Both the position numbers and the translations under genes were made by a program. A stretch of DNA of 64,000 nucleotides, from positions 37,810 through 101,809 of the forward strand of contig NZ_JBJMQP010000096.1 in assembly GCF_045802625.1 (NCBI RefSeq), in the 5' to 3' direction. Numbering within the stretch: position 1 is the first letter of the stretch; each line of letters opens with the position of its first letter. Under the pieces are notes generated by a model. That model saw only the letters and a program-made list of their open reading frames with translations, was not told where the DNA came from and ran no database searches. Below, one piece after another: positions 1-64,000 of the stretch. Source of the DNA: Hyalangium sp. (GTDB lineage Bacteria; Myxococcota; Myxococcia; Myxococcales; Myxococcaceae).

Positions 1-8282: not shown

Positions 8283-9197
8283 ATGCCTCGGATGAGCTTC
8301 CGTTACTCCGACGAGGTGCGGCGCGCGCTGGATGCAGAGGCGCCGCTGGTGGCGCTCGAGACGAGCGTGGTGGCCCAGGGCCTGCCGTACCCGGACAACC
8401 TCATTGCCGCCAGGGCCTGCGAGGAGGCCGTCCGCCGCGCGGGCGCCGTGCCGGCTCCCATCGCCGTGGTGGATGGCGAGGTGTGGATCGGGCTCGAAGA
8501 GTCCTCGATGATCCGGCTCGCCGAGAGCAAGGAGCGGCTGATGAAGCTCGGCTCGCGGGATCTGGCCGTGGCGCTGGCGTTGAAGGCCTCGGGTGGCACC
8601 ACCGTGAGCGCCACCTGTGAGCTGGCCGCCGCCGCGGGCATCCGAGTCTTCGCCACCGGCGGCCTGGGCGGCGTGCACCGGAGCGTCAGCGAGCACTGGG
8701 ACATCTCCCAGGACATTGGCGCGCTCGCCCGCTACCCCGTGGCCGTGGTGTGCGCGGGGGCCAAGTCCGTGCTGGATCTGCCCAAGACGATGGAGGCCCT
8801 GGAGACGGCGGGTGTGCCCGTCATTGGCATCGGCACGAACGAGCTGCCGTCCTTCTACAGCCGCAGCTCCGGCCTGCCGCTGGAGCACCGAGTCGATGAC
8901 GCCGCGACGGCGGCTCGCATCGTCCGCGCCCGGAGCGAGCTGGGGCAGGGGGGCCTCGTGTTCACGCTGCCCCCTCCCGAGGAGATGGCGCTGCCTCGTG
9001 AGGAGGTGGAGCTGCACATCGCCGCCGCGCTCGCCGACGCCGAGCGCCAAGGCATTCGAGGCAAGGCCGTGACGCCCTTCCTGCTCGCGGACATGGCGAA
9101 GCGCACAGGGGGCAAGAGCCTCAAGGTCAACCTGGCGCTGCTCACGAACAACGCCCACTTCGCGGGCGAGCTGGCCGTGGCCCTGGCCCGCGGCTGA
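8283..9197 (+). CDS. psuG: Pseudouridine-5'-phosphate glycosidase (PsuG / IndA-like)
   Basis: About 300 aa with typical PsuG/IndA blocks: ALETSVVAQGLPYPDNL, IRVFATGGLGGVHR, YPVAVVCAGAKSVLDLPKTMEALET and GVPVIGIGTNELPSFY. The likely true start is ATG 8292 (MSFRY). Confidence 0.7.
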   Translation: MPRMSFRYSDEVRRALDAEAPLVALETSVVAQGLPYPDNLIAARACEEAVRRAGAVPAPIAVVDGEVWIGLEESSMIRLAESKERLMKLGSRDLAVALALKASGGTTVSATCELAAAAGIRVFATGGLGGVHRSVSEHWDISQDIGALARYPVAVVCAGAKSVLDLPKTMEALETAGVPVIGIGTNELPSFYSRSSGLPLEHRVDDAATAARIVRARSELGQGGLVFTLPPPEEMALPREEVELHIAAALADAERQGIRGKAVTPFLLADMAKRTGGKSLKVNLALLTNNAHFAGELAVALARG

Positions 9198-9223
9198 GTC
9201 GTCCCTCAGGGAGTCTGCCCGTC

Positions 9224-12200
9224 ATGACCGACTTGCTCACCCAGCTGGATTCGGCGTCGCATGCCGAGCGCCTCCAACTCTATGAACGCTCTCAGCAGCG
9301 GCTGACGCATGAGGATGTGGTGCAGGCGCTGTCTTCCAAGCGTCCATGCCGGTTCTGGTTGGTGATTCGCTGGGAGGCGGGGGCTCCAGGCACAGCGCTT
9401 CCAGATCCCCAGGCGGCAATGAGGCGTCTGCGGGAGGGCAGGGCTGGCAAGGCGGACGTCGTAAGCCTCCTCTTGGCGCCCGATGCCTTGCGGGACGAAG
9501 CCCAGGACATTTTCGCTGTCCTCTCGGGGATGCGTGCCGTGGCGGTGTCTCACCGTGCGCCACGCCTCGCGGGGTGGCTGGTGAGGGCTGCTGCGATTGC
9601 CAGCATCGCGTTCGGTCGGCCTGAGGAGGGCTGGGCCGTCCTTGATACCGTGGGGACCGAGGGCTACGAGCCGGGCCTCATCCGAGTGGCTCGGATGTAC
9701 GTAGATCCGCTGCGTGCCGATCCCGAGCTGGCGCGCTCAGGGTGGGTTCGCCGCGCGGCTAGCATCATCTGGGCCCAGCTGGAGATGCCTGCCCTTCGCA
9801 CACTGCCCGTCCCGTTCGGATTGCCCATGACCGAGGCAGGCGAGATCGAGAACCCACGCCCTTTGATCGAGCGGTTGGATCAGTTGGGAGCTGTGCTCAT
9901 CAGCAAAGCGCTCTCCAACCTTGTCGTGGCGATCCTCAAGCATGCCCGGGTTGAAGAGGAGACACCGTTCGTGGAGCCAGCGGGAGTAACGACCTGGAAG
10001 CTGCTGTGCGATCGCGTGTTGGACATCACCCGGCGCGTGGGGGGGCACCGCAGCGCAACGCCCGCGGCGATCGAGATGGCGCTCTCCGGTGAGTCTGCGC
10101 CTGTGCTCAGCCGCGACCTCCTCGTGATGGTGGCAGCCCGCATCAGCGAGCTGGATCTGTTGTCACGATGGGTGGCGTGCGCCTTGGTGCTCCGGTGGAT
10201 CGAGGGCTCGGAGTTCGAGGTGCCTTGGTGGGGGATCTTCGCCTACGCAGCCGTACGGACCCTCTATGACCTGGGCCGTGTGGAGTTCTTCCCGGTCCGC
10301 CTGCGTCTCCTCGATGCGTTGATCGACAAGAATCTCCCCGCCATCTCCCGGGTGGACTTGCTCCTCTGGCGCGCCAACACGCGCGTGATGCTCGCGGGCA
10401 GTGATGCGGCCCAGCACGAACTCGGGCTTCAGGATCTCAGGGAGGCTGAAGCGCTGAGCCAGAGGAATGGAAATGTGGAGGAGGAAGTCCGGGCGGCGTG
10501 CGCACGGGCCCATGCCGAGGCGCTCGGCGTCCACGGGGCGGCGGATCAGAAGAACTGGCTGCTCGAACAGGCCGCGAACCGTTTGACCTCGCTTCTTGCT
10601 CGCGTGCCAGGCGAGAGGACGGCGCTCCCCCTGTATGAGGTGCTCGCGGAGATCGAGTCCCAGCGCGCCGAGCACGGGACCGCGAGCGCGGGAGACCGGG
10701 CTCTCCGCTACGCACGGCAGGCTGCGGTCGCGGGAGATTCCAACCCTCGCCACGCCACTAGCAACAAGGCCAGACTTGCGGAGCTCCTGCTCCTGTATGG
10801 GAAGGAGGAGGACAGAGCCGAGGCCATACGGCTGGCTCGGCAGGCCCTCCAGGAGCTTCCTGCCGACGCAGGGGAGATGCATGCCTCCATGCCCCATGCC
10901 GTGCTGGGCACGGCTCTCTTCAAGAGCGGAGCAGTGGCAGATGCTATCGGGCATCTCGAGCAAGCCTTGTCGTTGCAAATACGCCAGGCGGTGGCCCCGG
11001 CGCGCATCCTGACGCGGATCTCCCTCGGCAGGGCGTACCTTGCTCAGAACCAGCGAGCTGACGCTCGCCATCAGCTCGAGCGGGCCGAGGAGGAGGCCCG
11101 TGCCGTGGACGATCACGCCGGGCTCTACGATGCGGTCCAGCTGATCTCTGGCCTCGATCGGGAGGAAGGCAACGATGATATGGCGGACATCCGGCTTCAG
11201 GATGCGGAGCGGATCGTCGCGGGCACGTTTCGGCAGCCCCTCCTGGCGCTGGAGAGGCTCCGCCCTCGCCATTATGGCGCAGCGCTATCCGAGGAACTCC
11301 TCGCGCTGATGCGACGCTACCTCGAAGGCAAGCTGCCCAGAAGCGCCGAGGCGGATGAGATGCTTGCGCAGATCGTCGCCAACCATGCGGATGAGTTCCC
11401 GGCGGATCTCCAGGGCCGCTTCCTGATGGATGACGCGCGGGTCAGCGGGGATCCGGTCATCCGCGCGAAGCTCCTCGACTCCAAGGGACACACGGAGGAA
11501 GCCCTGTCCCTGCTACGCCAGGTCCTGGCCGAGGGCGGCGATCCGCGGGTTCAGTTGAACGCGGCAGCCACCCTCATCGTGCTTCTTCCCGAGGAAGCTC
11601 ATGAAGAACGCCTCCAGGCGTGTGAGCTGGTGGAGGACCTCATCGGAGATAGCGAGGAGTATGCGGCCGCTCGCAATGATCTCGCCGAGGGGTTGAGGTT
11701 GTGCGCCAGGAATGATCAGGGGTTGCTCGCGCGGGCCCGGCGCCACGCGGACATGGCGGCGAAGCAGTTCCAGCATGATGCCAAGGCCCTTGAGATCAAT
11801 ACTCGCGTGCGAGCGAACATCCGCGCCGACCAGCTTGCGCGCAGTGCCATGCAGTCGACGTCGGCGGTGATCGAGCTGGCGGAGTGGCTCGAAAGGGGGC
11901 TGAAGCTTCCCGCCAAGGAACTCGCCGCCCGTCGTGAGCACGCCGCGATGATCTTGCTGCACCCAGGTCCGCTGGCTCATCCCCAGGCCTTGGAGGTGGC
12001 GGGCCGGCTGCTCGATCGTGTTCCCGAGAGCGAGGAAGCCCGGAGGCTCAAGCAGAGACTCCAGTGGATCCAGTCCAAGCTCCAAGAGCAGGCGACGGAT
12101 CAGGTTCCTCCAGAAGGGGAGTCTCCTCAGGCCCCTTCGGTTCAGGGACCGTTCGATGAGGCTCCCGCCTGGGCCCTTGCGCTGCTCCAGGGGCGCGGTT

Positions 12201-15200
12201 CGAAGCTCGACCGCGCATTCAGCGCGGAGGACCACGAGACGATCTTCCAGGTGCTCACCGCGCGGCCCGACCGCGCGGACGCGTTGCTCGAGTGGGTCCT
12301 CGAGCAGGACGCCCTGGGAGATTCTGAAGGGCAGGATCTCATCGCCAATATCGCGGCAATGGCGCCCCGCGGGAGGATGACGCCGGATCTGCTCCAGACC
12401 GTGGAGGAGATCACGACTCGCAAGGGCTCTTTTCCCATGCTCCGACTGCGGGTGCTCTTGCACAGCCAGTCGCTCAACTGGGGGGATGGGACTCCCTACG
12501 CTCGCTCCGCGGATGAGCTGATCGCGGTCGCTCGGACCCCCGAGGAGCGCGTCGAGGCGCGCTTCTTGAAGGGCATCGAGCGCATGAATGCCCTGCAGCG
12601 CCACAGGCGCCCCGACGAAAAGCGGCAAGAGCTGGCGGAGTCGGCCCGCCGTTACCTCCGTGAGGCGCTCGATGAGGCCCGCGGGCTCCAGCTTCCAGAG
12701 GGGAGACTGTTCTCCCTGCTGGTCTCCGCGGGCAACTCCTTCCGTATAGGGCGGGCGCCCGACCTGGAGCAGGCCCTGGCGCTGTACCGGGAGGCGGAAG
12801 CGCTTGGCGCTCCCAACAAGCAAGGGGCCGCGAAGCTCTGGAAGGTACAGGCGAACGCACTGCTGGCGCGCAAGGCCCCGGGGGACGCCAAACGAGCACT
12901 GATACTCCTGGAGCAGTCCCTCGAGGTCCGGCGCGGAGGTTACCTGCGAGTCGAGACGCTGGTGGCGGCCGCCGAGGCCGAGATGGCGCAGCTGGACCGG
13001 GACGAACAGGTTCGCTTGAGCCGGGCGCTCTCGCGGATTGACGAGGCCGTCATCCATGCGGAAGCCCCTCACCGGCATGACTTGGTCAAAGCCCAGATCT
13101 ATTACCTGGGGCGGCTCGTCCACCTGTCGCCGCACGACGAGGCCGCGCAGCGGCGGCTGGAGGCGCTTCACTCGCAATTCCCGGAGCTGGCCAAGGCGAT
13201 TGATCGCGCGAAGCATGGGTGGACGGGCCCGGTTCCTCCTGACATGGTCGAGCTCATCAGCGAACTGGCCTTGCATCCCGCCATTACGGCTCTTGTCGAG
13301 GCCAAGCGTTCTCTGCTCCCGAGGAGGCTGTCCATGGGGCAGGAGGGAGCCGAGGCGGCCTTGGACGATGACTTCCCCGCCGACCTTGGGGAAGACAGCG
13401 AGCAACACCAATCCGTCCTCTCGCCACAGGATCTCCGGGCCCACGTAGACCAGCTCGTCAGCGCCGCAGGGCCAGAGGCACTTCCTGGCGCGGCGGTCGG
13501 GCGGGCGTCTGTCCTCGCTCAACTTACGGAGCAGGGCGTTGTCAGCGCCGAGGAAGTTCGGCGTTTGGCGGAGGAGGCGGAGCAGCACGTTCGGCGCATG
13601 CCGGATTCGGTGGCCCGGTGTTACCTGCTCCTGGAAGTGGCCCGGCTGTGGGCACCTGAGAGCCACTTCAACCACCCGGTGCGGGATTTCCGGCGCGCTG
13701 CCGCGCTCGCCCGGGAGGTGCTGGAGGCCTGCCCTCCGGGAAGTGCGCTCGCCCGCGATGCGTTGCACTCCCTGGCGCGTGCGACGCGATATCGCAAGGA
13801 CGGCGATACCCGCACGCATCGGCGTGAGGCCGAGCGCCTCTATGAACAAGCCGCGCGAGAGTACGAGTCAGTCGGCATGAAGGATGTCGCGGCCCGTGTT
13901 CGGGTGCACCTCTCGGAGTTGAGGCAGGAACTCCACCCAGGAGGCACGGAGTCGCCCTTGCGAGAAGGGCTCTCCGCCGCACGCGAGGCCCTCGCCGCGA
14001 CCGGCTCCGGCGCGCGAAGGGTCGACGCACAGGCCACACTGGCTTATTTCCTGACCTCGCTGGGCGCGGACCTGCAAACACCCGAGGGGAATGCCATGCT
14101 GGCCGAGGCCAAGAGCCTCTACGAGCACTTGGACTGGACGCAGCTCGTCTCTGGGGCGCGGGCCTCCGCCGAGAACTTCCAGACCATCTGTTTCGCGGAG
14201 CTGGCGCGCCGCGCGGGCAGACGGGGCGTGGCGATCGAGATCTGGCGCAAGCGTCTGGCTCAGGTGGACCGGGCTTCTCGTCCGGACGAGTGGGGATACA
14301 CGGTCCATAACCTGGCGGACATGCTGCTGCGTGCGCCCACCGCGGCACAGCTCGAGGAGGGGTTGGACCTCGCCGAGAAGGCGCTTCAGGTCCGAACCCT
14401 GGAACACAACGCTCGGCATCATTGGGAGACGTGCTGGCTCATCGGCAGGACGGTGGTGGGACTCCTGGAGCAGTGGATCGATGACAGGCCCTGGCCTTTC
14501 TCCTTCTCACCCCAGACGCTGTGGAAGAGGGGCCTAACGGCTCTTCAGGGCGCGGGCCAGGCCGCACGGAGACTGGATGGTGGCGACCGGCTGAGGCAGG
14601 TGGCCGTTCAGCTCTTTGGGCTCGCCATGTCCTCTTCCTCTCGCGAGGAGTACGAGCAGACAGCGGAGTTGGCCTGGAAGGATCTCGACGAGGCCCGGCC
14701 CTACATGCTCCTCGACGAGGAGGCAGGTGCGGAGGAGGCGCGGTGGGGAGCGGACATCACGGCCGGCCTTGCCAGCGAACTCTCCGAAGAGGGCATCGTG
14801 GGAGTCTCGGACGGACGGCTCGCGTTCCTGCTCTCGGGCGAGAAGGCGGAGCGCGTGCTGAAGTGGATGGCCCGGACCCTCGGCGCCGCGCAGCGGCGGC
14901 TCGCGGGCCGGACGGCTCAGCCGGACACCGTGTCACGCGAGACCTGGGTGGAGTGGCTCTCGGTGATCCAAGCGGGTGATGCCCGGGACATTGCCCGCGT
15001 GTTGGACCGGATTCGTCAGTCCGAGAACTCATTCCTTCGAGGAGAGCCGGATCTGACGCAGACCTGGAACTGGCTCCAGACACGTCCCGGCTCCGTGGCC
15101 GTGGCTGTTCTGGAGACGCCGATGGGCTTGCTCGCCGCCATTCTCGAGCACAGTGGGCGACGTACGGTGCACATCGCTGCCCTCGAAGTCGAGGCGCCTC

Positions 15201-16141
15201 CGCTCGATGAACCGAGTGTTGCCGCCGGACTGGACGCGAGCGGTGGGAGCGCTGCGTATGGTGCCCTGCTGAGCTGGGCGAAGGAGTGCGTGACCCTTCC
15301 GCTGCAGCGGCAGTTCTCTCAGCCGCCCACGCAGATTCTCTGGGTGCCCACGGGAGTCTTAAGGATGCTGGCTCCCGCGGACGTGTGGCCTTCGTCACCC
15401 GTCACGTGCGCGGTGAGGCTCGATCTGGAGACTCGCGCGCATCCCGCGCGTCCCAGGCGGACGCTCGTGGCAGTGGCGGATCCCGGGCTTGGCTGCGACG
15501 AGGCCCAGGAAATTCCGGATGCCATCCCCGCAGGTGTACGGCTGGCCCGTCTCGCGGAACAGGTCGGCCCGGTGCGTGTACGGATGAGCCAAGGCCGGGC
15601 TTTCGGCGAGTCGCTGGAAGGCGAGTGTCCTGGGTTGGAGCGCGGTCCCGCCTCTCCTGACGATGTCTTGCGCGAGCTGCCGGAGGTGGATGTCGCCCTC
15701 TTCCTATGCCACGGCGAAGTGTCCAGCCCACACGAGGCCCGGCTGCTGCTGCTCGACGAGTCAGGGAAGATCGCCGCGTTGGACATGGAGCGGATGGCCC
15801 AGGATCCGCGGCGCCTGGCGGGGATGCTGGTCGTCCTGCTCTCCTGCCAGACCGGACGCGTGGGTGACTGGCTCCACCGCGCAGCGGGACTCTCCGGGGC
15901 GCTGCTTGCATGCGGAGCCAGGAGTGTGGTGGCTCCCCTGTGGCCTGTTCGGACCGGGCCTGCGGTGGCGGTGGGAGAGGCCGTCCTGAGCGCGCTCTCC
16001 ACCCACGCTGATCTCTCCGTCGCCCTTCACCAGCTGCGCGCACCGGAGCGTGGCTCGGTCCTGGGTGGTCCCATGGGAGCTGCTCAGCGCGAGTTCGAGC
16101 AGTCGTGGTCCCTCAAGGCATTCGTTCACTGGACGGCATGA
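9224..16141 (+). CDS. Giant (2305 aa) TPR-like repeat protein with a C-terminal CHAT (caspase-like) protease domain
   Basis: A single uninterrupted ORF. It has long alpha-helical Leu/Ala/Arg-rich repeat regions. The C-terminus carries CHAT signatures VALFLCHGEVSSPHEARLLLLDE (His) and LVVLLSCQTGRVGDW...VVAPLWPV (Cys), at roughly nt 15300..16100. Confidence 0.65.
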   Translation: MTDLLTQLDSASHAERLQLYERSQQRLTHEDVVQALSSKRPCRFWLVIRWEAGAPGTALPDPQAAMRRLREGRAGKADVVSLLLAPDALRDEAQDIFAVLSGMRAVAVSHRAPRLAGWLVRAAAIASIAFGRPEEGWAVLDTVGTEGYEPGLIRVARMYVDPLRADPELARSGWVRRAASIIWAQLEMPALRTLPVPFGLPMTEAGEIENPRPLIERLDQLGAVLISKALSNLVVAILKHARVEEETPFVEPAGVTTWKLLCDRVLDITRRVGGHRSATPAAIEMALSGESAPVLSRDLLVMVAARISELDLLSRWVACALVLRWIEGSEFEVPWWGIFAYAAVRTLYDLGRVEFFPVRLRLLDALIDKNLPAISRVDLLLWRANTRVMLAGSDAAQHELGLQDLREAEALSQRNGNVEEEVRAACARAHAEALGVHGAADQKNWLLEQAANRLTSLLARVPGERTALPLYEVLAEIESQRAEHGTASAGDRALRYARQAAVAGDSNPRHATSNKARLAELLLLYGKEEDRAEAIRLARQALQELPADAGEMHASMPHAVLGTALFKSGAVADAIGHLEQALSLQIRQAVAPARILTRISLGRAYLAQNQRADARHQLERAEEEARAVDDHAGLYDAVQLISGLDREEGNDDMADIRLQDAERIVAGTFRQPLLALERLRPRHYGAALSEELLALMRRYLEGKLPRSAEADEMLAQIVANHADEFPADLQGRFLMDDARVSGDPVIRAKLLDSKGHTEEALSLLRQVLAEGGDPRVQLNAAATLIVLLPEEAHEERLQACELVEDLIGDSEEYAAARNDLAEGLRLCARNDQGLLARARRHADMAAKQFQHDAKALEINTRVRANIRADQLARSAMQSTSAVIELAEWLERGLKLPAKELAARREHAAMILLHPGPLAHPQALEVAGRLLDRVPESEEARRLKQRLQWIQSKLQEQATDQVPPEGESPQAPSVQGPFDEAPAWALALLQGRGSKLDRAFSAEDHETIFQVLTARPDRADALLEWVLEQDALGDSEGQDLIANIAAMAPRGRMTPDLLQTVEEITTRKGSFPMLRLRVLLHSQSLNWGDGTPYARSADELIAVARTPEERVEARFLKGIERMNALQRHRRPDEKRQELAESARRYLREALDEARGLQLPEGRLFSLLVSAGNSFRIGRAPDLEQALALYREAEALGAPNKQGAAKLWKVQANALLARKAPGDAKRALILLEQSLEVRRGGYLRVETLVAAAEAEMAQLDRDEQVRLSRALSRIDEAVIHAEAPHRHDLVKAQIYYLGRLVHLSPHDEAAQRRLEALHSQFPELAKAIDRAKHGWTGPVPPDMVELISELALHPAITALVEAKRSLLPRRLSMGQEGAEAALDDDFPADLGEDSEQHQSVLSPQDLRAHVDQLVSAAGPEALPGAAVGRASVLAQLTEQGVVSAEEVRRLAEEAEQHVRRMPDSVARCYLLLEVARLWAPESHFNHPVRDFRRAAALAREVLEACPPGSALARDALHSLARATRYRKDGDTRTHRREAERLYEQAAREYESVGMKDVAARVRVHLSELRQELHPGGTESPLREGLSAAREALAATGSGARRVDAQATLAYFLTSLGADLQTPEGNAMLAEAKSLYEHLDWTQLVSGARASAENFQTICFAELARRAGRRGVAIEIWRKRLAQVDRASRPDEWGYTVHNLADMLLRAPTAAQLEEGLDLAEKALQVRTLEHNARHHWETCWLIGRTVVGLLEQWIDDRPWPFSFSPQTLWKRGLTALQGAGQAARRLDGGDRLRQVAVQLFGLAMSSSSREEYEQTAELAWKDLDEARPYMLLDEEAGAEEARWGADITAGLASELSEEGIVGVSDGRLAFLLSGEKAERVLKWMARTLGAAQRRLAGRTAQPDTVSRETWVEWLSVIQAGDARDIARVLDRIRQSENSFLRGEPDLTQTWNWLQTRPGSVAVAVLETPMGLLAAILEHSGRRTVHIAALEVEAPPLDEPSVAAGLDASGGSAAYGALLSWAKECVTLPLQRQFSQPPTQILWVPTGVLRMLAPADVWPSSPVTCAVRLDLETRAHPARPRRTLVAVADPGLGCDEAQEIPDAIPAGVRLARLAEQVGPVRVRMSQGRAFGESLEGECPGLERGPASPDDVLRELPEVDVALFLCHGEVSSPHEARLLLLDESGKIAALDMERMAQDPRRLAGMLVVLLSCQTGRVGDWLHRAAGLSGALLACGARSVVAPLWPVRTGPAVAVGEAVLSALSTHADLSVALHQLRAPERGSVLGGPMGAAQREFEQSWSLKAFVHWTA

Positions 16142-17597
16142 GCCATCGCCCCTGGATCCACGCTTCAGGGAGCTGGGAGGTCTCCTCCAGCAGCCGTTCC
16201 AGCTCCTTCGTTGTCGGCAGGGAAGGTGCCGCGATGGCGATGACGAGCGTGTCATCATCCGCGCCGTGGAGGCGCCACTCCTCGAGTCGCCAACGATCCG
16301 CGCTCCGAGTGTAACCGGCATCCCGGAGCAGTTCCTCGCCCATGTGGTGCTTCGCATCGACGACGAACAATCGGAGCTGCCAGTCAGGACGGCAGTGGCC
16401 TTCGACCTGGGCCTCGAACTCGCGCTCCGCCCTTCCATGGAGGACCCCGACAGGTTGCAGCGTCGCGTTCGTGATGAGCTCCCCCAGCGCCTTCGCCCCT
16501 TCCTGGCCCGCGCGGGAGATCCGCTCCTCGATTCCAGCCAACGCCGCTGTGAGCCATCTCTGGGCTGCGGCCAGGGGACCCAGGGCTGACGACAGTCCGG
16601 CGAGGAGCGCATTCCAGAGAGCCTGTCCGGCCTGTCCGGACACGGGGAGGCGTGCGTGAGCCAGAGGGGCGAAGCTGACCAGCGTCCTGGAACTGGGGGA
16701 GAGAATGGTTTGCAATCGCTCCTGGATGCGCGCGATCTCGGCGCCGAGGCCAAGCACCTCGTTGACCACCAGGAGATCCTCGACAGCCAGCAGCCGATCC
16801 CGTGCCTCGTCCACATCGTGGGCCGAGAGGGAGGCTCGGAGCCCATCCAGGATCTCATCCGTTCGAAGGCGGCCTTGGAGCAGGCGTGTGATCTCAGACT
16901 CGTCGCGTGCCAGGAGGGCCTCCGCTGCCAAGAGGGGAGCCGCGAGTTCAGGCTCCTTCGCGGCGAGGGGCCGTGCATGCCCGATGGCTCGGACCAGCCT
17001 CCACGCTTCGAAGGTGCGCTGCGGTGGCTGCCGGCTGGCCTCGGTGAGTTCGCGAAGCACCCCTCGCTTCCAGCTGGAACTCATGGAGGTCATGTCCTTT
17101 TCCCAGCGGTGATGCGCTTCCTGGTAGTAGTCGTCGTCATCGACACCGGCGCTGTCATGGATGGGAAGATCCGGGCGGAAGGCCGTGCGGACCATGCAGG
17201 GCGCTGCCCTCTTCACGGCAACGAGAACACCCCTGGGGGTGCAGCACAGGAGGCTCTCGGGCTTGGCGCCCCAGAGCGTCTTGGGGCTGCCAAGCTCGCG
17301 GAGGTAGGCCGGGCCGTAATACTGGTCATGGTGTTTTTTCAGCAGCGCATAGCAAGGCTTGGGAACGTGGGGCAGGGAGTCTCTCGACTCGCCCCAGGCC
17401 GGTGTCGGTGGAGGATCCGGGCAGCCCTTCTCCTTCGCGGCAAGGAAGAGGGGGCGGATCTCGACGCGTGCCAACTCATCCCAGTGTTCGATGGGGTTGT
17501 AGAGGTGCTGCCATACGTGGGTGGCCTGCTTGTTGTCCCGGATCGGGTACACGTTCCCCCATTGGGGATGAAACACGGGGCGCAGGGACTCGGTCAT
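16113..17597 (-). CDS. Hypothetical protein (494 aa), convergent with the CHAT gene and overlapping its 3' end by 29 bp
   Basis: Long ORF on the opposite strand of an otherwise intergenic region. The N-terminal roughly 180 aa are Cys/His/Trp-rich and globular, followed by a helical middle and a distinct C-terminal domain. I recognise no known family. Confidence 0.5.
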   Translation of the reverse strand: MTESLRPVFHPQWGNVYPIRDNKQATHVWQHLYNPIEHWDELARVEIRPLFLAAKEKGCPDPPPTPAWGESRDSLPHVPKPCYALLKKHHDQYYGPAYLRELGSPKTLWGAKPESLLCCTPRGVLVAVKRAAPCMVRTAFRPDLPIHDSAGVDDDDYYQEAHHRWEKDMTSMSSSWKRGVLRELTEASRQPPQRTFEAWRLVRAIGHARPLAAKEPELAAPLLAAEALLARDESEITRLLQGRLRTDEILDGLRASLSAHDVDEARDRLLAVEDLLVVNEVLGLGAEIARIQERLQTILSPSSRTLVSFAPLAHARLPVSGQAGQALWNALLAGLSSALGPLAAAQRWLTAALAGIEERISRAGQEGAKALGELITNATLQPVGVLHGRAEREFEAQVEGHCRPDWQLRLFVVDAKHHMGEELLRDAGYTRSADRWRLEEWRLHGADDDTLVIAIAAPSLPTTKELERLLEETSQLPEAWIQGRWLMPSSERMP

Positions 17598-17654
17598 GCC
17601 TTGGGGCTCATGGAAGGGGCGGGAGGGGATCTTGCGCGACCTTCCGCCTCTTCG

Positions 17655-18221
17655 CTACGTGCCTCGCACCGCGCTCCAGAGGGACACGGCGCCGAAGATG
17701 AAGAACAGCGAGGCGGCGACCCACCGCAGCCACTTCATCTGCACCCGGCCCGCGAGCTTTTCCCCGAGCAGCACCGCCAGCCCATCCGAGAACATCATCC
17801 CCAGCGTCGTCCCCGTGGTGACTTGCAGCACGCTCTGGTAGCGCGCGGCCATGGCCACCGTGGCCAGCTGCGTCTTGTCTCCCATCTCCGCGAGGAAGAA
17901 GAGGACCACCGTCGTCAGGAACGCTCCGAAGCGCGGAGGCTTCTCGGACTCCTCGAGCGTGTCCGGCTTGAGCGTCCACAGCCCGAAGGCGATGAAGGTG
18001 GCCGCGAGGATGCCCGCCATCACTCGGTGGGGCACGTGCGAGGACAGCCAACTGCCCACGCTGGAGGCCAGCGCGTGGTTGAACAGCGTGGCGGTGAGGA
18101 TGCCCGCCATCACCACCCACGGCTTGCGGAACCGGGCGGCCAGCGAGAACGCGAGCAACTGAGTCTTGTCGCCCATCTCACTGGCGGCCACGAGGAGGAA
18201 CGAAGTCACCACCGCTTCCAT
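17655..18221 (-). CDS. UPF0016 / GDT1-TMEM165 family cation (Mn2+/Ca2+) exporter
   Basis: Two internal repeats each carry the E-x-G-D-K-T motif (EMGDKTQLLAFSLAA, EMGDKTQLATVAMAA). Six predicted TMs. AGGAG lies before ATG 18221. The track ORF 17655..18626 has a spurious upstream extension. Confidence 0.7.
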   Translation of the reverse strand: MEAVVTSFLLVAASEMGDKTQLLAFSLAARFRKPWVVMAGILTATLFNHALASSVGSWLSSHVPHRVMAGILAATFIAFGLWTLKPDTLEESEKPPRFGAFLTTVVLFFLAEMGDKTQLATVAMAARYQSVLQVTTGTTLGMMFSDGLAVLLGEKLAGRVQMKWLRWVAASLFFIFGAVSLWSAVRGT

Positions 18222-18289
18222 CACGACACTCCTGTCTGTGGCCGAGGTGCCGTGGGAGCCTTGCGCGCGCACGAGCCCATGCGGCGCGC

Positions 18290-18781
18290 CTAGCGCTTGC
18301 GCGAGAACCAGCCCATGAGGGCCTCGAGCTCGCGGCGGTCCACCTCGTCGAAGGCGGTCTTGTGCTCCGAGTCGATGTCGAGCACGGCAATCAGCTCGCG
18401 GTTGGGACCGAACACCGGCACGACGATCTCCGACGCCGAGCGCCCATCGCACGTGATGTGCCCGGGGAAGGCGTGCACGTCTGGCACCAGCACCGTCTCG
18501 CGCGTGGCCGCCGAGGCGCCACACACGCCCTTGCCGAAGACGATCTCCAGGCACCCGAGCGTCCCCTGGTACGGGCCCACCCGCAGCAGCTTGCCCGGCT
18601 GCACCACCCGGTAGAAGCCCGTCCACAGGTGCCCGAAGGCATGGTGCAGCAGGCAGCTCATGGTGGACATGCCGGCGATGTCGTCGTCGATGCCTTCCAG
18701 CACTGCTTCGACGTGCCGCTTCAGCTCCGCGTACGCCTCCGCCTTCGACTTGCCGCGCAGATCCAGGGTGACTTCAGCCAT
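18290..18781 (-). CDS. GAF-domain protein, free methionine-(R)-sulfoxide reductase (fRMsr/MsrC)-like
   Basis: 163 aa, the size of a single GAF domain. It carries the conserved Cys cluster of fRMsr (MSCLLHH...GKGVCG...GHITCDGRSASEIVVPV). Confidence 0.55.
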   Translation of the reverse strand: MAEVTLDLRGKSKAEAYAELKRHVEAVLEGIDDDIAGMSTMSCLLHHAFGHLWTGFYRVVQPGKLLRVGPYQGTLGCLEIVFGKGVCGASAATRETVLVPDVHAFPGHITCDGRSASEIVVPVFGPNRELIAVLDIDSEHKTAFDEVDRRELEALMGWFSRKR

Positions 18782-18809
18782 GGTGGGAACCTCGACAGGT
18801 GCGGTGGCG

Positions 18810-18838
18810 CTGGGGCGCCGCTGGGGCGCCCCTTTTAC
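18810..18838 (+). terminator. GC-rich hairpin followed by a T-tract (terminator-like on the + strand; also a 5'-UTR hairpin for the minus-strand GAF gene)
   Basis: GGGGCGCC-gctgg-GGCGCCCC followed by TTTT on the + strand, in the 174-bp gap between 18781 (GAF start) and 18956. Confidence 0.35.
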
Positions 18839-18955
18839 CCGAAAATCCCTGTACGCCAGCAGGCGCCCTGCAGCGATGGGGCTTCACCCCGTAAGCCTGG
18901 CTGCTCGCTCTCCTGGGAAGCCGGGCTTTCGCTGAAAGAGAGCCCCCGCTGGGCC

Positions 18956-20020
18956 TCAGCTGGCGGCGTTCGCCGGGGAGGCGGTCTCGGGCTCGGCCTT
19001 CTGGGCTGCTGGAGCCTTCTCCGCCTTCTCCGCCTTCTGCAGCAGCCCGTAGCGCTTGGCCGCGGACTCAAGGATGCGCCCCACGAGCTGGGTAAAGGAC
19101 ATGCCCTTCTCACGGGCTCCGAGCGCCAGCTCGCTCTTGTCCTCCAGATAGGGGTTCGGGTTCACCTCGAGGACGTACGGATCTCCAGCCTCCGAGATGC
19201 GGAGGTCGATGCGCGCGTAGTCCTGCAGCTTGAGCCCGCGGTAGGCCAGCAGGGCGGCCCGCTCCACGCGCTGGCGCAGCTCCGGCGTGATGTTGCGGGC
19301 GATGACGAGCTTGGGAGAGCCCTCCGTCTCCGGGCCGAACTTCACCTCCCGGTCGGAGATGGTCGGCTTGTTCTTGTCCCAGTTGCCGAAGTCCAGCTCG
19401 ACGATGGGCAGGATCTCCGGCATCTCCTTGGGGCCGATCACGCCCACGTACACCTCGCGGCCCTCGATGAACTCCTCCGCGAGCGCCTCGTCCTGCAGCT
19501 CCTTGCGGATCTCCTGCACCCGCCGCGTCAGCTCCTCCCAGGTGCGCACCAGCGACTTCTTCCCGATGCCAATCGAGGCGTCACTGCGCGACGGCTTGAC
19601 GATCAGCGGGAACTCGAGATCTCCATTGGTCTCCACGGTGACGCCGTCAAAGGTGGCGAAGTCCGCGGTGGGGATCTCGTGGTACTCCAGCAGCTGCTTG
19701 GTGAGGATCTTGTCCTGCGCCAGCAGCAGCCCCGCCGTCCCCGAGCCGGTGAACTTCACCCGCGCCATCTCCATCAGCGCCGCGACGTTCACCTCCATCC
19801 GGTAGTCCTCGGCGAACGTCTCGCAGAGGTTGAACACCAGGTCGCACTTCGAGCGGTCGATCTCCGTGAGGATGTCGAAGACGCGATCGCTCACGGCGAT
19901 GGTGGAGACCTCATGCCCCAGCTGCTTGAGGGACTCACCCACCTGGGTGGTGACGGGATCCACCGGCTCTCCGTCCGGCTGGTAATGCAGGATGGCGATC
20001 TTGAGAGGTGGTACCGGCAT
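18956..20020 (-). CDS. ATP-grasp enzyme, D-alanine-D-alanine ligase-like
   Basis: Blocks KILTKQLLEYHEIPTADF, FPLIVKPSRSDASIGI, EEFIEGREVYVGVIG and RIDLRISEAGDPYVLEVNPNPYL. The C-terminal tail is Lys/Ala-rich and low-complexity. Confidence 0.7.
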   Translation of the reverse strand: MPVPPLKIAILHYQPDGEPVDPVTTQVGESLKQLGHEVSTIAVSDRVFDILTEIDRSKCDLVFNLCETFAEDYRMEVNVAALMEMARVKFTGSGTAGLLLAQDKILTKQLLEYHEIPTADFATFDGVTVETNGDLEFPLIVKPSRSDASIGIGKKSLVRTWEELTRRVQEIRKELQDEALAEEFIEGREVYVGVIGPKEMPEILPIVELDFGNWDKNKPTISDREVKFGPETEGSPKLVIARNITPELRQRVERAALLAYRGLKLQDYARIDLRISEAGDPYVLEVNPNPYLEDKSELALGAREKGMSFTQLVGRILESAAKRYGLLQKAEKAEKAPAAQKAEPETASPANAAS

Positions 20021-20098
20021 GGCCCCTCAAGTGTAAGTCCTCGCCGCGCCCGGTGCATCCGGGCTCCCGAGCGCTGGCGCACTTTTCGTCCGCGCCGC

Positions 20099-21166
20099 TC
20101 AGTCCACGTCGAAGAAGCGGTCCGTGTAGAGGTAGTTCATCGCCAGCGCCGTGACCAGCGAGGTGAGCTTGGTGAGGTACTCGCGCGTCTTGTCCAGATG
20201 GATGGAGAGGCGCAGCGCGATGGCCCGCTCGAGCAGGTGGTCCACCAGCGCCACCACCACCGGCCGGCCCACGCCGCTGTACTGCGTCACGGACTGGATC
20301 AGCGACTGGCGCTCGGCGCGGATGAGCATCTCCGCGCTGGCCGGCGCGGTGTCCGGGGGCTCGAACAGCCCGAGCAGATCCTGATCCAGGTGCTCGCGCA
20401 GCTTCAGCTCCACGCGCTCCTCGAGCTGGCGCTGGCGGTAGTGATCGAGGACCGTCTCCTCCATGTCCTCCACGTCGAGGTCCCGCTCGGCCAGCTGCAC
20501 GAGCGGCGGCGTGCGGCCCACGCGCTTGATCACCTCGTCCATGTACTGGAGCTTCTTGAGCGCGCCCCAGCCCGCGTAGCGCTTGGTCCAGTCCAGCCCC
20601 GGCGTCAGCCACACCGCGAACGTCTCGGCGAAGTCCTCGTCCGGGTGCTTCTGCGCGTACCAGCCGGAGATGTGGACGACATATTTCCGGCTGAACGGCC
20701 GCGGCTTGTAGTTCTCGTTGTAGGGCTTGGAGTAGTCCCCGAAGAGCTTCCGCCACTCGTCCGTGTCATAGAGGCGGTAGGCGTAGTTGAAGGCGTGCCC
20801 GGCCTCGTGGCGCAGGTACATGAGGATCTCGCGCTCCGTCTCCGCGTCGCCGCTCAGCTCCGCCTCGATGGAGTGCAGCCGAGGATCCGCCAGGTAGAAC
20901 GGCAGCCCGATCACCGGCACGCCGGACGGGCAGCCCCACTGATCCGACAGGTAGCACTCTGGCAGGAAGGAGATGCCCTTGGCCTCCAGCTCGCTGTAGA
21001 GCTGCTGGATGAAGCGCTCCAGGGCCGTGCCCCTCAGGTGGAGCTTGAGATCCTTGATGCGGGCCTGGAGCAGCGCCTCGCGCTCGGGACGGCGGGGGGA
21101 GTCCGCCGCCTCATGCGGGTCTGCGAGGGTCTTCTCTCGGAAGGTGATCTGGGAGGGCGAAAGCAT
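20099..21166 (-). CDS. Putative zinc metallopeptidase (HEAGH motif; zincin-like, possibly Peptidase_Mx-type)
   Basis: HExxH motif HEAGHAF with a downstream Glu-containing block DEDFAETFAVW. GGGGA lies before ATG 21166. Same strand as the flanking ATP-grasp (79 bp away) and the Ser/Thr kinase (168 bp away). Confidence 0.5.
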   Translation of the reverse strand: MLSPSQITFREKTLADPHEAADSPRRPEREALLQARIKDLKLHLRGTALERFIQQLYSELEAKGISFLPECYLSDQWGCPSGVPVIGLPFYLADPRLHSIEAELSGDAETEREILMYLRHEAGHAFNYAYRLYDTDEWRKLFGDYSKPYNENYKPRPFSRKYVVHISGWYAQKHPDEDFAETFAVWLTPGLDWTKRYAGWGALKKLQYMDEVIKRVGRTPPLVQLAERDLDVEDMEETVLDHYRQRQLEERVELKLREHLDQDLLGLFEPPDTAPASAEMLIRAERQSLIQSVTQYSGVGRPVVVALVDHLLERAIALRLSIHLDKTREYLTKLTSLVTALAMNYLYTDRFFDVD

Positions 21167-21334
21167 CGGGTCCCCGGAAGGCCCCGGAGTCTAATGGCAG
21201 GGCCTGGGGGGTAAATTGGCTCGCTTCCTGCTGGGTGCAAACCCCTGGAACGACTGGACTCTATGGCCTCAAACGACCCCTGAAGGGGCCGTCCTGGGGC
21301 CTGGCAGGCGAGCAACCCGGTGGCTGGCGGGCGG

Positions 21335-23080
<1,746 letters not shown>

Positions 23081-23202
23081 TGGGGCCGGAGTATAGGCAA
23101 CCCGGGCGTGAGGCCCAACGGGGATGCGCTGAGCGCAGGGGAAGCAGGCAGGCAACCAAACCGTTCCCGAAGGCGCTCAGGGCTGTTACATCCCCCGCCG
23201 CC

Positions 23203-25173
23203 ATGAGCCTCCTCATCGCCCAGGATATCTGCCTCGCCTACGGCAAGAAGGTCCTCTTCGAAGATGCCAGCTTCACCCTGGGCCCCCGGGACCGTGTAGG
23301 CCTGGTGGGCGCCAACGGGACGGGTAAGAGCTCGTTGATGAAGATCGTCGCCGGGGTGCAGCACGCGGACTCGGGGACGGTCTCCTTCGCTCGGGGAGCC
23401 CGGGTGGGCTACCTGCCGCAGGAGCTCATGGGCCTGCCCTCGGGGACGGTGGTGGAGGCGGTGCTGAGCACCGTGCCCGGCCGAGACAAGCTGGAGTCCC
23501 GCCTGAAGAGCACCGAGGAGGCGCTCGCCCAGGCCCCGGACGAGGCCACCCAGCTGGAGCTGTCCCAGGAGCTGGCGGACCTGCACACGGAGCTGGATCA
23601 CTTCGAGGACCACTACGGCCGGCACCACGCCGAGCGGATCCTCAAGGGCCTGGGCTTCCGGGACGCGGACTTGGCCAAGGCCACGGGGGCGCTGTCGGGC
23701 GGGTGGCGGATGCGCGCGGCGCTGGCGGGCTTGCTGCTGCAGGATCCGGATCTGCTGCTGCTGGACGAGCCCACCAACCACCTGGACGTGCCCACGCTCA
23801 CGTGGTTCGACGACTTCCTGCGCCGCTCGAACAAGGCGCTGATCCTTATTTCTCACGATCGAGACTTTCTCAACCGGCAGGTGGGGAAGGTGCTGGCGCT
23901 GGAGATCGAGGGCCTGCGCTCGTACGTGGGCAACTACGACGCCTACAAGCGCCTGCGGGCCGAGGAGATGGAGCTGCTGCGCGCCCGGGCCGCGAAGGTA
24001 GAGGCCCGCCGCGCCGAGCTGCAGTCCTTCATCGATCGGTTCGGAGCCAAGGCGACCAAGGCCCGGCAGGCGCAGAGCCGCGCGAAGATGCTGGAGAAGC
24101 TGGAGGAGGTGCACCTGCTGGAGGAGCGCGACACGGTGCACTTCCGCTTCCCGGAGGTGGAGCGCTCGGGCCGGGACGTGGCGATGATGGAGGGGGTACG
24201 CAAGAGCTACGGCAGTCATGTGGTGTACTCGGGGCTGGACGCGCGAGTGGAGCGAGGTCAGCGCATCGCGGTGATCGGGGCCAACGGCGCGGGCAAGACG
24301 ACGCTGCTGAAGATCCTGGCCGGGGAGCTGGCGCCGGACGGCGGCGAGGTGAAGCTGGGGCACAACGTGGTGATGGGCTACTACGCGCAGCACCACGCGG
24401 ACACGCTGGACAAGCGCAACACCATCCTGGAGGAGGTGCGCCCGCTGGCGGCGGACAGGCCGGAGAGCTACGTGCGCGGAGTGCTGGGCGCGTTCCTGTT
24501 CTCGGGCGATGACGTGGACAAGCCCATCGGGGTGCTGTCGGGCGGCGAGCGGGCGCGCGTGGCGCTGGCGAAGCTGCTGTTGAGGCCCTCGAACTTCCTG
24601 CTGATGGACGAGCCCACCAACCACCTGGATCTGGACTCGACGGAGATGCTGATCGACGCGCTGGCGAGGTACGGCGGGACGCTGCTGTTCGTCTCGCACA
24701 ACCGGGCGTTCGTGAACCGGCTGGCCAGCCAGGTGTGGGACGTGGTGGACGGCAAGGTGGTGCCGTACTCGGGCAATCTGGACGAGTACCTGTACCACCA
24801 GGAGCAGCTCCGCCTGGCGGCCGAGGCGGCGGCAGCGGGAGAGAAGGGCAAGGGCAACGACAAGGTCGCCCCGGGCCCGGTGACGGAGAAGGAGCGCAAG
24901 CGGCTGGAGGCCGAGGCCCGCCAGCGCCGCAGCGTGGTGGAGGGGCCCATCAAGAAGGAGATCGCCCGGATCGAAGAGCGGATCTCCAAGCTGGAGGCCG
25001 AGCAGAAGGAGCGCGAGGCGCAGCTGGCGGATCCGGTGCTCTACAACGACTTCGCTCGGGCCAAGCCGCTGATGGACACGCACCGGGCCGGCAAGGAGGA
25101 GCTGGAGTCGCTGTACATGGAGTGGGAGGCCGCGCAGGAGAAGCTGGCCGCGGCCTCGGCTTCCCTGGGGTGA
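23203..25173 (+). CDS. ABC-F family ATPase (two ABC domains plus a C-terminal coiled coil; Uup/YheS-like)
   Basis: Two Walker A sites (GANGTGKSSL, GANGAGKTTL) and two signature motifs (LSGGWRMR, LSGGERARVA). No transmembrane domain. A C-terminal coiled coil. The start is ATG 23203 (MSLLIAQ). It is divergent from the kinase gene. Confidence 0.8.
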   Translation: MSLLIAQDICLAYGKKVLFEDASFTLGPRDRVGLVGANGTGKSSLMKIVAGVQHADSGTVSFARGARVGYLPQELMGLPSGTVVEAVLSTVPGRDKLESRLKSTEEALAQAPDEATQLELSQELADLHTELDHFEDHYGRHHAERILKGLGFRDADLAKATGALSGGWRMRAALAGLLLQDPDLLLLDEPTNHLDVPTLTWFDDFLRRSNKALILISHDRDFLNRQVGKVLALEIEGLRSYVGNYDAYKRLRAEEMELLRARAAKVEARRAELQSFIDRFGAKATKARQAQSRAKMLEKLEEVHLLEERDTVHFRFPEVERSGRDVAMMEGVRKSYGSHVVYSGLDARVERGQRIAVIGANGAGKTTLLKILAGELAPDGGEVKLGHNVVMGYYAQHHADTLDKRNTILEEVRPLAADRPESYVRGVLGAFLFSGDDVDKPIGVLSGGERARVALAKLLLRPSNFLLMDEPTNHLDLDSTEMLIDALARYGGTLLFVSHNRAFVNRLASQVWDVVDGKVVPYSGNLDEYLYHQEQLRLAAEAAAAGEKGKGNDKVAPGPVTEKERKRLEAEARQRRSVVEGPIKKEIARIEERISKLEAEQKEREAQLADPVLYNDFARAKPLMDTHRAGKEELESLYMEWEAAQEKLAAASASLG

Positions 25174-25296
25174 GTTTCCCTTCCTCGGGCGTAAGGCACA
25201 GATGGGATCACCCCCTGTGCTACCCTGGCGCAAGCCAGGTGCCTCACTGGCTCTGAAGGAGGGAGGGCTTGCGCAAGCAGCGCCCGCTCATTGCCC

Positions 25297-28200
25297 ATGT
25301 CAAATCCGGACAAAGACAATCAGCCCCTCGCTTCGACTCTGACCCTCACGCCAGGGAATCCTGCTTCCCCCGGGCCGAACCGTGAGGGTGAGAAAGGCGG
25401 CCAGGCCGTCGCCGGTGTGGAGCGTGTCCCCGCCTCGCCTGAAAGCCCGAGCTTCCCGGTCACCGACTGGGAGCGCTACGAGTTCCTGGAGGTGTTGGGC
25501 CACGGCGGGATGGGAGAGGTCTACAAGGCGCGTGATAGGCGCTTGGGGCGCATCGTTGCGCTCAAGTTCATCCGTGGAGCGGATCCGGATCTGGTCATGC
25601 GCTTTCTTCAGGAGGCTCGCGCGCAGTCCCGCATCGATCACCCGAATGTCTGCAAGGTGTACGAAGCAGGAGAGGTGGCCGGGAAAGCCTACATCGCCAT
25701 GCAACTGGTGGCAGGCCAGCAACTGGATCGGGCCGCCGCCAAGATGTCACTGCCCGAGAAGGTGGGGGTGATGAAGCAGGTGGCCGCAGCAGTGCATGAG
25801 GCGCACCGGCTGGGCGTCATCCACCGGGATCTCAAGCCCAGCAACATTATGGTGGAGCGAGGAGAGGATGGACGCTGCATCCCCGTGATCATGGATTTCG
25901 GGCTGGCCTACGAAGTCAGCCAGGGACATGGGCTGACAGTGACCGGAGCGTTGCTGGGGACGCCGTCGTACATGGCCCCAGAGCAAGCGCGGGGGGACAC
26001 GCGGAACATCGATCGTCGCACGGATGTGTATGGGCTTGGGGCGACATTCTATGAACTGCTGGTGGGAGTGGCTCCGTTCACTGGAGCCACGCTCATGGAC
26101 ACGCTGGCGAAGGTACTCGACGAGGAGCCACCCCCGCTGCGTGTGCGCGAGCCTCAACTCGCCAAGGACTTGCAGACCATCGTTCTCAAGTGTCTGAGCA
26201 AGGAACCGAACCAGCGTTATGCGTCCGCTCGGGAGCTGGCCGAGGATCTGGATCGCTATATCGACGGCGAGCCGATTCTGGGGCAGCGGCAAAGCTTGGT
26301 GTACAGATGGAAGAAGCAAGCGCAAAGGCACCGAGCACTCGTGGGTGTCTCGGGCGGGGCCTTGGTCATCATCCTGCTCCTCGCGGCGTTCGGGCTCCGC
26401 GCCTGGGTGGAGGGGAGACGCACACAGGAGCGAGCGCGGCTGGCCGAGCAGCTGGGGCAGCAGGTCAAGGAGATGGAGCTGTTCCTGCGGACCGCGTACG
26501 GCCTGCCACTGCACGACACCAGTCGGGAGCAGCAGTGGGTGCGAGAGCGGATGGCGCGGATCGCCTCCCAACAGCAGCAACTGGGCGACGAGGACGGAGG
26601 GCTGGCACACTATGCACTGGGGCGCGGCTACCTTGCATTGCATGAGCCCGACAAGGCACTCGAGGAATTGACGCGAGCGATGGACATGGGAGTGGACTCG
26701 CGGGAGTTGCACTACGCTAGGGGACGCGCGCTCGGCGAGTTGTATGAACGGGCCGAGCAGGCGCTACGTGCCCAGACGGCGGCCACCGAGATAAAGCAGC
26801 AGCGTGAGCTTGAGCAAAAGTACCTCGAACCCGCCATCCAGTCGCTCGAGCGCAGTCGAGGATTGGAACTGGAGTCATCCCATTATCTTGAAGGCCTCAT
26901 TGCCTTCTTGCGGCATGACTACAAGAACGCGGCACAGGCTGCGGAACAGGCCGCGGTCGAGGCTCCGTGGATGTATGAGGCTTTGACACTCGCAGGCGAT
27001 GTGGCCTTCAACCAACGGAGGACGCAAGTCGTTCGTCCTGGCCTCGATGGGGCGAGTACCGCCTTGCTCAAGGCAGTGGGCCTGTACGAGCAAGCGGCAG
27101 ATATTGCGCGGAGTGATCCACGCAACTACGAGGCACTTGCGGAAGTATGGCTTCTTCAGTCTCAGATAGACCGTAATCAGTCACGATCAGAATGGCCATC
27201 GTTGGTGCGAGCCCTCGCAGCGAACGACAAAGCTCTTCAGGCGTCGCCTCTGCGAGCATCAGCGTACAATGAACGAGCCCGCATCTTGAGGAGTTGGAAT
27301 CAGGAAGTGAACTCCCGGTCGAGCCTGATTCAGGCCGCGGCCATCTCCGCCGCTTCTCGTGCCGTGGAGTTAGATCCGGCAAGTGCGGAGGCCTACTACG
27401 TAGTGGCTTCTTTGTTGGAGGGGCGTGCCAGTCAATTAGCCGACGAAGGCAAGGATCCGGACGTTGTCTGGGATGAGGCGGTCACCTCGCTCAATCGGGC
27501 CATCGAACTACAGCCCAGCAATATGGGCACGATCGGCCAGTTCGCACGACTCTATTTGGCGCGAGGCGATTATTTACTGGAGCGAGGCCAAGACCCCAGT
27601 GATGCGTATGCGGAGGCTGAGCGTTTCTTCAATAGAGTGATTCGTGGCGACTCGTTGGTGTGGAATCTCGGCACTGTGGCCAATTTCCTGATGGATCTTC
27701 ACGCTGGCTTGGCTGAATACCGCCTGTCGATCGGACTCAATCCCGAGGATGAAGTCCAGAAAGTGCTCGAAGTGGGGCAGCGAGCCCCCGCCAGGGCTGT
27801 GAGGCGGGATAGAATGGCCCGTGCCGAGCTGACACGAGCCCAGTATCTCATCAACAATGGTGGTGACCCGCAGCCCTCATTCGAGCGGGCTCGGGGCTAC
27901 TTCGAGGACGAGGAGCGGATTCGTGAGGACGCGGCGCGCTCCCTCGGTCGTAAACCGGATTGTATCGGCTGCGAGCTCATGGGCGCGCGGCTGGATCTGG
28001 AGGAAGCCCTCTGGGTTCGGCAACGAGGGCAGGTGGCCTTACCGCTTCTCATGGACGCGCTCGCTAAAGCCCGACGCGCAGTGGAGCAGGGGCACAGCAG
28101 CATGAGCCACTTGGAACTGGCGCGGGTCTATTGGCGCCTCGCGGAGGCGCAGCCAGTGGGAGAGGCGCCGACGGCTATCACAGAAGGGTTTGCGCAGGTG

Positions 28201-28440
28201 GAACTGGTGCTTCAGCGAAATCCGTCTCTGGCGCACGCTTACGCCATCCGTGGAGGGCTTTTTCTCGTAAAGGCACGAGCCGCCCGCAAACCAGCGGAGC
28301 GCCTCGATGCGGTTCACCAAGCACAGGCTGCGATGGCACAGGCCTTCAATCTCAATCCGCTGTTGAAGCGGGAGTACGCTGCGGTCGCGCACGAAGTGGA
28401 GTCAATGCTCTTGCCGTCAGAGGCGCGGATTTCGCCATAG
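25297..28440 (+). CDS. Ser/Thr protein kinase with a TM segment and a long C-terminal TPR/Sel1-like repeat region
   Basis: Kinase motifs GHGGMGEVYKA, HRDLKPSNIMV, DFGLA and TPSYMAPE. The TM helix is ALVGVSGGALVIILLLAAFGL. Roughly 650 aa of helical repeats follow. The track lists a TTG at 25291; ATG 25297 (MSNPDKD) is the likelier start. Confidence 0.75.
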   Translation: MSNPDKDNQPLASTLTLTPGNPASPGPNREGEKGGQAVAGVERVPASPESPSFPVTDWERYEFLEVLGHGGMGEVYKARDRRLGRIVALKFIRGADPDLVMRFLQEARAQSRIDHPNVCKVYEAGEVAGKAYIAMQLVAGQQLDRAAAKMSLPEKVGVMKQVAAAVHEAHRLGVIHRDLKPSNIMVERGEDGRCIPVIMDFGLAYEVSQGHGLTVTGALLGTPSYMAPEQARGDTRNIDRRTDVYGLGATFYELLVGVAPFTGATLMDTLAKVLDEEPPPLRVREPQLAKDLQTIVLKCLSKEPNQRYASARELAEDLDRYIDGEPILGQRQSLVYRWKKQAQRHRALVGVSGGALVIILLLAAFGLRAWVEGRRTQERARLAEQLGQQVKEMELFLRTAYGLPLHDTSREQQWVRERMARIASQQQQLGDEDGGLAHYALGRGYLALHEPDKALEELTRAMDMGVDSRELHYARGRALGELYERAEQALRAQTAATEIKQQRELEQKYLEPAIQSLERSRGLELESSHYLEGLIAFLRHDYKNAAQAAEQAAVEAPWMYEALTLAGDVAFNQRRTQVVRPGLDGASTALLKAVGLYEQAADIARSDPRNYEALAEVWLLQSQIDRNQSRSEWPSLVRALAANDKALQASPLRASAYNERARILRSWNQEVNSRSSLIQAAAISAASRAVELDPASAEAYYVVASLLEGRASQLADEGKDPDVVWDEAVTSLNRAIELQPSNMGTIGQFARLYLARGDYLLERGQDPSDAYAEAERFFNRVIRGDSLVWNLGTVANFLMDLHAGLAEYRLSIGLNPEDEVQKVLEVGQRAPARAVRRDRMARAELTRAQYLINNGGDPQPSFERARGYFEDEERIREDAARSLGRKPDCIGCELMGARLDLEEALWVRQRGQVALPLLMDALAKARRAVEQGHSSMSHLELARVYWRLAEAQPVGEAPTAITEGFAQVELVLQRNPSLAHAYAIRGGLFLVKARAARKPAERLDAVHQAQAAMAQAFNLNPLLKREYAAVAHEVESMLLPSEARISP

Positions 28441-28462
28441 AGTGCTGTGTCGGCAGTGATCA

Positions 28463-29797
28463 TCAGTCCTGCCGGAGCTCCAACCGGGGCGCGTTCGCGT
28501 GATCCGGGGGCTTCTGCTTGTTGCCCAGGCGCCAGGCCACGAGTCCTCCTCCCGCCATGATCATCCCCACGGCGGCGAGCGCCCACAGCAGCCCGGTTCG
28601 CTGGTGCGGCTGGAAGAGGGCTCGTGCTGACAGGGTTGGCGCCTCATCCGAGGGCCGGCTCGGCTTCGCGGGCGGAGGCTGGACGAGCCGGAGCCTTGGC
28701 GGCGTCTCCACCTTCGTGATGGCAAGCCCCGGCCGAATCGGTACTGAGGAGCGCGGAGGAGGCGGCGGCGGCGGTGAGAAGCGCGGCGGCGGTGAGAAGC
28801 GCGGCGGCACGGCAGCGATGCGCGGCGGCGGAGGAGGCTCGGTGCGAGGTGAGTGGCTCGGTGGAGCCGGGGCCTCCGTGGGCGCGCTGTCGATCATCTT
28901 CGACACGAACTGCGCGATCCGGTGCACGCCCACCTTCTTCCCCGTGGAGAGGATGAAGTCCTCCAGATCCGACTGGAACGCCCGGCAGTCCGGGTAGCGC
29001 TGCTCGCGATCCTTGGCGAGCGCACGATCGAGGATCTTCGATACCGCCTTGGGCAGATCCGGCCGGCGCTCCACCGCGGGCACGGGTGGCTCGTAGAGGA
29101 TCGCCTGGGCCATGCTGGCTTCGGTGGTCGCGTTGAACGGCTTGCGGCCGGTGAGCAGCTCGTAGAAGACGATCCCCAGCGCGTACACGTCCACGCGCCG
29201 ATCCAACTCCTTGTTGCGGATCTGCTCGGGCGCCATGTACGAGAGCTTGCCCTTGATGACTCCGGTCAACGTGCGGTGGCTCTGGTTGGCCGCCTTGGCG
29301 ATGCCGAAGTCCACGATCTTCACCGCGCCCTGCCGGGACAGCAGGATGTTGTCGAGGCTCACGTCCCGGTGGATCAGCCCCAGGTGCTGTCCCGTGTCCG
29401 GATCCTGAAGCTCGTGAGCGAAGGCCAGCCCCTCGCAGGCCGTCGCGATCAGCCGGGAGCAGAGCACCGGGGACAGCGCCATCTCGAGCGCGTTCACCCG
29501 CTTCAAGAGCGCGCGCAGGTTGAGGCCGTTGATGTACTCCATGGCCAGGTAGTACGTGCCGTGGGCCTGCCCGAAGTCGAAGATCTGGACGATGTGAGGG
29601 TGCGTGAGCCGCGCGGCCAGCTTGGCCTCGGTGAAGAACATCTCCACGAAGGCCTCATCCCCCGCCAGGTGCGGCAGGATGCGCTTGACCACGACTTCTT
29701 TCTCGAAGTCCATGGGGCCCGCGACCTTGGCCAGCCAGACCTCGGCCATTCCCCCGATCGCGAGCTTGCGGATGAGCCGGTATTTGCCGATCTGCAT
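28463..29797 (-). CDS. Ser/Thr protein kinase with a Pro-rich tail and a C-terminal TM segment
   Basis: Kinase motifs [32 protein letters not shown] and [26 protein letters not shown] repeat. The TM helix is [20 protein letters not shown]. The likely start is the internal ATG (MQIGKYRL) near 29797; the track ORF extends to 29929. Confidence 0.7.
28755..28812. repeat. Perfect tandem duplication of about 18 bp (gcggcggtgagaagcgcg x2) inside the kinase gene 28463..29797
   Basis: Seen directly in the sequence. On the minus strand it encodes the repeated PPRFSP units in the Pro-rich tail. Confidence 0.5.
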
Positions 29798-29967
29798 CCC
29801 GGCAAGCTCGATCCGGGAGGCAAAGTCCGCGACCCCACCCGCGCGAGGATCCGCGCGCACTGTCCGTGCGAGCACAGGCCGACTGCCCGGGGGCTGACGG
29901 ATCCCTCGAAGGGCCGAGGGCAGTGCCAACCCTCAAGAAACGAGAGTCGCTTCGCCAGGCAGGGCGC

Positions 29968-31011
29968 TCAGCTCCGTAAGGGCAGCGTGGCGGGCAGCGC
30001 GCCGGAGAGCGCCCTCATGGCCGAGGCCAGCTCATCGATCGTGAGCGACATGTCCGAGGCGCCCATGCGCAGCGCCGCCTCGGGCATGTTCGGGACGACG
30101 CAGCTCTCGGGGTTCTGCACGAGCGTCAGGCCCCCCGCGCGACGGATGGCCTGCAGCCCCATGGCTCCGTCCGTGCCCATGCCCGTCAGCACCGCGCCCC
30201 CGGCCCGGTTTCCATGGGCGCGCGCCAGCGACGTCAACAGCGTGTCTCCCGCCGTCACGTGGCGGCCCTGGACCGACTCCACGAGCAGCTCACCCGTGAT
30301 GAGCACCTGCATCAGGTGCCCGTCCGGCGCCAGGTAGACGTGGCCCGGCTGGGGCCGGGTGCCCGTGCGTGCCATCTCCAACTGCAGCGGCGAGGCCGCC
30401 CCCAGCCACTGGCGCAGCCCCGAGGTGAAGCCCACCGACACGTGCTGGGCGATGAAGATCGGGTAGGGCAGGCTCGGAGGCAGCAGGGACAGCAACATGG
30501 CCAGCGCGGGCGGGCCTCCCGTGGCGGCCACCAGCCCGAAGCCGTTCACCCGCCCTCCGCGCAGCATCGGCGGCGGAGCCGGGTGGCCGAGCACCAGCTT
30601 GCGCGGCGCCAGGGGGATCTCCGCCATGGCCCGGATGGTGTGGATGAGCTGGTGGCCGAAGCTCGTGAGGCCGCCGTCCTTGCCCGGCGTCGGCTTGGGC
30701 ATCACCTCGAGCGCCCCCGCCTGCAGCGCCTTGAAGGACAGCTCCGCGTCCATGGCTCCCGAGATGACCAGGATGCGGCTGGGGGCCTCGCTCATGATGC
30801 GCTGGGTGGCGTCGATGCCGTCCATCCGCGGCATCCGCACATCCAGCGTGACGACGTCCGGGCGGAGCGACTGCACCATCTCCACCGCTTCCTTCCCATC
30901 GCTCGCGGTACCGACGACCCGGATATCCGGGGCGGAGGCGAGCAATCCAGTGAACATTCGCAGGATGGTAGGCGAGTCATCCGCAAGGAGGACCTGAATC
31001 GGCGGGTTCAT
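29968..31011 (-). CDS. cheB: CheB-like response regulator / methylesterase, paralog 1 (the catalytic Ser is replaced by Ala)
   Basis: N-terminal REC domain (VLLADDSPT..., phospho-acceptor in VVTLDVRMP) plus a CheB methylesterase domain. The nucleophile block reads GLVAATGG rather than ASTGG. His (AQHVS) and Asp (GMGTDGA) are retained. Confidence 0.7.
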   Translation of the reverse strand: MNPPIQVLLADDSPTILRMFTGLLASAPDIRVVGTASDGKEAVEMVQSLRPDVVTLDVRMPRMDGIDATQRIMSEAPSRILVISGAMDAELSFKALQAGALEVMPKPTPGKDGGLTSFGHQLIHTIRAMAEIPLAPRKLVLGHPAPPPMLRGGRVNGFGLVAATGGPPALAMLLSLLPPSLPYPIFIAQHVSVGFTSGLRQWLGAASPLQLEMARTGTRPQPGHVYLAPDGHLMQVLITGELLVESVQGRHVTAGDTLLTSLARAHGNRAGGAVLTGMGTDGAMGLQAIRRAGGLTLVQNPESCVVPNMPEAALRMGASDMSLTIDELASAMRALSGALPATLPLRS

Positions 31012-31174
31012 GGGCACCTCGAAGGCCGTCGGGCGCACGGCAAGCAGGACACAGAGCCTACTTCATGCATTCTATTCGCAGAATGGCCCCATCCTACGCC
31101 TTGGGTCGTATGGGCTGTCGCGAGGAGCTCGCGTAGACTGTCGCGTCCGAGACGAACCAGGCGCGCGGAGGCGC

Positions 31175-32227
31175 TCAGTTCCGAACGGGCAAGGCCGGGG
31201 GGACGGTGCCGGTGAGGGCGCGCATGGCCGAGGCCAGCGCCTCCAGCGACAGGAGCGTGTCGGTGGAGCCGTTGCGCATCGCCGCCTCGGGCATGCCGGG
31301 GACGACACAGCTCTCGGGAGTCTGCGCGAAGGTGATGCCTCCGGCGCGCTTGATGGCCAGCAGCCCCGAGGCTCCATCCGAGCCCATGCCCGTGAGCACC
31401 GCGCCTCCCGCCCGGTTGCCGTAGGCCAGCGCCATCGAGGACAGCAGCGTGTCTCCGAGCGCGGCCTTGGCGACCGGGATGGGCTCCACGAGCAGCTCTC
31501 CCGTCAGCATCACCTGGAGCTGGTGCCCGTCCGGCGGCAGGTAGACGTAGCCGGGCTGGGGCCGGGTGCCCGTCTGCGCCACCTCGAGCTGCAGCGTGGA
31601 GGCGGCGCCCAGCCACTGGCACAGGCCCGCGGTGAAGCCGTCCGAGACGTGCTGGGCGATGAAGATGGGGTAGGGCAGCTTGGGCGGCAGCAGCGACAGC
31701 AGCAGGCAGAGCGCGGGCGGGCCACCGGTGGAGGCCACCAGCCCGAAGCCATTCACCCGGGCCTGCTGCGGCTGGGGGGGCGTGGGCACCGGACCCGGCA
31801 CGGGAGGAGGTGACGGCCGGCGCTCGGCCAGCGGCAGCTCGGCCATGGTCCGGATGATGTGGATCAGCTTCACGCCGAAGTTGGCCAGGCCCTCCAGGCC
31901 GGGCCGCGGCTTGGGCATGACCTCGAGCGCTCCGGCCTGCAGCGCCTTGAAGGACATCTCCGCGTCCACCGCGCCCGAGATGACCAGGATGCGGCTGGGG
32001 GCCTCGCTCATGATGCGCGAGCTGGCCTCGATCCCGTCCATGCGCGGCATGCGCACATCCAGGGTGATGACATCCGGATGGAGCGTGCGTGCCAGCTCCA
32101 AGGCCTCTTCTCCATCCTTGGCCGTGCCAATCACCTGAATGTCCGGCGCCGAGGACAGCAGCGCCGAGTACATCTTCAGCATGGTTGGCGAGTCGTCTGC
32201 GATGAGGACTCGGATGGTGGAGCTCAT
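31175..32227 (-). CDS. cheB: CheB-like response regulator / methylesterase, paralog 2 (canonical Ser/His/Asp triad)
   Basis: REC domain (VLIADDSPT..., VITLDVRMP) and methylesterase blocks GLVASTGG, IFIAQHVS and LTGMGSDGA. The start is ATG 32227 (MSSTIRV). The track ORF extends to 32479. Confidence 0.75.
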   Translation of the reverse strand: MSSTIRVLIADDSPTMLKMYSALLSSAPDIQVIGTAKDGEEALELARTLHPDVITLDVRMPRMDGIEASSRIMSEAPSRILVISGAVDAEMSFKALQAGALEVMPKPRPGLEGLANFGVKLIHIIRTMAELPLAERRPSPPPVPGPVPTPPQPQQARVNGFGLVASTGGPPALCLLLSLLPPKLPYPIFIAQHVSDGFTAGLCQWLGAASTLQLEVAQTGTRPQPGYVYLPPDGHQLQVMLTGELLVEPIPVAKAALGDTLLSSMALAYGNRAGGAVLTGMGSDGASGLLAIKRAGGITFAQTPESCVVPGMPEAAMRNGSTDTLLSLEALASAMRALTGTVPPALPVRN

Positions 32228-32306
32228 GTGCGCCTCAGAGAGGGGGGCGAGGGTGCTCGGGGAACCGTGCCATACATACCTGACGATTCGCCCGCCCAGA
32301 GCAGGA

Positions 32307-33344
32307 TCAAATGCCCGGAGGAGAGCCCGGCGGGGGCATGCCTTCGAGTGAACGGAGGATGTTGGCCAGGGCCTCGGGGGACACGCTGTGCTCGGTGGCC
32401 TTGTTGCGCAGCGCCGCCTCCGGCATTCCGGCCACCAGGCACGTCTCGGGGTCCTGCGCGAAGGTGAGCCCGCCGGCACGCTTGATGGCCATCAGCCCCA
32501 CTGCGCCTTCCTCGCCCATGCCGCTAAGTACCGCGCCGGCGGCGTGGGCGCCATAGGCTCGTGACAGCGAGGCCAGCAGCAGATCCCCCGAGGGGAAGGT
32601 GCTGCCCGAGGCCTTCTCGATGACGAGCTCTCCCTGCATGCCCACCCGCAGGTGGTGGCCATCCGGGGCCAGGTAGACGGTGCCGGCCCGGGGCTGCTCC
32701 GAGGCGCGGGCGATCTCCACCGGCAGCGGCGACAGCGAGGTCAGCCAGCGGTGCAGGCCCACGGTGAAGCCCGGGGTGATGTGCTGGGCGACGAAGAGCG
32801 GGTAGGGCAGGCTGCGCGGCAGCAGCCACAGCAGCGAGGCCAGCGCCGTGGGGCCGCCAATGGAAGAGGTGAGCGCGAAGCCCGCCACGCGCGCGTTCGG
32901 CGGCAGCACGGGGGCGGTGCCGCGGCCCTCGGAGCGCTGGGTGACGAGCTTCACCTCGGCCAGCAGCCGGATGGCCGACAGCAGCCGGACGCCGAAGCGC
33001 GCCACGTCCTCGGGCGAGCCCTGCGGCTTGGCGATGACCTCCAGCGCTCCGGCCTGCAGCGCGCGGAAGGACAGGTCCGTGTCCGGCGCGCCCGACACCA
33101 TGAGGATGCGGCAGGGCGTCTCCGCCATGATGCGCTCGGTGGCGCCCAGGCCGTCCATGCCCGGCATCTGCACATCCAGGGTGATGACATCCGGCTTCAG
33201 GGAGCGCGCCAGCGCGACGGCCTCCTCACCATCCCGAGCGGTCCCCACCACCGTCACATCCGGCTGGGCAGACAGCAGCCGTGTGAGCACCTGTAGCATC
33301 GTGGGTGAATCATCAGTGAGGAGGACTTGGATGGGCTTGCTCAT
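32307..33344 (-). CDS. cheB: CheB-like response regulator / methylesterase, paralog 3 (Asp to Glu in the triad motif)
   Basis: REC domain (VLLTDDSPT..., VITLDVQMP) and methylesterase blocks ALTSSIGG (Ser kept), LFVAQHIT and LSGMGEEGA (Glu in place of Asp). Confidence 0.7.
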   Translation of the reverse strand: MSKPIQVLLTDDSPTMLQVLTRLLSAQPDVTVVGTARDGEEAVALARSLKPDVITLDVQMPGMDGLGATERIMAETPCRILMVSGAPDTDLSFRALQAGALEVIAKPQGSPEDVARFGVRLLSAIRLLAEVKLVTQRSEGRGTAPVLPPNARVAGFALTSSIGGPTALASLLWLLPRSLPYPLFVAQHITPGFTVGLHRWLTSLSPLPVEIARASEQPRAGTVYLAPDGHHLRVGMQGELVIEKASGSTFPSGDLLLASLSRAYGAHAAGAVLSGMGEEGAVGLMAIKRAGGLTFAQDPETCLVAGMPEAALRNKATEHSVSPEALANILRSLEGMPPPGSPPGI

Positions 33345-33450
33345 GAGGTTCTCCGAACTCCAGGTGCGTTTCTACCCCAGGGGTGGGCCGCTCGCCTACG
33401 ACTCACGGTGGGCACTGTATCAAGCCGGATGAGCCTGCTTCGCGCTTCTT

Positions 33451-35688
33451 TCAGCCCGCCTTGCGCTTCTTTTCCCGCTTGGGCTTGGACTCAGGGCCTT
33501 TGGGAGGAGGGCTGTCCCGGGGTTCCTCGATTACGGGGGGAAGCGCGGGCCGGCTCGCGGGCAGGGGCGCACCTTCCGTGGGGGAGGCCTCCACCGGCTG
33601 TGACTCCGCCGGCAGCGCGGGCAGGCGGATGACGAAGGAGCACCCCTCGCCGGGCCTGCTGTGGACGGAGATGCTCCCGCCATGATTCTTGACGATGCGC
33701 TGGCAGATGGCCAGCCCCAGCCCCGTGCCCTTCTGTTTGGTGGTGAAGAAGGGCACGAAGATGTGCTGTTGCTGGTCCAAGGGGATGCCAGGCCCCGTGT
33801 CGGAGACGAGGACCTCGACGAACTCGTTCATGTTGCCGCGGAAGTCCCCGAAGCGGTCCGGCTTGACGGTGCCCACGGTGATGCGGCCGGCGGTGTCGCC
33901 GATGGCCTGCACCGCGTTCTGCACCAGGTTGATGAGCACCTGCTTGAGCTGCTCGGCGTCCGCGTCCACGCGCGGCAGCGTGAGATCCAGCTGCACCGCC
34001 AGCTCGATCTGCTTGGGCACGTCGTTCTGAACGAGGCGCATGGTGCGCGTCACCACCTCGTTGAGATCCGTGGGCCCGAAGCTCTGCTTGAGCGGGCGCG
34101 CGTAGTCCAGGAACGCCGTCACCACGCCGTTGAGCCGGTTCACCTCCTCGACGATGACGCCCAGGAACTCGCCGTCCTCGCCGGGGAGCCGCTTGGGATC
34201 CAGGCACTGCGCGGCGCCCTTGATGGCGCCCAGCGGGTTGCGGATCTCGTGCGCCAGGCCCGCCGCCATCTCACCCAGCGCCGCCAGGCGATCGCGCTCG
34301 CGGATCTTCTCGTACAGCTTCGAGTTCTCCAGCACCGTGGCCACGCGCTCGGCCACCGAGAGGATGAGGGCGATCTCGTCCGAGGCGTAGGCCTCCGGCA
34401 CGCGCTCGTCCCACAGGTTCAGGAAGCCGATCACCCGATCGTTGCCCACCAGCGGCACGCTGATGCCGGCCTTCATCTGCAGCAGCGAGGCGCGCGTGTC
34501 CTGCAGGCGTTTGATCTCGTCGCGGAAGCGCTTGCCCTCGGTGGAGTGCACCCGCAGCGCGGTGAGCCGGTTCTCCACGTTCTCCAGCAGCACGGCCTTC
34601 TGGCCCGAGGCGGCCGCCAGGAGCAACCCGCGCGCCGCGGCCGTGTCCAGGAAGCCCTCGGGAGGTGGGCCGCGAGAGTCCAGCAGCCGGTAGCCTGGAC
34701 GATCCTCGGCCAGCATGTACACGGAGGCGTGGGTGACGCGGCCCGTCTCGTGGAGTGCGTCCAGCAGCATCCGCGTCACCTCGGAGATGTCGATGACGTT
34801 GGCCATGCGCGCCCGCAGGGCCCCGAGCGCCCGGAGCAGCTCGAAGCGCTCGCGGAAGAAGATGGCCACCACCTGCTCCTCCACCTTCACCCTCAGCGGC
34901 TCCACGAGGATGATGATGACGAAGGCGGCCACCACCGTGTTGAAGACGAACAGGCCCGTGTTCGTCTTCACCCACACGGTGAGCACGGTGAACACGGCGG
35001 CCAGGATGAAGGCCAGCACCGTCTGCGAGGCGATCTTCCCCAGCAGCTCGTGCAGGTCCATCAGCCGCAGCCGCAGCAGCGTCTGCGCCAGGAAGAACAG
35101 GTAGAGCGTGGAGAAGATGGGCCCCAGCGGAGGCAGGGGAATGTCATAGCGCCGGCCCACCAGATCCAACGCCGTCAGCAGGATGGAGGCCCCGGCCCCG
35201 ATGGCCAGGTACATGAGCCGCAACCGTTCAATGCGCGACTCCTGGGTGCGCACCCGGTTCAGCAGCAGGCTCACCGAGGTGAGCAGGGTGCCTAGCACCC
35301 ACACCCCCGTGGCCATCCGCGCCCAGCTCGTCTGCGCCAGCGGGGTGACGGCCACCACCACACCAAACACGCTCGACAGCAGGCCCAGCCGTCGGCCGAG
35401 CATGTGGGTGCCTTGGCTAACACCCAGGAACTCCAGGAAGAAGGAGACGGCCGCGCCGGGGACGAAGGAGGCCACCAGGAGGGTGGCGCCCACGGCGATT
35501 CTGGACACCCAGCCGGGCTCGGGGAAGATGCCGGCGAGGAAGAGCGCCAGGTAGTACCCCGCCACCGTGAGGGCGAAGACGGAATACAGCGTCACCACCC
35601 GCGGCCTGCCTGGTCGCAGGAGCATCGACAGCCCGAGCGCCAGGCCGACGAGTGACGCGAGGAGCGCGCTCTGGGTTCGGATGTCCAT
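33451..35688 (-). CDS. Sensor histidine kinase: multi-TM N-terminus, GAF domain, HisKA, HATPase_c
   Basis: About 7 hydrophobic helices in the first roughly 270 aa. A GAF-like middle region. H-box LGEMAAGLAHEIRNPLGAI. ATPase blocks LINLVQNAVQA, DTGPGIP and GTGLGLAICQRIV. The C-terminal tail is basic and Pro-rich. Confidence 0.8.
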   Translation of the reverse strand: MDIRTQSALLASLVGLALGLSMLLRPGRPRVVTLYSVFALTVAGYYLALFLAGIFPEPGWVSRIAVGATLLVASFVPGAAVSFFLEFLGVSQGTHMLGRRLGLLSSVFGVVVAVTPLAQTSWARMATGVWVLGTLLTSVSLLLNRVRTQESRIERLRLMYLAIGAGASILLTALDLVGRRYDIPLPPLGPIFSTLYLFFLAQTLLRLRLMDLHELLGKIASQTVLAFILAAVFTVLTVWVKTNTGLFVFNTVVAAFVIIILVEPLRVKVEEQVVAIFFRERFELLRALGALRARMANVIDISEVTRMLLDALHETGRVTHASVYMLAEDRPGYRLLDSRGPPPEGFLDTAAARGLLLAAASGQKAVLLENVENRLTALRVHSTEGKRFRDEIKRLQDTRASLLQMKAGISVPLVGNDRVIGFLNLWDERVPEAYASDEIALILSVAERVATVLENSKLYEKIRERDRLAALGEMAAGLAHEIRNPLGAIKGAAQCLDPKRLPGEDGEFLGVIVEEVNRLNGVVTAFLDYARPLKQSFGPTDLNEVVTRTMRLVQNDVPKQIELAVQLDLTLPRVDADAEQLKQVLINLVQNAVQAIGDTAGRITVGTVKPDRFGDFRGNMNEFVEVLVSDTGPGIPLDQQQHIFVPFFTTKQKGTGLGLAICQRIVKNHGGSISVHSRPGEGCSFVIRLPALPAESQPVEASPTEGAPLPASRPALPPVIEEPRDSPPPKGPESKPKREKKRKAG

Positions 35689-35796
35689 GTTCGAGCGAAC
35701 AGTCTAACCTGTGTCCACGGCCGGAAATTTTTTGACTGTCTCCCGTTGTCCTCGGGCGTGCCCGAGCGCATCCAAAAGGGCTGCAAGCCCTCCCCC

Positions 35797-38205
35797 ATGA
35801 AATCCGCCCTTTCGCTGATTGCCGTCGTCTCCTTTGCCTCGCTGGCCTCCGCGCAGCCCGTGGCCACCGAGGCCACGAGCGCGCCCCAACCCCGCACCGA
35901 CGGCGCTCCCACCGAGGCGCAGCTCACTCCGCCTCCGGAGGCGGAGAAGGCTCCGCTGCCGCCGGAGTATGTGGAGATCTTCAACCCGGCCTTCCCGATG
36001 CCCGAGGTGGCGCCTCCCAAGAAGGCGGAGGTGGAGGTCCCGAAGGGCAAGGCGTACGGGCTGCCCGAGCTGACGCCGTACTTCGCCGAGGGCAAGAAGA
36101 AGGAGGCCAAGGCGGCCTTCGATCGCGGCCTGTACCTGAAGGCCCGCGAGCTGCTGGCCAACGAGGGAGACTCGCTGCCGGTGCGCTACCTGCGCGCCCT
36201 GAGCGCCGTGCGCGCTGGGGATGATGCCCGCGCGGCCGTGGAGATGGCCTCGCTGGCCGAGGACTACCCGGCGCTGAGGGATCGCTGCCTCACGCATGCG
36301 GGCATGGCGCTGGAGGATCTGGGCAAGTTCGACGCGGCGGCGAAGATGTTCTCGGCGGTGTCCGAGGACTCGAAGCTGTACGTGGATGCGCGCCTGGCGC
36401 TCGGGCGCGTGCTGCGCAAGAAGAAGGACTATGACGGAGCCATGGCCGCGCTCGCGCCGCTGGCGAACCGGCCCGCGCCGTTGTTTGGCCGCAACGTGGG
36501 CGCCGAGGCGCTCATGGCCGTCGCCGACATCGCCGCGGAGAAGAAGGACAAGGTGCACGAGCGCGAGGCGCTGTGGCGCCTGTGGTCGCTCTATCCGCTC
36601 TCGCCGCTGACGAAGCAGGCCGATCGGCGCCTCAAGGGCATCAAGCCTCCGGTGGAGGCCCTGGTGGCGCGCGCCGAGCAGCTGATCGAGCTGCACCGCA
36701 ACAAGCAGGGGCTCACCGTGCTGGAGCCGCTGCTGTCCACGCTGAAGCTGCCGGATCCGCTCGCGTGCCGCGCGCACTTCGCCTACGGCAAGGGCCAGCG
36801 AAAGGAGCGCAACCACACCAAGGCCATCTCCGTGCTCACGCCGGTGGTGGACAAGTGCCAGGACGCGGAGCTGCTGCCGCGCGCCATGTACGTGCTGGGC
36901 TCGTCGGCCTCCATCGTGGACATGAAGCGCGGGGCGCAGGTGTACGAGCGGCTCGCGAAGGAGTTCCCGGGCCATTCGTTCGCGGATGACGCGCTCTTCT
37001 ACGCGGCGGACCTGTACGTGAAGACGGACCAGCCGGCTCAGGCCCTGGCCCGGCTCGAGGAGCTGGAGAAGAACTACTCGCAGGGCGACTTCGTGGGCGA
37101 GGCGCTCTTCAAGGCGTTCTGGATCGCTCGTAGCGCGAAGGTGCCGGATGGCGGGCTGTCCATCCTCGACAAGATCGAGAAGCGCTTCGCCGACGCGGAC
37201 GAGTCGTATGATCTGGAGCGGGCGCTGTACTGGCGCGCTCGGACGCTGCAGGAGCGCGGCGACACGCAGGGCGCGGTGGCGCTCTTCGAGAAGCTCGCGG
37301 TGGAGCACCCGGCCACCTACTACGGGCTGATGGCGCGCGCCCAGCTAGGTGACGTGGACAAGGATCGGCTGGCGAAGATCACCCCGCAGCTGGTCTTCAC
37401 CGCCGAGTCCGCCAGCCCGTGGCCCATGCACACCGGGCCCCTCATGGAGAAGGATCCGCACTTCCTGGCGGGCGTGGAGCTGCTGCGCCTGGGCTTCCTG
37501 GACGCGGTGTCCGCCGAGCTGCTGGCGGTCAATCGCAATGGGCTGGCGGCCGAGCCCTCGCGGCTGCTGGTGCACCTGCTGGCCATGGCCGGGGACGAGC
37601 GGGGCGCGCATGCGGTGGCGCGCGTGTCGCTGCGCAGGGACTTGAGCGGGCGCATCACCCCGCAGACGCGGCCGGTGTGGGAGATCGCCTATCCGAACGC
37701 GTACCGGAACCTGATCGAGAAGCACACCAAGGAGGCCGGGGTGGAGCCGGATCTCCTGCAGGCGCTGATGCGCGAGGAGAGCGCGCTGGACCCGAAGGCC
37801 CTGTCCTGGGCCGGAGCGCTGGGGCTCACGCAGCTGATGCCGTTCACGGCGAAGGCGGTGGCCCAGCAGCTCAAGATCAAGCGCTTCCGCGTCGAGTCCC
37901 TGCTGGAGCCGGAGATGAACATCCGCCTGGGCGCGCACTACCTGGGGCAGCTCGTCAAGCAGTTCGACGGGAACGCGCCCTTCGCGGTGGGCAGCTACAA
38001 CGCGGGCTCCGGAGCCATCAACAAGTGGCGCGCCGAGCGCAAGGGCATGCCGCTGGATGCGTGGGTGGAGGAAGTGCCGATCGCCGAGACCCGCGGCTAC
38101 ATCAAGCGCGTGCTGCGCTCGTATAACACGTACCAGCTGCTCTACGGCCACACCGCCAAGGTCCCCGCGGTGAAGTCCGCCGGCCTGTTGCCGGCGGCTC
38201 ACTAG
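35797..38205 (+). CDS. Soluble lytic murein transglycosylase (Slt70-like: TPR/superhelical N-terminus plus C-terminal SLT domain)
   Basis: Signal peptide MKSALSLIAVVSFASLASA. Long helical repeats. SLT catalytic region LMREESALDP...GALGLTQLMPFTA...VGSYNAGSGAINKW. The start is ATG 35797 inside track ORF 35746. Confidence 0.75.
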   Translation: MKSALSLIAVVSFASLASAQPVATEATSAPQPRTDGAPTEAQLTPPPEAEKAPLPPEYVEIFNPAFPMPEVAPPKKAEVEVPKGKAYGLPELTPYFAEGKKKEAKAAFDRGLYLKARELLANEGDSLPVRYLRALSAVRAGDDARAAVEMASLAEDYPALRDRCLTHAGMALEDLGKFDAAAKMFSAVSEDSKLYVDARLALGRVLRKKKDYDGAMAALAPLANRPAPLFGRNVGAEALMAVADIAAEKKDKVHEREALWRLWSLYPLSPLTKQADRRLKGIKPPVEALVARAEQLIELHRNKQGLTVLEPLLSTLKLPDPLACRAHFAYGKGQRKERNHTKAISVLTPVVDKCQDAELLPRAMYVLGSSASIVDMKRGAQVYERLAKEFPGHSFADDALFYAADLYVKTDQPAQALARLEELEKNYSQGDFVGEALFKAFWIARSAKVPDGGLSILDKIEKRFADADESYDLERALYWRARTLQERGDTQGAVALFEKLAVEHPATYYGLMARAQLGDVDKDRLAKITPQLVFTAESASPWPMHTGPLMEKDPHFLAGVELLRLGFLDAVSAELLAVNRNGLAAEPSRLLVHLLAMAGDERGAHAVARVSLRRDLSGRITPQTRPVWEIAYPNAYRNLIEKHTKEAGVEPDLLQALMREESALDPKALSWAGALGLTQLMPFTAKAVAQQLKIKRFRVESLLEPEMNIRLGAHYLGQLVKQFDGNAPFAVGSYNAGSGAINKWRAERKGMPLDAWVEEVPIAETRGYIKRVLRSYNTYQLLYGHTAKVPAVKSAGLLPAAH

Positions 38206-38221
38206 CCGCTGTCGCTAGCGC

Positions 38222-39648
<1,427 letters not shown>

Positions 39649-39652
<4 letters not shown>

Positions 39653-40242
39653 TCGACAGCGCCGTCCTGGTCCTCAATCGGAACTACCAACCCGTCCACG
39701 TCACCTCGGTCAAGCGGGCCTTCTCGCTGTTGTACCAGGGCGTGGCCAAGGCCATTGACGCCCAGTACCGGCTCTACGAGTTCGAGGACTGGGCCGCCCT
39801 GAGCGCCACGCACGACTGCATCACCACGGTGAACCGCTCCATCCGCGTGCCTCGGGTGCTGGTGCTCTCCGCGTACGAGTACCTCCCCAAGGGCCGGGTA
39901 CGCTTCTCACGCCTCAACATCTACGCGCGCGATGCCGACACCTGCCAGTACTGCGGGCGCACCTTGCCGCGCTCGGAGTTGAACCTGGACCACGTGCTGC
40001 CCCGGTGCGACGGCGGCAAGACGACCTGGGAGAACGTCGTCTGCTCGTGCGTGCCCTGCAACCTCAAGAAGGGCGGGCGCACCCCGGAGCAGGCCGGCAT
40101 GAAGCTCCTGCGTAACCCTTTCCGTCCCCGGTGGACGCCGCTGTTCCGTGGCGCCATCCGGCGCGTCACCTACCGGGAGTGGCTGCCGTTCCTCCGAGTG
40201 GAGGACGCCTCGTACTGGAACGTCGAGCTGCTGGACGAGTAG
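39649..40242 (+). CDS. HNH endonuclease family protein
   Basis: ATG overlaps the selA TGA (ATGA). HNH motif CQYCGR...LNLDHVLPRCDGGKTTWENVVCSCVPCNLKK. 197 aa. Confidence 0.7.
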
Positions 40243-40395
40243 CTCCGCTCTCTCCGCGAAGGCCCCCGGCACGCCGGGTGTGGCCGATTTCTGGCTGAAG
40301 GGGTCCCCCTGGCGCACAGGTGTGTGCTGTGCGTCAGATTCCGGGCCGGGGTCTCGCTCCCCATGGCGAGCCGGCCCGCAGGGAAGGGGAGACAC

Positions 40396-48365: not shown

Positions 48366-49523
48366 CTATCGGGACAGGCGGGACTCGGTCTGTTGCAGGT
48401 GGCGCCGGGCCTGGGTAAGCGCCTGTTCCGCGGCCCGGGCTTCCTCCTCCGCTCGGGAGGCTTCCTCGGCCTGGGCCTGCTCCGCTTCCTGCGCGGCCTC
48501 GAGCGCTTCTCGTGCGCGACGAGCCTGTTCCTCGGCGGCTTCGAGCGCCTCGCGCGCCTTCTGGGCCTTGGTCTCCGCGGCTTCGAGTGCACCCCGGGCG
48601 TGACGTGTCTTCGCCTCGGCGGTTCTGAGCACGGCGTTCGTCCGCACCACGCTCTGGCGCGCGTTGCGCTCGGCTTGATTGGCCTGCTCCGCTTGTTGCC
48701 GGGCTTCCCGCCGGAGCTGTCGCAGCTCCACCTCGCGCTGTTGCCGGGCCTGGGCTTGGGTCTCAGCACGGCTTGGCCGCCGGGGCGCGGGTGGAGGGGC
48801 CGTCCGCTTCGGAGGCGCTGGCTGAGGCTTCCAGGGGCCGTGCAGCACCTTGCCGCCTGTGGGGGGAGCGCTCGGCGCAGGCCGCTCCGCGGGCTTCGCG
48901 GGTCGTGGACTCGGAGGTGGTTTCTCGGGTCTGCGTGGGGCTCTGTCCGTGGCCGCGCCGACGAGCTCGAGACCCGAGAAGGGGCCGAATCCCGAGCTGT
49001 GGAGCGGTCGCGTCAACATGCCTTGGGTCAGGGTGGAGCGGTCCTCCTCCGAGCCGAGCGCGGCGGTGCGCAGCGTCTCGTCGACCTGACGGATGAGATC
49101 GCCCATGGCGGGACGCCCCGTCGCGGCCAGCGAGGTGGTGACGTCTTTCATCAAGGTATCGAGGGCGCGCTGGAAGGCGCGGTTGGCCTCTTTGAGGGGC
49201 TCCGAGGCCAGTCCGGACATGGCTCGGCGCTGGGCCTTCTCGAGCGAACGCGCGGCGGCGAGGAGCTCCTCCAGATGATCCGGGTGCTGGTGCGCCAGTT
49301 GATTGACGACCCACGCGGCGACGACGGGCCGCTTGAGCTTCTTGATGGCCTGAGCGTCCTGGGCCCGGCCCTTGGCTGCGAGCTCCTTGGCGAGCGCATC
49401 CCGGGCCCGGGTGAACTCCTCCAGGGGCAGGGCGTACAGCTCGCGCTGCCGAGCGGAGAGCTCCGCCTCGCTGCTACCTCGCTTGCCTCTCGATCGGGGA
49501 GGCGATTTCGAGTGAGACGCCAC
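48366..49523 (-). CDS. Hypothetical protein with a Pro-rich middle and a C-terminal Glu/Ala/Arg coiled coil
   Basis: 385-aa ORF convergent with the MVP gene (9-bp gap). Its N-terminal roughly 150 aa look globular. The C-terminal region is EALEAAEE-type heptads. Confidence 0.5.
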   Translation of the reverse strand: MASHSKSPPRSRGKRGSSEAELSARQRELYALPLEEFTRARDALAKELAAKGRAQDAQAIKKLKRPVVAAWVVNQLAHQHPDHLEELLAAARSLEKAQRRAMSGLASEPLKEANRAFQRALDTLMKDVTTSLAATGRPAMGDLIRQVDETLRTAALGSEEDRSTLTQGMLTRPLHSSGFGPFSGLELVGAATDRAPRRPEKPPPSPRPAKPAERPAPSAPPTGGKVLHGPWKPQPAPPKRTAPPPAPRRPSRAETQAQARQQREVELRQLRREARQQAEQANQAERNARQSVVRTNAVLRTAEAKTRHARGALEAAETKAQKAREALEAAEEQARRAREALEAAQEAEQAQAEEASRAEEEARAAEQALTQARRHLQQTESRLSR

Positions 49524-49607
49524 CGATCAAGGTGCGATCCGACACTTCGAGATCGCAAGGGCCCGGGTTTATTGCATCGCGGCATCGCTGGCGGGATTAT
49601 CGTGTCC

Positions 49608-50402
49608 ATGCCTGGAGCTTCCCTGCCTTCCGCCCGCCGCATCCTCGCGCCGCTACCGGACCGTGACTTCGACCCGACGGAGATCGCCATCCCGTGGCAC
49701 GTGCTCACGCAGGCCGGGCATACCGTGGTGTTCGCCTCCGAGTCCGGTCAGGGCGCGCCTCGAGCGGATCCGCGGACCTTGGGAGGACCGCTTCCGAAAG
49801 GACTGCTCATCAGCCCCGAGGCACTCGAACGCTACCGAGCGCTGGAGCAGGACGCGGCGTTCCAGCGACCGCTTCGCTGGGAGGATATCGATCCCGAGGC
49901 CTACGATGCGGTGCTGCTGGCGGGAGGCCATGCGCCAGGGATGCGCCCGTACCTGGAGAGCCCCGTCCTGCAAGCGAAGCTCGCGGCCTTCTGGGCCTCG
50001 GGGCGGCCGGTGGGAGCCATCTGCCACGGAGTCCTGGCGCTGGCGCGCACCAAGGGCCCGGACGGGCGCAGCGTCCTGTACGAGCGGCGCACCACGGCCC
50101 TCACGAAGCTCATGGAGTTCGGCGCATACGCCACGACGTTCCTGCGCAACGGCCGGCACTACCGGACCTATGACGCCTATCTGGCGGACGAGGTTCGCTC
50201 CTTGCTCCGCCATCCGTCGCAGTTCGAGCGGGGACCGCTGGTGCTCGGCGGAACTCCCCGCCCCGAGGCCGGCTTCGTGGTCGAGGATGGCCACTACCTC
50301 TCGGCGCGCTTTCCGGGGGACGCCTGGGTCTTCGCGCAGCGCCTCCTGGCGAAGGTGGAGGCGGTGCCGGTGAGCCCTTCACTCAAGGCGGCGGGGCGTT
50401 GA
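49608..50402 (+). CDS. DJ-1/PfpI (class I glutamine amidotransferase-like) family protein
   Basis: Blocks YDAVLLAGGHAPGMRPY and GRPVGAICHGVLAL (nucleophile elbow Cys-His). 264 aa. The 5' two-thirds of track ORF 48393..50402 is antisense to the neighbouring gene. Confidence 0.7.
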   Translation: MPGASLPSARRILAPLPDRDFDPTEIAIPWHVLTQAGHTVVFASESGQGAPRADPRTLGGPLPKGLLISPEALERYRALEQDAAFQRPLRWEDIDPEAYDAVLLAGGHAPGMRPYLESPVLQAKLAAFWASGRPVGAICHGVLALARTKGPDGRSVLYERRTTALTKLMEFGAYATTFLRNGRHYRTYDAYLADEVRSLLRHPSQFERGPLVLGGTPRPEAGFVVEDGHYLSARFPGDAWVFAQRLLAKVEAVPVSPSLKAAGR

Positions 50403-50487
50403 TCAGATGAAGCCTCTGGCTCTCGTCTCGTAAGGAAAAGGCGCGTATCATCTTGGGAGCATCCGCCTCAGAGGAGCCGAGCCCCCC

Positions 50488-51204
50488 ATGACCTCTCCCG
50501 TTTCCTCGCGCCCCACGCTCCGGCCCGTGCAGTCGTCCGATACGCGGGTGGGGAGTGCTTCCGCCACGCGCAACGCGGCTCCCCCCGAGCAGCGGCCTGT
50601 CGACGTCTTCGCGCCCGCGGGGGTGACGGCCACCAGCGCCCGCCCGGCGGACGGGCTGAAGGCGTATGACGAGCTGGATGCCGTGCAGCAGGCGTTGCTC
50701 GGCCCCAATGGCCGGGAGATGTACCCGGGCCTCACGCCGAAGCAGCGGGGCGTCTTCCTCCTGATCACCCAGCGGCTCGAGCATAACGGGGTGGACCTGA
50801 CCGGGCTGCGGCTCAAGGGCGGCGCCGAGGGCATCCGAGGCACCAACCTCCGGTTTGATCTCCTCTTCGAGCCGGATCCGGCGGCGATGGCCCACTTCAA
50901 GTCGAGCGTGCAGGACGGAGTCCGCGCCGGGAAGTTCTCCGAGGACAAGCCGCTGTCGCTCTTCCACCAGGGAGTGAGCGACTGGGGCGTGCGCGAGAAC
51001 CGCACCCAGTACGCGCTGCAGATGGGCTTCGGTCCCGAGGGCGCGTTCGTAGACATGGATCGCTACAACCCGAGGCAAGGTGGCTTCTGGAACCACCTGA
51101 AGCACTGGGGCGAGATCCTGACGCCCGGCAACATGGACCCGTTCAAGGTGGCGCCGGATCTGGGCGAGGACATCTTCAGCAAGCTCCCGCCGGCAACAAG
51201 CTAG
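50488..51204 (+). CDS. Hypothetical protein (238 aa), unknown function
   Basis: Clean ORF on the coding strand with plausible spacing to its neighbours. I recognise no motifs. Confidence 0.4.
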   Translation: MTSPVSSRPTLRPVQSSDTRVGSASATRNAAPPEQRPVDVFAPAGVTATSARPADGLKAYDELDAVQQALLGPNGREMYPGLTPKQRGVFLLITQRLEHNGVDLTGLRLKGGAEGIRGTNLRFDLLFEPDPAAMAHFKSSVQDGVRAGKFSEDKPLSLFHQGVSDWGVRENRTQYALQMGFGPEGAFVDMDRYNPRQGGFWNHLKHWGEILTPGNMDPFKVAPDLGEDIFSKLPPATS

Positions 51205-51240
51205 GAGGCCATGGCCAGCACAGCGCGGGAGGAGGGCATC

Positions 51241-52560
51241 TCAGATACCAGCGATCGACACGTTCTGCTGGCGCTTCGAGAGCACCTTCACCGGCTGGAT
51301 CGCCATCACGCGCATGAAGACCGTGAGCAGGTCCGGGTCGAACTTGTTGCGCATCTCCGTCCACATCAGCATCAGCGCCACCTCGGGCCCGTAGGCGTCC
51401 CGGTACGGCCGCTTGCTCGTCAGCGCGTCGAACGCGTCGCAGATGGCGATGATCTTCGCGAACACTCCCAGGTTCGTCTTCGGGATGATCATCTGGATGT
51501 TGCCGCGCGAGTCCCTCACCGCCGTGCCGAAGTCCGCCTTGTGCTCGAACGTCGTCACCACCCGCAGCAGCGTCGAGCGCGAGAAGCCCTTCTCCATCAG
51601 GATGTTGCGCACCGAGACCAGCGGCGCCTTCTGGATCTGCGTCTTCTCCTCCGGCGTCAGCGCCCCGCGCTTCGTCGCCAGCTCGTCCGGGATCGTCGTC
51701 ATTCCCGCGTCGTGGAACAGCGCGATGTACCCCAGATCCCGCAGCTGCGGCTTCGTCAGCCCCAGCTCTGCGCCGAACACGATGCTCGTCAGGCACACGT
51801 TCACCTGATGGAAGACCAGGTACTCCGCCTCGCGCTTCGTCGTGGTCATCCCCAGGAAGTGCGTCTTCTGATCGTACGAGATGTCCACCAGATCCTGGAC
51901 GATGCGCAGCGCCTTGGACGAGTTCAGCGGCTTTCCGGCTCGCACCGACTCCAGGTACTTCTGGAGGAACACCACCGCGCGAGCGTAGACCGTCATCGCG
52001 TACTTCTTCCGGTCCACCTTCTGGTCGTCCGGGTTGTCGAGCCGGTCCGCATCCTTGTTCAGCTTCTCCTTGAGCTTGGAGAAGCGGGCCACCTTCATGT
52101 TCAGCAGCTTCCGGTTCGACAGGCCCTCCTCGTCCGCCTGGGACGTCTGCTCCTTGCTGAAGATCCACACGAAGTTCTTCAGCTCGGGCAGGGTGATGGG
52201 CTTGGTCACGGTGATGCCGCCCACGTCCTTGGCCCGCATCTCCGACAGCAGGTAGCGCTGGTTCTCGATGGAGTTCAGGTCCACCTTCACCAGCATGTTG
52301 TTCATGTAGAAGGAGTCCTTCACGCCCACCAGCTCCAGCCGCCCCTCCTTGGAGATGATCTGGTTGATGATGTCCTGCAGCTGGGTGAGCGGCTTCTCGA
52401 AGACGGCGTTGTCCGGATCGTACATCTTCACGGACCGCACCAGCATGTAGAGCCCGGACACCATGCCGCGCGCCAGCACCTGCAGCTTCTCCGAGTGGCC
52501 GCGGCCGAACTCGCTGGTGCTCTCCGTCTGGGCCTGGGTGATCTTCAGGTTTTCGGCCAT
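51241..52560 (-). CDS. HD-domain metal-dependent phosphohydrolase (HD-GYP-like)
   Basis: HD motif region IALFHDAGMTTIP and downstream Asp (ICDAFDALTSKRPYR). About 440 aa with a helical N-terminal region. Confidence 0.6.
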   Translation of the reverse strand: MAENLKITQAQTESTSEFGRGHSEKLQVLARGMVSGLYMLVRSVKMYDPDNAVFEKPLTQLQDIINQIISKEGRLELVGVKDSFYMNNMLVKVDLNSIENQRYLLSEMRAKDVGGITVTKPITLPELKNFVWIFSKEQTSQADEEGLSNRKLLNMKVARFSKLKEKLNKDADRLDNPDDQKVDRKKYAMTVYARAVVFLQKYLESVRAGKPLNSSKALRIVQDLVDISYDQKTHFLGMTTTKREAEYLVFHQVNVCLTSIVFGAELGLTKPQLRDLGYIALFHDAGMTTIPDELATKRGALTPEEKTQIQKAPLVSVRNILMEKGFSRSTLLRVVTTFEHKADFGTAVRDSRGNIQMIIPKTNLGVFAKIIAICDAFDALTSKRPYRDAYGPEVALMLMWTEMRNKFDPDLLTVFMRVMAIQPVKVLSKRQQNVSIAGI

Positions 52561-52564
52561 GGCT

Positions 52565-54334
52565 TCATGCCTCCTCTGCGGGCGCCGAGTCCCCGAACAG
52601 CGCCTTCTTCGTCTGGTACATCGCCTTGCGCGCCGCGGAGAGCACCTCCGTCGGCTGCGACCTGTCCTCCACCACGCCCTGCAGCACCTTGTATGACTGG
52701 ACGTTGCATGCCGCCGCCAGCCCTTGGATGGCCAGCAGCTTGTCGTCCGTGACCTTCTTCTTGTTCAGCAGCGAGGGCTTCACCGCCAGCATCTGCGTCA
52801 TCCACGTGAGCGCGTTGGGCACCGCCGTGGCGCCCAGCGCCCCGTAGAAGGCCGCGCGCTCATCCGGCGTCTTCTTCTCGAAGGCGCTGTCCTTCACGAT
52901 TCGCATCAGATCGATGTACGCCTTGTCCCGGTCGAGCTCCGGCAGCAGCTTGGCCGCCTGCATCCGCACCTGGGAGATGGGATCCTGGAGCAGGCCGGCG
53001 ATCAGCTGGCGCACCTCCGCCGTGTTGCCGCGAGCGATGATGTTCATCACCTCCAGCTTCACCACCAGGTTCTTCCCCTTGAGCACCTGGCCGAACATCT
53101 TCAGCCGCTCCGGGTGCTGGCACTTCTCCAGGATGTAGACGATGTCTCGCACCGTCTGCGGCCGGTCCGACTGCAGCCGGATGACGAACGGATCCGGCCG
53201 CTCCTTGGCGAAGCCCGCCAGCACATCGCACAAGAGGATCCGGTTCTCCGGCAGCTCGAGCATCTCCAGCACCGTGAGCAGGGGGATGATGGCGTGCTCG
53301 TCCAGCGCCTGGAGGTAGCGGGTGATGTCCGCCGGGTTCTTCGGCTTGCTGTACTTGAGCCCCTCGCCCATCCGGATCAGGCGCTGCTCGTCGCCCATCT
53401 TCTGGATGAAGTAGGACTTGAGCCGCGAGATGGGGCCGCTCTCCGGCTCCTCGTGCTGGGCCAGGGCGCGCAGCTTGAGCACCATCTGGTTGATGGTGCC
53501 GAAGTCGTCCTGGATGAGCATGGCGTCCAGCAGCTGGACGAAGATCTCCTCCAGCAGCGACACGTCGTCCACGCCGCCTTCCACCACCTGGAAGATGGCG
53601 CTCACCAGCTTGGGGAAGAGGCGCGCGTTCTCCTCCTCGTCGATCTCCTTCTGGATCCTCGCCTTCAGCGAGTCCGTGGCGTACGTGCCCTGCACCACCA
53701 CGCCGCGGATCTGCTCCACGCCCTCCAGCTGCGCGTCCAGATCCTCGGAGGACACGCGAGCGAAGCGCAGGTAGTCGTCCGAGTTCGTCTGCAGGCGGGC
53801 GTAGAGGTAGCCCACCACCTTGTCCACCTCGACGGCCACCTCCTCGTTCGAGGCGCCGTCCATGGAGAAGCCCTCGACCACCACGTACTCGAGGTGCTCC
53901 AGGCTCGCCTTCCATAGCTGGGCGAGCACGTCCTCCGCGCCGCGCTCCGGCTCCGAGAGCGCGATCAACGTGAAGGAGACCAGCTCCTGCAGCGTCAGCC
54001 CCGGCCGGAAGATCAGCTGGCGGATGCCGTCCCGGAAGAACTTGTAGGGCAGCGGCGTGTCCTCGGAGAACAGCGGCTCGCCGTGCAGCAGGAAGTTCTG
54101 CTGCTCCACCTTGAGCGACAGCGGGCCGTGCTTCTCCGTGTACTGGGTGATGGCCTCCTGCGCCCGCTCGAGGAACTCGGGGAACTTCGCCTCGTTGTGG
54201 CGGTACATCCCAATCTGCTTGATGCCCTTGAGCAGCTGGGAGGTGAAGTTCCGCGCCATCTCCACCTTCTCGCGTATCACTGGATCCGCGGAAGGTTCCG
54301 AAGGCGTTGGATGGGCGATCTGAGGCGAGGCCAT
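52565..54334 (-). CDS. HEAT/ARM-like repeat protein, unknown function
   Basis: 589 aa, all alpha-helical repeats. Lies 4 bp from the HD gene and 120 bp downstream of the sigma factor gene on the same strand. Confidence 0.5.
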   Translation of the reverse strand: MASPQIAHPTPSEPSADPVIREKVEMARNFTSQLLKGIKQIGMYRHNEAKFPEFLERAQEAITQYTEKHGPLSLKVEQQNFLLHGEPLFSEDTPLPYKFFRDGIRQLIFRPGLTLQELVSFTLIALSEPERGAEDVLAQLWKASLEHLEYVVVEGFSMDGASNEEVAVEVDKVVGYLYARLQTNSDDYLRFARVSSEDLDAQLEGVEQIRGVVVQGTYATDSLKARIQKEIDEEENARLFPKLVSAIFQVVEGGVDDVSLLEEIFVQLLDAMLIQDDFGTINQMVLKLRALAQHEEPESGPISRLKSYFIQKMGDEQRLIRMGEGLKYSKPKNPADITRYLQALDEHAIIPLLTVLEMLELPENRILLCDVLAGFAKERPDPFVIRLQSDRPQTVRDIVYILEKCQHPERLKMFGQVLKGKNLVVKLEVMNIIARGNTAEVRQLIAGLLQDPISQVRMQAAKLLPELDRDKAYIDLMRIVKDSAFEKKTPDERAAFYGALGATAVPNALTWMTQMLAVKPSLLNKKKVTDDKLLAIQGLAAACNVQSYKVLQGVVEDRSQPTEVLSAARKAMYQTKKALFGDSAPAEEA

Positions 54335-54454
54335 GCGTCCCGGGGGCGAACAAAGAGTGGGGGGGAACCCCAGTCTACTCTCTCGCGAGCCCCGGGAGAG
54401 TCCTGTAACCCGTGAACTTTCGGGATGCCATGTGGGGCAGGGGCCTACCCGGTG

Positions 54455-55345
<891 letters not shown>

Positions 55346-55718
55346 GATTGGGTTCTCCCGACCTGGGGCCTCGGAAGGCCAGTGAAAGTGGGTGTTGCTA
55401 CCGCTTGACGACCGCACGCTCCATGCCAGGAGCAACCGCGGTGCCAGCCTCTTGCGTGAGAAATCCCCTGGAGTGACGGGGGGTTGCGACAAGTCCCCTG
55501 CTGGGCAGGGAACCGCGGGTGGAAAGGGTTACAGACCGTCGCCGGAACCCCCGGTCCACGTGTTCTGTAGAAGTTGCGCGACTGTCTGCCAGTCACCTCC
55601 GGGCCCCAGGGCCAATGAGATGGTGCGTGCGTCCCTGCTTTCCAACCCAGTAACGGGGTGAAGTGGTGTCGTCTGGGGAGCAGCCGGGGACGAGCCCTCG
55701 GAGAGGGAGCGGGGAGGC

Positions 55719-57713
55719 TCAGGAGGTGCGGCGGGCGTCCAGGGAGCGGCGCAGGGGCGTGAGCAGGCGCTCTGCCTCTCCGGACTCGAGCGGCCGCTGT
55801 CCGAAGCGGGCCTCCAGGTAGCGCCGGGTGACGGGCGTCAGCGGCTCGGCCAGGGAGTGCTGCTCACGGGCGAGCCGCGCGGTGAGCTCCTCCAGCGTCT
55901 CGCCCTCCCGGGAGCGGACGCCGGCCTCGCGCAGCAAGCGCTCCACCGTGTCCACCAGCTGCGTGGCCGAGTGCGGCCGGGGCGCGGACAGGCGTGCGGA
56001 GAGGATGCGCCACGTGGCGTAGGTGAGCAGGCCCGCGAGCAGGGCCAGGCCCCAGACTCGCATTGGCGGCAGGCGCGCCGTGGAGTGGCTCGGGCTGCTC
56101 GGTGGACGGATGAGGCGCTGGGCCACATCCATCTGATCCTTCAAGGAGAAGTCGACGACGGAGGAGCGCCAGCGGGCCTCCAGGGCCTCGTACAGGCCGG
56201 TGAGGAACTGGAGCGCGGCCATGGACTGGCTGGCCCGGTTGCTGGGGGGCGTCGCGTCCACGGTGATGAAGCCGCGGCCGGGCACCAGCACGTGCGTCCA
56301 GGCGTGGGCGTCTCCCGCGCGGAGGATGTAGTCCTCGCCCGAGCGCTCGCCGCCGAAGAAGCCCGAGGCCAGCCGCGCGGAGAAGCCCTGGGTGCGCAGC
56401 ATGACGGTGAGCGCCGTGGCGAAGTGCTCGCAGTGGCCCGCCTTGCGCACGAAGAGGAAGTCCGCGAGCGGATCCTCCACGTCTCCTCCCAGCTCCAGCG
56501 TGTACGTGTACTCGCGCTGCAGCCACGCCGAGAGCTTCTGCGCGGCGGCCAGCGGCTCCTTCTCCCCGCCGATCACCTGGCGGGCCAGCTCCGCCACGCG
56601 CGGATCCAGCCGGTCCGGCAGCGCGAGGAGCTGGCCGTGCTCGGCCTCGGTCAGCTTGGTGGAGGAGTCCTCCTCGGGAGGCATGCTGGTGGCCTCGTAG
56701 GAGTAGGCCAGGCCGGAGTCCACGAAGCGGACCTCTCCGCCGCCCAGCTCCACCAGCGAGGTGCGCCGGCTGCCCGCGGCCGAGTGCACCACCGCGTTGC
56801 CCAGGCGCGTGGGCGTCTCCAGCGCCACCAGCGTCTGAGCGCCGTACGCGGGCAGCAGCTCGATTCGCTGGTGCAGCGAGCTCTCGCCGCCGGGCCGCAG
56901 CGTCACCCGGTTGCGCAAGCGCTTGAGGCCGACGACGCTCGTCCACTCCTGCCCATCGAAGGTGTCATAGGTGCGGGCGACCCAATACGCCCCGAGCTGC
57001 TCCAAGGCGGGATCCGGGGTGATGTGGGCTCGCAGCACCACGCGGGGGTTGCTCTTGAGCGTCCCGGCGCCGCCCAGGCGCACCGTGTCCGAGAGGCCCG
57101 TGGTGGCTCCCAGGCCCGGAGCGGCCCGCCGCGCGGCCATGTTCCAGTTGAGGCGCGGGAAGAGGAGGAAGAAGGCCACGGCGCCGCACACCGCGAAGAG
57201 CAGCCCTACCGAGAGCGGACGCAGCACCGAGCGCACGGGCAGCGGCTCGCCCTCGGGGACGGCGGCCTCCACCACGGCCAGCCCCATGGAGAGGCTGGCG
57301 CAGACGCAGAAGGCCAGCAGGAACACCACGAAGACCAGCTCGCCGGACAGCGCCGCGCCGCCGGCCACCATCAGCAGGCTGGCCAGCTGCACCTGCCCAT
57401 CCGTGCGCGCGCTCGGCTCCGACAGCAGCCGGTGGGCGGAGAGCAGGCCCGCGAAGGCGCACGCGGCGACGACGGGATCCAACTGCCCCGTGTACGCGGA
57501 GAGGCCCAGCAGGCCGGCCAATCCCAGCAGCAGCACCGAGGTGAGGGTGGGGCGCCTGGCGAACACGCGCCAGCCGAGCAGCGCGAACACCAGCGCCACA
57601 CAGAACACCGCGACCGTCCACATCGGGAACTGGCCGGACACCGCCATGGAGCCAAAGGCCGCCGCGGCGCCCAGATCTCTCAGCACCAGCCGCAAGCGAG
57701 AGGGCGCGCTCAT
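55719..57713 (-). CDS. Transglutaminase-like membrane protein (DUF3488 N-terminal TMs plus transglutaminase core)
   Basis: Multi-TM N-terminus. Core Cys-His motif FVRKAGHCEHFATALTVMLR...DAHAWTHV. ATGA overlap with the upstream DUF58 gene. Confidence 0.75.
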   Translation of the reverse strand: MSAPSRLRLVLRDLGAAAAFGSMAVSGQFPMWTVAVFCVALVFALLGWRVFARRPTLTSVLLLGLAGLLGLSAYTGQLDPVVAACAFAGLLSAHRLLSEPSARTDGQVQLASLLMVAGGAALSGELVFVVFLLAFCVCASLSMGLAVVEAAVPEGEPLPVRSVLRPLSVGLLFAVCGAVAFFLLFPRLNWNMAARRAAPGLGATTGLSDTVRLGGAGTLKSNPRVVLRAHITPDPALEQLGAYWVARTYDTFDGQEWTSVVGLKRLRNRVTLRPGGESSLHQRIELLPAYGAQTLVALETPTRLGNAVVHSAAGSRRTSLVELGGGEVRFVDSGLAYSYEATSMPPEEDSSTKLTEAEHGQLLALPDRLDPRVAELARQVIGGEKEPLAAAQKLSAWLQREYTYTLELGGDVEDPLADFLFVRKAGHCEHFATALTVMLRTQGFSARLASGFFGGERSGEDYILRAGDAHAWTHVLVPGRGFITVDATPPSNRASQSMAALQFLTGLYEALEARWRSSVVDFSLKDQMDVAQRLIRPPSSPSHSTARLPPMRVWGLALLAGLLTYATWRILSARLSAPRPHSATQLVDTVERLLREAGVRSREGETLEELTARLAREQHSLAEPLTPVTRRYLEARFGQRPLESGEAERLLTPLRRSLDARRTS

Positions 57714-58681
57714 GCCGCTGCCTCCTCGTCCTGGCGCAGCTGCTCGAAGCCCACCCAGGCCAGGGCGCGGAGGATGCGCCGCTCCTGGGCGCTGCCCGAC
57801 GCGGGGCGCAGGCGCTCACCGGGCGTCTCCAGGCCCACCTCGTTGCCCGCCTCGAGCAGCTCGTGGGAGAGGGCGGCCACCTCCTCGCAGCGCCGATCCA
57901 GCGCATCGCCCGCGAGGCCCGCCTCCACGGTGAGGACATAGGTGCGGCGCTCCTCGCGCTCGCGCTCCACCTTGATCAGCTTCCCGACGGCGGCGCTCTT
58001 GCGCCAGTGCACGCGGCGGGCATCCTCGGTGGGGCCCAGCTCGCGCAGTCCGGCCACGTCCCCCGTGCCGTCATTGCGGCGCGGAGTGCTCGCGTCTCCG
58101 ATGGGCCCCAGCCGCGCCTGGTCCGGGAGCTGGCACGCATAGCCGCGCCGCGGGTAGACCAGGAGCGTGCCGTCCACGTAGAAGACGCGCGTCTTGGCGA
58201 ACAGGCCCAACGGCCACGTGGTGGTGACCCGGACACCGCTCAGCTTCATCGGGCCGCGCTTGGGCGCGGTGAGGTCCGCTCGGACGATGTGCTCTGCCCC
58301 CGCGCGCAGGTAGCCCACGCGCCCCTCGCCCTGCAGCGGCACCTCCACCTCGGAGAGGGTGAGGGCGAAGGCGTGGCCTTGGCGGCGGACGAGCGCCCAG
58401 CGGTACGCGAAGGGCTCGCCGGCAAAGGCGGACTCGGTGCCCACGCGGCGCACGCTCAGGCGGCGCAGGCAGCGCTCGGAGAGCACCCCGGACACCACCA
58501 CCATGGCCAGCAGCAGGCCCAGCACCAGATAGAGCAGGTTGTTGCCCGTGTTGAGCGCGCCCAGGCCCACGCCGAACGTCACCACCAGGTACGTGCGTCC
58601 CGTGCGCGTCACCTTCAAGGTGCGCGGAGGACGCAGCAGGACGCGCAGCCGCGCCCAGAAGGCGGCGAGCCGGGCTCTCAC
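57710..58681 (-). CDS. DUF58-family protein (MoxR-associated)
   Basis: GTG start overlaps the MoxR TGA (GTGA). Two N-terminal TMs (TYLVVTFGVGLGALNTGNNLLYLVLGLLLAMVVVSGVL). Sits between a MoxR ATPase and a transglutaminase as in canonical operons. The track ORF has a spurious extension to 58843. Confidence 0.65.
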   Translation of the reverse strand: MRARLAAFWARLRVLLRPPRTLKVTRTGRTYLVVTFGVGLGALNTGNNLLYLVLGLLLAMVVVSGVLSERCLRRLSVRRVGTESAFAGEPFAYRWALVRRQGHAFALTLSEVEVPLQGEGRVGYLRAGAEHIVRADLTAPKRGPMKLSGVRVTTTWPLGLFAKTRVFYVDGTLLVYPRRGYACQLPDQARLGPIGDASTPRRNDGTGDVAGLRELGPTEDARRVHWRKSAAVGKLIKVEREREERRTYVLTVEAGLAGDALDRRCEEVAALSHELLEAGNEVGLETPGERLRPASGSAQERRILRALAWVGFEQLRQDEEAAA

Positions 58682-59658
58682 CGCGGCGCCACGACCTTCC
58701 GGGAGATCTCCTCGAGCAGGTGCGAGGCCTCCTCCCGGGCCGCGGCCCCCTGCACGTTGCTGCGCAGCAGCAGCCGGTGCGCCAGGCACGGCACCAGCAC
58801 CGCCCGCACATCTCCCGGCGTCACGAAGTCGCGCCCTTCCCACAGCGCATGGGCCCGGGCCGCCGAGCCCACCGCCAGCACCGCGCGCGTGGAGGCGCCG
58901 CGCTCGATGTCCCCGTGCTCGCGCGTCGCCTTCGCCAGCCGGACGATGTACTCCGCCACGGCCTCCTCCATCCGCAGCCCTGCGGCGAGCGAGCGCAGGC
59001 CGAGCAGCTCCTCGGGCCCCGTCACCGGCTCCAGCTCGTCCACCGGAGGCGTCTTGCCGCGAGTGATGAGCAGCCGCGCCTCCACCTCGGGCGACGGGTG
59101 CCCCAGCGACAGCCGCATGAGGAAGCGATCGAGCTGCGAGTCCGGCAGGGGATACGTGCCGGTGAGATCCAGCGGGTTCTGCGTGGCCACCACCGAGAAG
59201 GGCGCCGGCAGCGGATAAGTGTTCCCGTCCAGCGACACCTGCCCCTGCGCCATGCCCTCCAGCAGCGCGGACTGGGTGCGAGGCGGGGCGCGGTTGAGCT
59301 CATCGGCCAGCACGAGCTGCCGGAAGATGGGGCCCTGCCGGAAGGTGAACGTGGCGCTCGCCACGTGGAACACCTGCGCGCCGAGGATGTCGGCCGGCAT
59401 CAGGTCCGCGGTGAACTGGATGCGCGCGAAGCTCAGCCCACACGAGCGCGCCAGCGCCTCGGCCAGCGTCGTCTTTCCGACGCCCGGCACATCCTCCAGC
59501 AGCAGGTGGCCGCCAGCGATCAGGCTGGTGACGGTGAGGCGGGCTTGAGCCTCCTTGCCCTGCACCACGCGCGACAGGTGTGCGGCGATCCGCTCCAGAA
59601 CCGAGCGCGCGGAGGCAACAGTGGGTGCGGGGACGAGAGCGCGGGCAGGTTGGTTCAT
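58678..59658 (-). CDS. MoxR-family AAA+ ATPase
   Basis: Walker A GVGKTTLAEALA. Walker B/sensor LLADELNRAPPRTQSALLEGM. The start is ATG 59658 (MNQPARA). Confidence 0.8.
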   Translation of the reverse strand: MNQPARALVPAPTVASARSVLERIAAHLSRVVQGKEAQARLTVTSLIAGGHLLLEDVPGVGKTTLAEALARSCGLSFARIQFTADLMPADILGAQVFHVASATFTFRQGPIFRQLVLADELNRAPPRTQSALLEGMAQGQVSLDGNTYPLPAPFSVVATQNPLDLTGTYPLPDSQLDRFLMRLSLGHPSPEVEARLLITRGKTPPVDELEPVTGPEELLGLRSLAAGLRMEEAVAEYIVRLAKATREHGDIERGASTRAVLAVGSAARAHALWEGRDFVTPGDVRAVLVPCLAHRLLLRSNVQGAAAREEASHLLEEISRKVVAPR

Positions 59659-59752
59659 CTGTCCGCATAGTCTACCCGAGGCGTCCCCTTGGCGGGACGC
59701 CTTGCCGGGCAACGGGGCCTTCAAGCCCGCTCGCTGCCCGGACGAGGAGACT

Positions 59753-60073
59753 TCAGGCCAACACTTCCTCGGGGGTGTAATACGCGCGCGGCGAGGAGCC
59801 TGTGCTCACCCCGAAATAGCGGAACATCCGCTCATGGTGCCGCGCCAGCCCTCGGAACTGCACCTTGTGGTGCGCCGGCAGATCCTTCGTCAACACCACC
59901 ACCGCCGTGTCCTTGAACTCGCGCAGGTGGGTGAAGTCCAGCAGCACCTCCCGAGAGCCCAGGGCCTCCAGCGAGTGACGCAGGTGCACCGCTGTCCGCC
60001 AGTCCAACGTACCCTCGAGCCGGAGGGTGATGCGCCCCGCGAGCTCTTCCTGATGGATCTGCAGCGCCGCCAT
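59753..60073 (-). CDS. STAS-domain protein (anti-sigma-factor antagonist-like)
   Basis: 106 aa. ITLRLEGTLDW...LLDFTHL...DTAVVVL resembles SpoIIAA/STAS. Confidence 0.45.
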   Translation of the reverse strand: MAALQIHQEELAGRITLRLEGTLDWRTAVHLRHSLEALGSREVLLDFTHLREFKDTAVVVLTKDLPAHHKVQFRGLARHHERMFRYFGVSTGSSPRAYYTPEEVLA

Positions 60074-60169
60074 GGTTGTGTTCTCCCTATCGATGCCGAT
60101 TCAGTCTGTGTGCCGCCAGAAGACGGACACGGGCTCGGGCCTTGCATTTCCCAAGCCACTCAGGACCGT

Positions 60170-60193
60170 AAAAACCCCAGGAATTTCCTGGGG
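60170..60193 (-). terminator. Rho-independent terminator of the 60307..61044 gene
   Basis: On the minus strand: 8-bp GC-rich stem CCCCAGGA / TCCTGGGG with a 3-nt loop, followed immediately by TTTTT. Confidence 0.6.
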
Positions 60194-60306
60194 GTTGGCC
60201 CTGCACGGCGGGAACAATTCGCGCAAAGCCGGTGGTTTTGCAGCCCCCCTCCTGAAAAAACCGCACGGACTGTCGGCCACCCATCGAAGTGGGTGTCGCG
60301 CAGCGG

Positions 60307-61044
60307 TCAGCCGCGAGTGCCTTCCGTTTGCTGCTGAGCACGCAGGGTCAGCTCGCGCTCCTGCTTCTCCTTCAGCTTGCGGAACTCGCGTACCACCTTG
60401 GCGGGATAGCCCTGCATGAACTTCTTACGGATCTCCCGCTGGGAGAGGATCTTCTTCGCCATGCCCGGCCCCGCGTTGTAGGCCACCAGCGCGTGCTCGA
60501 GCGAGCCGAAGCGCTCGATCAGGTTGGCCAGGTAGGCGGTGCCCAGCTCGATGTTGGTCTCCGCGTCGAAGAGGTTGGTGGAGCGCCCCAGCCGGTAGCC
60601 CGCCTTGTCCGCCAGGTAGCTGCCAGTGTCCGGCATCACCTGCATCAGCCCCATGGCGCCCACCCCGGATGTCGCGTAGGCGTTGAACGAGCTCTCGCAG
60701 CGGATGAGCGCGATCACCAGCAGCGGGTCCACGTTGTTGCGCTGGGCCTCGCGGACAATCGCCACCGCCACGCGCCGCTGCTGCCGCGCCGGCAGGCCCG
60801 AGGCCTTCACCGCCTCCACCACCCCCAGGCGCAGCGCCTCCTGGTAGTTCGCCTCGTCCTGGTACTCCTGCAGCCGGGCCTGCGCGTCCTTGAGCAGCGC
60901 GTCACGCTCGGCCAGCTGCGCGCGCAGATCCGCCACCTCGGGAGACTCCACCACGGAACCATCCGGGAGCTGGAACGGGAAGCTGGGGACCGCCGCCCCC
61001 GTCAACAACCCCACCGCCGCCACCGCCACCATCCACCGCCGCAT
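60307..61044 (-). CDS. Lytic transglycosylase (SLT domain), secreted
   Basis: Signal MRRWMVAVAAVGLLTGAAVP. SLT block VIALIRCESSFNAYATSGVGAMGLMQVMPDTG...LVAYNAGPG. A terminator hairpin lies about 110 bp downstream. Confidence 0.75.
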   Translation of the reverse strand: MRRWMVAVAAVGLLTGAAVPSFPFQLPDGSVVESPEVADLRAQLAERDALLKDAQARLQEYQDEANYQEALRLGVVEAVKASGLPARQQRRVAVAIVREAQRNNVDPLLVIALIRCESSFNAYATSGVGAMGLMQVMPDTGSYLADKAGYRLGRSTNLFDAETNIELGTAYLANLIERFGSLEHALVAYNAGPGMAKKILSQREIRKKFMQGYPAKVVREFRKLKEKQERELTLRAQQQTEGTRG

Positions 61045-61353
61045 ATCCCATCCCCCTGCGCCCACTTCGCGCCCAGCGACACCTGCGGCTTGTCCAAGCA
61101 CCTGCCGTGCCAGCCGCCGCTGGCTGTCTCTCTGTCATTAAGATCCAGGGACTGAGAGAGCCCGAGGTGAGCCGGGCGAGGGCAGGGCAGGGCGGTAGAA
61201 ATGCCCGAGAGTGGAAGGGGTTTACCCACAACAGGGCTGTTGAAAGCTCTGGTGTGCCCCTCGCCAGGCCTTGCAGCGGCGGGAGGGGCTCCATAGCTTG
61301 GCCGACATCCGACGGGCGTGGGTGGCCAGGAGGCGGGCGGCGTGTTCTGGACG

Positions 61354-61503
61354 ATGAGCATCATCCTCTTCGTGCTGTGGTCGCTGGGAATGATCAGCGG
61401 TTCCACGGAAGGGCACTGGGTTTACCTGCTGTTGCTCTTCTCGATGGTGAGCCTGACGGTGGCGGTGGCTCAGCACGGGCGGCGGCGGCGGTTATCGGCA
61501 TGA
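61354..61503 (+). CDS. lmo0937-family small membrane protein (about 49 aa)
   Basis: MSIILFVLWSLGMISGSTEGHWVYLLLLFSMVSLTVAVAQHGRRRR has two short TM helices and a basic C-terminus. The stop overlaps the next ATG (ATGA). Confidence 0.5.
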   Translation: MSIILFVLWSLGMISGSTEGHWVYLLLLFSMVSLTVAVAQHGRRRRLSA

Positions 61504-62057
61504 GCACGCCGCAAAGTCTGGAGGTGGAGCTGCCTCGGGATGCCTCCGGCTTCGTGCGCCGGCAGTGCCCCAGTTGCCTGCGCATCTTCAAGACGCGGCC
61601 AAGCCGTTTCGACGCGCGAGTGCTGCACCGCAGGCTGCTGACGTTGTTCCCCTTCGAGAATCCTCACGAGGGCTACGAGCCGGTGCCCTGCTGGACGTGC
61701 TTCTACTGCGGCCATCAGGCCGAGGCGGACGAGTGGCTGGTGCGCGATCACGTGGCCTATCTGGAGTCGCTCGCGAGGGGCCTGGCCAACCACGTGCGCT
61801 ACGAGCAGCTCTCGCACGTCTCGCGCACGCTGGCGCAGAACCCGCGGCCCACCTTCGTGGCGGTGGCGCCGGACGCGCTGCCGGAGAACATGCCCGACGA
61901 GCCCGAGGATCTGCGCCCCATCCACCTGGTGTGCTGCGCCGATGAGGTGAAGGCGCTCTGGGACTGGGATGGCCCGTTCTTCTGCCCGCGCTGCGGGGCC
62001 CACCACGGGGGCCTGAGCGGCCGGCAGCAGATCCACCTGGAGTTCATCCAGGAGTAG
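61500..62057 (+). CDS. Zinc-ribbon protein (paired CxxC motifs), unknown function
   Basis: CPSCLRIF...CWTCFYCGH...CPRCGAHH. 185 aa. Translationally coupled to the microprotein. Confidence 0.5.
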   Translation: MSTPQSLEVELPRDASGFVRRQCPSCLRIFKTRPSRFDARVLHRRLLTLFPFENPHEGYEPVPCWTCFYCGHQAEADEWLVRDHVAYLESLARGLANHVRYEQLSHVSRTLAQNPRPTFVAVAPDALPENMPDEPEDLRPIHLVCCADEVKALWDWDGPFFCPRCGAHHGGLSGRQQIHLEFIQE

Positions 62058-62093
62058 ACGCGGCCTGGGCGCACGGAGCAGGCTGTCGGGCGC

Positions 62094-63161
62094 ATGCGGA
62101 AGGCTCGACTCGCGGCGTCACTCGCCCTGCTGCTGGCGGCGGGGGTGGCCCGCGCGCACGACGCGGACATCATCTATGCGCAGGTGCACCGCCCCCAGCC
62201 GGGCCGCGCCGAGGTTCGCGCGCTGCTGACCATGACGGCGAGCACGCTGAGTCTGATCCTGCCCGCGGACGCGGACGGGGATGGCTCCGTGTCGCAGGCG
62301 GATCTGGAGGCGCGGCGCGCCGCTCTGGAGGTGGGGCTGTGGGACGCGCTGCCGCTCACGGCCGGGGGCGCCCCCTGCACGCGCCAGGAGCACGCCGCCC
62401 GGCTGCGCGAGTCGTACGTGGAGCTGACCGCCACCTTTATATGTCCGCAGGGATCGCTGCGGCAGACGTACACGGTGCTCTCGCTGTTGCCGGCCAACTA
62501 CCGGGTGGTGCTCGGCACCTACGGGGGGGAGGGAGGCCAGCTCTTCGCGGACGCCCTCCATCCCAGCCTGGAGATCCCCGAGCGGAGCCCCTCGAGCCCG
62601 AGGAGCTTCGCCCCGGGGCTCGGCGGGTGGATCCAGCTGGGGATGAAGCACATCTTCGAGGGGATCGATCACCTGGCGTTCCTGATCGCGCTGCTCCTGG
62701 TGGGAGGCCGGCTCCGGCAGGTGCTGTGGATGGTGACCTCGTTCACGCTCGCGCACTCGCTCACGCTCGGGGCCACCGCGCTGGGCTTCATCCTCCTGGA
62801 CGCACAGCGCGCTCGCTGGGTGGAGGCCGCCATCGCCGTCTCCATCATCTATGTGGCGCTCGAGAACCTGGTGCGCCGCGAGCACCGCCACCGCGCGGTC
62901 CTCACCTTCCTCTTCGGGCTGGTGCACGGCTTCGGCTTCGCCAGCGCGCTGAGCGCCTACGGCCTGGGAGAGCAGGTGGCGTCCGGACTGTTCGGCTTCA
63001 ACCTCGGCGTGGAGCTGGGGCAGGCCACCCTCGTCCTGGCCCTGCTGCCTGTCGTGCGGCTGATCCAGCGCCGTCCCACGGTCAACCTGTGGACGGTCCG
63101 AGTGCTCTCCACCGTCATCCTTTGTGCTGGCGTGGGGTGGTTGGTGCAGCGCCTCGGTTGA
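62094..63161 (+). CDS. HupE/UreJ-family membrane protein with an N-terminal secreted domain
   Basis: Signal peptide MRKARLAASLALLLAAGVARA. DADGDGSVSQADLE Ca-binding-like loop. C-terminal HupE/UreJ TM blocks HIFEGIDHLAFLIALLLVG...FTLAHSLTLGA...LFGLVHGFGFASAL. Confidence 0.6.
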   Translation: MRKARLAASLALLLAAGVARAHDADIIYAQVHRPQPGRAEVRALLTMTASTLSLILPADADGDGSVSQADLEARRAALEVGLWDALPLTAGGAPCTRQEHAARLRESYVELTATFICPQGSLRQTYTVLSLLPANYRVVLGTYGGEGGQLFADALHPSLEIPERSPSSPRSFAPGLGGWIQLGMKHIFEGIDHLAFLIALLLVGGRLRQVLWMVTSFTLAHSLTLGATALGFILLDAQRARWVEAAIAVSIIYVALENLVRREHRHRAVLTFLFGLVHGFGFASALSAYGLGEQVASGLFGFNLGVELGQATLVLALLPVVRLIQRRPTVNLWTVRVLSTVILCAGVGWLVQRLG

Positions 63162-63225
63162 ATCCCCGAACCCCCATCCCTAACTTGCGGCGGAAGACTC
63201 AAAGGTAGGGAGAAGGGGGTCGGAG

Positions 63226-63696
63226 ATGGGAGCGAGGCATACTCGCTTGGCGGCCGCGCTGGCCGCTGCCTGGGAGGCCGAGGTGGTATCGGCTCGGCGC
63301 ATGACGGCGCTGGCGGAGCGCATCGCGGATCCGCGTGCGCGTGCGCGCCTGATGGTGTTGGCGGCGTTCTGCCGAGCCCATGCCTCTCGGCTGCTGGCCC
63401 GCCTGGCGGCACTGGGCCGGGGCCCGCTGCCCGTGCCTCCCGAGGACATCGAGGTCGGCTCGGATCTGGCCTTGGAGCTGCGCAGGGAGGGGGCGTTCGC
63501 TCGCACCGCCGCCTCGCGCTACGAGCTCACCGCGGAGATGGCTCGCCAGCACGCGGATCTCTCCTCGGCCTGGGTCTGCGAGCTCAACCGCACCGAGGAG
63601 CAGGACCGCTCCCGGGAGCTGCTCTCGCTGGCCGAAGGGGCCCAGCCGGCGGTGGGGTTGGGGGACTCGGCGGCCGCGGCGCCGGCGGATTCCTAG
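63226..63696 (+). CDS. Hypothetical protein (156 aa)
   Basis: Clean ORF. Helical and Ala/Arg-rich. No recognised motif. Confidence 0.35.
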   Translation: MGARHTRLAAALAAAWEAEVVSARRMTALAERIADPRARARLMVLAAFCRAHASRLLARLAALGRGPLPVPPEDIEVGSDLALELRREGAFARTAASRYELTAEMARQHADLSSAWVCELNRTEEQDRSRELLSLAEGAQPAVGLGDSAAAAPADS

Positions 63697-63752
63697 GCCG
63701 GCGCACGCGCTCCTGCTGACAGGCCACGCGCCTTGGGCGTAGAAATGCGCCC

Positions 63753-64000
63753 ATGGCGAAGGCAGAGAGCTACGACGATCTCATCTTTCAGCTGGGAGAC
63801 CTGGCGCGAGACCGGCTGCCGGGCAAGCCCAATTGCCCGCGCACCATGGACCGTGTCTACCGTGCCGAGGAGGCGCTGGTGGCGCGGCGTGATGAGCTGG
63901 CGGCGCTCGAGCAGGAGATGAACGAGGAGGATGGGGCCTACCAGGAGTTCCAGGCCCAGCAGGATCAGGAGAAGGCCGAGCTCAACACCACGGTGAGGAA
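63753..64000 (+). CDS. Hypothetical protein, N-terminal fragment (continues past the window end)
   Basis: ATG 63753 (MAKAESYDDLIFQLGDLARDRLPGKPNCPRTMDRVYRAEEALVARRDELAALEQEM...) stays open to the end of the window. Coiled-coil-like. Confidence 0.4.
   Translation, partial: MAKAESYDDLIFQLGDLARDRLPGKPNCPRTMDRVYRAEEALVARRDELAALEQEMNEEDGAYQEFQAQQDQEKAELNTTVR

Follow-up and report, generated by a model that had tools for sequence, protein, structure and literature searches.

Protease-controlled sigma factors, exemplified by Craspase, CalpL, and DdvA, are emerging as a recurrent route by which a danger signal is converted into a transcriptional program. In Craspase, Csx29 cleaves Csx30, an inhibitor of the ECF-like sigma factor CASP-sigma (PMC10028731). 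In Myxococcus xanthus, the TPR-CHAT anti-sigma factor DdvA and the ECF sigma factor DdvS participate in control of a defense island (PMC11506125). The CalpL-CalpT-CalpS system provides a further precedent for the coupling of a protease to a sigma factor (10.1101/2024.05.08.593097).

Here we analyze a pair of convergent genes in a 64,000-nucleotide stretch of DNA from Hyalangium sp. (hereafter, the window; G+C content, 68%). One gene encodes a 2305-aa protein with a C-terminal CHAT domain, which we call the giant; the other encodes a 494-aa protein, which we call the partner. Homologous loci are designated L001 to L020. Some of these carry additional genes for a sigma factor and a radical-SAM protein, and we found no description of the giant-partner module, with or without these genes, in the searchable literature. 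Our tentative view, held at slightly less than even confidence and derived from analogy, is that the giant is a soluble, cytoplasmic, separase-sized TPR-CHAT cysteine protease of the separase/Craspase type that may form a protease/sigma-regulator unit with its convergent partner.

The pair differs from each of the described systems. The type III-E system (Csx29-Csx30-CASP-sigma/RpoE) includes Cas7-11 and a CRISPR array, neither of which is found at the module in the window; we detected no CRISPR array in positions 1-40000 and no cas genes among the neighboring genes that were scanned. The giant exceeds Csx29 threefold in length, contains its own N-terminal domain, and scores 13 bits against the Csx29 model NF041237, for which the cut-off is 300. 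The partner is unrelated to Csx30 in both sequence and fold, and the window contains no sigma gene. DdvA is a single-pass membrane protein in which a cytoplasmic zinc anti-sigma (ZAS) domain is joined to a periplasmic TPR-CHAT region, and self-cleavage has been proposed for it. The giant, in contrast, has neither a transmembrane segment nor a ZAS motif; it carries an unrelated N-terminal domain, and the putative sigma regulator is a protein of its own. CalpL-CalpT-CalpS and SAVED-CHAT proteins are proteases of type III CRISPR signaling; CalpL is a Lon protease, and the giant contains no SAVED domain or any other sensor domain for cyclic oligonucleotides. Finally, separase (peptidase C50) is a eukaryotic enzyme whose likeness to the giant is confined to the fold; no match to Pfam Peptidase_C50 was found in the giant.

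The giant TPR-CHAT protein

The giant is encoded on the + strand by an uninterrupted 6.9-kb open reading frame (9224..16141) that begins with ATG, just as the first-pass annotation had described. Its G+C content at the three codon positions (0.75/0.48/0.79) follows a coding pattern, and the protein is collinear with about 95 representatives of its family at 28-58% identity. The public NCBI call (P0001), which already labels the product a CHAT-domain protein, starts at M202 and is 2104 aa in length, corresponding to aa 202-2305 of the giant. Because the N-terminal region aligns in register from Met1 in a set of 21 sequences, we take ATG 9224, the start chosen in the first-pass annotation, to be the real start; judged by this alignment, the public annotation loses a conserved N-terminal domain of 250 aa.

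A word-index search with the giant had returned only the query itself. This apparent lack of relatives is an artefact that is contradicted by exhaustive searching as well as by comparisons of loci, and it was probably caused by swamping with low-complexity words rich in A, L, R, and E. Exhaustive phmmer searching with aa 1106-2305 as query identified 213 representatives at E < 1e-3, including 95 at E < 1e-30; many of these relatives are 2000-2475 aa in length and collinear along the whole query.

The first-pass annotation had set the first 250 residues apart for a separate search, and they form a conserved, family-specific domain (aa 1-250; 9224..9973, +). From Met1 onward, this domain can be aligned with the N-termini of 20 distant members of the family (24-34% identity), and W45, R49, P55, G56, L59, and P60 are invariant in the resulting alignment of 21 sequences. 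BLASTP with the full giant paired aa 1-200/250 with the very N-termini of about 35 distant members. The closest myxobacterial homologues are devoid of the domain, their first residues corresponding to about position 260 of the giant in the window. A 375-aa gene located upstream in L001 was considered as a split-off N-terminus of the giant and ruled out. No significant match to the domain was found when its profile was compared with the PDB; the match to HDDC2 (E 0.003) is weak and was judged spurious. The domain is likewise unrelated to the partner (hhalign probability 0.2).

The N-terminal domain is followed by an alpha-helical, TPR-like solenoid of about 1600 aa (aa 251-1864; 9974..14815, +). 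Its helical hairpins resemble TPR structures, which bears out the long helical-repeat scaffold of the first-pass annotation, though the TPR_12 profile remains below threshold in the giant (23 bits versus a cut-off of 30.1). The remainder of the protein (aa about 1865-2305; 14816..16138, +) constitutes a CHAT protease region with a caspase/hemoglobinase fold. The Pfam CHAT model (PF12770; caspase-like peptidases of clan CD) matches aa 2126-2271 over profile positions 122-262 of 289 with 52.2 bits, compared with a gathering threshold of 24. When 20 full-length family members were searched against Pfam, CHAT was detected in 13 and TPR_12 (E < 0.01) in 7, and no other domain was found.

The only matches to the giant among PDB sequences are the TPR-CHAT chains of Csx29, and these alignments locate the His/Cys dyad that had been claimed for the domain. 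The giant's LFLCHGE and LLSCQTG blocks correspond to the blocks of Csx29 that hold its catalytic His and Cys, placing the dyad at His2163 (codon CAC, 15710..15712, +) and Cys2208 (codon TGC, 15845..15847, +). Both residues are retained in 82 of 85 family representatives. With the dyad intact, the CHAT domain is, as far as the alignments indicate, catalytically competent, and the giant would be expected to function as a protease.

In the comparison of structures, the highest scores were obtained with Csx29 (7y83_D, 26.4; 7y9x_B, 24.4) and separase (5u1t_A, 22.5; 7nj0_A, 21.0; 5fc2_B, 20.1), followed by gingipain (4ief_B, 18.3), SAVED-CHAT (8tl0, 16.5), and M. xanthus DdvA (8rot_B, 16.0); various TPR proteins scored 12-17. 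No Walker A motif and no convincing transmembrane segment were found in either the giant or the partner. The highest hydropathy over 19 residues in the giant (1.79) falls within the beta-region of the CHAT domain, which indicates that no transmembrane segment is present. PADLOC returned a weak, 21-bit match of the giant to BovA that is limited to the CHAT region.

A convergent partner co-inherited with the giant

The partner gene lies on the opposite strand (16113..17597, -) and shares its last 29 bp with the giant gene (16113..16141), confirming the convergent gene and the overlap reported earlier. Within the overlap, the giant ends in KAFVHWTA and, on the other strand, the partner ends in SSERMP, each before its stop codon. 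The description of this gene as unknown holds in that its product belongs to no known family; it fails in that the gene is a conserved, co-inherited partner of the protease. For this reason, the overlap marks a two-gene module that is inherited as a unit. The overlap also renders the 3' ends of the two mRNAs complementary, so antisense regulation or transcriptional interference is possible. No Rfam family, terminator-like site, or sigma-70-like site was detected around it. The overlap measures 29 bp throughout the window's clade (the window, L001-L008, L011, and L012). In other loci, it amounts to 34 bp (L009, L015, and L017) or 17 bp (L010 and L013), and the two genes of L020 are separated by a gap of 6 bp.

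The partner consists of an N-terminal alpha/beta domain that carries the motifs VWQHxY, HHDxYYGPAY, and TAFRP, a helical middle, and a C-terminal beta-sandwich. Its AF2 model, built from an alignment of close homologues, has a pLDDT of 79. The linker between the helical body and the beta-sandwich (aa 364-392) is poorly conserved and has a pLDDT below 50. The partner sequence matched nothing in Pfam, NCBIfam, PADLOC, or the PDB, and a fold search returned no significant match. Homologues number 22 in Myxococcota (42-55% identity), distributed among Cystobacter, Archangium, Myxococcus, Pyxidicoccus, and Corallococcus, and distant ones share 25-30% identity. A search with an alignment of the partner extended to its distant homologues recovered the same 22 proteins.

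Loci were gathered through look-ups of partner homologues, a scan of one genome per species, a metagenome scan, and look-ups of distant giants. The scan of 185,579 species yielded 5 loci, all in Myxococcales-type records, and the metagenome scan yielded 7. Wherever the flanking DNA is long enough, the partner homologue is arranged tail-to-tail with a giant (the window, L001-L007, L009-L013, L015, L017, and L020). All-against-all comparison of open reading frames in 15 loci revealed that the giant and the partner are the only genes common to all of them. Pairwise identities of giants and partners are closely correlated across 12 loci (r = 0.94). Thus, giant and partner co-diverge, and their pairing is obligate when viewed from the side of the partner. 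Look-ups seeded with the giant (n = 5) recovered a partner in three loci (L009, L010, and L020) and none in L018, which encodes a short form of 1341 aa, or in L019. Searches of viral contigs and of plasmids yielded no partner, and the family seems limited to high-GC, myxobacteria-like genomes.

The flanks of the module are different in every locus and often contain IS elements, integrases, or defense systems; excisionase-type HTH genes also occur among the flanking genes of several loci. PADLOC identified Lamassu directly adjoining the partner in L003, DrmD (DISARM) in L009, and JetC/D-like (Wadjet-like) genes in L004. These associations make a role for the giant as an effector in a conflict system plausible. 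In the window, the gene upstream of the giant is psuG (pseudouridine-5'-phosphate glycosidase; 8283..9197, +; Indigoidine_A, 372.7 bits), which had been assigned correctly in the first-pass annotation. It accompanies the module in no other locus, and because the flanks differ everywhere else, we regard it as an incidental neighbor. The other neighbors encode a substrate-binding protein, ATP-grasp enzymes, a GDT1 transporter, a GAF protein, an ABC-F ATPase, and three Ser/Thr kinases, and no mobile or defense genes were found near the pair. The three kinases produced PADLOC matches to PD-T4-6, which were rejected as a sign of a defense island; these are generic matches to the kinase domain. G+C content at third codon positions is 0.79 in the giant and 0.78 in the convergent gene, compared with ~0.9 in the flanking housekeeping genes, which fits acquisition of the pair.

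Sigma factor, radical-SAM gene, and promoter motif in related loci

A search of orthologous loci for further genes, as had been suggested for this locus, identified an ECF-like sigma gene and a radical-SAM gene, both confined to deeper branches and absent from the window. In L009, L010, L013, L015, L016, L017, and L020, a gene of 225-240 aa lies directly upstream of the partner and overlaps its start by 4 bp. Products of this gene match sigma-70/ECF models exclusively (best E for TIGR02937, 1.5e-12). All six members that were scanned matched sigma families, and the PDB structures SigH and SigJ were matched at E about 1e-3. No such sigma-70 gene is present in the window or in the other loci of its clade.

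Sigma/anti-sigma pairs have a standard layout in which the sigma gene comes first and a second gene is translationally coupled to it. By these profile matches and this gene order, the partner in the deeper branches occupies the second position in an operon that begins with a divergent ECF-type sigma factor. The 4-bp-overlapping order of the two genes by itself suggests that the partner may act as a sigma regulator. The partner resembles no known anti-sigma domain in sequence or fold.

The second additional gene encodes a B12-binding radical-SAM protein. It is divergent from the giant in L009, L010, and L017, whereas in L020 it lies ahead of the giant in the same orientation; a copy with 53% identity lies near the giant in L003. 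In L009, PADLOC identified the radical-SAM protein as PDC-M51A (482 bits) and the product of the neighboring gene as PDC-M51B (194 bits). PDC-M51 is a candidate system of PADLOC that comprises a radical-SAM protein and a kinase-like protein. None of its genes occurs in the window, and the PADLOC models include none for the partner.

Upstream sequences in these loci share the motif TGTCCGCAT-N14-CGTC, which occurs in exact form before the giant, the radical-SAM gene, or both in L009, L010, L017, and L020. In the first three of these loci, the motif forms an inverted pair that is aimed at both genes, and in L020 a single copy lies about 35 nt before the start of the radical-SAM gene. Elsewhere in the 20 loci, the 9-mer TGTCCGCAT occurs once. 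The spacing of the motif and its CGTC element resemble those of ECF promoters, which points to a candidate site for the sigma factor.

In the window itself, sigma-like genes and radical-SAM homologues are absent, and the TGTCCGCAT-N14-CGTC motif does not occur above chance. The same was true within 10 kb of the module throughout the window's clade, with the exception of the radical-SAM gene near L003. Because these elements are missing and the neighbors are housekeeping genes, we regard the window as a minimal, two-gene form of the module that is inserted among housekeeping genes.

A proposed signal-gated protease and alternative explanations

The best-supported model, because of the described analogues, the gene order, and the promoter motif, is that of a signal-gated CHAT protease that targets the partner, which would be a new kind of sigma regulator. 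The scaffold would keep the protease inactive until a signal, possibly related to infection, is sensed; the activated CHAT domain would then cut the partner. In the ancestral module, the partner would be co-translated with the ECF-type sigma factor and would probably restrain it. Cleavage would free the sigma factor, which may turn on promoters of the TGTCCGCAT-N14-CGTC type located before the giant and the B12-binding radical-SAM gene of PDC-M51. In the reduced, two-gene form found in the window, the output may be a sigma factor encoded elsewhere, or the cleaved partner may itself be the effector. Since its relatives are wired to a sigma factor, the pair is probably a switch for protease-triggered signaling or defense. 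Several observations weigh against the model: convergent orientation is unusual for functional partners, the pair in the window has housekeeping genes as neighbors and lacks a sigma gene, a radical-SAM gene, and the promoter motif, the partner resembles neither Csx30 nor any known anti-sigma domain, and L018 and L019 contain no partner.

It is tempting to extend this model to a CRISPR-independent defense pathway in which the giant senses an invader or stress through its scaffold of about 1800 aa and cuts a new type of sigma regulator, upon which an ECF-like sigma factor activates PDC-M51 radical-SAM defense together with the protease gene. The Hyalangium locus would be a derived, sigma-less version in which the cleaved partner serves as effector, and the tail-to-tail overlap would add antisense feedback. 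We consider this extended scheme rather unlikely in its entirety.

Should the model of a signal-gated protease be correct, the family would represent a free-standing version of protease-controlled sigma regulation, with the largest scaffold so far, an uncharacterized partner for which no fold relative could be detected, and a candidate promoter that is defined. The architecture of the giant is as near to eukaryotic separase as that of Csx29, which may make it a tractable model for how a huge helical scaffold gates a caspase-like active site. The analysis also corrects a truncated public gene call, provides a context for about 20 proteins annotated as hypothetical, and ties the candidate system PDC-M51 to a putative regulator.

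Other explanations account for parts of the data. Bacterial gasdermins are released by neighboring caspase-like proteases, and the partner may similarly be a pro-toxin, an effector freed when the CHAT protease removes an inhibitory part, leading to abortive infection that involves no sigma factor. Such a mechanism would suit the self-sufficient two-gene module in the clade of the window and the defense-island neighbors in L003, L004, and L009; the poorly predicted linker of the partner (aa 364-392) could be its cleavage site. However, Pfam, PADLOC, and the fold search do not identify the partner as a gasdermin, and it is unlike known toxin or nuclease folds and has no membrane segment. Moreover, the sigma linkage in older branches points to a transcriptional output, and we consider a pro-toxin improbable.

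The likeness of the giant to separase invites comparison with securin, a disordered protein that holds separase inactive. The partner may accordingly be a dedicated inhibitor or chaperone of the giant, the real substrates of which would be other cellular or invader proteins whose cleavage results in growth arrest or death. The partner is not securin-like in that it is predicted to be a folded protein of three domains (pLDDT 79), and no cohesin-type substrates are apparent. This arrangement would also leave unexplained the 4-bp coupling of the sigma and partner genes and the shared promoter motif in the deeper branches, and we assign it a similarly low likelihood.

Least probable, and by our estimate very much so, is a housekeeping or developmental role in which the giant serves myxobacterial cell biology without conflict, as HetF does in cyanobacteria, and the partner is an accessory factor: the position of the pair between psuG and the GDT1/GAF/ATP-grasp genes, away from mobile or defense genes, and the apparent confinement of the family to high-GC, myxobacteria-like genomes would agree with this role, but the distribution is very patchy (5 loci in the 185,579-species scan), the flanks change from locus to locus and often include mobile or defense genes, third-position G+C content (0.78-0.79) departs from that of the neighbors (about 0.9), and frameshifts disrupt one copy, that of A. 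gephyra.

Candidate promoter and defence context of the module

A conserved motif, TGTCCGCAT-N14-CGTC, precedes the giant TPR-CHAT protease gene, the B12-binding radical-SAM gene, or both in homologous loci from other genomes: L009 (9871-9897 (-) and 9943-9969 (+)), L010 (6596-6622 (-) and 6646-6672 (+)), L017 (12395-12421 (-) and 12467-12493 (+)) and L020 (516-542 (+)). Every locus with the motif encodes an ECF-like sigma factor, and the motif is confined to such loci. It resembles a cognate ECF-type promoter.

PADLOC identified the radical-SAM gene adjoining the giant as candidate PDC-M51A (482 bits) and its 200-aa kinase-like neighbor in L009 as PDC-M51B (194 bits). The corresponding coordinates are 7879-9821 (-) in L009, 5302-6552 in L010, 12529-13266 in L017, 576-1825 in L020, and 20004-21458 in L003. 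This ties the candidate defence system to the module of CHAT protease, convergent partner, and sigma factor. Known defence systems also directly adjoin the module in other genomes; these comprise Lamassu LmuA/LmuC/LmuB (L003, 6333-9954 (+)), DrmD of DISARM (L009, 2619-5924 (-)), and JetC/JetD-like Wadjet genes (L004, 4480-9929 (+)).

Variation in the giant and its partner

The NCBI gene call of the window giant starts at M202 and thereby leaves out 201 residues (window 9224-9826). In about 35 distant relatives the domain that these residues make up is conserved, starting from Met1. The Archangium gephyra giant (L002/L008, 11487-18665 (-)) is split into three overlapping ORFs of 1859, 457, and 302 amino acids. 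Either the gene is a frameshifted pseudogene or the assembly is in error; its adjoining partner is intact. Corallococcus partner homologues P0017, P0019, and P0022 retain the N-terminal two thirds, but a different sequence takes the place of their C-terminal region, and they lack the LSPSSGRxP tail.

An excisionase-type HTH gene (IRELAALLKIGEKTAYTMAQ...; ~370-504 in L015, ~362-496 in L016, and ~2700-2795 in L017) has its end just upstream of the sigma-like gene, which suggests that these module copies sit at the boundary of an integrative element.

Other genes of the window

The window carries three genes for Ser/Thr protein kinases no more than 13 kb downstream (21335-23155 (-), 25291-28440 (+), and 28463-29929 (-)). 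What PADLOC scores as PD-T4-6 in each of them is a generic kinase-domain match. The 1049-aa kinase contains TPR repeats, has a low GC3 (0.71), and lies in a region where G+C falls to 0.61 (26-28 kb). A 943-aa ORF (window 3157-5988 (+)) combines weak Cache-domain matches (amino acids 294-419) with an MFS transporter (amino acids 575-910). Either this is an unusual fusion or the ORF has been over-extended.

Follow-up and report, generated by a model that had tools for sequence, protein, structure and literature searches.

Three consecutive genes in a 64,000-nucleotide stretch of Hyalangium sp. DNA (the window) encode CheB-like proteins that differ from one another at catalytic positions and lie apart from other chemotaxis genes. 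This raises the question of whether these proteins still act as methylesterases, where they come from and which kinase addresses them. The answer that we tentatively favor, giving it slightly less than an even chance, is a lineage-specific family of CheB-derived response regulators that is independent of che clusters and consists of one active variant, c3, and two non-catalytic ones, c1 and c2. The genes concerned are:

33451 to 35688, minus strand: sensor histidine kinase (HK), 745 aa, with a multi-TM N-terminus, GAF, HisKA and HATPase_c (Pfam); upstream of c3
32307 to 33344, minus strand: c3 (paralog 3), 345 aa, REC and CheB-type domain (Pfam), Ser-His-Glu triad; the kinase-proximal copy
31175 to 32227, minus strand: c2 (paralog 2), 350 aa, REC and CheB-type domain (Pfam), Ser-His-Asp triad
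29968 to 31011, minus strand: c1 (paralog 1), 347 aa, REC and CheB-type domain (Pfam), Ala at Ser164 (alignment to 1A2O)
28463 to 29929, minus strand: Ser/Thr protein kinase (Pfam Pkinase), 38 bp downstream of c1

Three tandem REC-CheB genes without core chemosensory genes in the window

Pfam searches identified a CheB_methylest domain in the three open reading frames (E = 5e-49, 1.3e-47 and 8.5e-48) and a Response_reg domain in each of them (E about 1e-22). The genes lie on the same strand as HK, with intergenic gaps of 106 bp (HK-c3), 79 bp (c2-c3) and 163 bp (c2-c1). A sequence-only reading of this DNA had described such a trio, bracketed by a GAF histidine kinase upstream and a Ser/Thr kinase downstream, and the Pfam results confirm this layout for the window. 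Chance is not an issue here: the domain matches far exceed it, and at least eight genomes show the arrangement. The start of c1 is the ATG at 31011, and the resulting 347 aa are identical (100%) to the public protein P0001, annotated as “chemotaxis protein CheB [Hyalangium sp.]”; c2 starts with the ATG at 32227. Longer, GTG-extended ORFs of both genes were discarded in favor of these ATGs, which are the real starts. The three proteins score 258–271 bits and thus fall below both NCBIfam CheB subfamily cutoffs (NF001965, 293 bits; NF009206, 342 bits).

The absence of cheA, cheW, cheR and MCP genes from the 64 kb, also part of the sequence-only reading, held up. No CheA, CheW, CheR or MCP turned up when the remaining high-GC3 ORFs of the window were scanned with Pfam, and tblastn with CheY, CheW, CheR, CheA and MCP from a che cluster of Hyalangium versicolor returned only REC-domain matches and one weak match (E 4.5e-4). 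The 10-kb flanks of the relatives' loci contain no chemosensory core genes either. Che clusters are missing around the trio but not from the genus, as H. versicolor carries complete clusters with MCP, CheR and CheA elsewhere in its genome (loci L016 and L017).

Residue changes at and near the active site

Residues are numbered according to Salmonella CheB. In a phmmer search against the PDB, residues 14–343 of c1 aligned to Salmonella CheB (1A2O, E 3e-49), and c1 also matched CheB of P. atrosepticum (6YMZ, E 1.9e-50). AATGG of c1 falls on ASTGG of 1A2O, which puts Ala at Ser164, while QH(V) falls on His190 and GMGTDGA on Asp286. A MAFFT alignment of 120 homologues agrees with this assignment and gives the blocks VAATGG, QHV and MGTDGA for c1, VASTGG, QHV and MGSDGA for c2, and TSSIGG, QHI and MGEEGA for c3. 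The three proteins therefore do not all keep Ser, His and Asp: as had been read from the DNA, c1 has Ala at the position of the nucleophile, and c3 retains Ser but has Glu for Asp. At codon 164, c1 carries GCC versus TCC in c2 and c3; the flanks of this codon are nearly identical between c1 and c2. The earlier description of c2 as canonical is correct for its Ser-His-Asp triad but not beyond it, since Pro258-Ser259 is replaced by Ala-Leu in c2 and is lost in c1 as well.

Glu286 and Ile165 are present in 22 of 22 members of the c3 clade, in which the triad is always Ser/His/Glu; c3 also keeps Pro258-Ser259. This pair is absent from every member of the c1 and c2 clades. The c1 protein retains His190 and Asp286 and has Asn at Gly313. 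Among 102 outgroup CheBs, Ser164, Thr165 and Asp286 are kept throughout, and Pro258 and Ser259 are retained in 100% and 96%, respectively. The changes at Pro258-Ser259 and Thr165 concern putative active-site-region positions and may have a functional role.

Position 164 is variable in two of the clades. Of 33 c1 sequences, 28 have Ala and 5 have Ser there; of 35 c2 sequences, 26 have Ser and 9 have Ala. The c2 proteins of loci L004–L006 read AATGG, H. minutum retains Ser164 in both c1 and c2, and in the c2-like protein P0051 all three triad positions are altered. Overall, c1/c2 gained or lost Ser164 at least 5–6 times; a neighbor-joining (NJ) tree shows at least 6 changes between Ser and Ala in c1/c2 compared to none in c3, each of them a single step between TCC and GCC. 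Part of this distribution could stem from short-tract gene conversion between c1 and c2.

The phosphorylation site of the REC domain is preserved. D10, D11, D56 and K107 are found in 22 of 22 c3 and 33 of 33 c1 sequences; in c2, Asp56 and Lys107 occur in all 35 sequences and Asp10/Asp11 in 33, the other two being N-terminally truncated. The alpha1 “specificity” helix of REC is conserved within each paralog and reads MLQVLTRLLS in c3, MLKMYAALLS in c2 and ILRMFTGLLA in c1.

Purifying selection and predicted fold

Purifying selection acts on all three copies, whose REC sites are intact. We obtained dN/dS ratios of 0.08–0.20 for c3 (REC alone 0.007–0.054), 0.16–0.40 for c2 and 0.20–0.30 for c1 (CheB domain alone 0.23–0.35), values that are approximate because strong codon bias (GC3 about 0.9) lowers dS. 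Both domains of c1 and c2 remain below 0.5. The dN of c1 and c2 is about twice that of c3, the most conserved of the three copies. The c1 and c2 ORFs are free of frameshifts and stops in L002–L007 and L018; no genome examined carries a disrupted c1 or c2 ORF.

The AlphaFold model of c3 (pLDDT 91.3) matches CheB structures 6YMZ and 1A2O with TM scores of 0.74–0.77, and that of c1 (pLDDT 88.5) matches 1A2O and 6YMZ with 0.81–0.84. When the catalytic domains of both models were compared with 1CHD and 3SFT, TMt was 0.82–0.88 and rmsd 2.0–2.2 Å. The suggestion that c1 is a pseudo-esterase gains support from these data: Ala164 is present in 28 of 33 sequences, the fold is kept, the gene is intact and under purifying selection, and the S164A exchange is known to inactivate Salmonella CheB enzymatically (PMC8609364). 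We infer that c1 is likely inactive.

Descent from a che-cluster CheB

The gene order SLT, HK, c3, c2, c1 is shared by the window, L001–L007 and the H. minutum locus L018, so that at least eight Hyalangium-type genomes have kept the trio. In Stigmatella (two species; L012/L022), the syntenic locus contains HK followed by c3 only, and L015 carries an orphan c3-type gene that has no HK neighbor. Downstream of HK, the region is variable and contains transposases.

In the NJ tree, c1, c2 and c3 form one clade in which c3 is sister to c1 plus c2, in line with the earlier description of tandem paralogs that diverged at catalytic positions. Their nearest outgroup is P0065, which is encoded as a CheB inside a genuine che cluster of H. 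versicolor, and the closest relatives outside the clade are cluster-encoded myxobacterial CheBs with 44–53% identity. Judging from the tree, the trio is derived from a che-cluster CheB, and c3, the single-copy type at the Stigmatella locus, is presumably the ancestral copy. With their altered active sites and their distance from chemotaxis genes, the three resemble a small family of CheB regulators that is specific to this lineage and has been repurposed.

Upstream elements and neighboring kinases

Two promoter-like elements were found in the intergenic gaps:

33369 to 33399, minus strand: promoter-like element preceding c3, within the 106 bp between HK and c3; GTAGGC (33399–33394), 19 nt, TAGAAA (33374–33369)
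31056 to 31097, minus strand: related element preceding c1, within the 163 bp between c2 and c1; GTAGGA (31097–31092), 17 nt, TAGAAT (31074–31069), second GTAGGC (31061–31056)

The c3 element is aligned and conserved in the window, L002–L007, L018 and Stigmatella L012/L022, and L001 has a pattern match at the same place. It also precedes the orphan c3-type gene of L015, where HK is not a neighbor. The c1 element appears as conserved blocks in the aligned c2-c1 gaps of 8 genomes, with matches to the pattern at the corresponding place before c1 in L002–L007. No conserved promoter-like element was detected in the 79-bp c3-c2 gap. A generic sigma-70 scan found nothing. As regards co-transcription of HK and c3, the analysis detected no terminator-like site, but the promoter-like element in their gap travels with c3. 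We infer that the c3 element is a putative promoter.

The best NCBIfam matches of HK are of the AtoS/ZraS type, all below cutoff. Its orthologues are 67–79% identical across Myxococcus, Corallococcus, Pyxidicoccus, Archangium, Cystobacter and Melittangium, and in M. fulvus, C. fuscus, M. boletus and A. lipolyticum neither a response regulator after HK nor a CheB-like gene at its locus was found. The DHp helix pair is 93–97% identical between genera with and without CheB-like genes, which argues that the partner specificity of HK did not shift upon their arrival. On this comparison, HK appears to be an ancient core orphan kinase that predates the CheB-like genes and is a candidate phosphodonor.

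The Ser/Thr kinase is a neighbor only and not a conserved part of the module. It directly follows c1 in the window, L001 and L003 only. No match to it was found in Stigmatella or in L002 and L004–L007; a count over the seven syntenic loci of the Hyalangium type gives four without it. The Pkinase gene of H. minutum does not adjoin the CheB-like gene but is located some 0.9 kb downstream of it.

A proposed family of one active and two non-catalytic regulators

In the scenario that we tentatively favor, a single c3-type gene would have split from a che-cluster CheB and settled, with its own promoter, downstream of the conserved orphan HK in the Stigmatella/Hyalangium lineage, and two duplications in Hyalangium would have produced c3, c2 and c1. 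The active site of c3 would be complete but remodeled, with a Ser164-His190-Glu286 triad and with Ile in place of Thr165 throughout the clade, and c3 most likely would still be a phosphorylation-activated glutamate methylesterase/glutamine deamidase. In serine triads, the third residue is almost always Asp or Glu (PMC9825947), and the Ser-His-Glu triad of c3 could still be active; c3 could also itself be impaired, since Asp286 is 100% conserved in the outgroup CheBs. The probable targets of c3, reached in trans, are chemoreceptors whose genes lie elsewhere in the genome. Receptors are the simplest substrates because H. versicolor has complete che clusters with MCPs; as no CheR or MCP lies near the trio, the choice of substrate is a guess.

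The c2 and c1 proteins combine a competent receiver with a folded, selected CheB domain that has lost residues of the active-site region, Ser repeatedly. They would most likely be non-catalytic and serve as phospho-gated decoys, binding the same substrate sites without hydrolysis. The decoy idea derives from engineered CheB S164A, which is catalytically dead yet shows no change in its equilibrium constant for binding to the Tar receptor (Li, Xu and Hazelbauer 2021, PMC8609364). This mutant shares its substitution with natural c1 but was made in the laboratory from an enteric CheB, whereas c1 is naturally selected and has further changes at P258, S259 and G313. Alternatively or additionally, c2 and c1 may be phosphate sinks that tune c3. 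Catalysis by both may still matter in some species, since H. minutum keeps Ser164 in each. The phosphodonor would be the adjacent kinase or a CheA. The separate elements of c3 and c1 and the individual alpha1 helices point to separate transcription and specificity and count in favor of this scenario.

The sequence-only reading had instead proposed a non-chemotaxis phosphorelay from the adjacent HK, for which adjacency was the argument. HK as the dedicated phosphodonor of all three proteins, which would then be outputs of a non-chemotaxis two-component pathway with non-MCP substrates, is in our view unlikely, if the most credible of the alternatives. It would fit the shared strand and short gaps (106, 79 and 163 bp), the HK-c3 adjacency kept in two Stigmatella species and at least eight Hyalangium genomes, the lack of che genes within 30 kb on either side, scores of about 260 bits versus cutoffs of 293 and 342, and the extremely conserved REC of c3. 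However, HK is conserved without a CheB-like gene at its locus in Myxococcus, Cystobacter, Melittangium and Archangium, with a near-invariant DHp (93–97%) in either case; the c3-type gene of L015 has the same upstream element and no HK neighbor; the spot downstream of HK is variable and bears transposases; the three alpha1 helices differ mutually; and H. versicolor possesses che clusters. Quite improbable, to a slightly greater degree, are ordinary redundant CheBs that are phosphorylated by CheA, serve che clusters elsewhere and merely tolerate drift. Their descent, the several che clusters and MCPs of the genus, the intact c2 triad, Ser164 in both H. minutum proteins and the public CheB annotation agree with this, but fixed changes hit sites that are invariant in the outgroup (D286E and T165I in c3, P258 in c1/c2, S164A in c1) as well as S259 (96% conserved) in c1/c2, and S164A abolishes activity (PMC8609364). 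Moreover, all REC-CheBs of M. xanthus sit in che operons (PMC3945109), which makes an orphan tandem arrangement unusual.

Two further explanations have very little probability. If c1 and c2 were decaying duplicates bound to become pseudogenes, their doubled dN, the repeated loss of the nucleophile and the loss of all three triad residues in P0051 would be understandable, but not the absence of frameshifts and stops in L002–L007 and L018, dN/dS of 0.16–0.40 overall and below 0.5 in both domains, REC catalytic residues in every c1/c2 sequence that covers them, the conserved element upstream of c1 and the confident structure model of c1. Just as remote is a modification of HK itself, by demethylation or deamidation of its signaling helix. 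Besides adjacency, this would have a parallel in Bacillus cereus, where the CheR-like RsbM methylates Glu in the hybrid sensor kinase RsbK (PMC4574943), so that methylation chemistry of the chemotaxis type acts on a histidine kinase instead of an MCP. RsbM is a methyltransferase and not an esterase, so the likeness is an analogy only; the window holds no CheR-like gene, the HK sequence read by eye shows no methylation-type pair (EE, QE or EQ) between GAF and DHp, and HK is unchanged in genera that lack CheB-like genes.

Comparison with known CheB proteins

With CheB of Salmonella/E. coli (1A2O) and P. atrosepticum (6YMZ), the trio shares the REC-methylesterase architecture and fold (model TM 0.74–0.84), the phospho-acceptor residues and, in c2, the triad. 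It differs in standing without CheA, CheW, CheR and MCP, in scoring below the NCBIfam CheB cutoffs, and in Ala164 (c1), Glu286 with Ile165 (c3) and the missing Pro258-Ser259 (c1/c2). The nearest relatives outside the clade, the cluster-encoded CheBs of M. xanthus (CheB3/5/6/7/8) and H. versicolor (L016 and L017, including P0065), keep Ser164, Thr165 and Asp286 and, unlike the trio, are located in che operons next to CheA and MCP. Atypically organized CheB-domain proteins also occur in M. xanthus, namely FrzG and CheBa (MXAN_0714; Table 3 in PMC3945109); both lack REC, and FrzG is part of the frz operon, whereas the trio retains REC in a tandem triplicate.

Three tandem CheB-family genes without a nearby che cluster

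In the window, which has a G+C content of ~68%, we found three consecutive genes encoding a receiver (REC) and a CheB methylesterase domain. These genes, c3, c2, and c1, lie between a membrane histidine kinase gene (HK) and a Ser/Thr kinase gene (STK1), and the intergenic gaps in the minus-strand order HK, c3, c2, c1, STK1 are 106, 79, 163, and 38 bp.

33451-35688, minus strand: HK, 745-aa membrane GAF-HisKA-HATPase kinase
32307-33344, minus strand: c3, Response_reg and CheB_methylest (Pfam)
31175-32227, minus strand: c2, Response_reg and CheB_methylest (Pfam)
29968-31011, minus strand: c1, Response_reg and CheB_methylest (Pfam)
28463-29929, minus strand: STK1, Ser/Thr kinase

The public annotation of the trio genes is CheB, and the public protein P0001 is 100% identical to c1. 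In a phmmer search against the PDB, c1 matched CheB structures end to end (1A2O of Salmonella, E 3e-49; 6YMZ of P. atrosepticum, E 1.9e-50), and its alanine fell on Ser164 of 1A2O. None of the three proteins has lost Asp10, Asp11, Asp56, or Lys107 of the receiver; the catalytic blocks are listed below.

Table. Active-site blocks read from a 124-sequence alignment; residue numbers throughout are those of Salmonella CheB.
c1: nucleophile block VAATGG; His block QHV; acid block MGTDGA
c2: nucleophile block VASTGG; His block QHV; acid block MGSDGA
c3: nucleophile block TSSIGG; His block QHI; acid block MGEEGA

AlphaFold models reached a pLDDT of 91.3 for c3 and 88.5 for c1, with TM scores of 0.74-0.84 to full-length CheB structures. 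Against two NCBIfam CheB subfamily models, the trio scored 258-271 bits and so fell short of the curated cutoffs (293 and 342). By architecture and fold, which they share with CheB, c1, c2, and c3 are CheB-family proteins; however, c1 and c3 depart from the family in the catalytic triad, and all three do so in genomic context and NCBIfam score. The sequence-only reading had described three tandem REC-CheB paralogs with divergent catalytic residues, which is borne out by Pfam, phmmer, and the alignment except for two gene starts.

Pfam scans of the window's other coding ORFs detected no CheA, CheW, CheR, or MCP; these ORFs encode transporters, ATP-grasp enzymes, protein kinases, SelA, ParA, a vault-protein homologue, a sigma factor, MoxR/transglutaminase proteins, and others. 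When the window was searched with H. versicolor che-cluster proteins (tblastn), REC-domain matches were obtained, plus a weak MCP-region match at 3157-5988 (plus strand). The 943-aa protein encoded there has an MFS transporter as its C-terminal half, and its N-terminal half showed this match and a weak one to sCache_3_2, nothing else; it may be a sensor-transporter fusion. Exact-protein look-ups of two genes near the window's edges (62094-63161 and 1785-3095), aimed at che genes beyond it, returned no record, probably owing to a differing choice of start. Since the trio lies ~30 kb from either end, the absence of a che cluster at the locus, within the window, stands. In M. xanthus, every REC-CheB is located within che operons (PMC3945109 Table 3). 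The H. versicolor genome carrying the trio (locus L003) also holds two che clusters, L016 (CheY, REC-CheW, CheR, CheW, CheA-REC, CheB, MCP) and L017, so that chemoreceptors are available in trans.

Repeated changes in the active site

We compared the clades with 102 outgroup CheBs (mostly myxobacterial) at positions conserved to at least 93% in the outgroup. All members of the c3 clade (22 of 22) carry Ile for Thr165, Glu for Asp286, Ser for Thr281, and a changed Pro169; Ser164, His190, and Pro258-Ser259 are retained. Thr165 and Asp286 are retained in the c1 and c2 clades, every member of which has lost Pro258-Ser259; Arg201 is replaced by Gln, and Gly313 varies in c1 (Ser or Asn).

Ala164 was found in 28 of 33 c1 and 9 of 35 c2 members. 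In the window and at the trio loci L002 and L003, c1 has Ala164 and c2 Ser164. Both have Ala164 at L004-L006 and, judged from proteins P0025 and P0031, in H. rubrum, and both have Ser164 in H. minutum. The c2 of L007 has Ser164, the c1-clade protein P0004 reads AATGG, and the c2-like protein P0051 has lost all three triad residues. Fitch parsimony on an NJ tree put the exchanges between Ser164 and Ala at six or more in c1/c2 and at zero in c3; a single step between TCC and GCC accounts for each. Because orthologues group by paralog in the tree, gene conversion over the full length of c1 and c2 is rejected; conversion of short tracts near codon 164 could explain some of the exchanges.

Table. 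dN/dS (Nei-Gojobori) of window genes against relatives. Because codon bias depresses dS, the values are, if anything, overestimates.
c3: whole gene 0.08-0.20; REC 0.007-0.054; CheB domain 0.07-0.27
c2: whole gene 0.16-0.40; REC 0.04-0.29; CheB domain 0.11-0.48
c1: whole gene 0.20-0.30; REC 0.10-0.29; CheB domain 0.23-0.35
HK: whole gene 0.19-0.34

The rate of evolution of c1 and c2 is roughly double that of c3. The low ratios show that the Ser-less CheB domain is maintained by selection.

Origin of the trio

With one genome scanned per species, the order SLT (lytic transglycosylase) / HK, c3, c2, c1 was seen in seven Hyalangium/'Myxococcaceae' genomes, and the genome of the H. minutum type strain DSM 14724, which carries the full trio with Ser retained, shows the same order. 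The equivalent locus of two Stigmatella species consists of ParA, HNH, (SelA), and SLT / HK, followed by a single CheB-like gene of the c3 type (Ser/His/Glu, FPSGD); S. aurantiaca DW4/3-1 has one c3 copy. In the NJ tree, c1 and c2 group together with c3 as their sister clade, and the CheB encoded in the L017 che cluster branches closest outside the family. Tree and synteny together indicate that a che-cluster CheB gave rise to the trio by gaining independence and then duplicating twice in Hyalangium.

Neighbouring kinases and upstream elements

Partner specificity in two-component systems is set by the DHp region. The trio had been read as the output of a non-chemotaxis phosphorelay bracketed by kinases, a view that our comparison does not support: HK is an orphan elsewhere and its DHp region is unchanged, c3 has an upstream element of its own, and STK1 is not conserved. 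Orthologues of HK with 67-79% identity occur in Myxococcus, Corallococcus, Pyxidicoccus, Archangium, Cystobacter, Melittangium, Stigmatella, and others, and the DHp region is 93-97% identical across all genera compared. The divergent pair of SLT and multi-TM GAF HK is conserved over Myxococcaceae and Archangiaceae (window 33451-35688, minus strand; L012, L018-L023). M. fulvus, C. fuscus, M. boletus, and A. lipolyticum retain the pair; in these four loci no response regulator directly follows HK, and the region downstream is variable and includes transposases. HK is thus a core orphan kinase, for which no named M. xanthus equivalent was identified, and it is older than the CheB-like genes and did not adapt to them. 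Its adjacency to them is conserved within Stigmatella and Hyalangium, so HK remains a candidate phosphodonor, with the chances about evenly balanced. The alpha1 helix is distinct and clade-conserved in each of c1, c2, and c3, which speaks against one donor using all three as equivalent substrates.

Neither Ser/Thr kinase was accepted as part of the module. Most relatives lack STK1 or have it in another position, and the STK-TPR gene (25291-28440, plus strand; 1049-aa Ser/Thr kinase with TPR repeats) was found only in this window, being absent from all syntenic relatives. The stretch carrying the latter has a G+C content of 0.61 compared to about 0.68, and the gene is probably a recent insertion between an ABC-F gene and STK1.

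A search of 28300-35900 for generic sigma-70 promoters and terminators returned no sites; the upstream elements were found exclusively by cross-species alignment. The gap between HK and c3 contains GTCGTAGGCG-N18/19-(GGGG)TAGAA (33399-33369, minus strand), and this GTCGTAGGCG-N18/19-TAGAA element is conserved in Hyalangium and Stigmatella (L001-L007, L012, L018, L022). It also precedes the c3-type gene of L015 (74% identical), which is flanked by genes for Mut7-C and IleRS and has no kinase in its vicinity. The element is non-sigma-70-like and travels with c3-type genes even into this unrelated context, and it may mark a regulon. Upstream of c1 lies a related element, GTAGG(C/A)-N17/18-TA(G/C)AAT (31097-31056, minus strand), and the alignment revealed none upstream of c2. 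Judging by these elements, there seems to be one promoter for c3, which c2 probably shares, and another for c1.

Putative functions of the CheB-like proteins

CheB is the textbook response regulator with an enzymatic output, and its Ser-His-Asp triad is considered invariant. The locus represents a small family from nature: one copy has a triad remodelled to Ser-His-Glu, and in others Ser to Ala changes have repeatedly disabled it; automatic annotations as "chemotaxis protein CheB" conceal such inactive or altered members. In the limited library searched, we found no description of natural Ser-less, Ser-His-Glu, or kinase-linked orphan CheBs, or of this trio.

The suggestion that c1 is a pseudo-esterase is supported, given Ala164 and a fold and receiver kept under selection. 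The S164A variant of Salmonella CheB is inactive, yet the equilibrium binding constant of the activated protein for the Tar receptor is unchanged (PMC8609364). The third residue of serine triads is almost universally Asp or Glu (PMC9825947), so that catalytic activity of c3 is plausible by analogy.

Beyond the missing nucleophile of c1, which would leave this protein unable to hydrolyse, we infer the following mechanism. c3 would be a conserved working enzyme with a Ser-His-Glu triad, gated by phosphorylation of Asp56 as is CheB (PMC8609364), and its substrates would most simply be MCPs encoded elsewhere. c2 proteins with Ala164 would likewise be non-hydrolysing, possibly along with all c2, Pro258-Ser259 being lost. 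Since their receivers are intact and their CheB domains folded and under selection, c1 and c2 would most economically act as non-catalytic binders gated by phosphorylation (decoys or protectors), as phosphate sinks that modulate c3, or as both. The more specific version, in which phosphorylated c1 (and c2 in some species) opens and binds methylated or amidated receptor sites without hydrolysis and shields them from c3, perhaps driven by a non-CheA sensor kinase, we consider rather unlikely; if true, it would allow a classical two-component signal to act directly on the adaptation of chemosensory arrays. Ser-less copies acting as phospho-gated decoys or sinks would constitute a new mode of tuning receptor adaptation, and an orphan HK feeding the CheB-like proteins would directly link a classical two-component sensor to chemoreceptor modification.

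Additional observations

The window also encodes an 802-aa bacterial Major Vault Protein homologue (45948-48356, plus strand; Pfam MVP_shoulder, 1.4e-45, Vault, Vault_2, Vault_3, and Vault_4); Hyalangium is named in a bioRxiv preprint on bacterial MVP homologues (10.1101/872010). A giant 2305-aa ORF (9224-16141, plus strand) has a C-terminal CHAT (caspase-like) domain and TPR, most of the protein being without a Pfam match. The SelA gene (selenocysteine synthase; 38222-39652, plus strand; TIGR00474, 568 bits) is followed by an HNH endonuclease ORF (39469-40242, plus strand); the ORFs overlap as listed, and the pair is conserved in relatives. In the closest relative, L001 (93% identity; contig CAVSWU010000003.1, 4.25 Mb), the tblastn matches to HK, c1, and ABC-F are split (6528-8648, 11212-12253, and 13755-15733), which is consistent with assembly indel errors rather than real pseudogenes.
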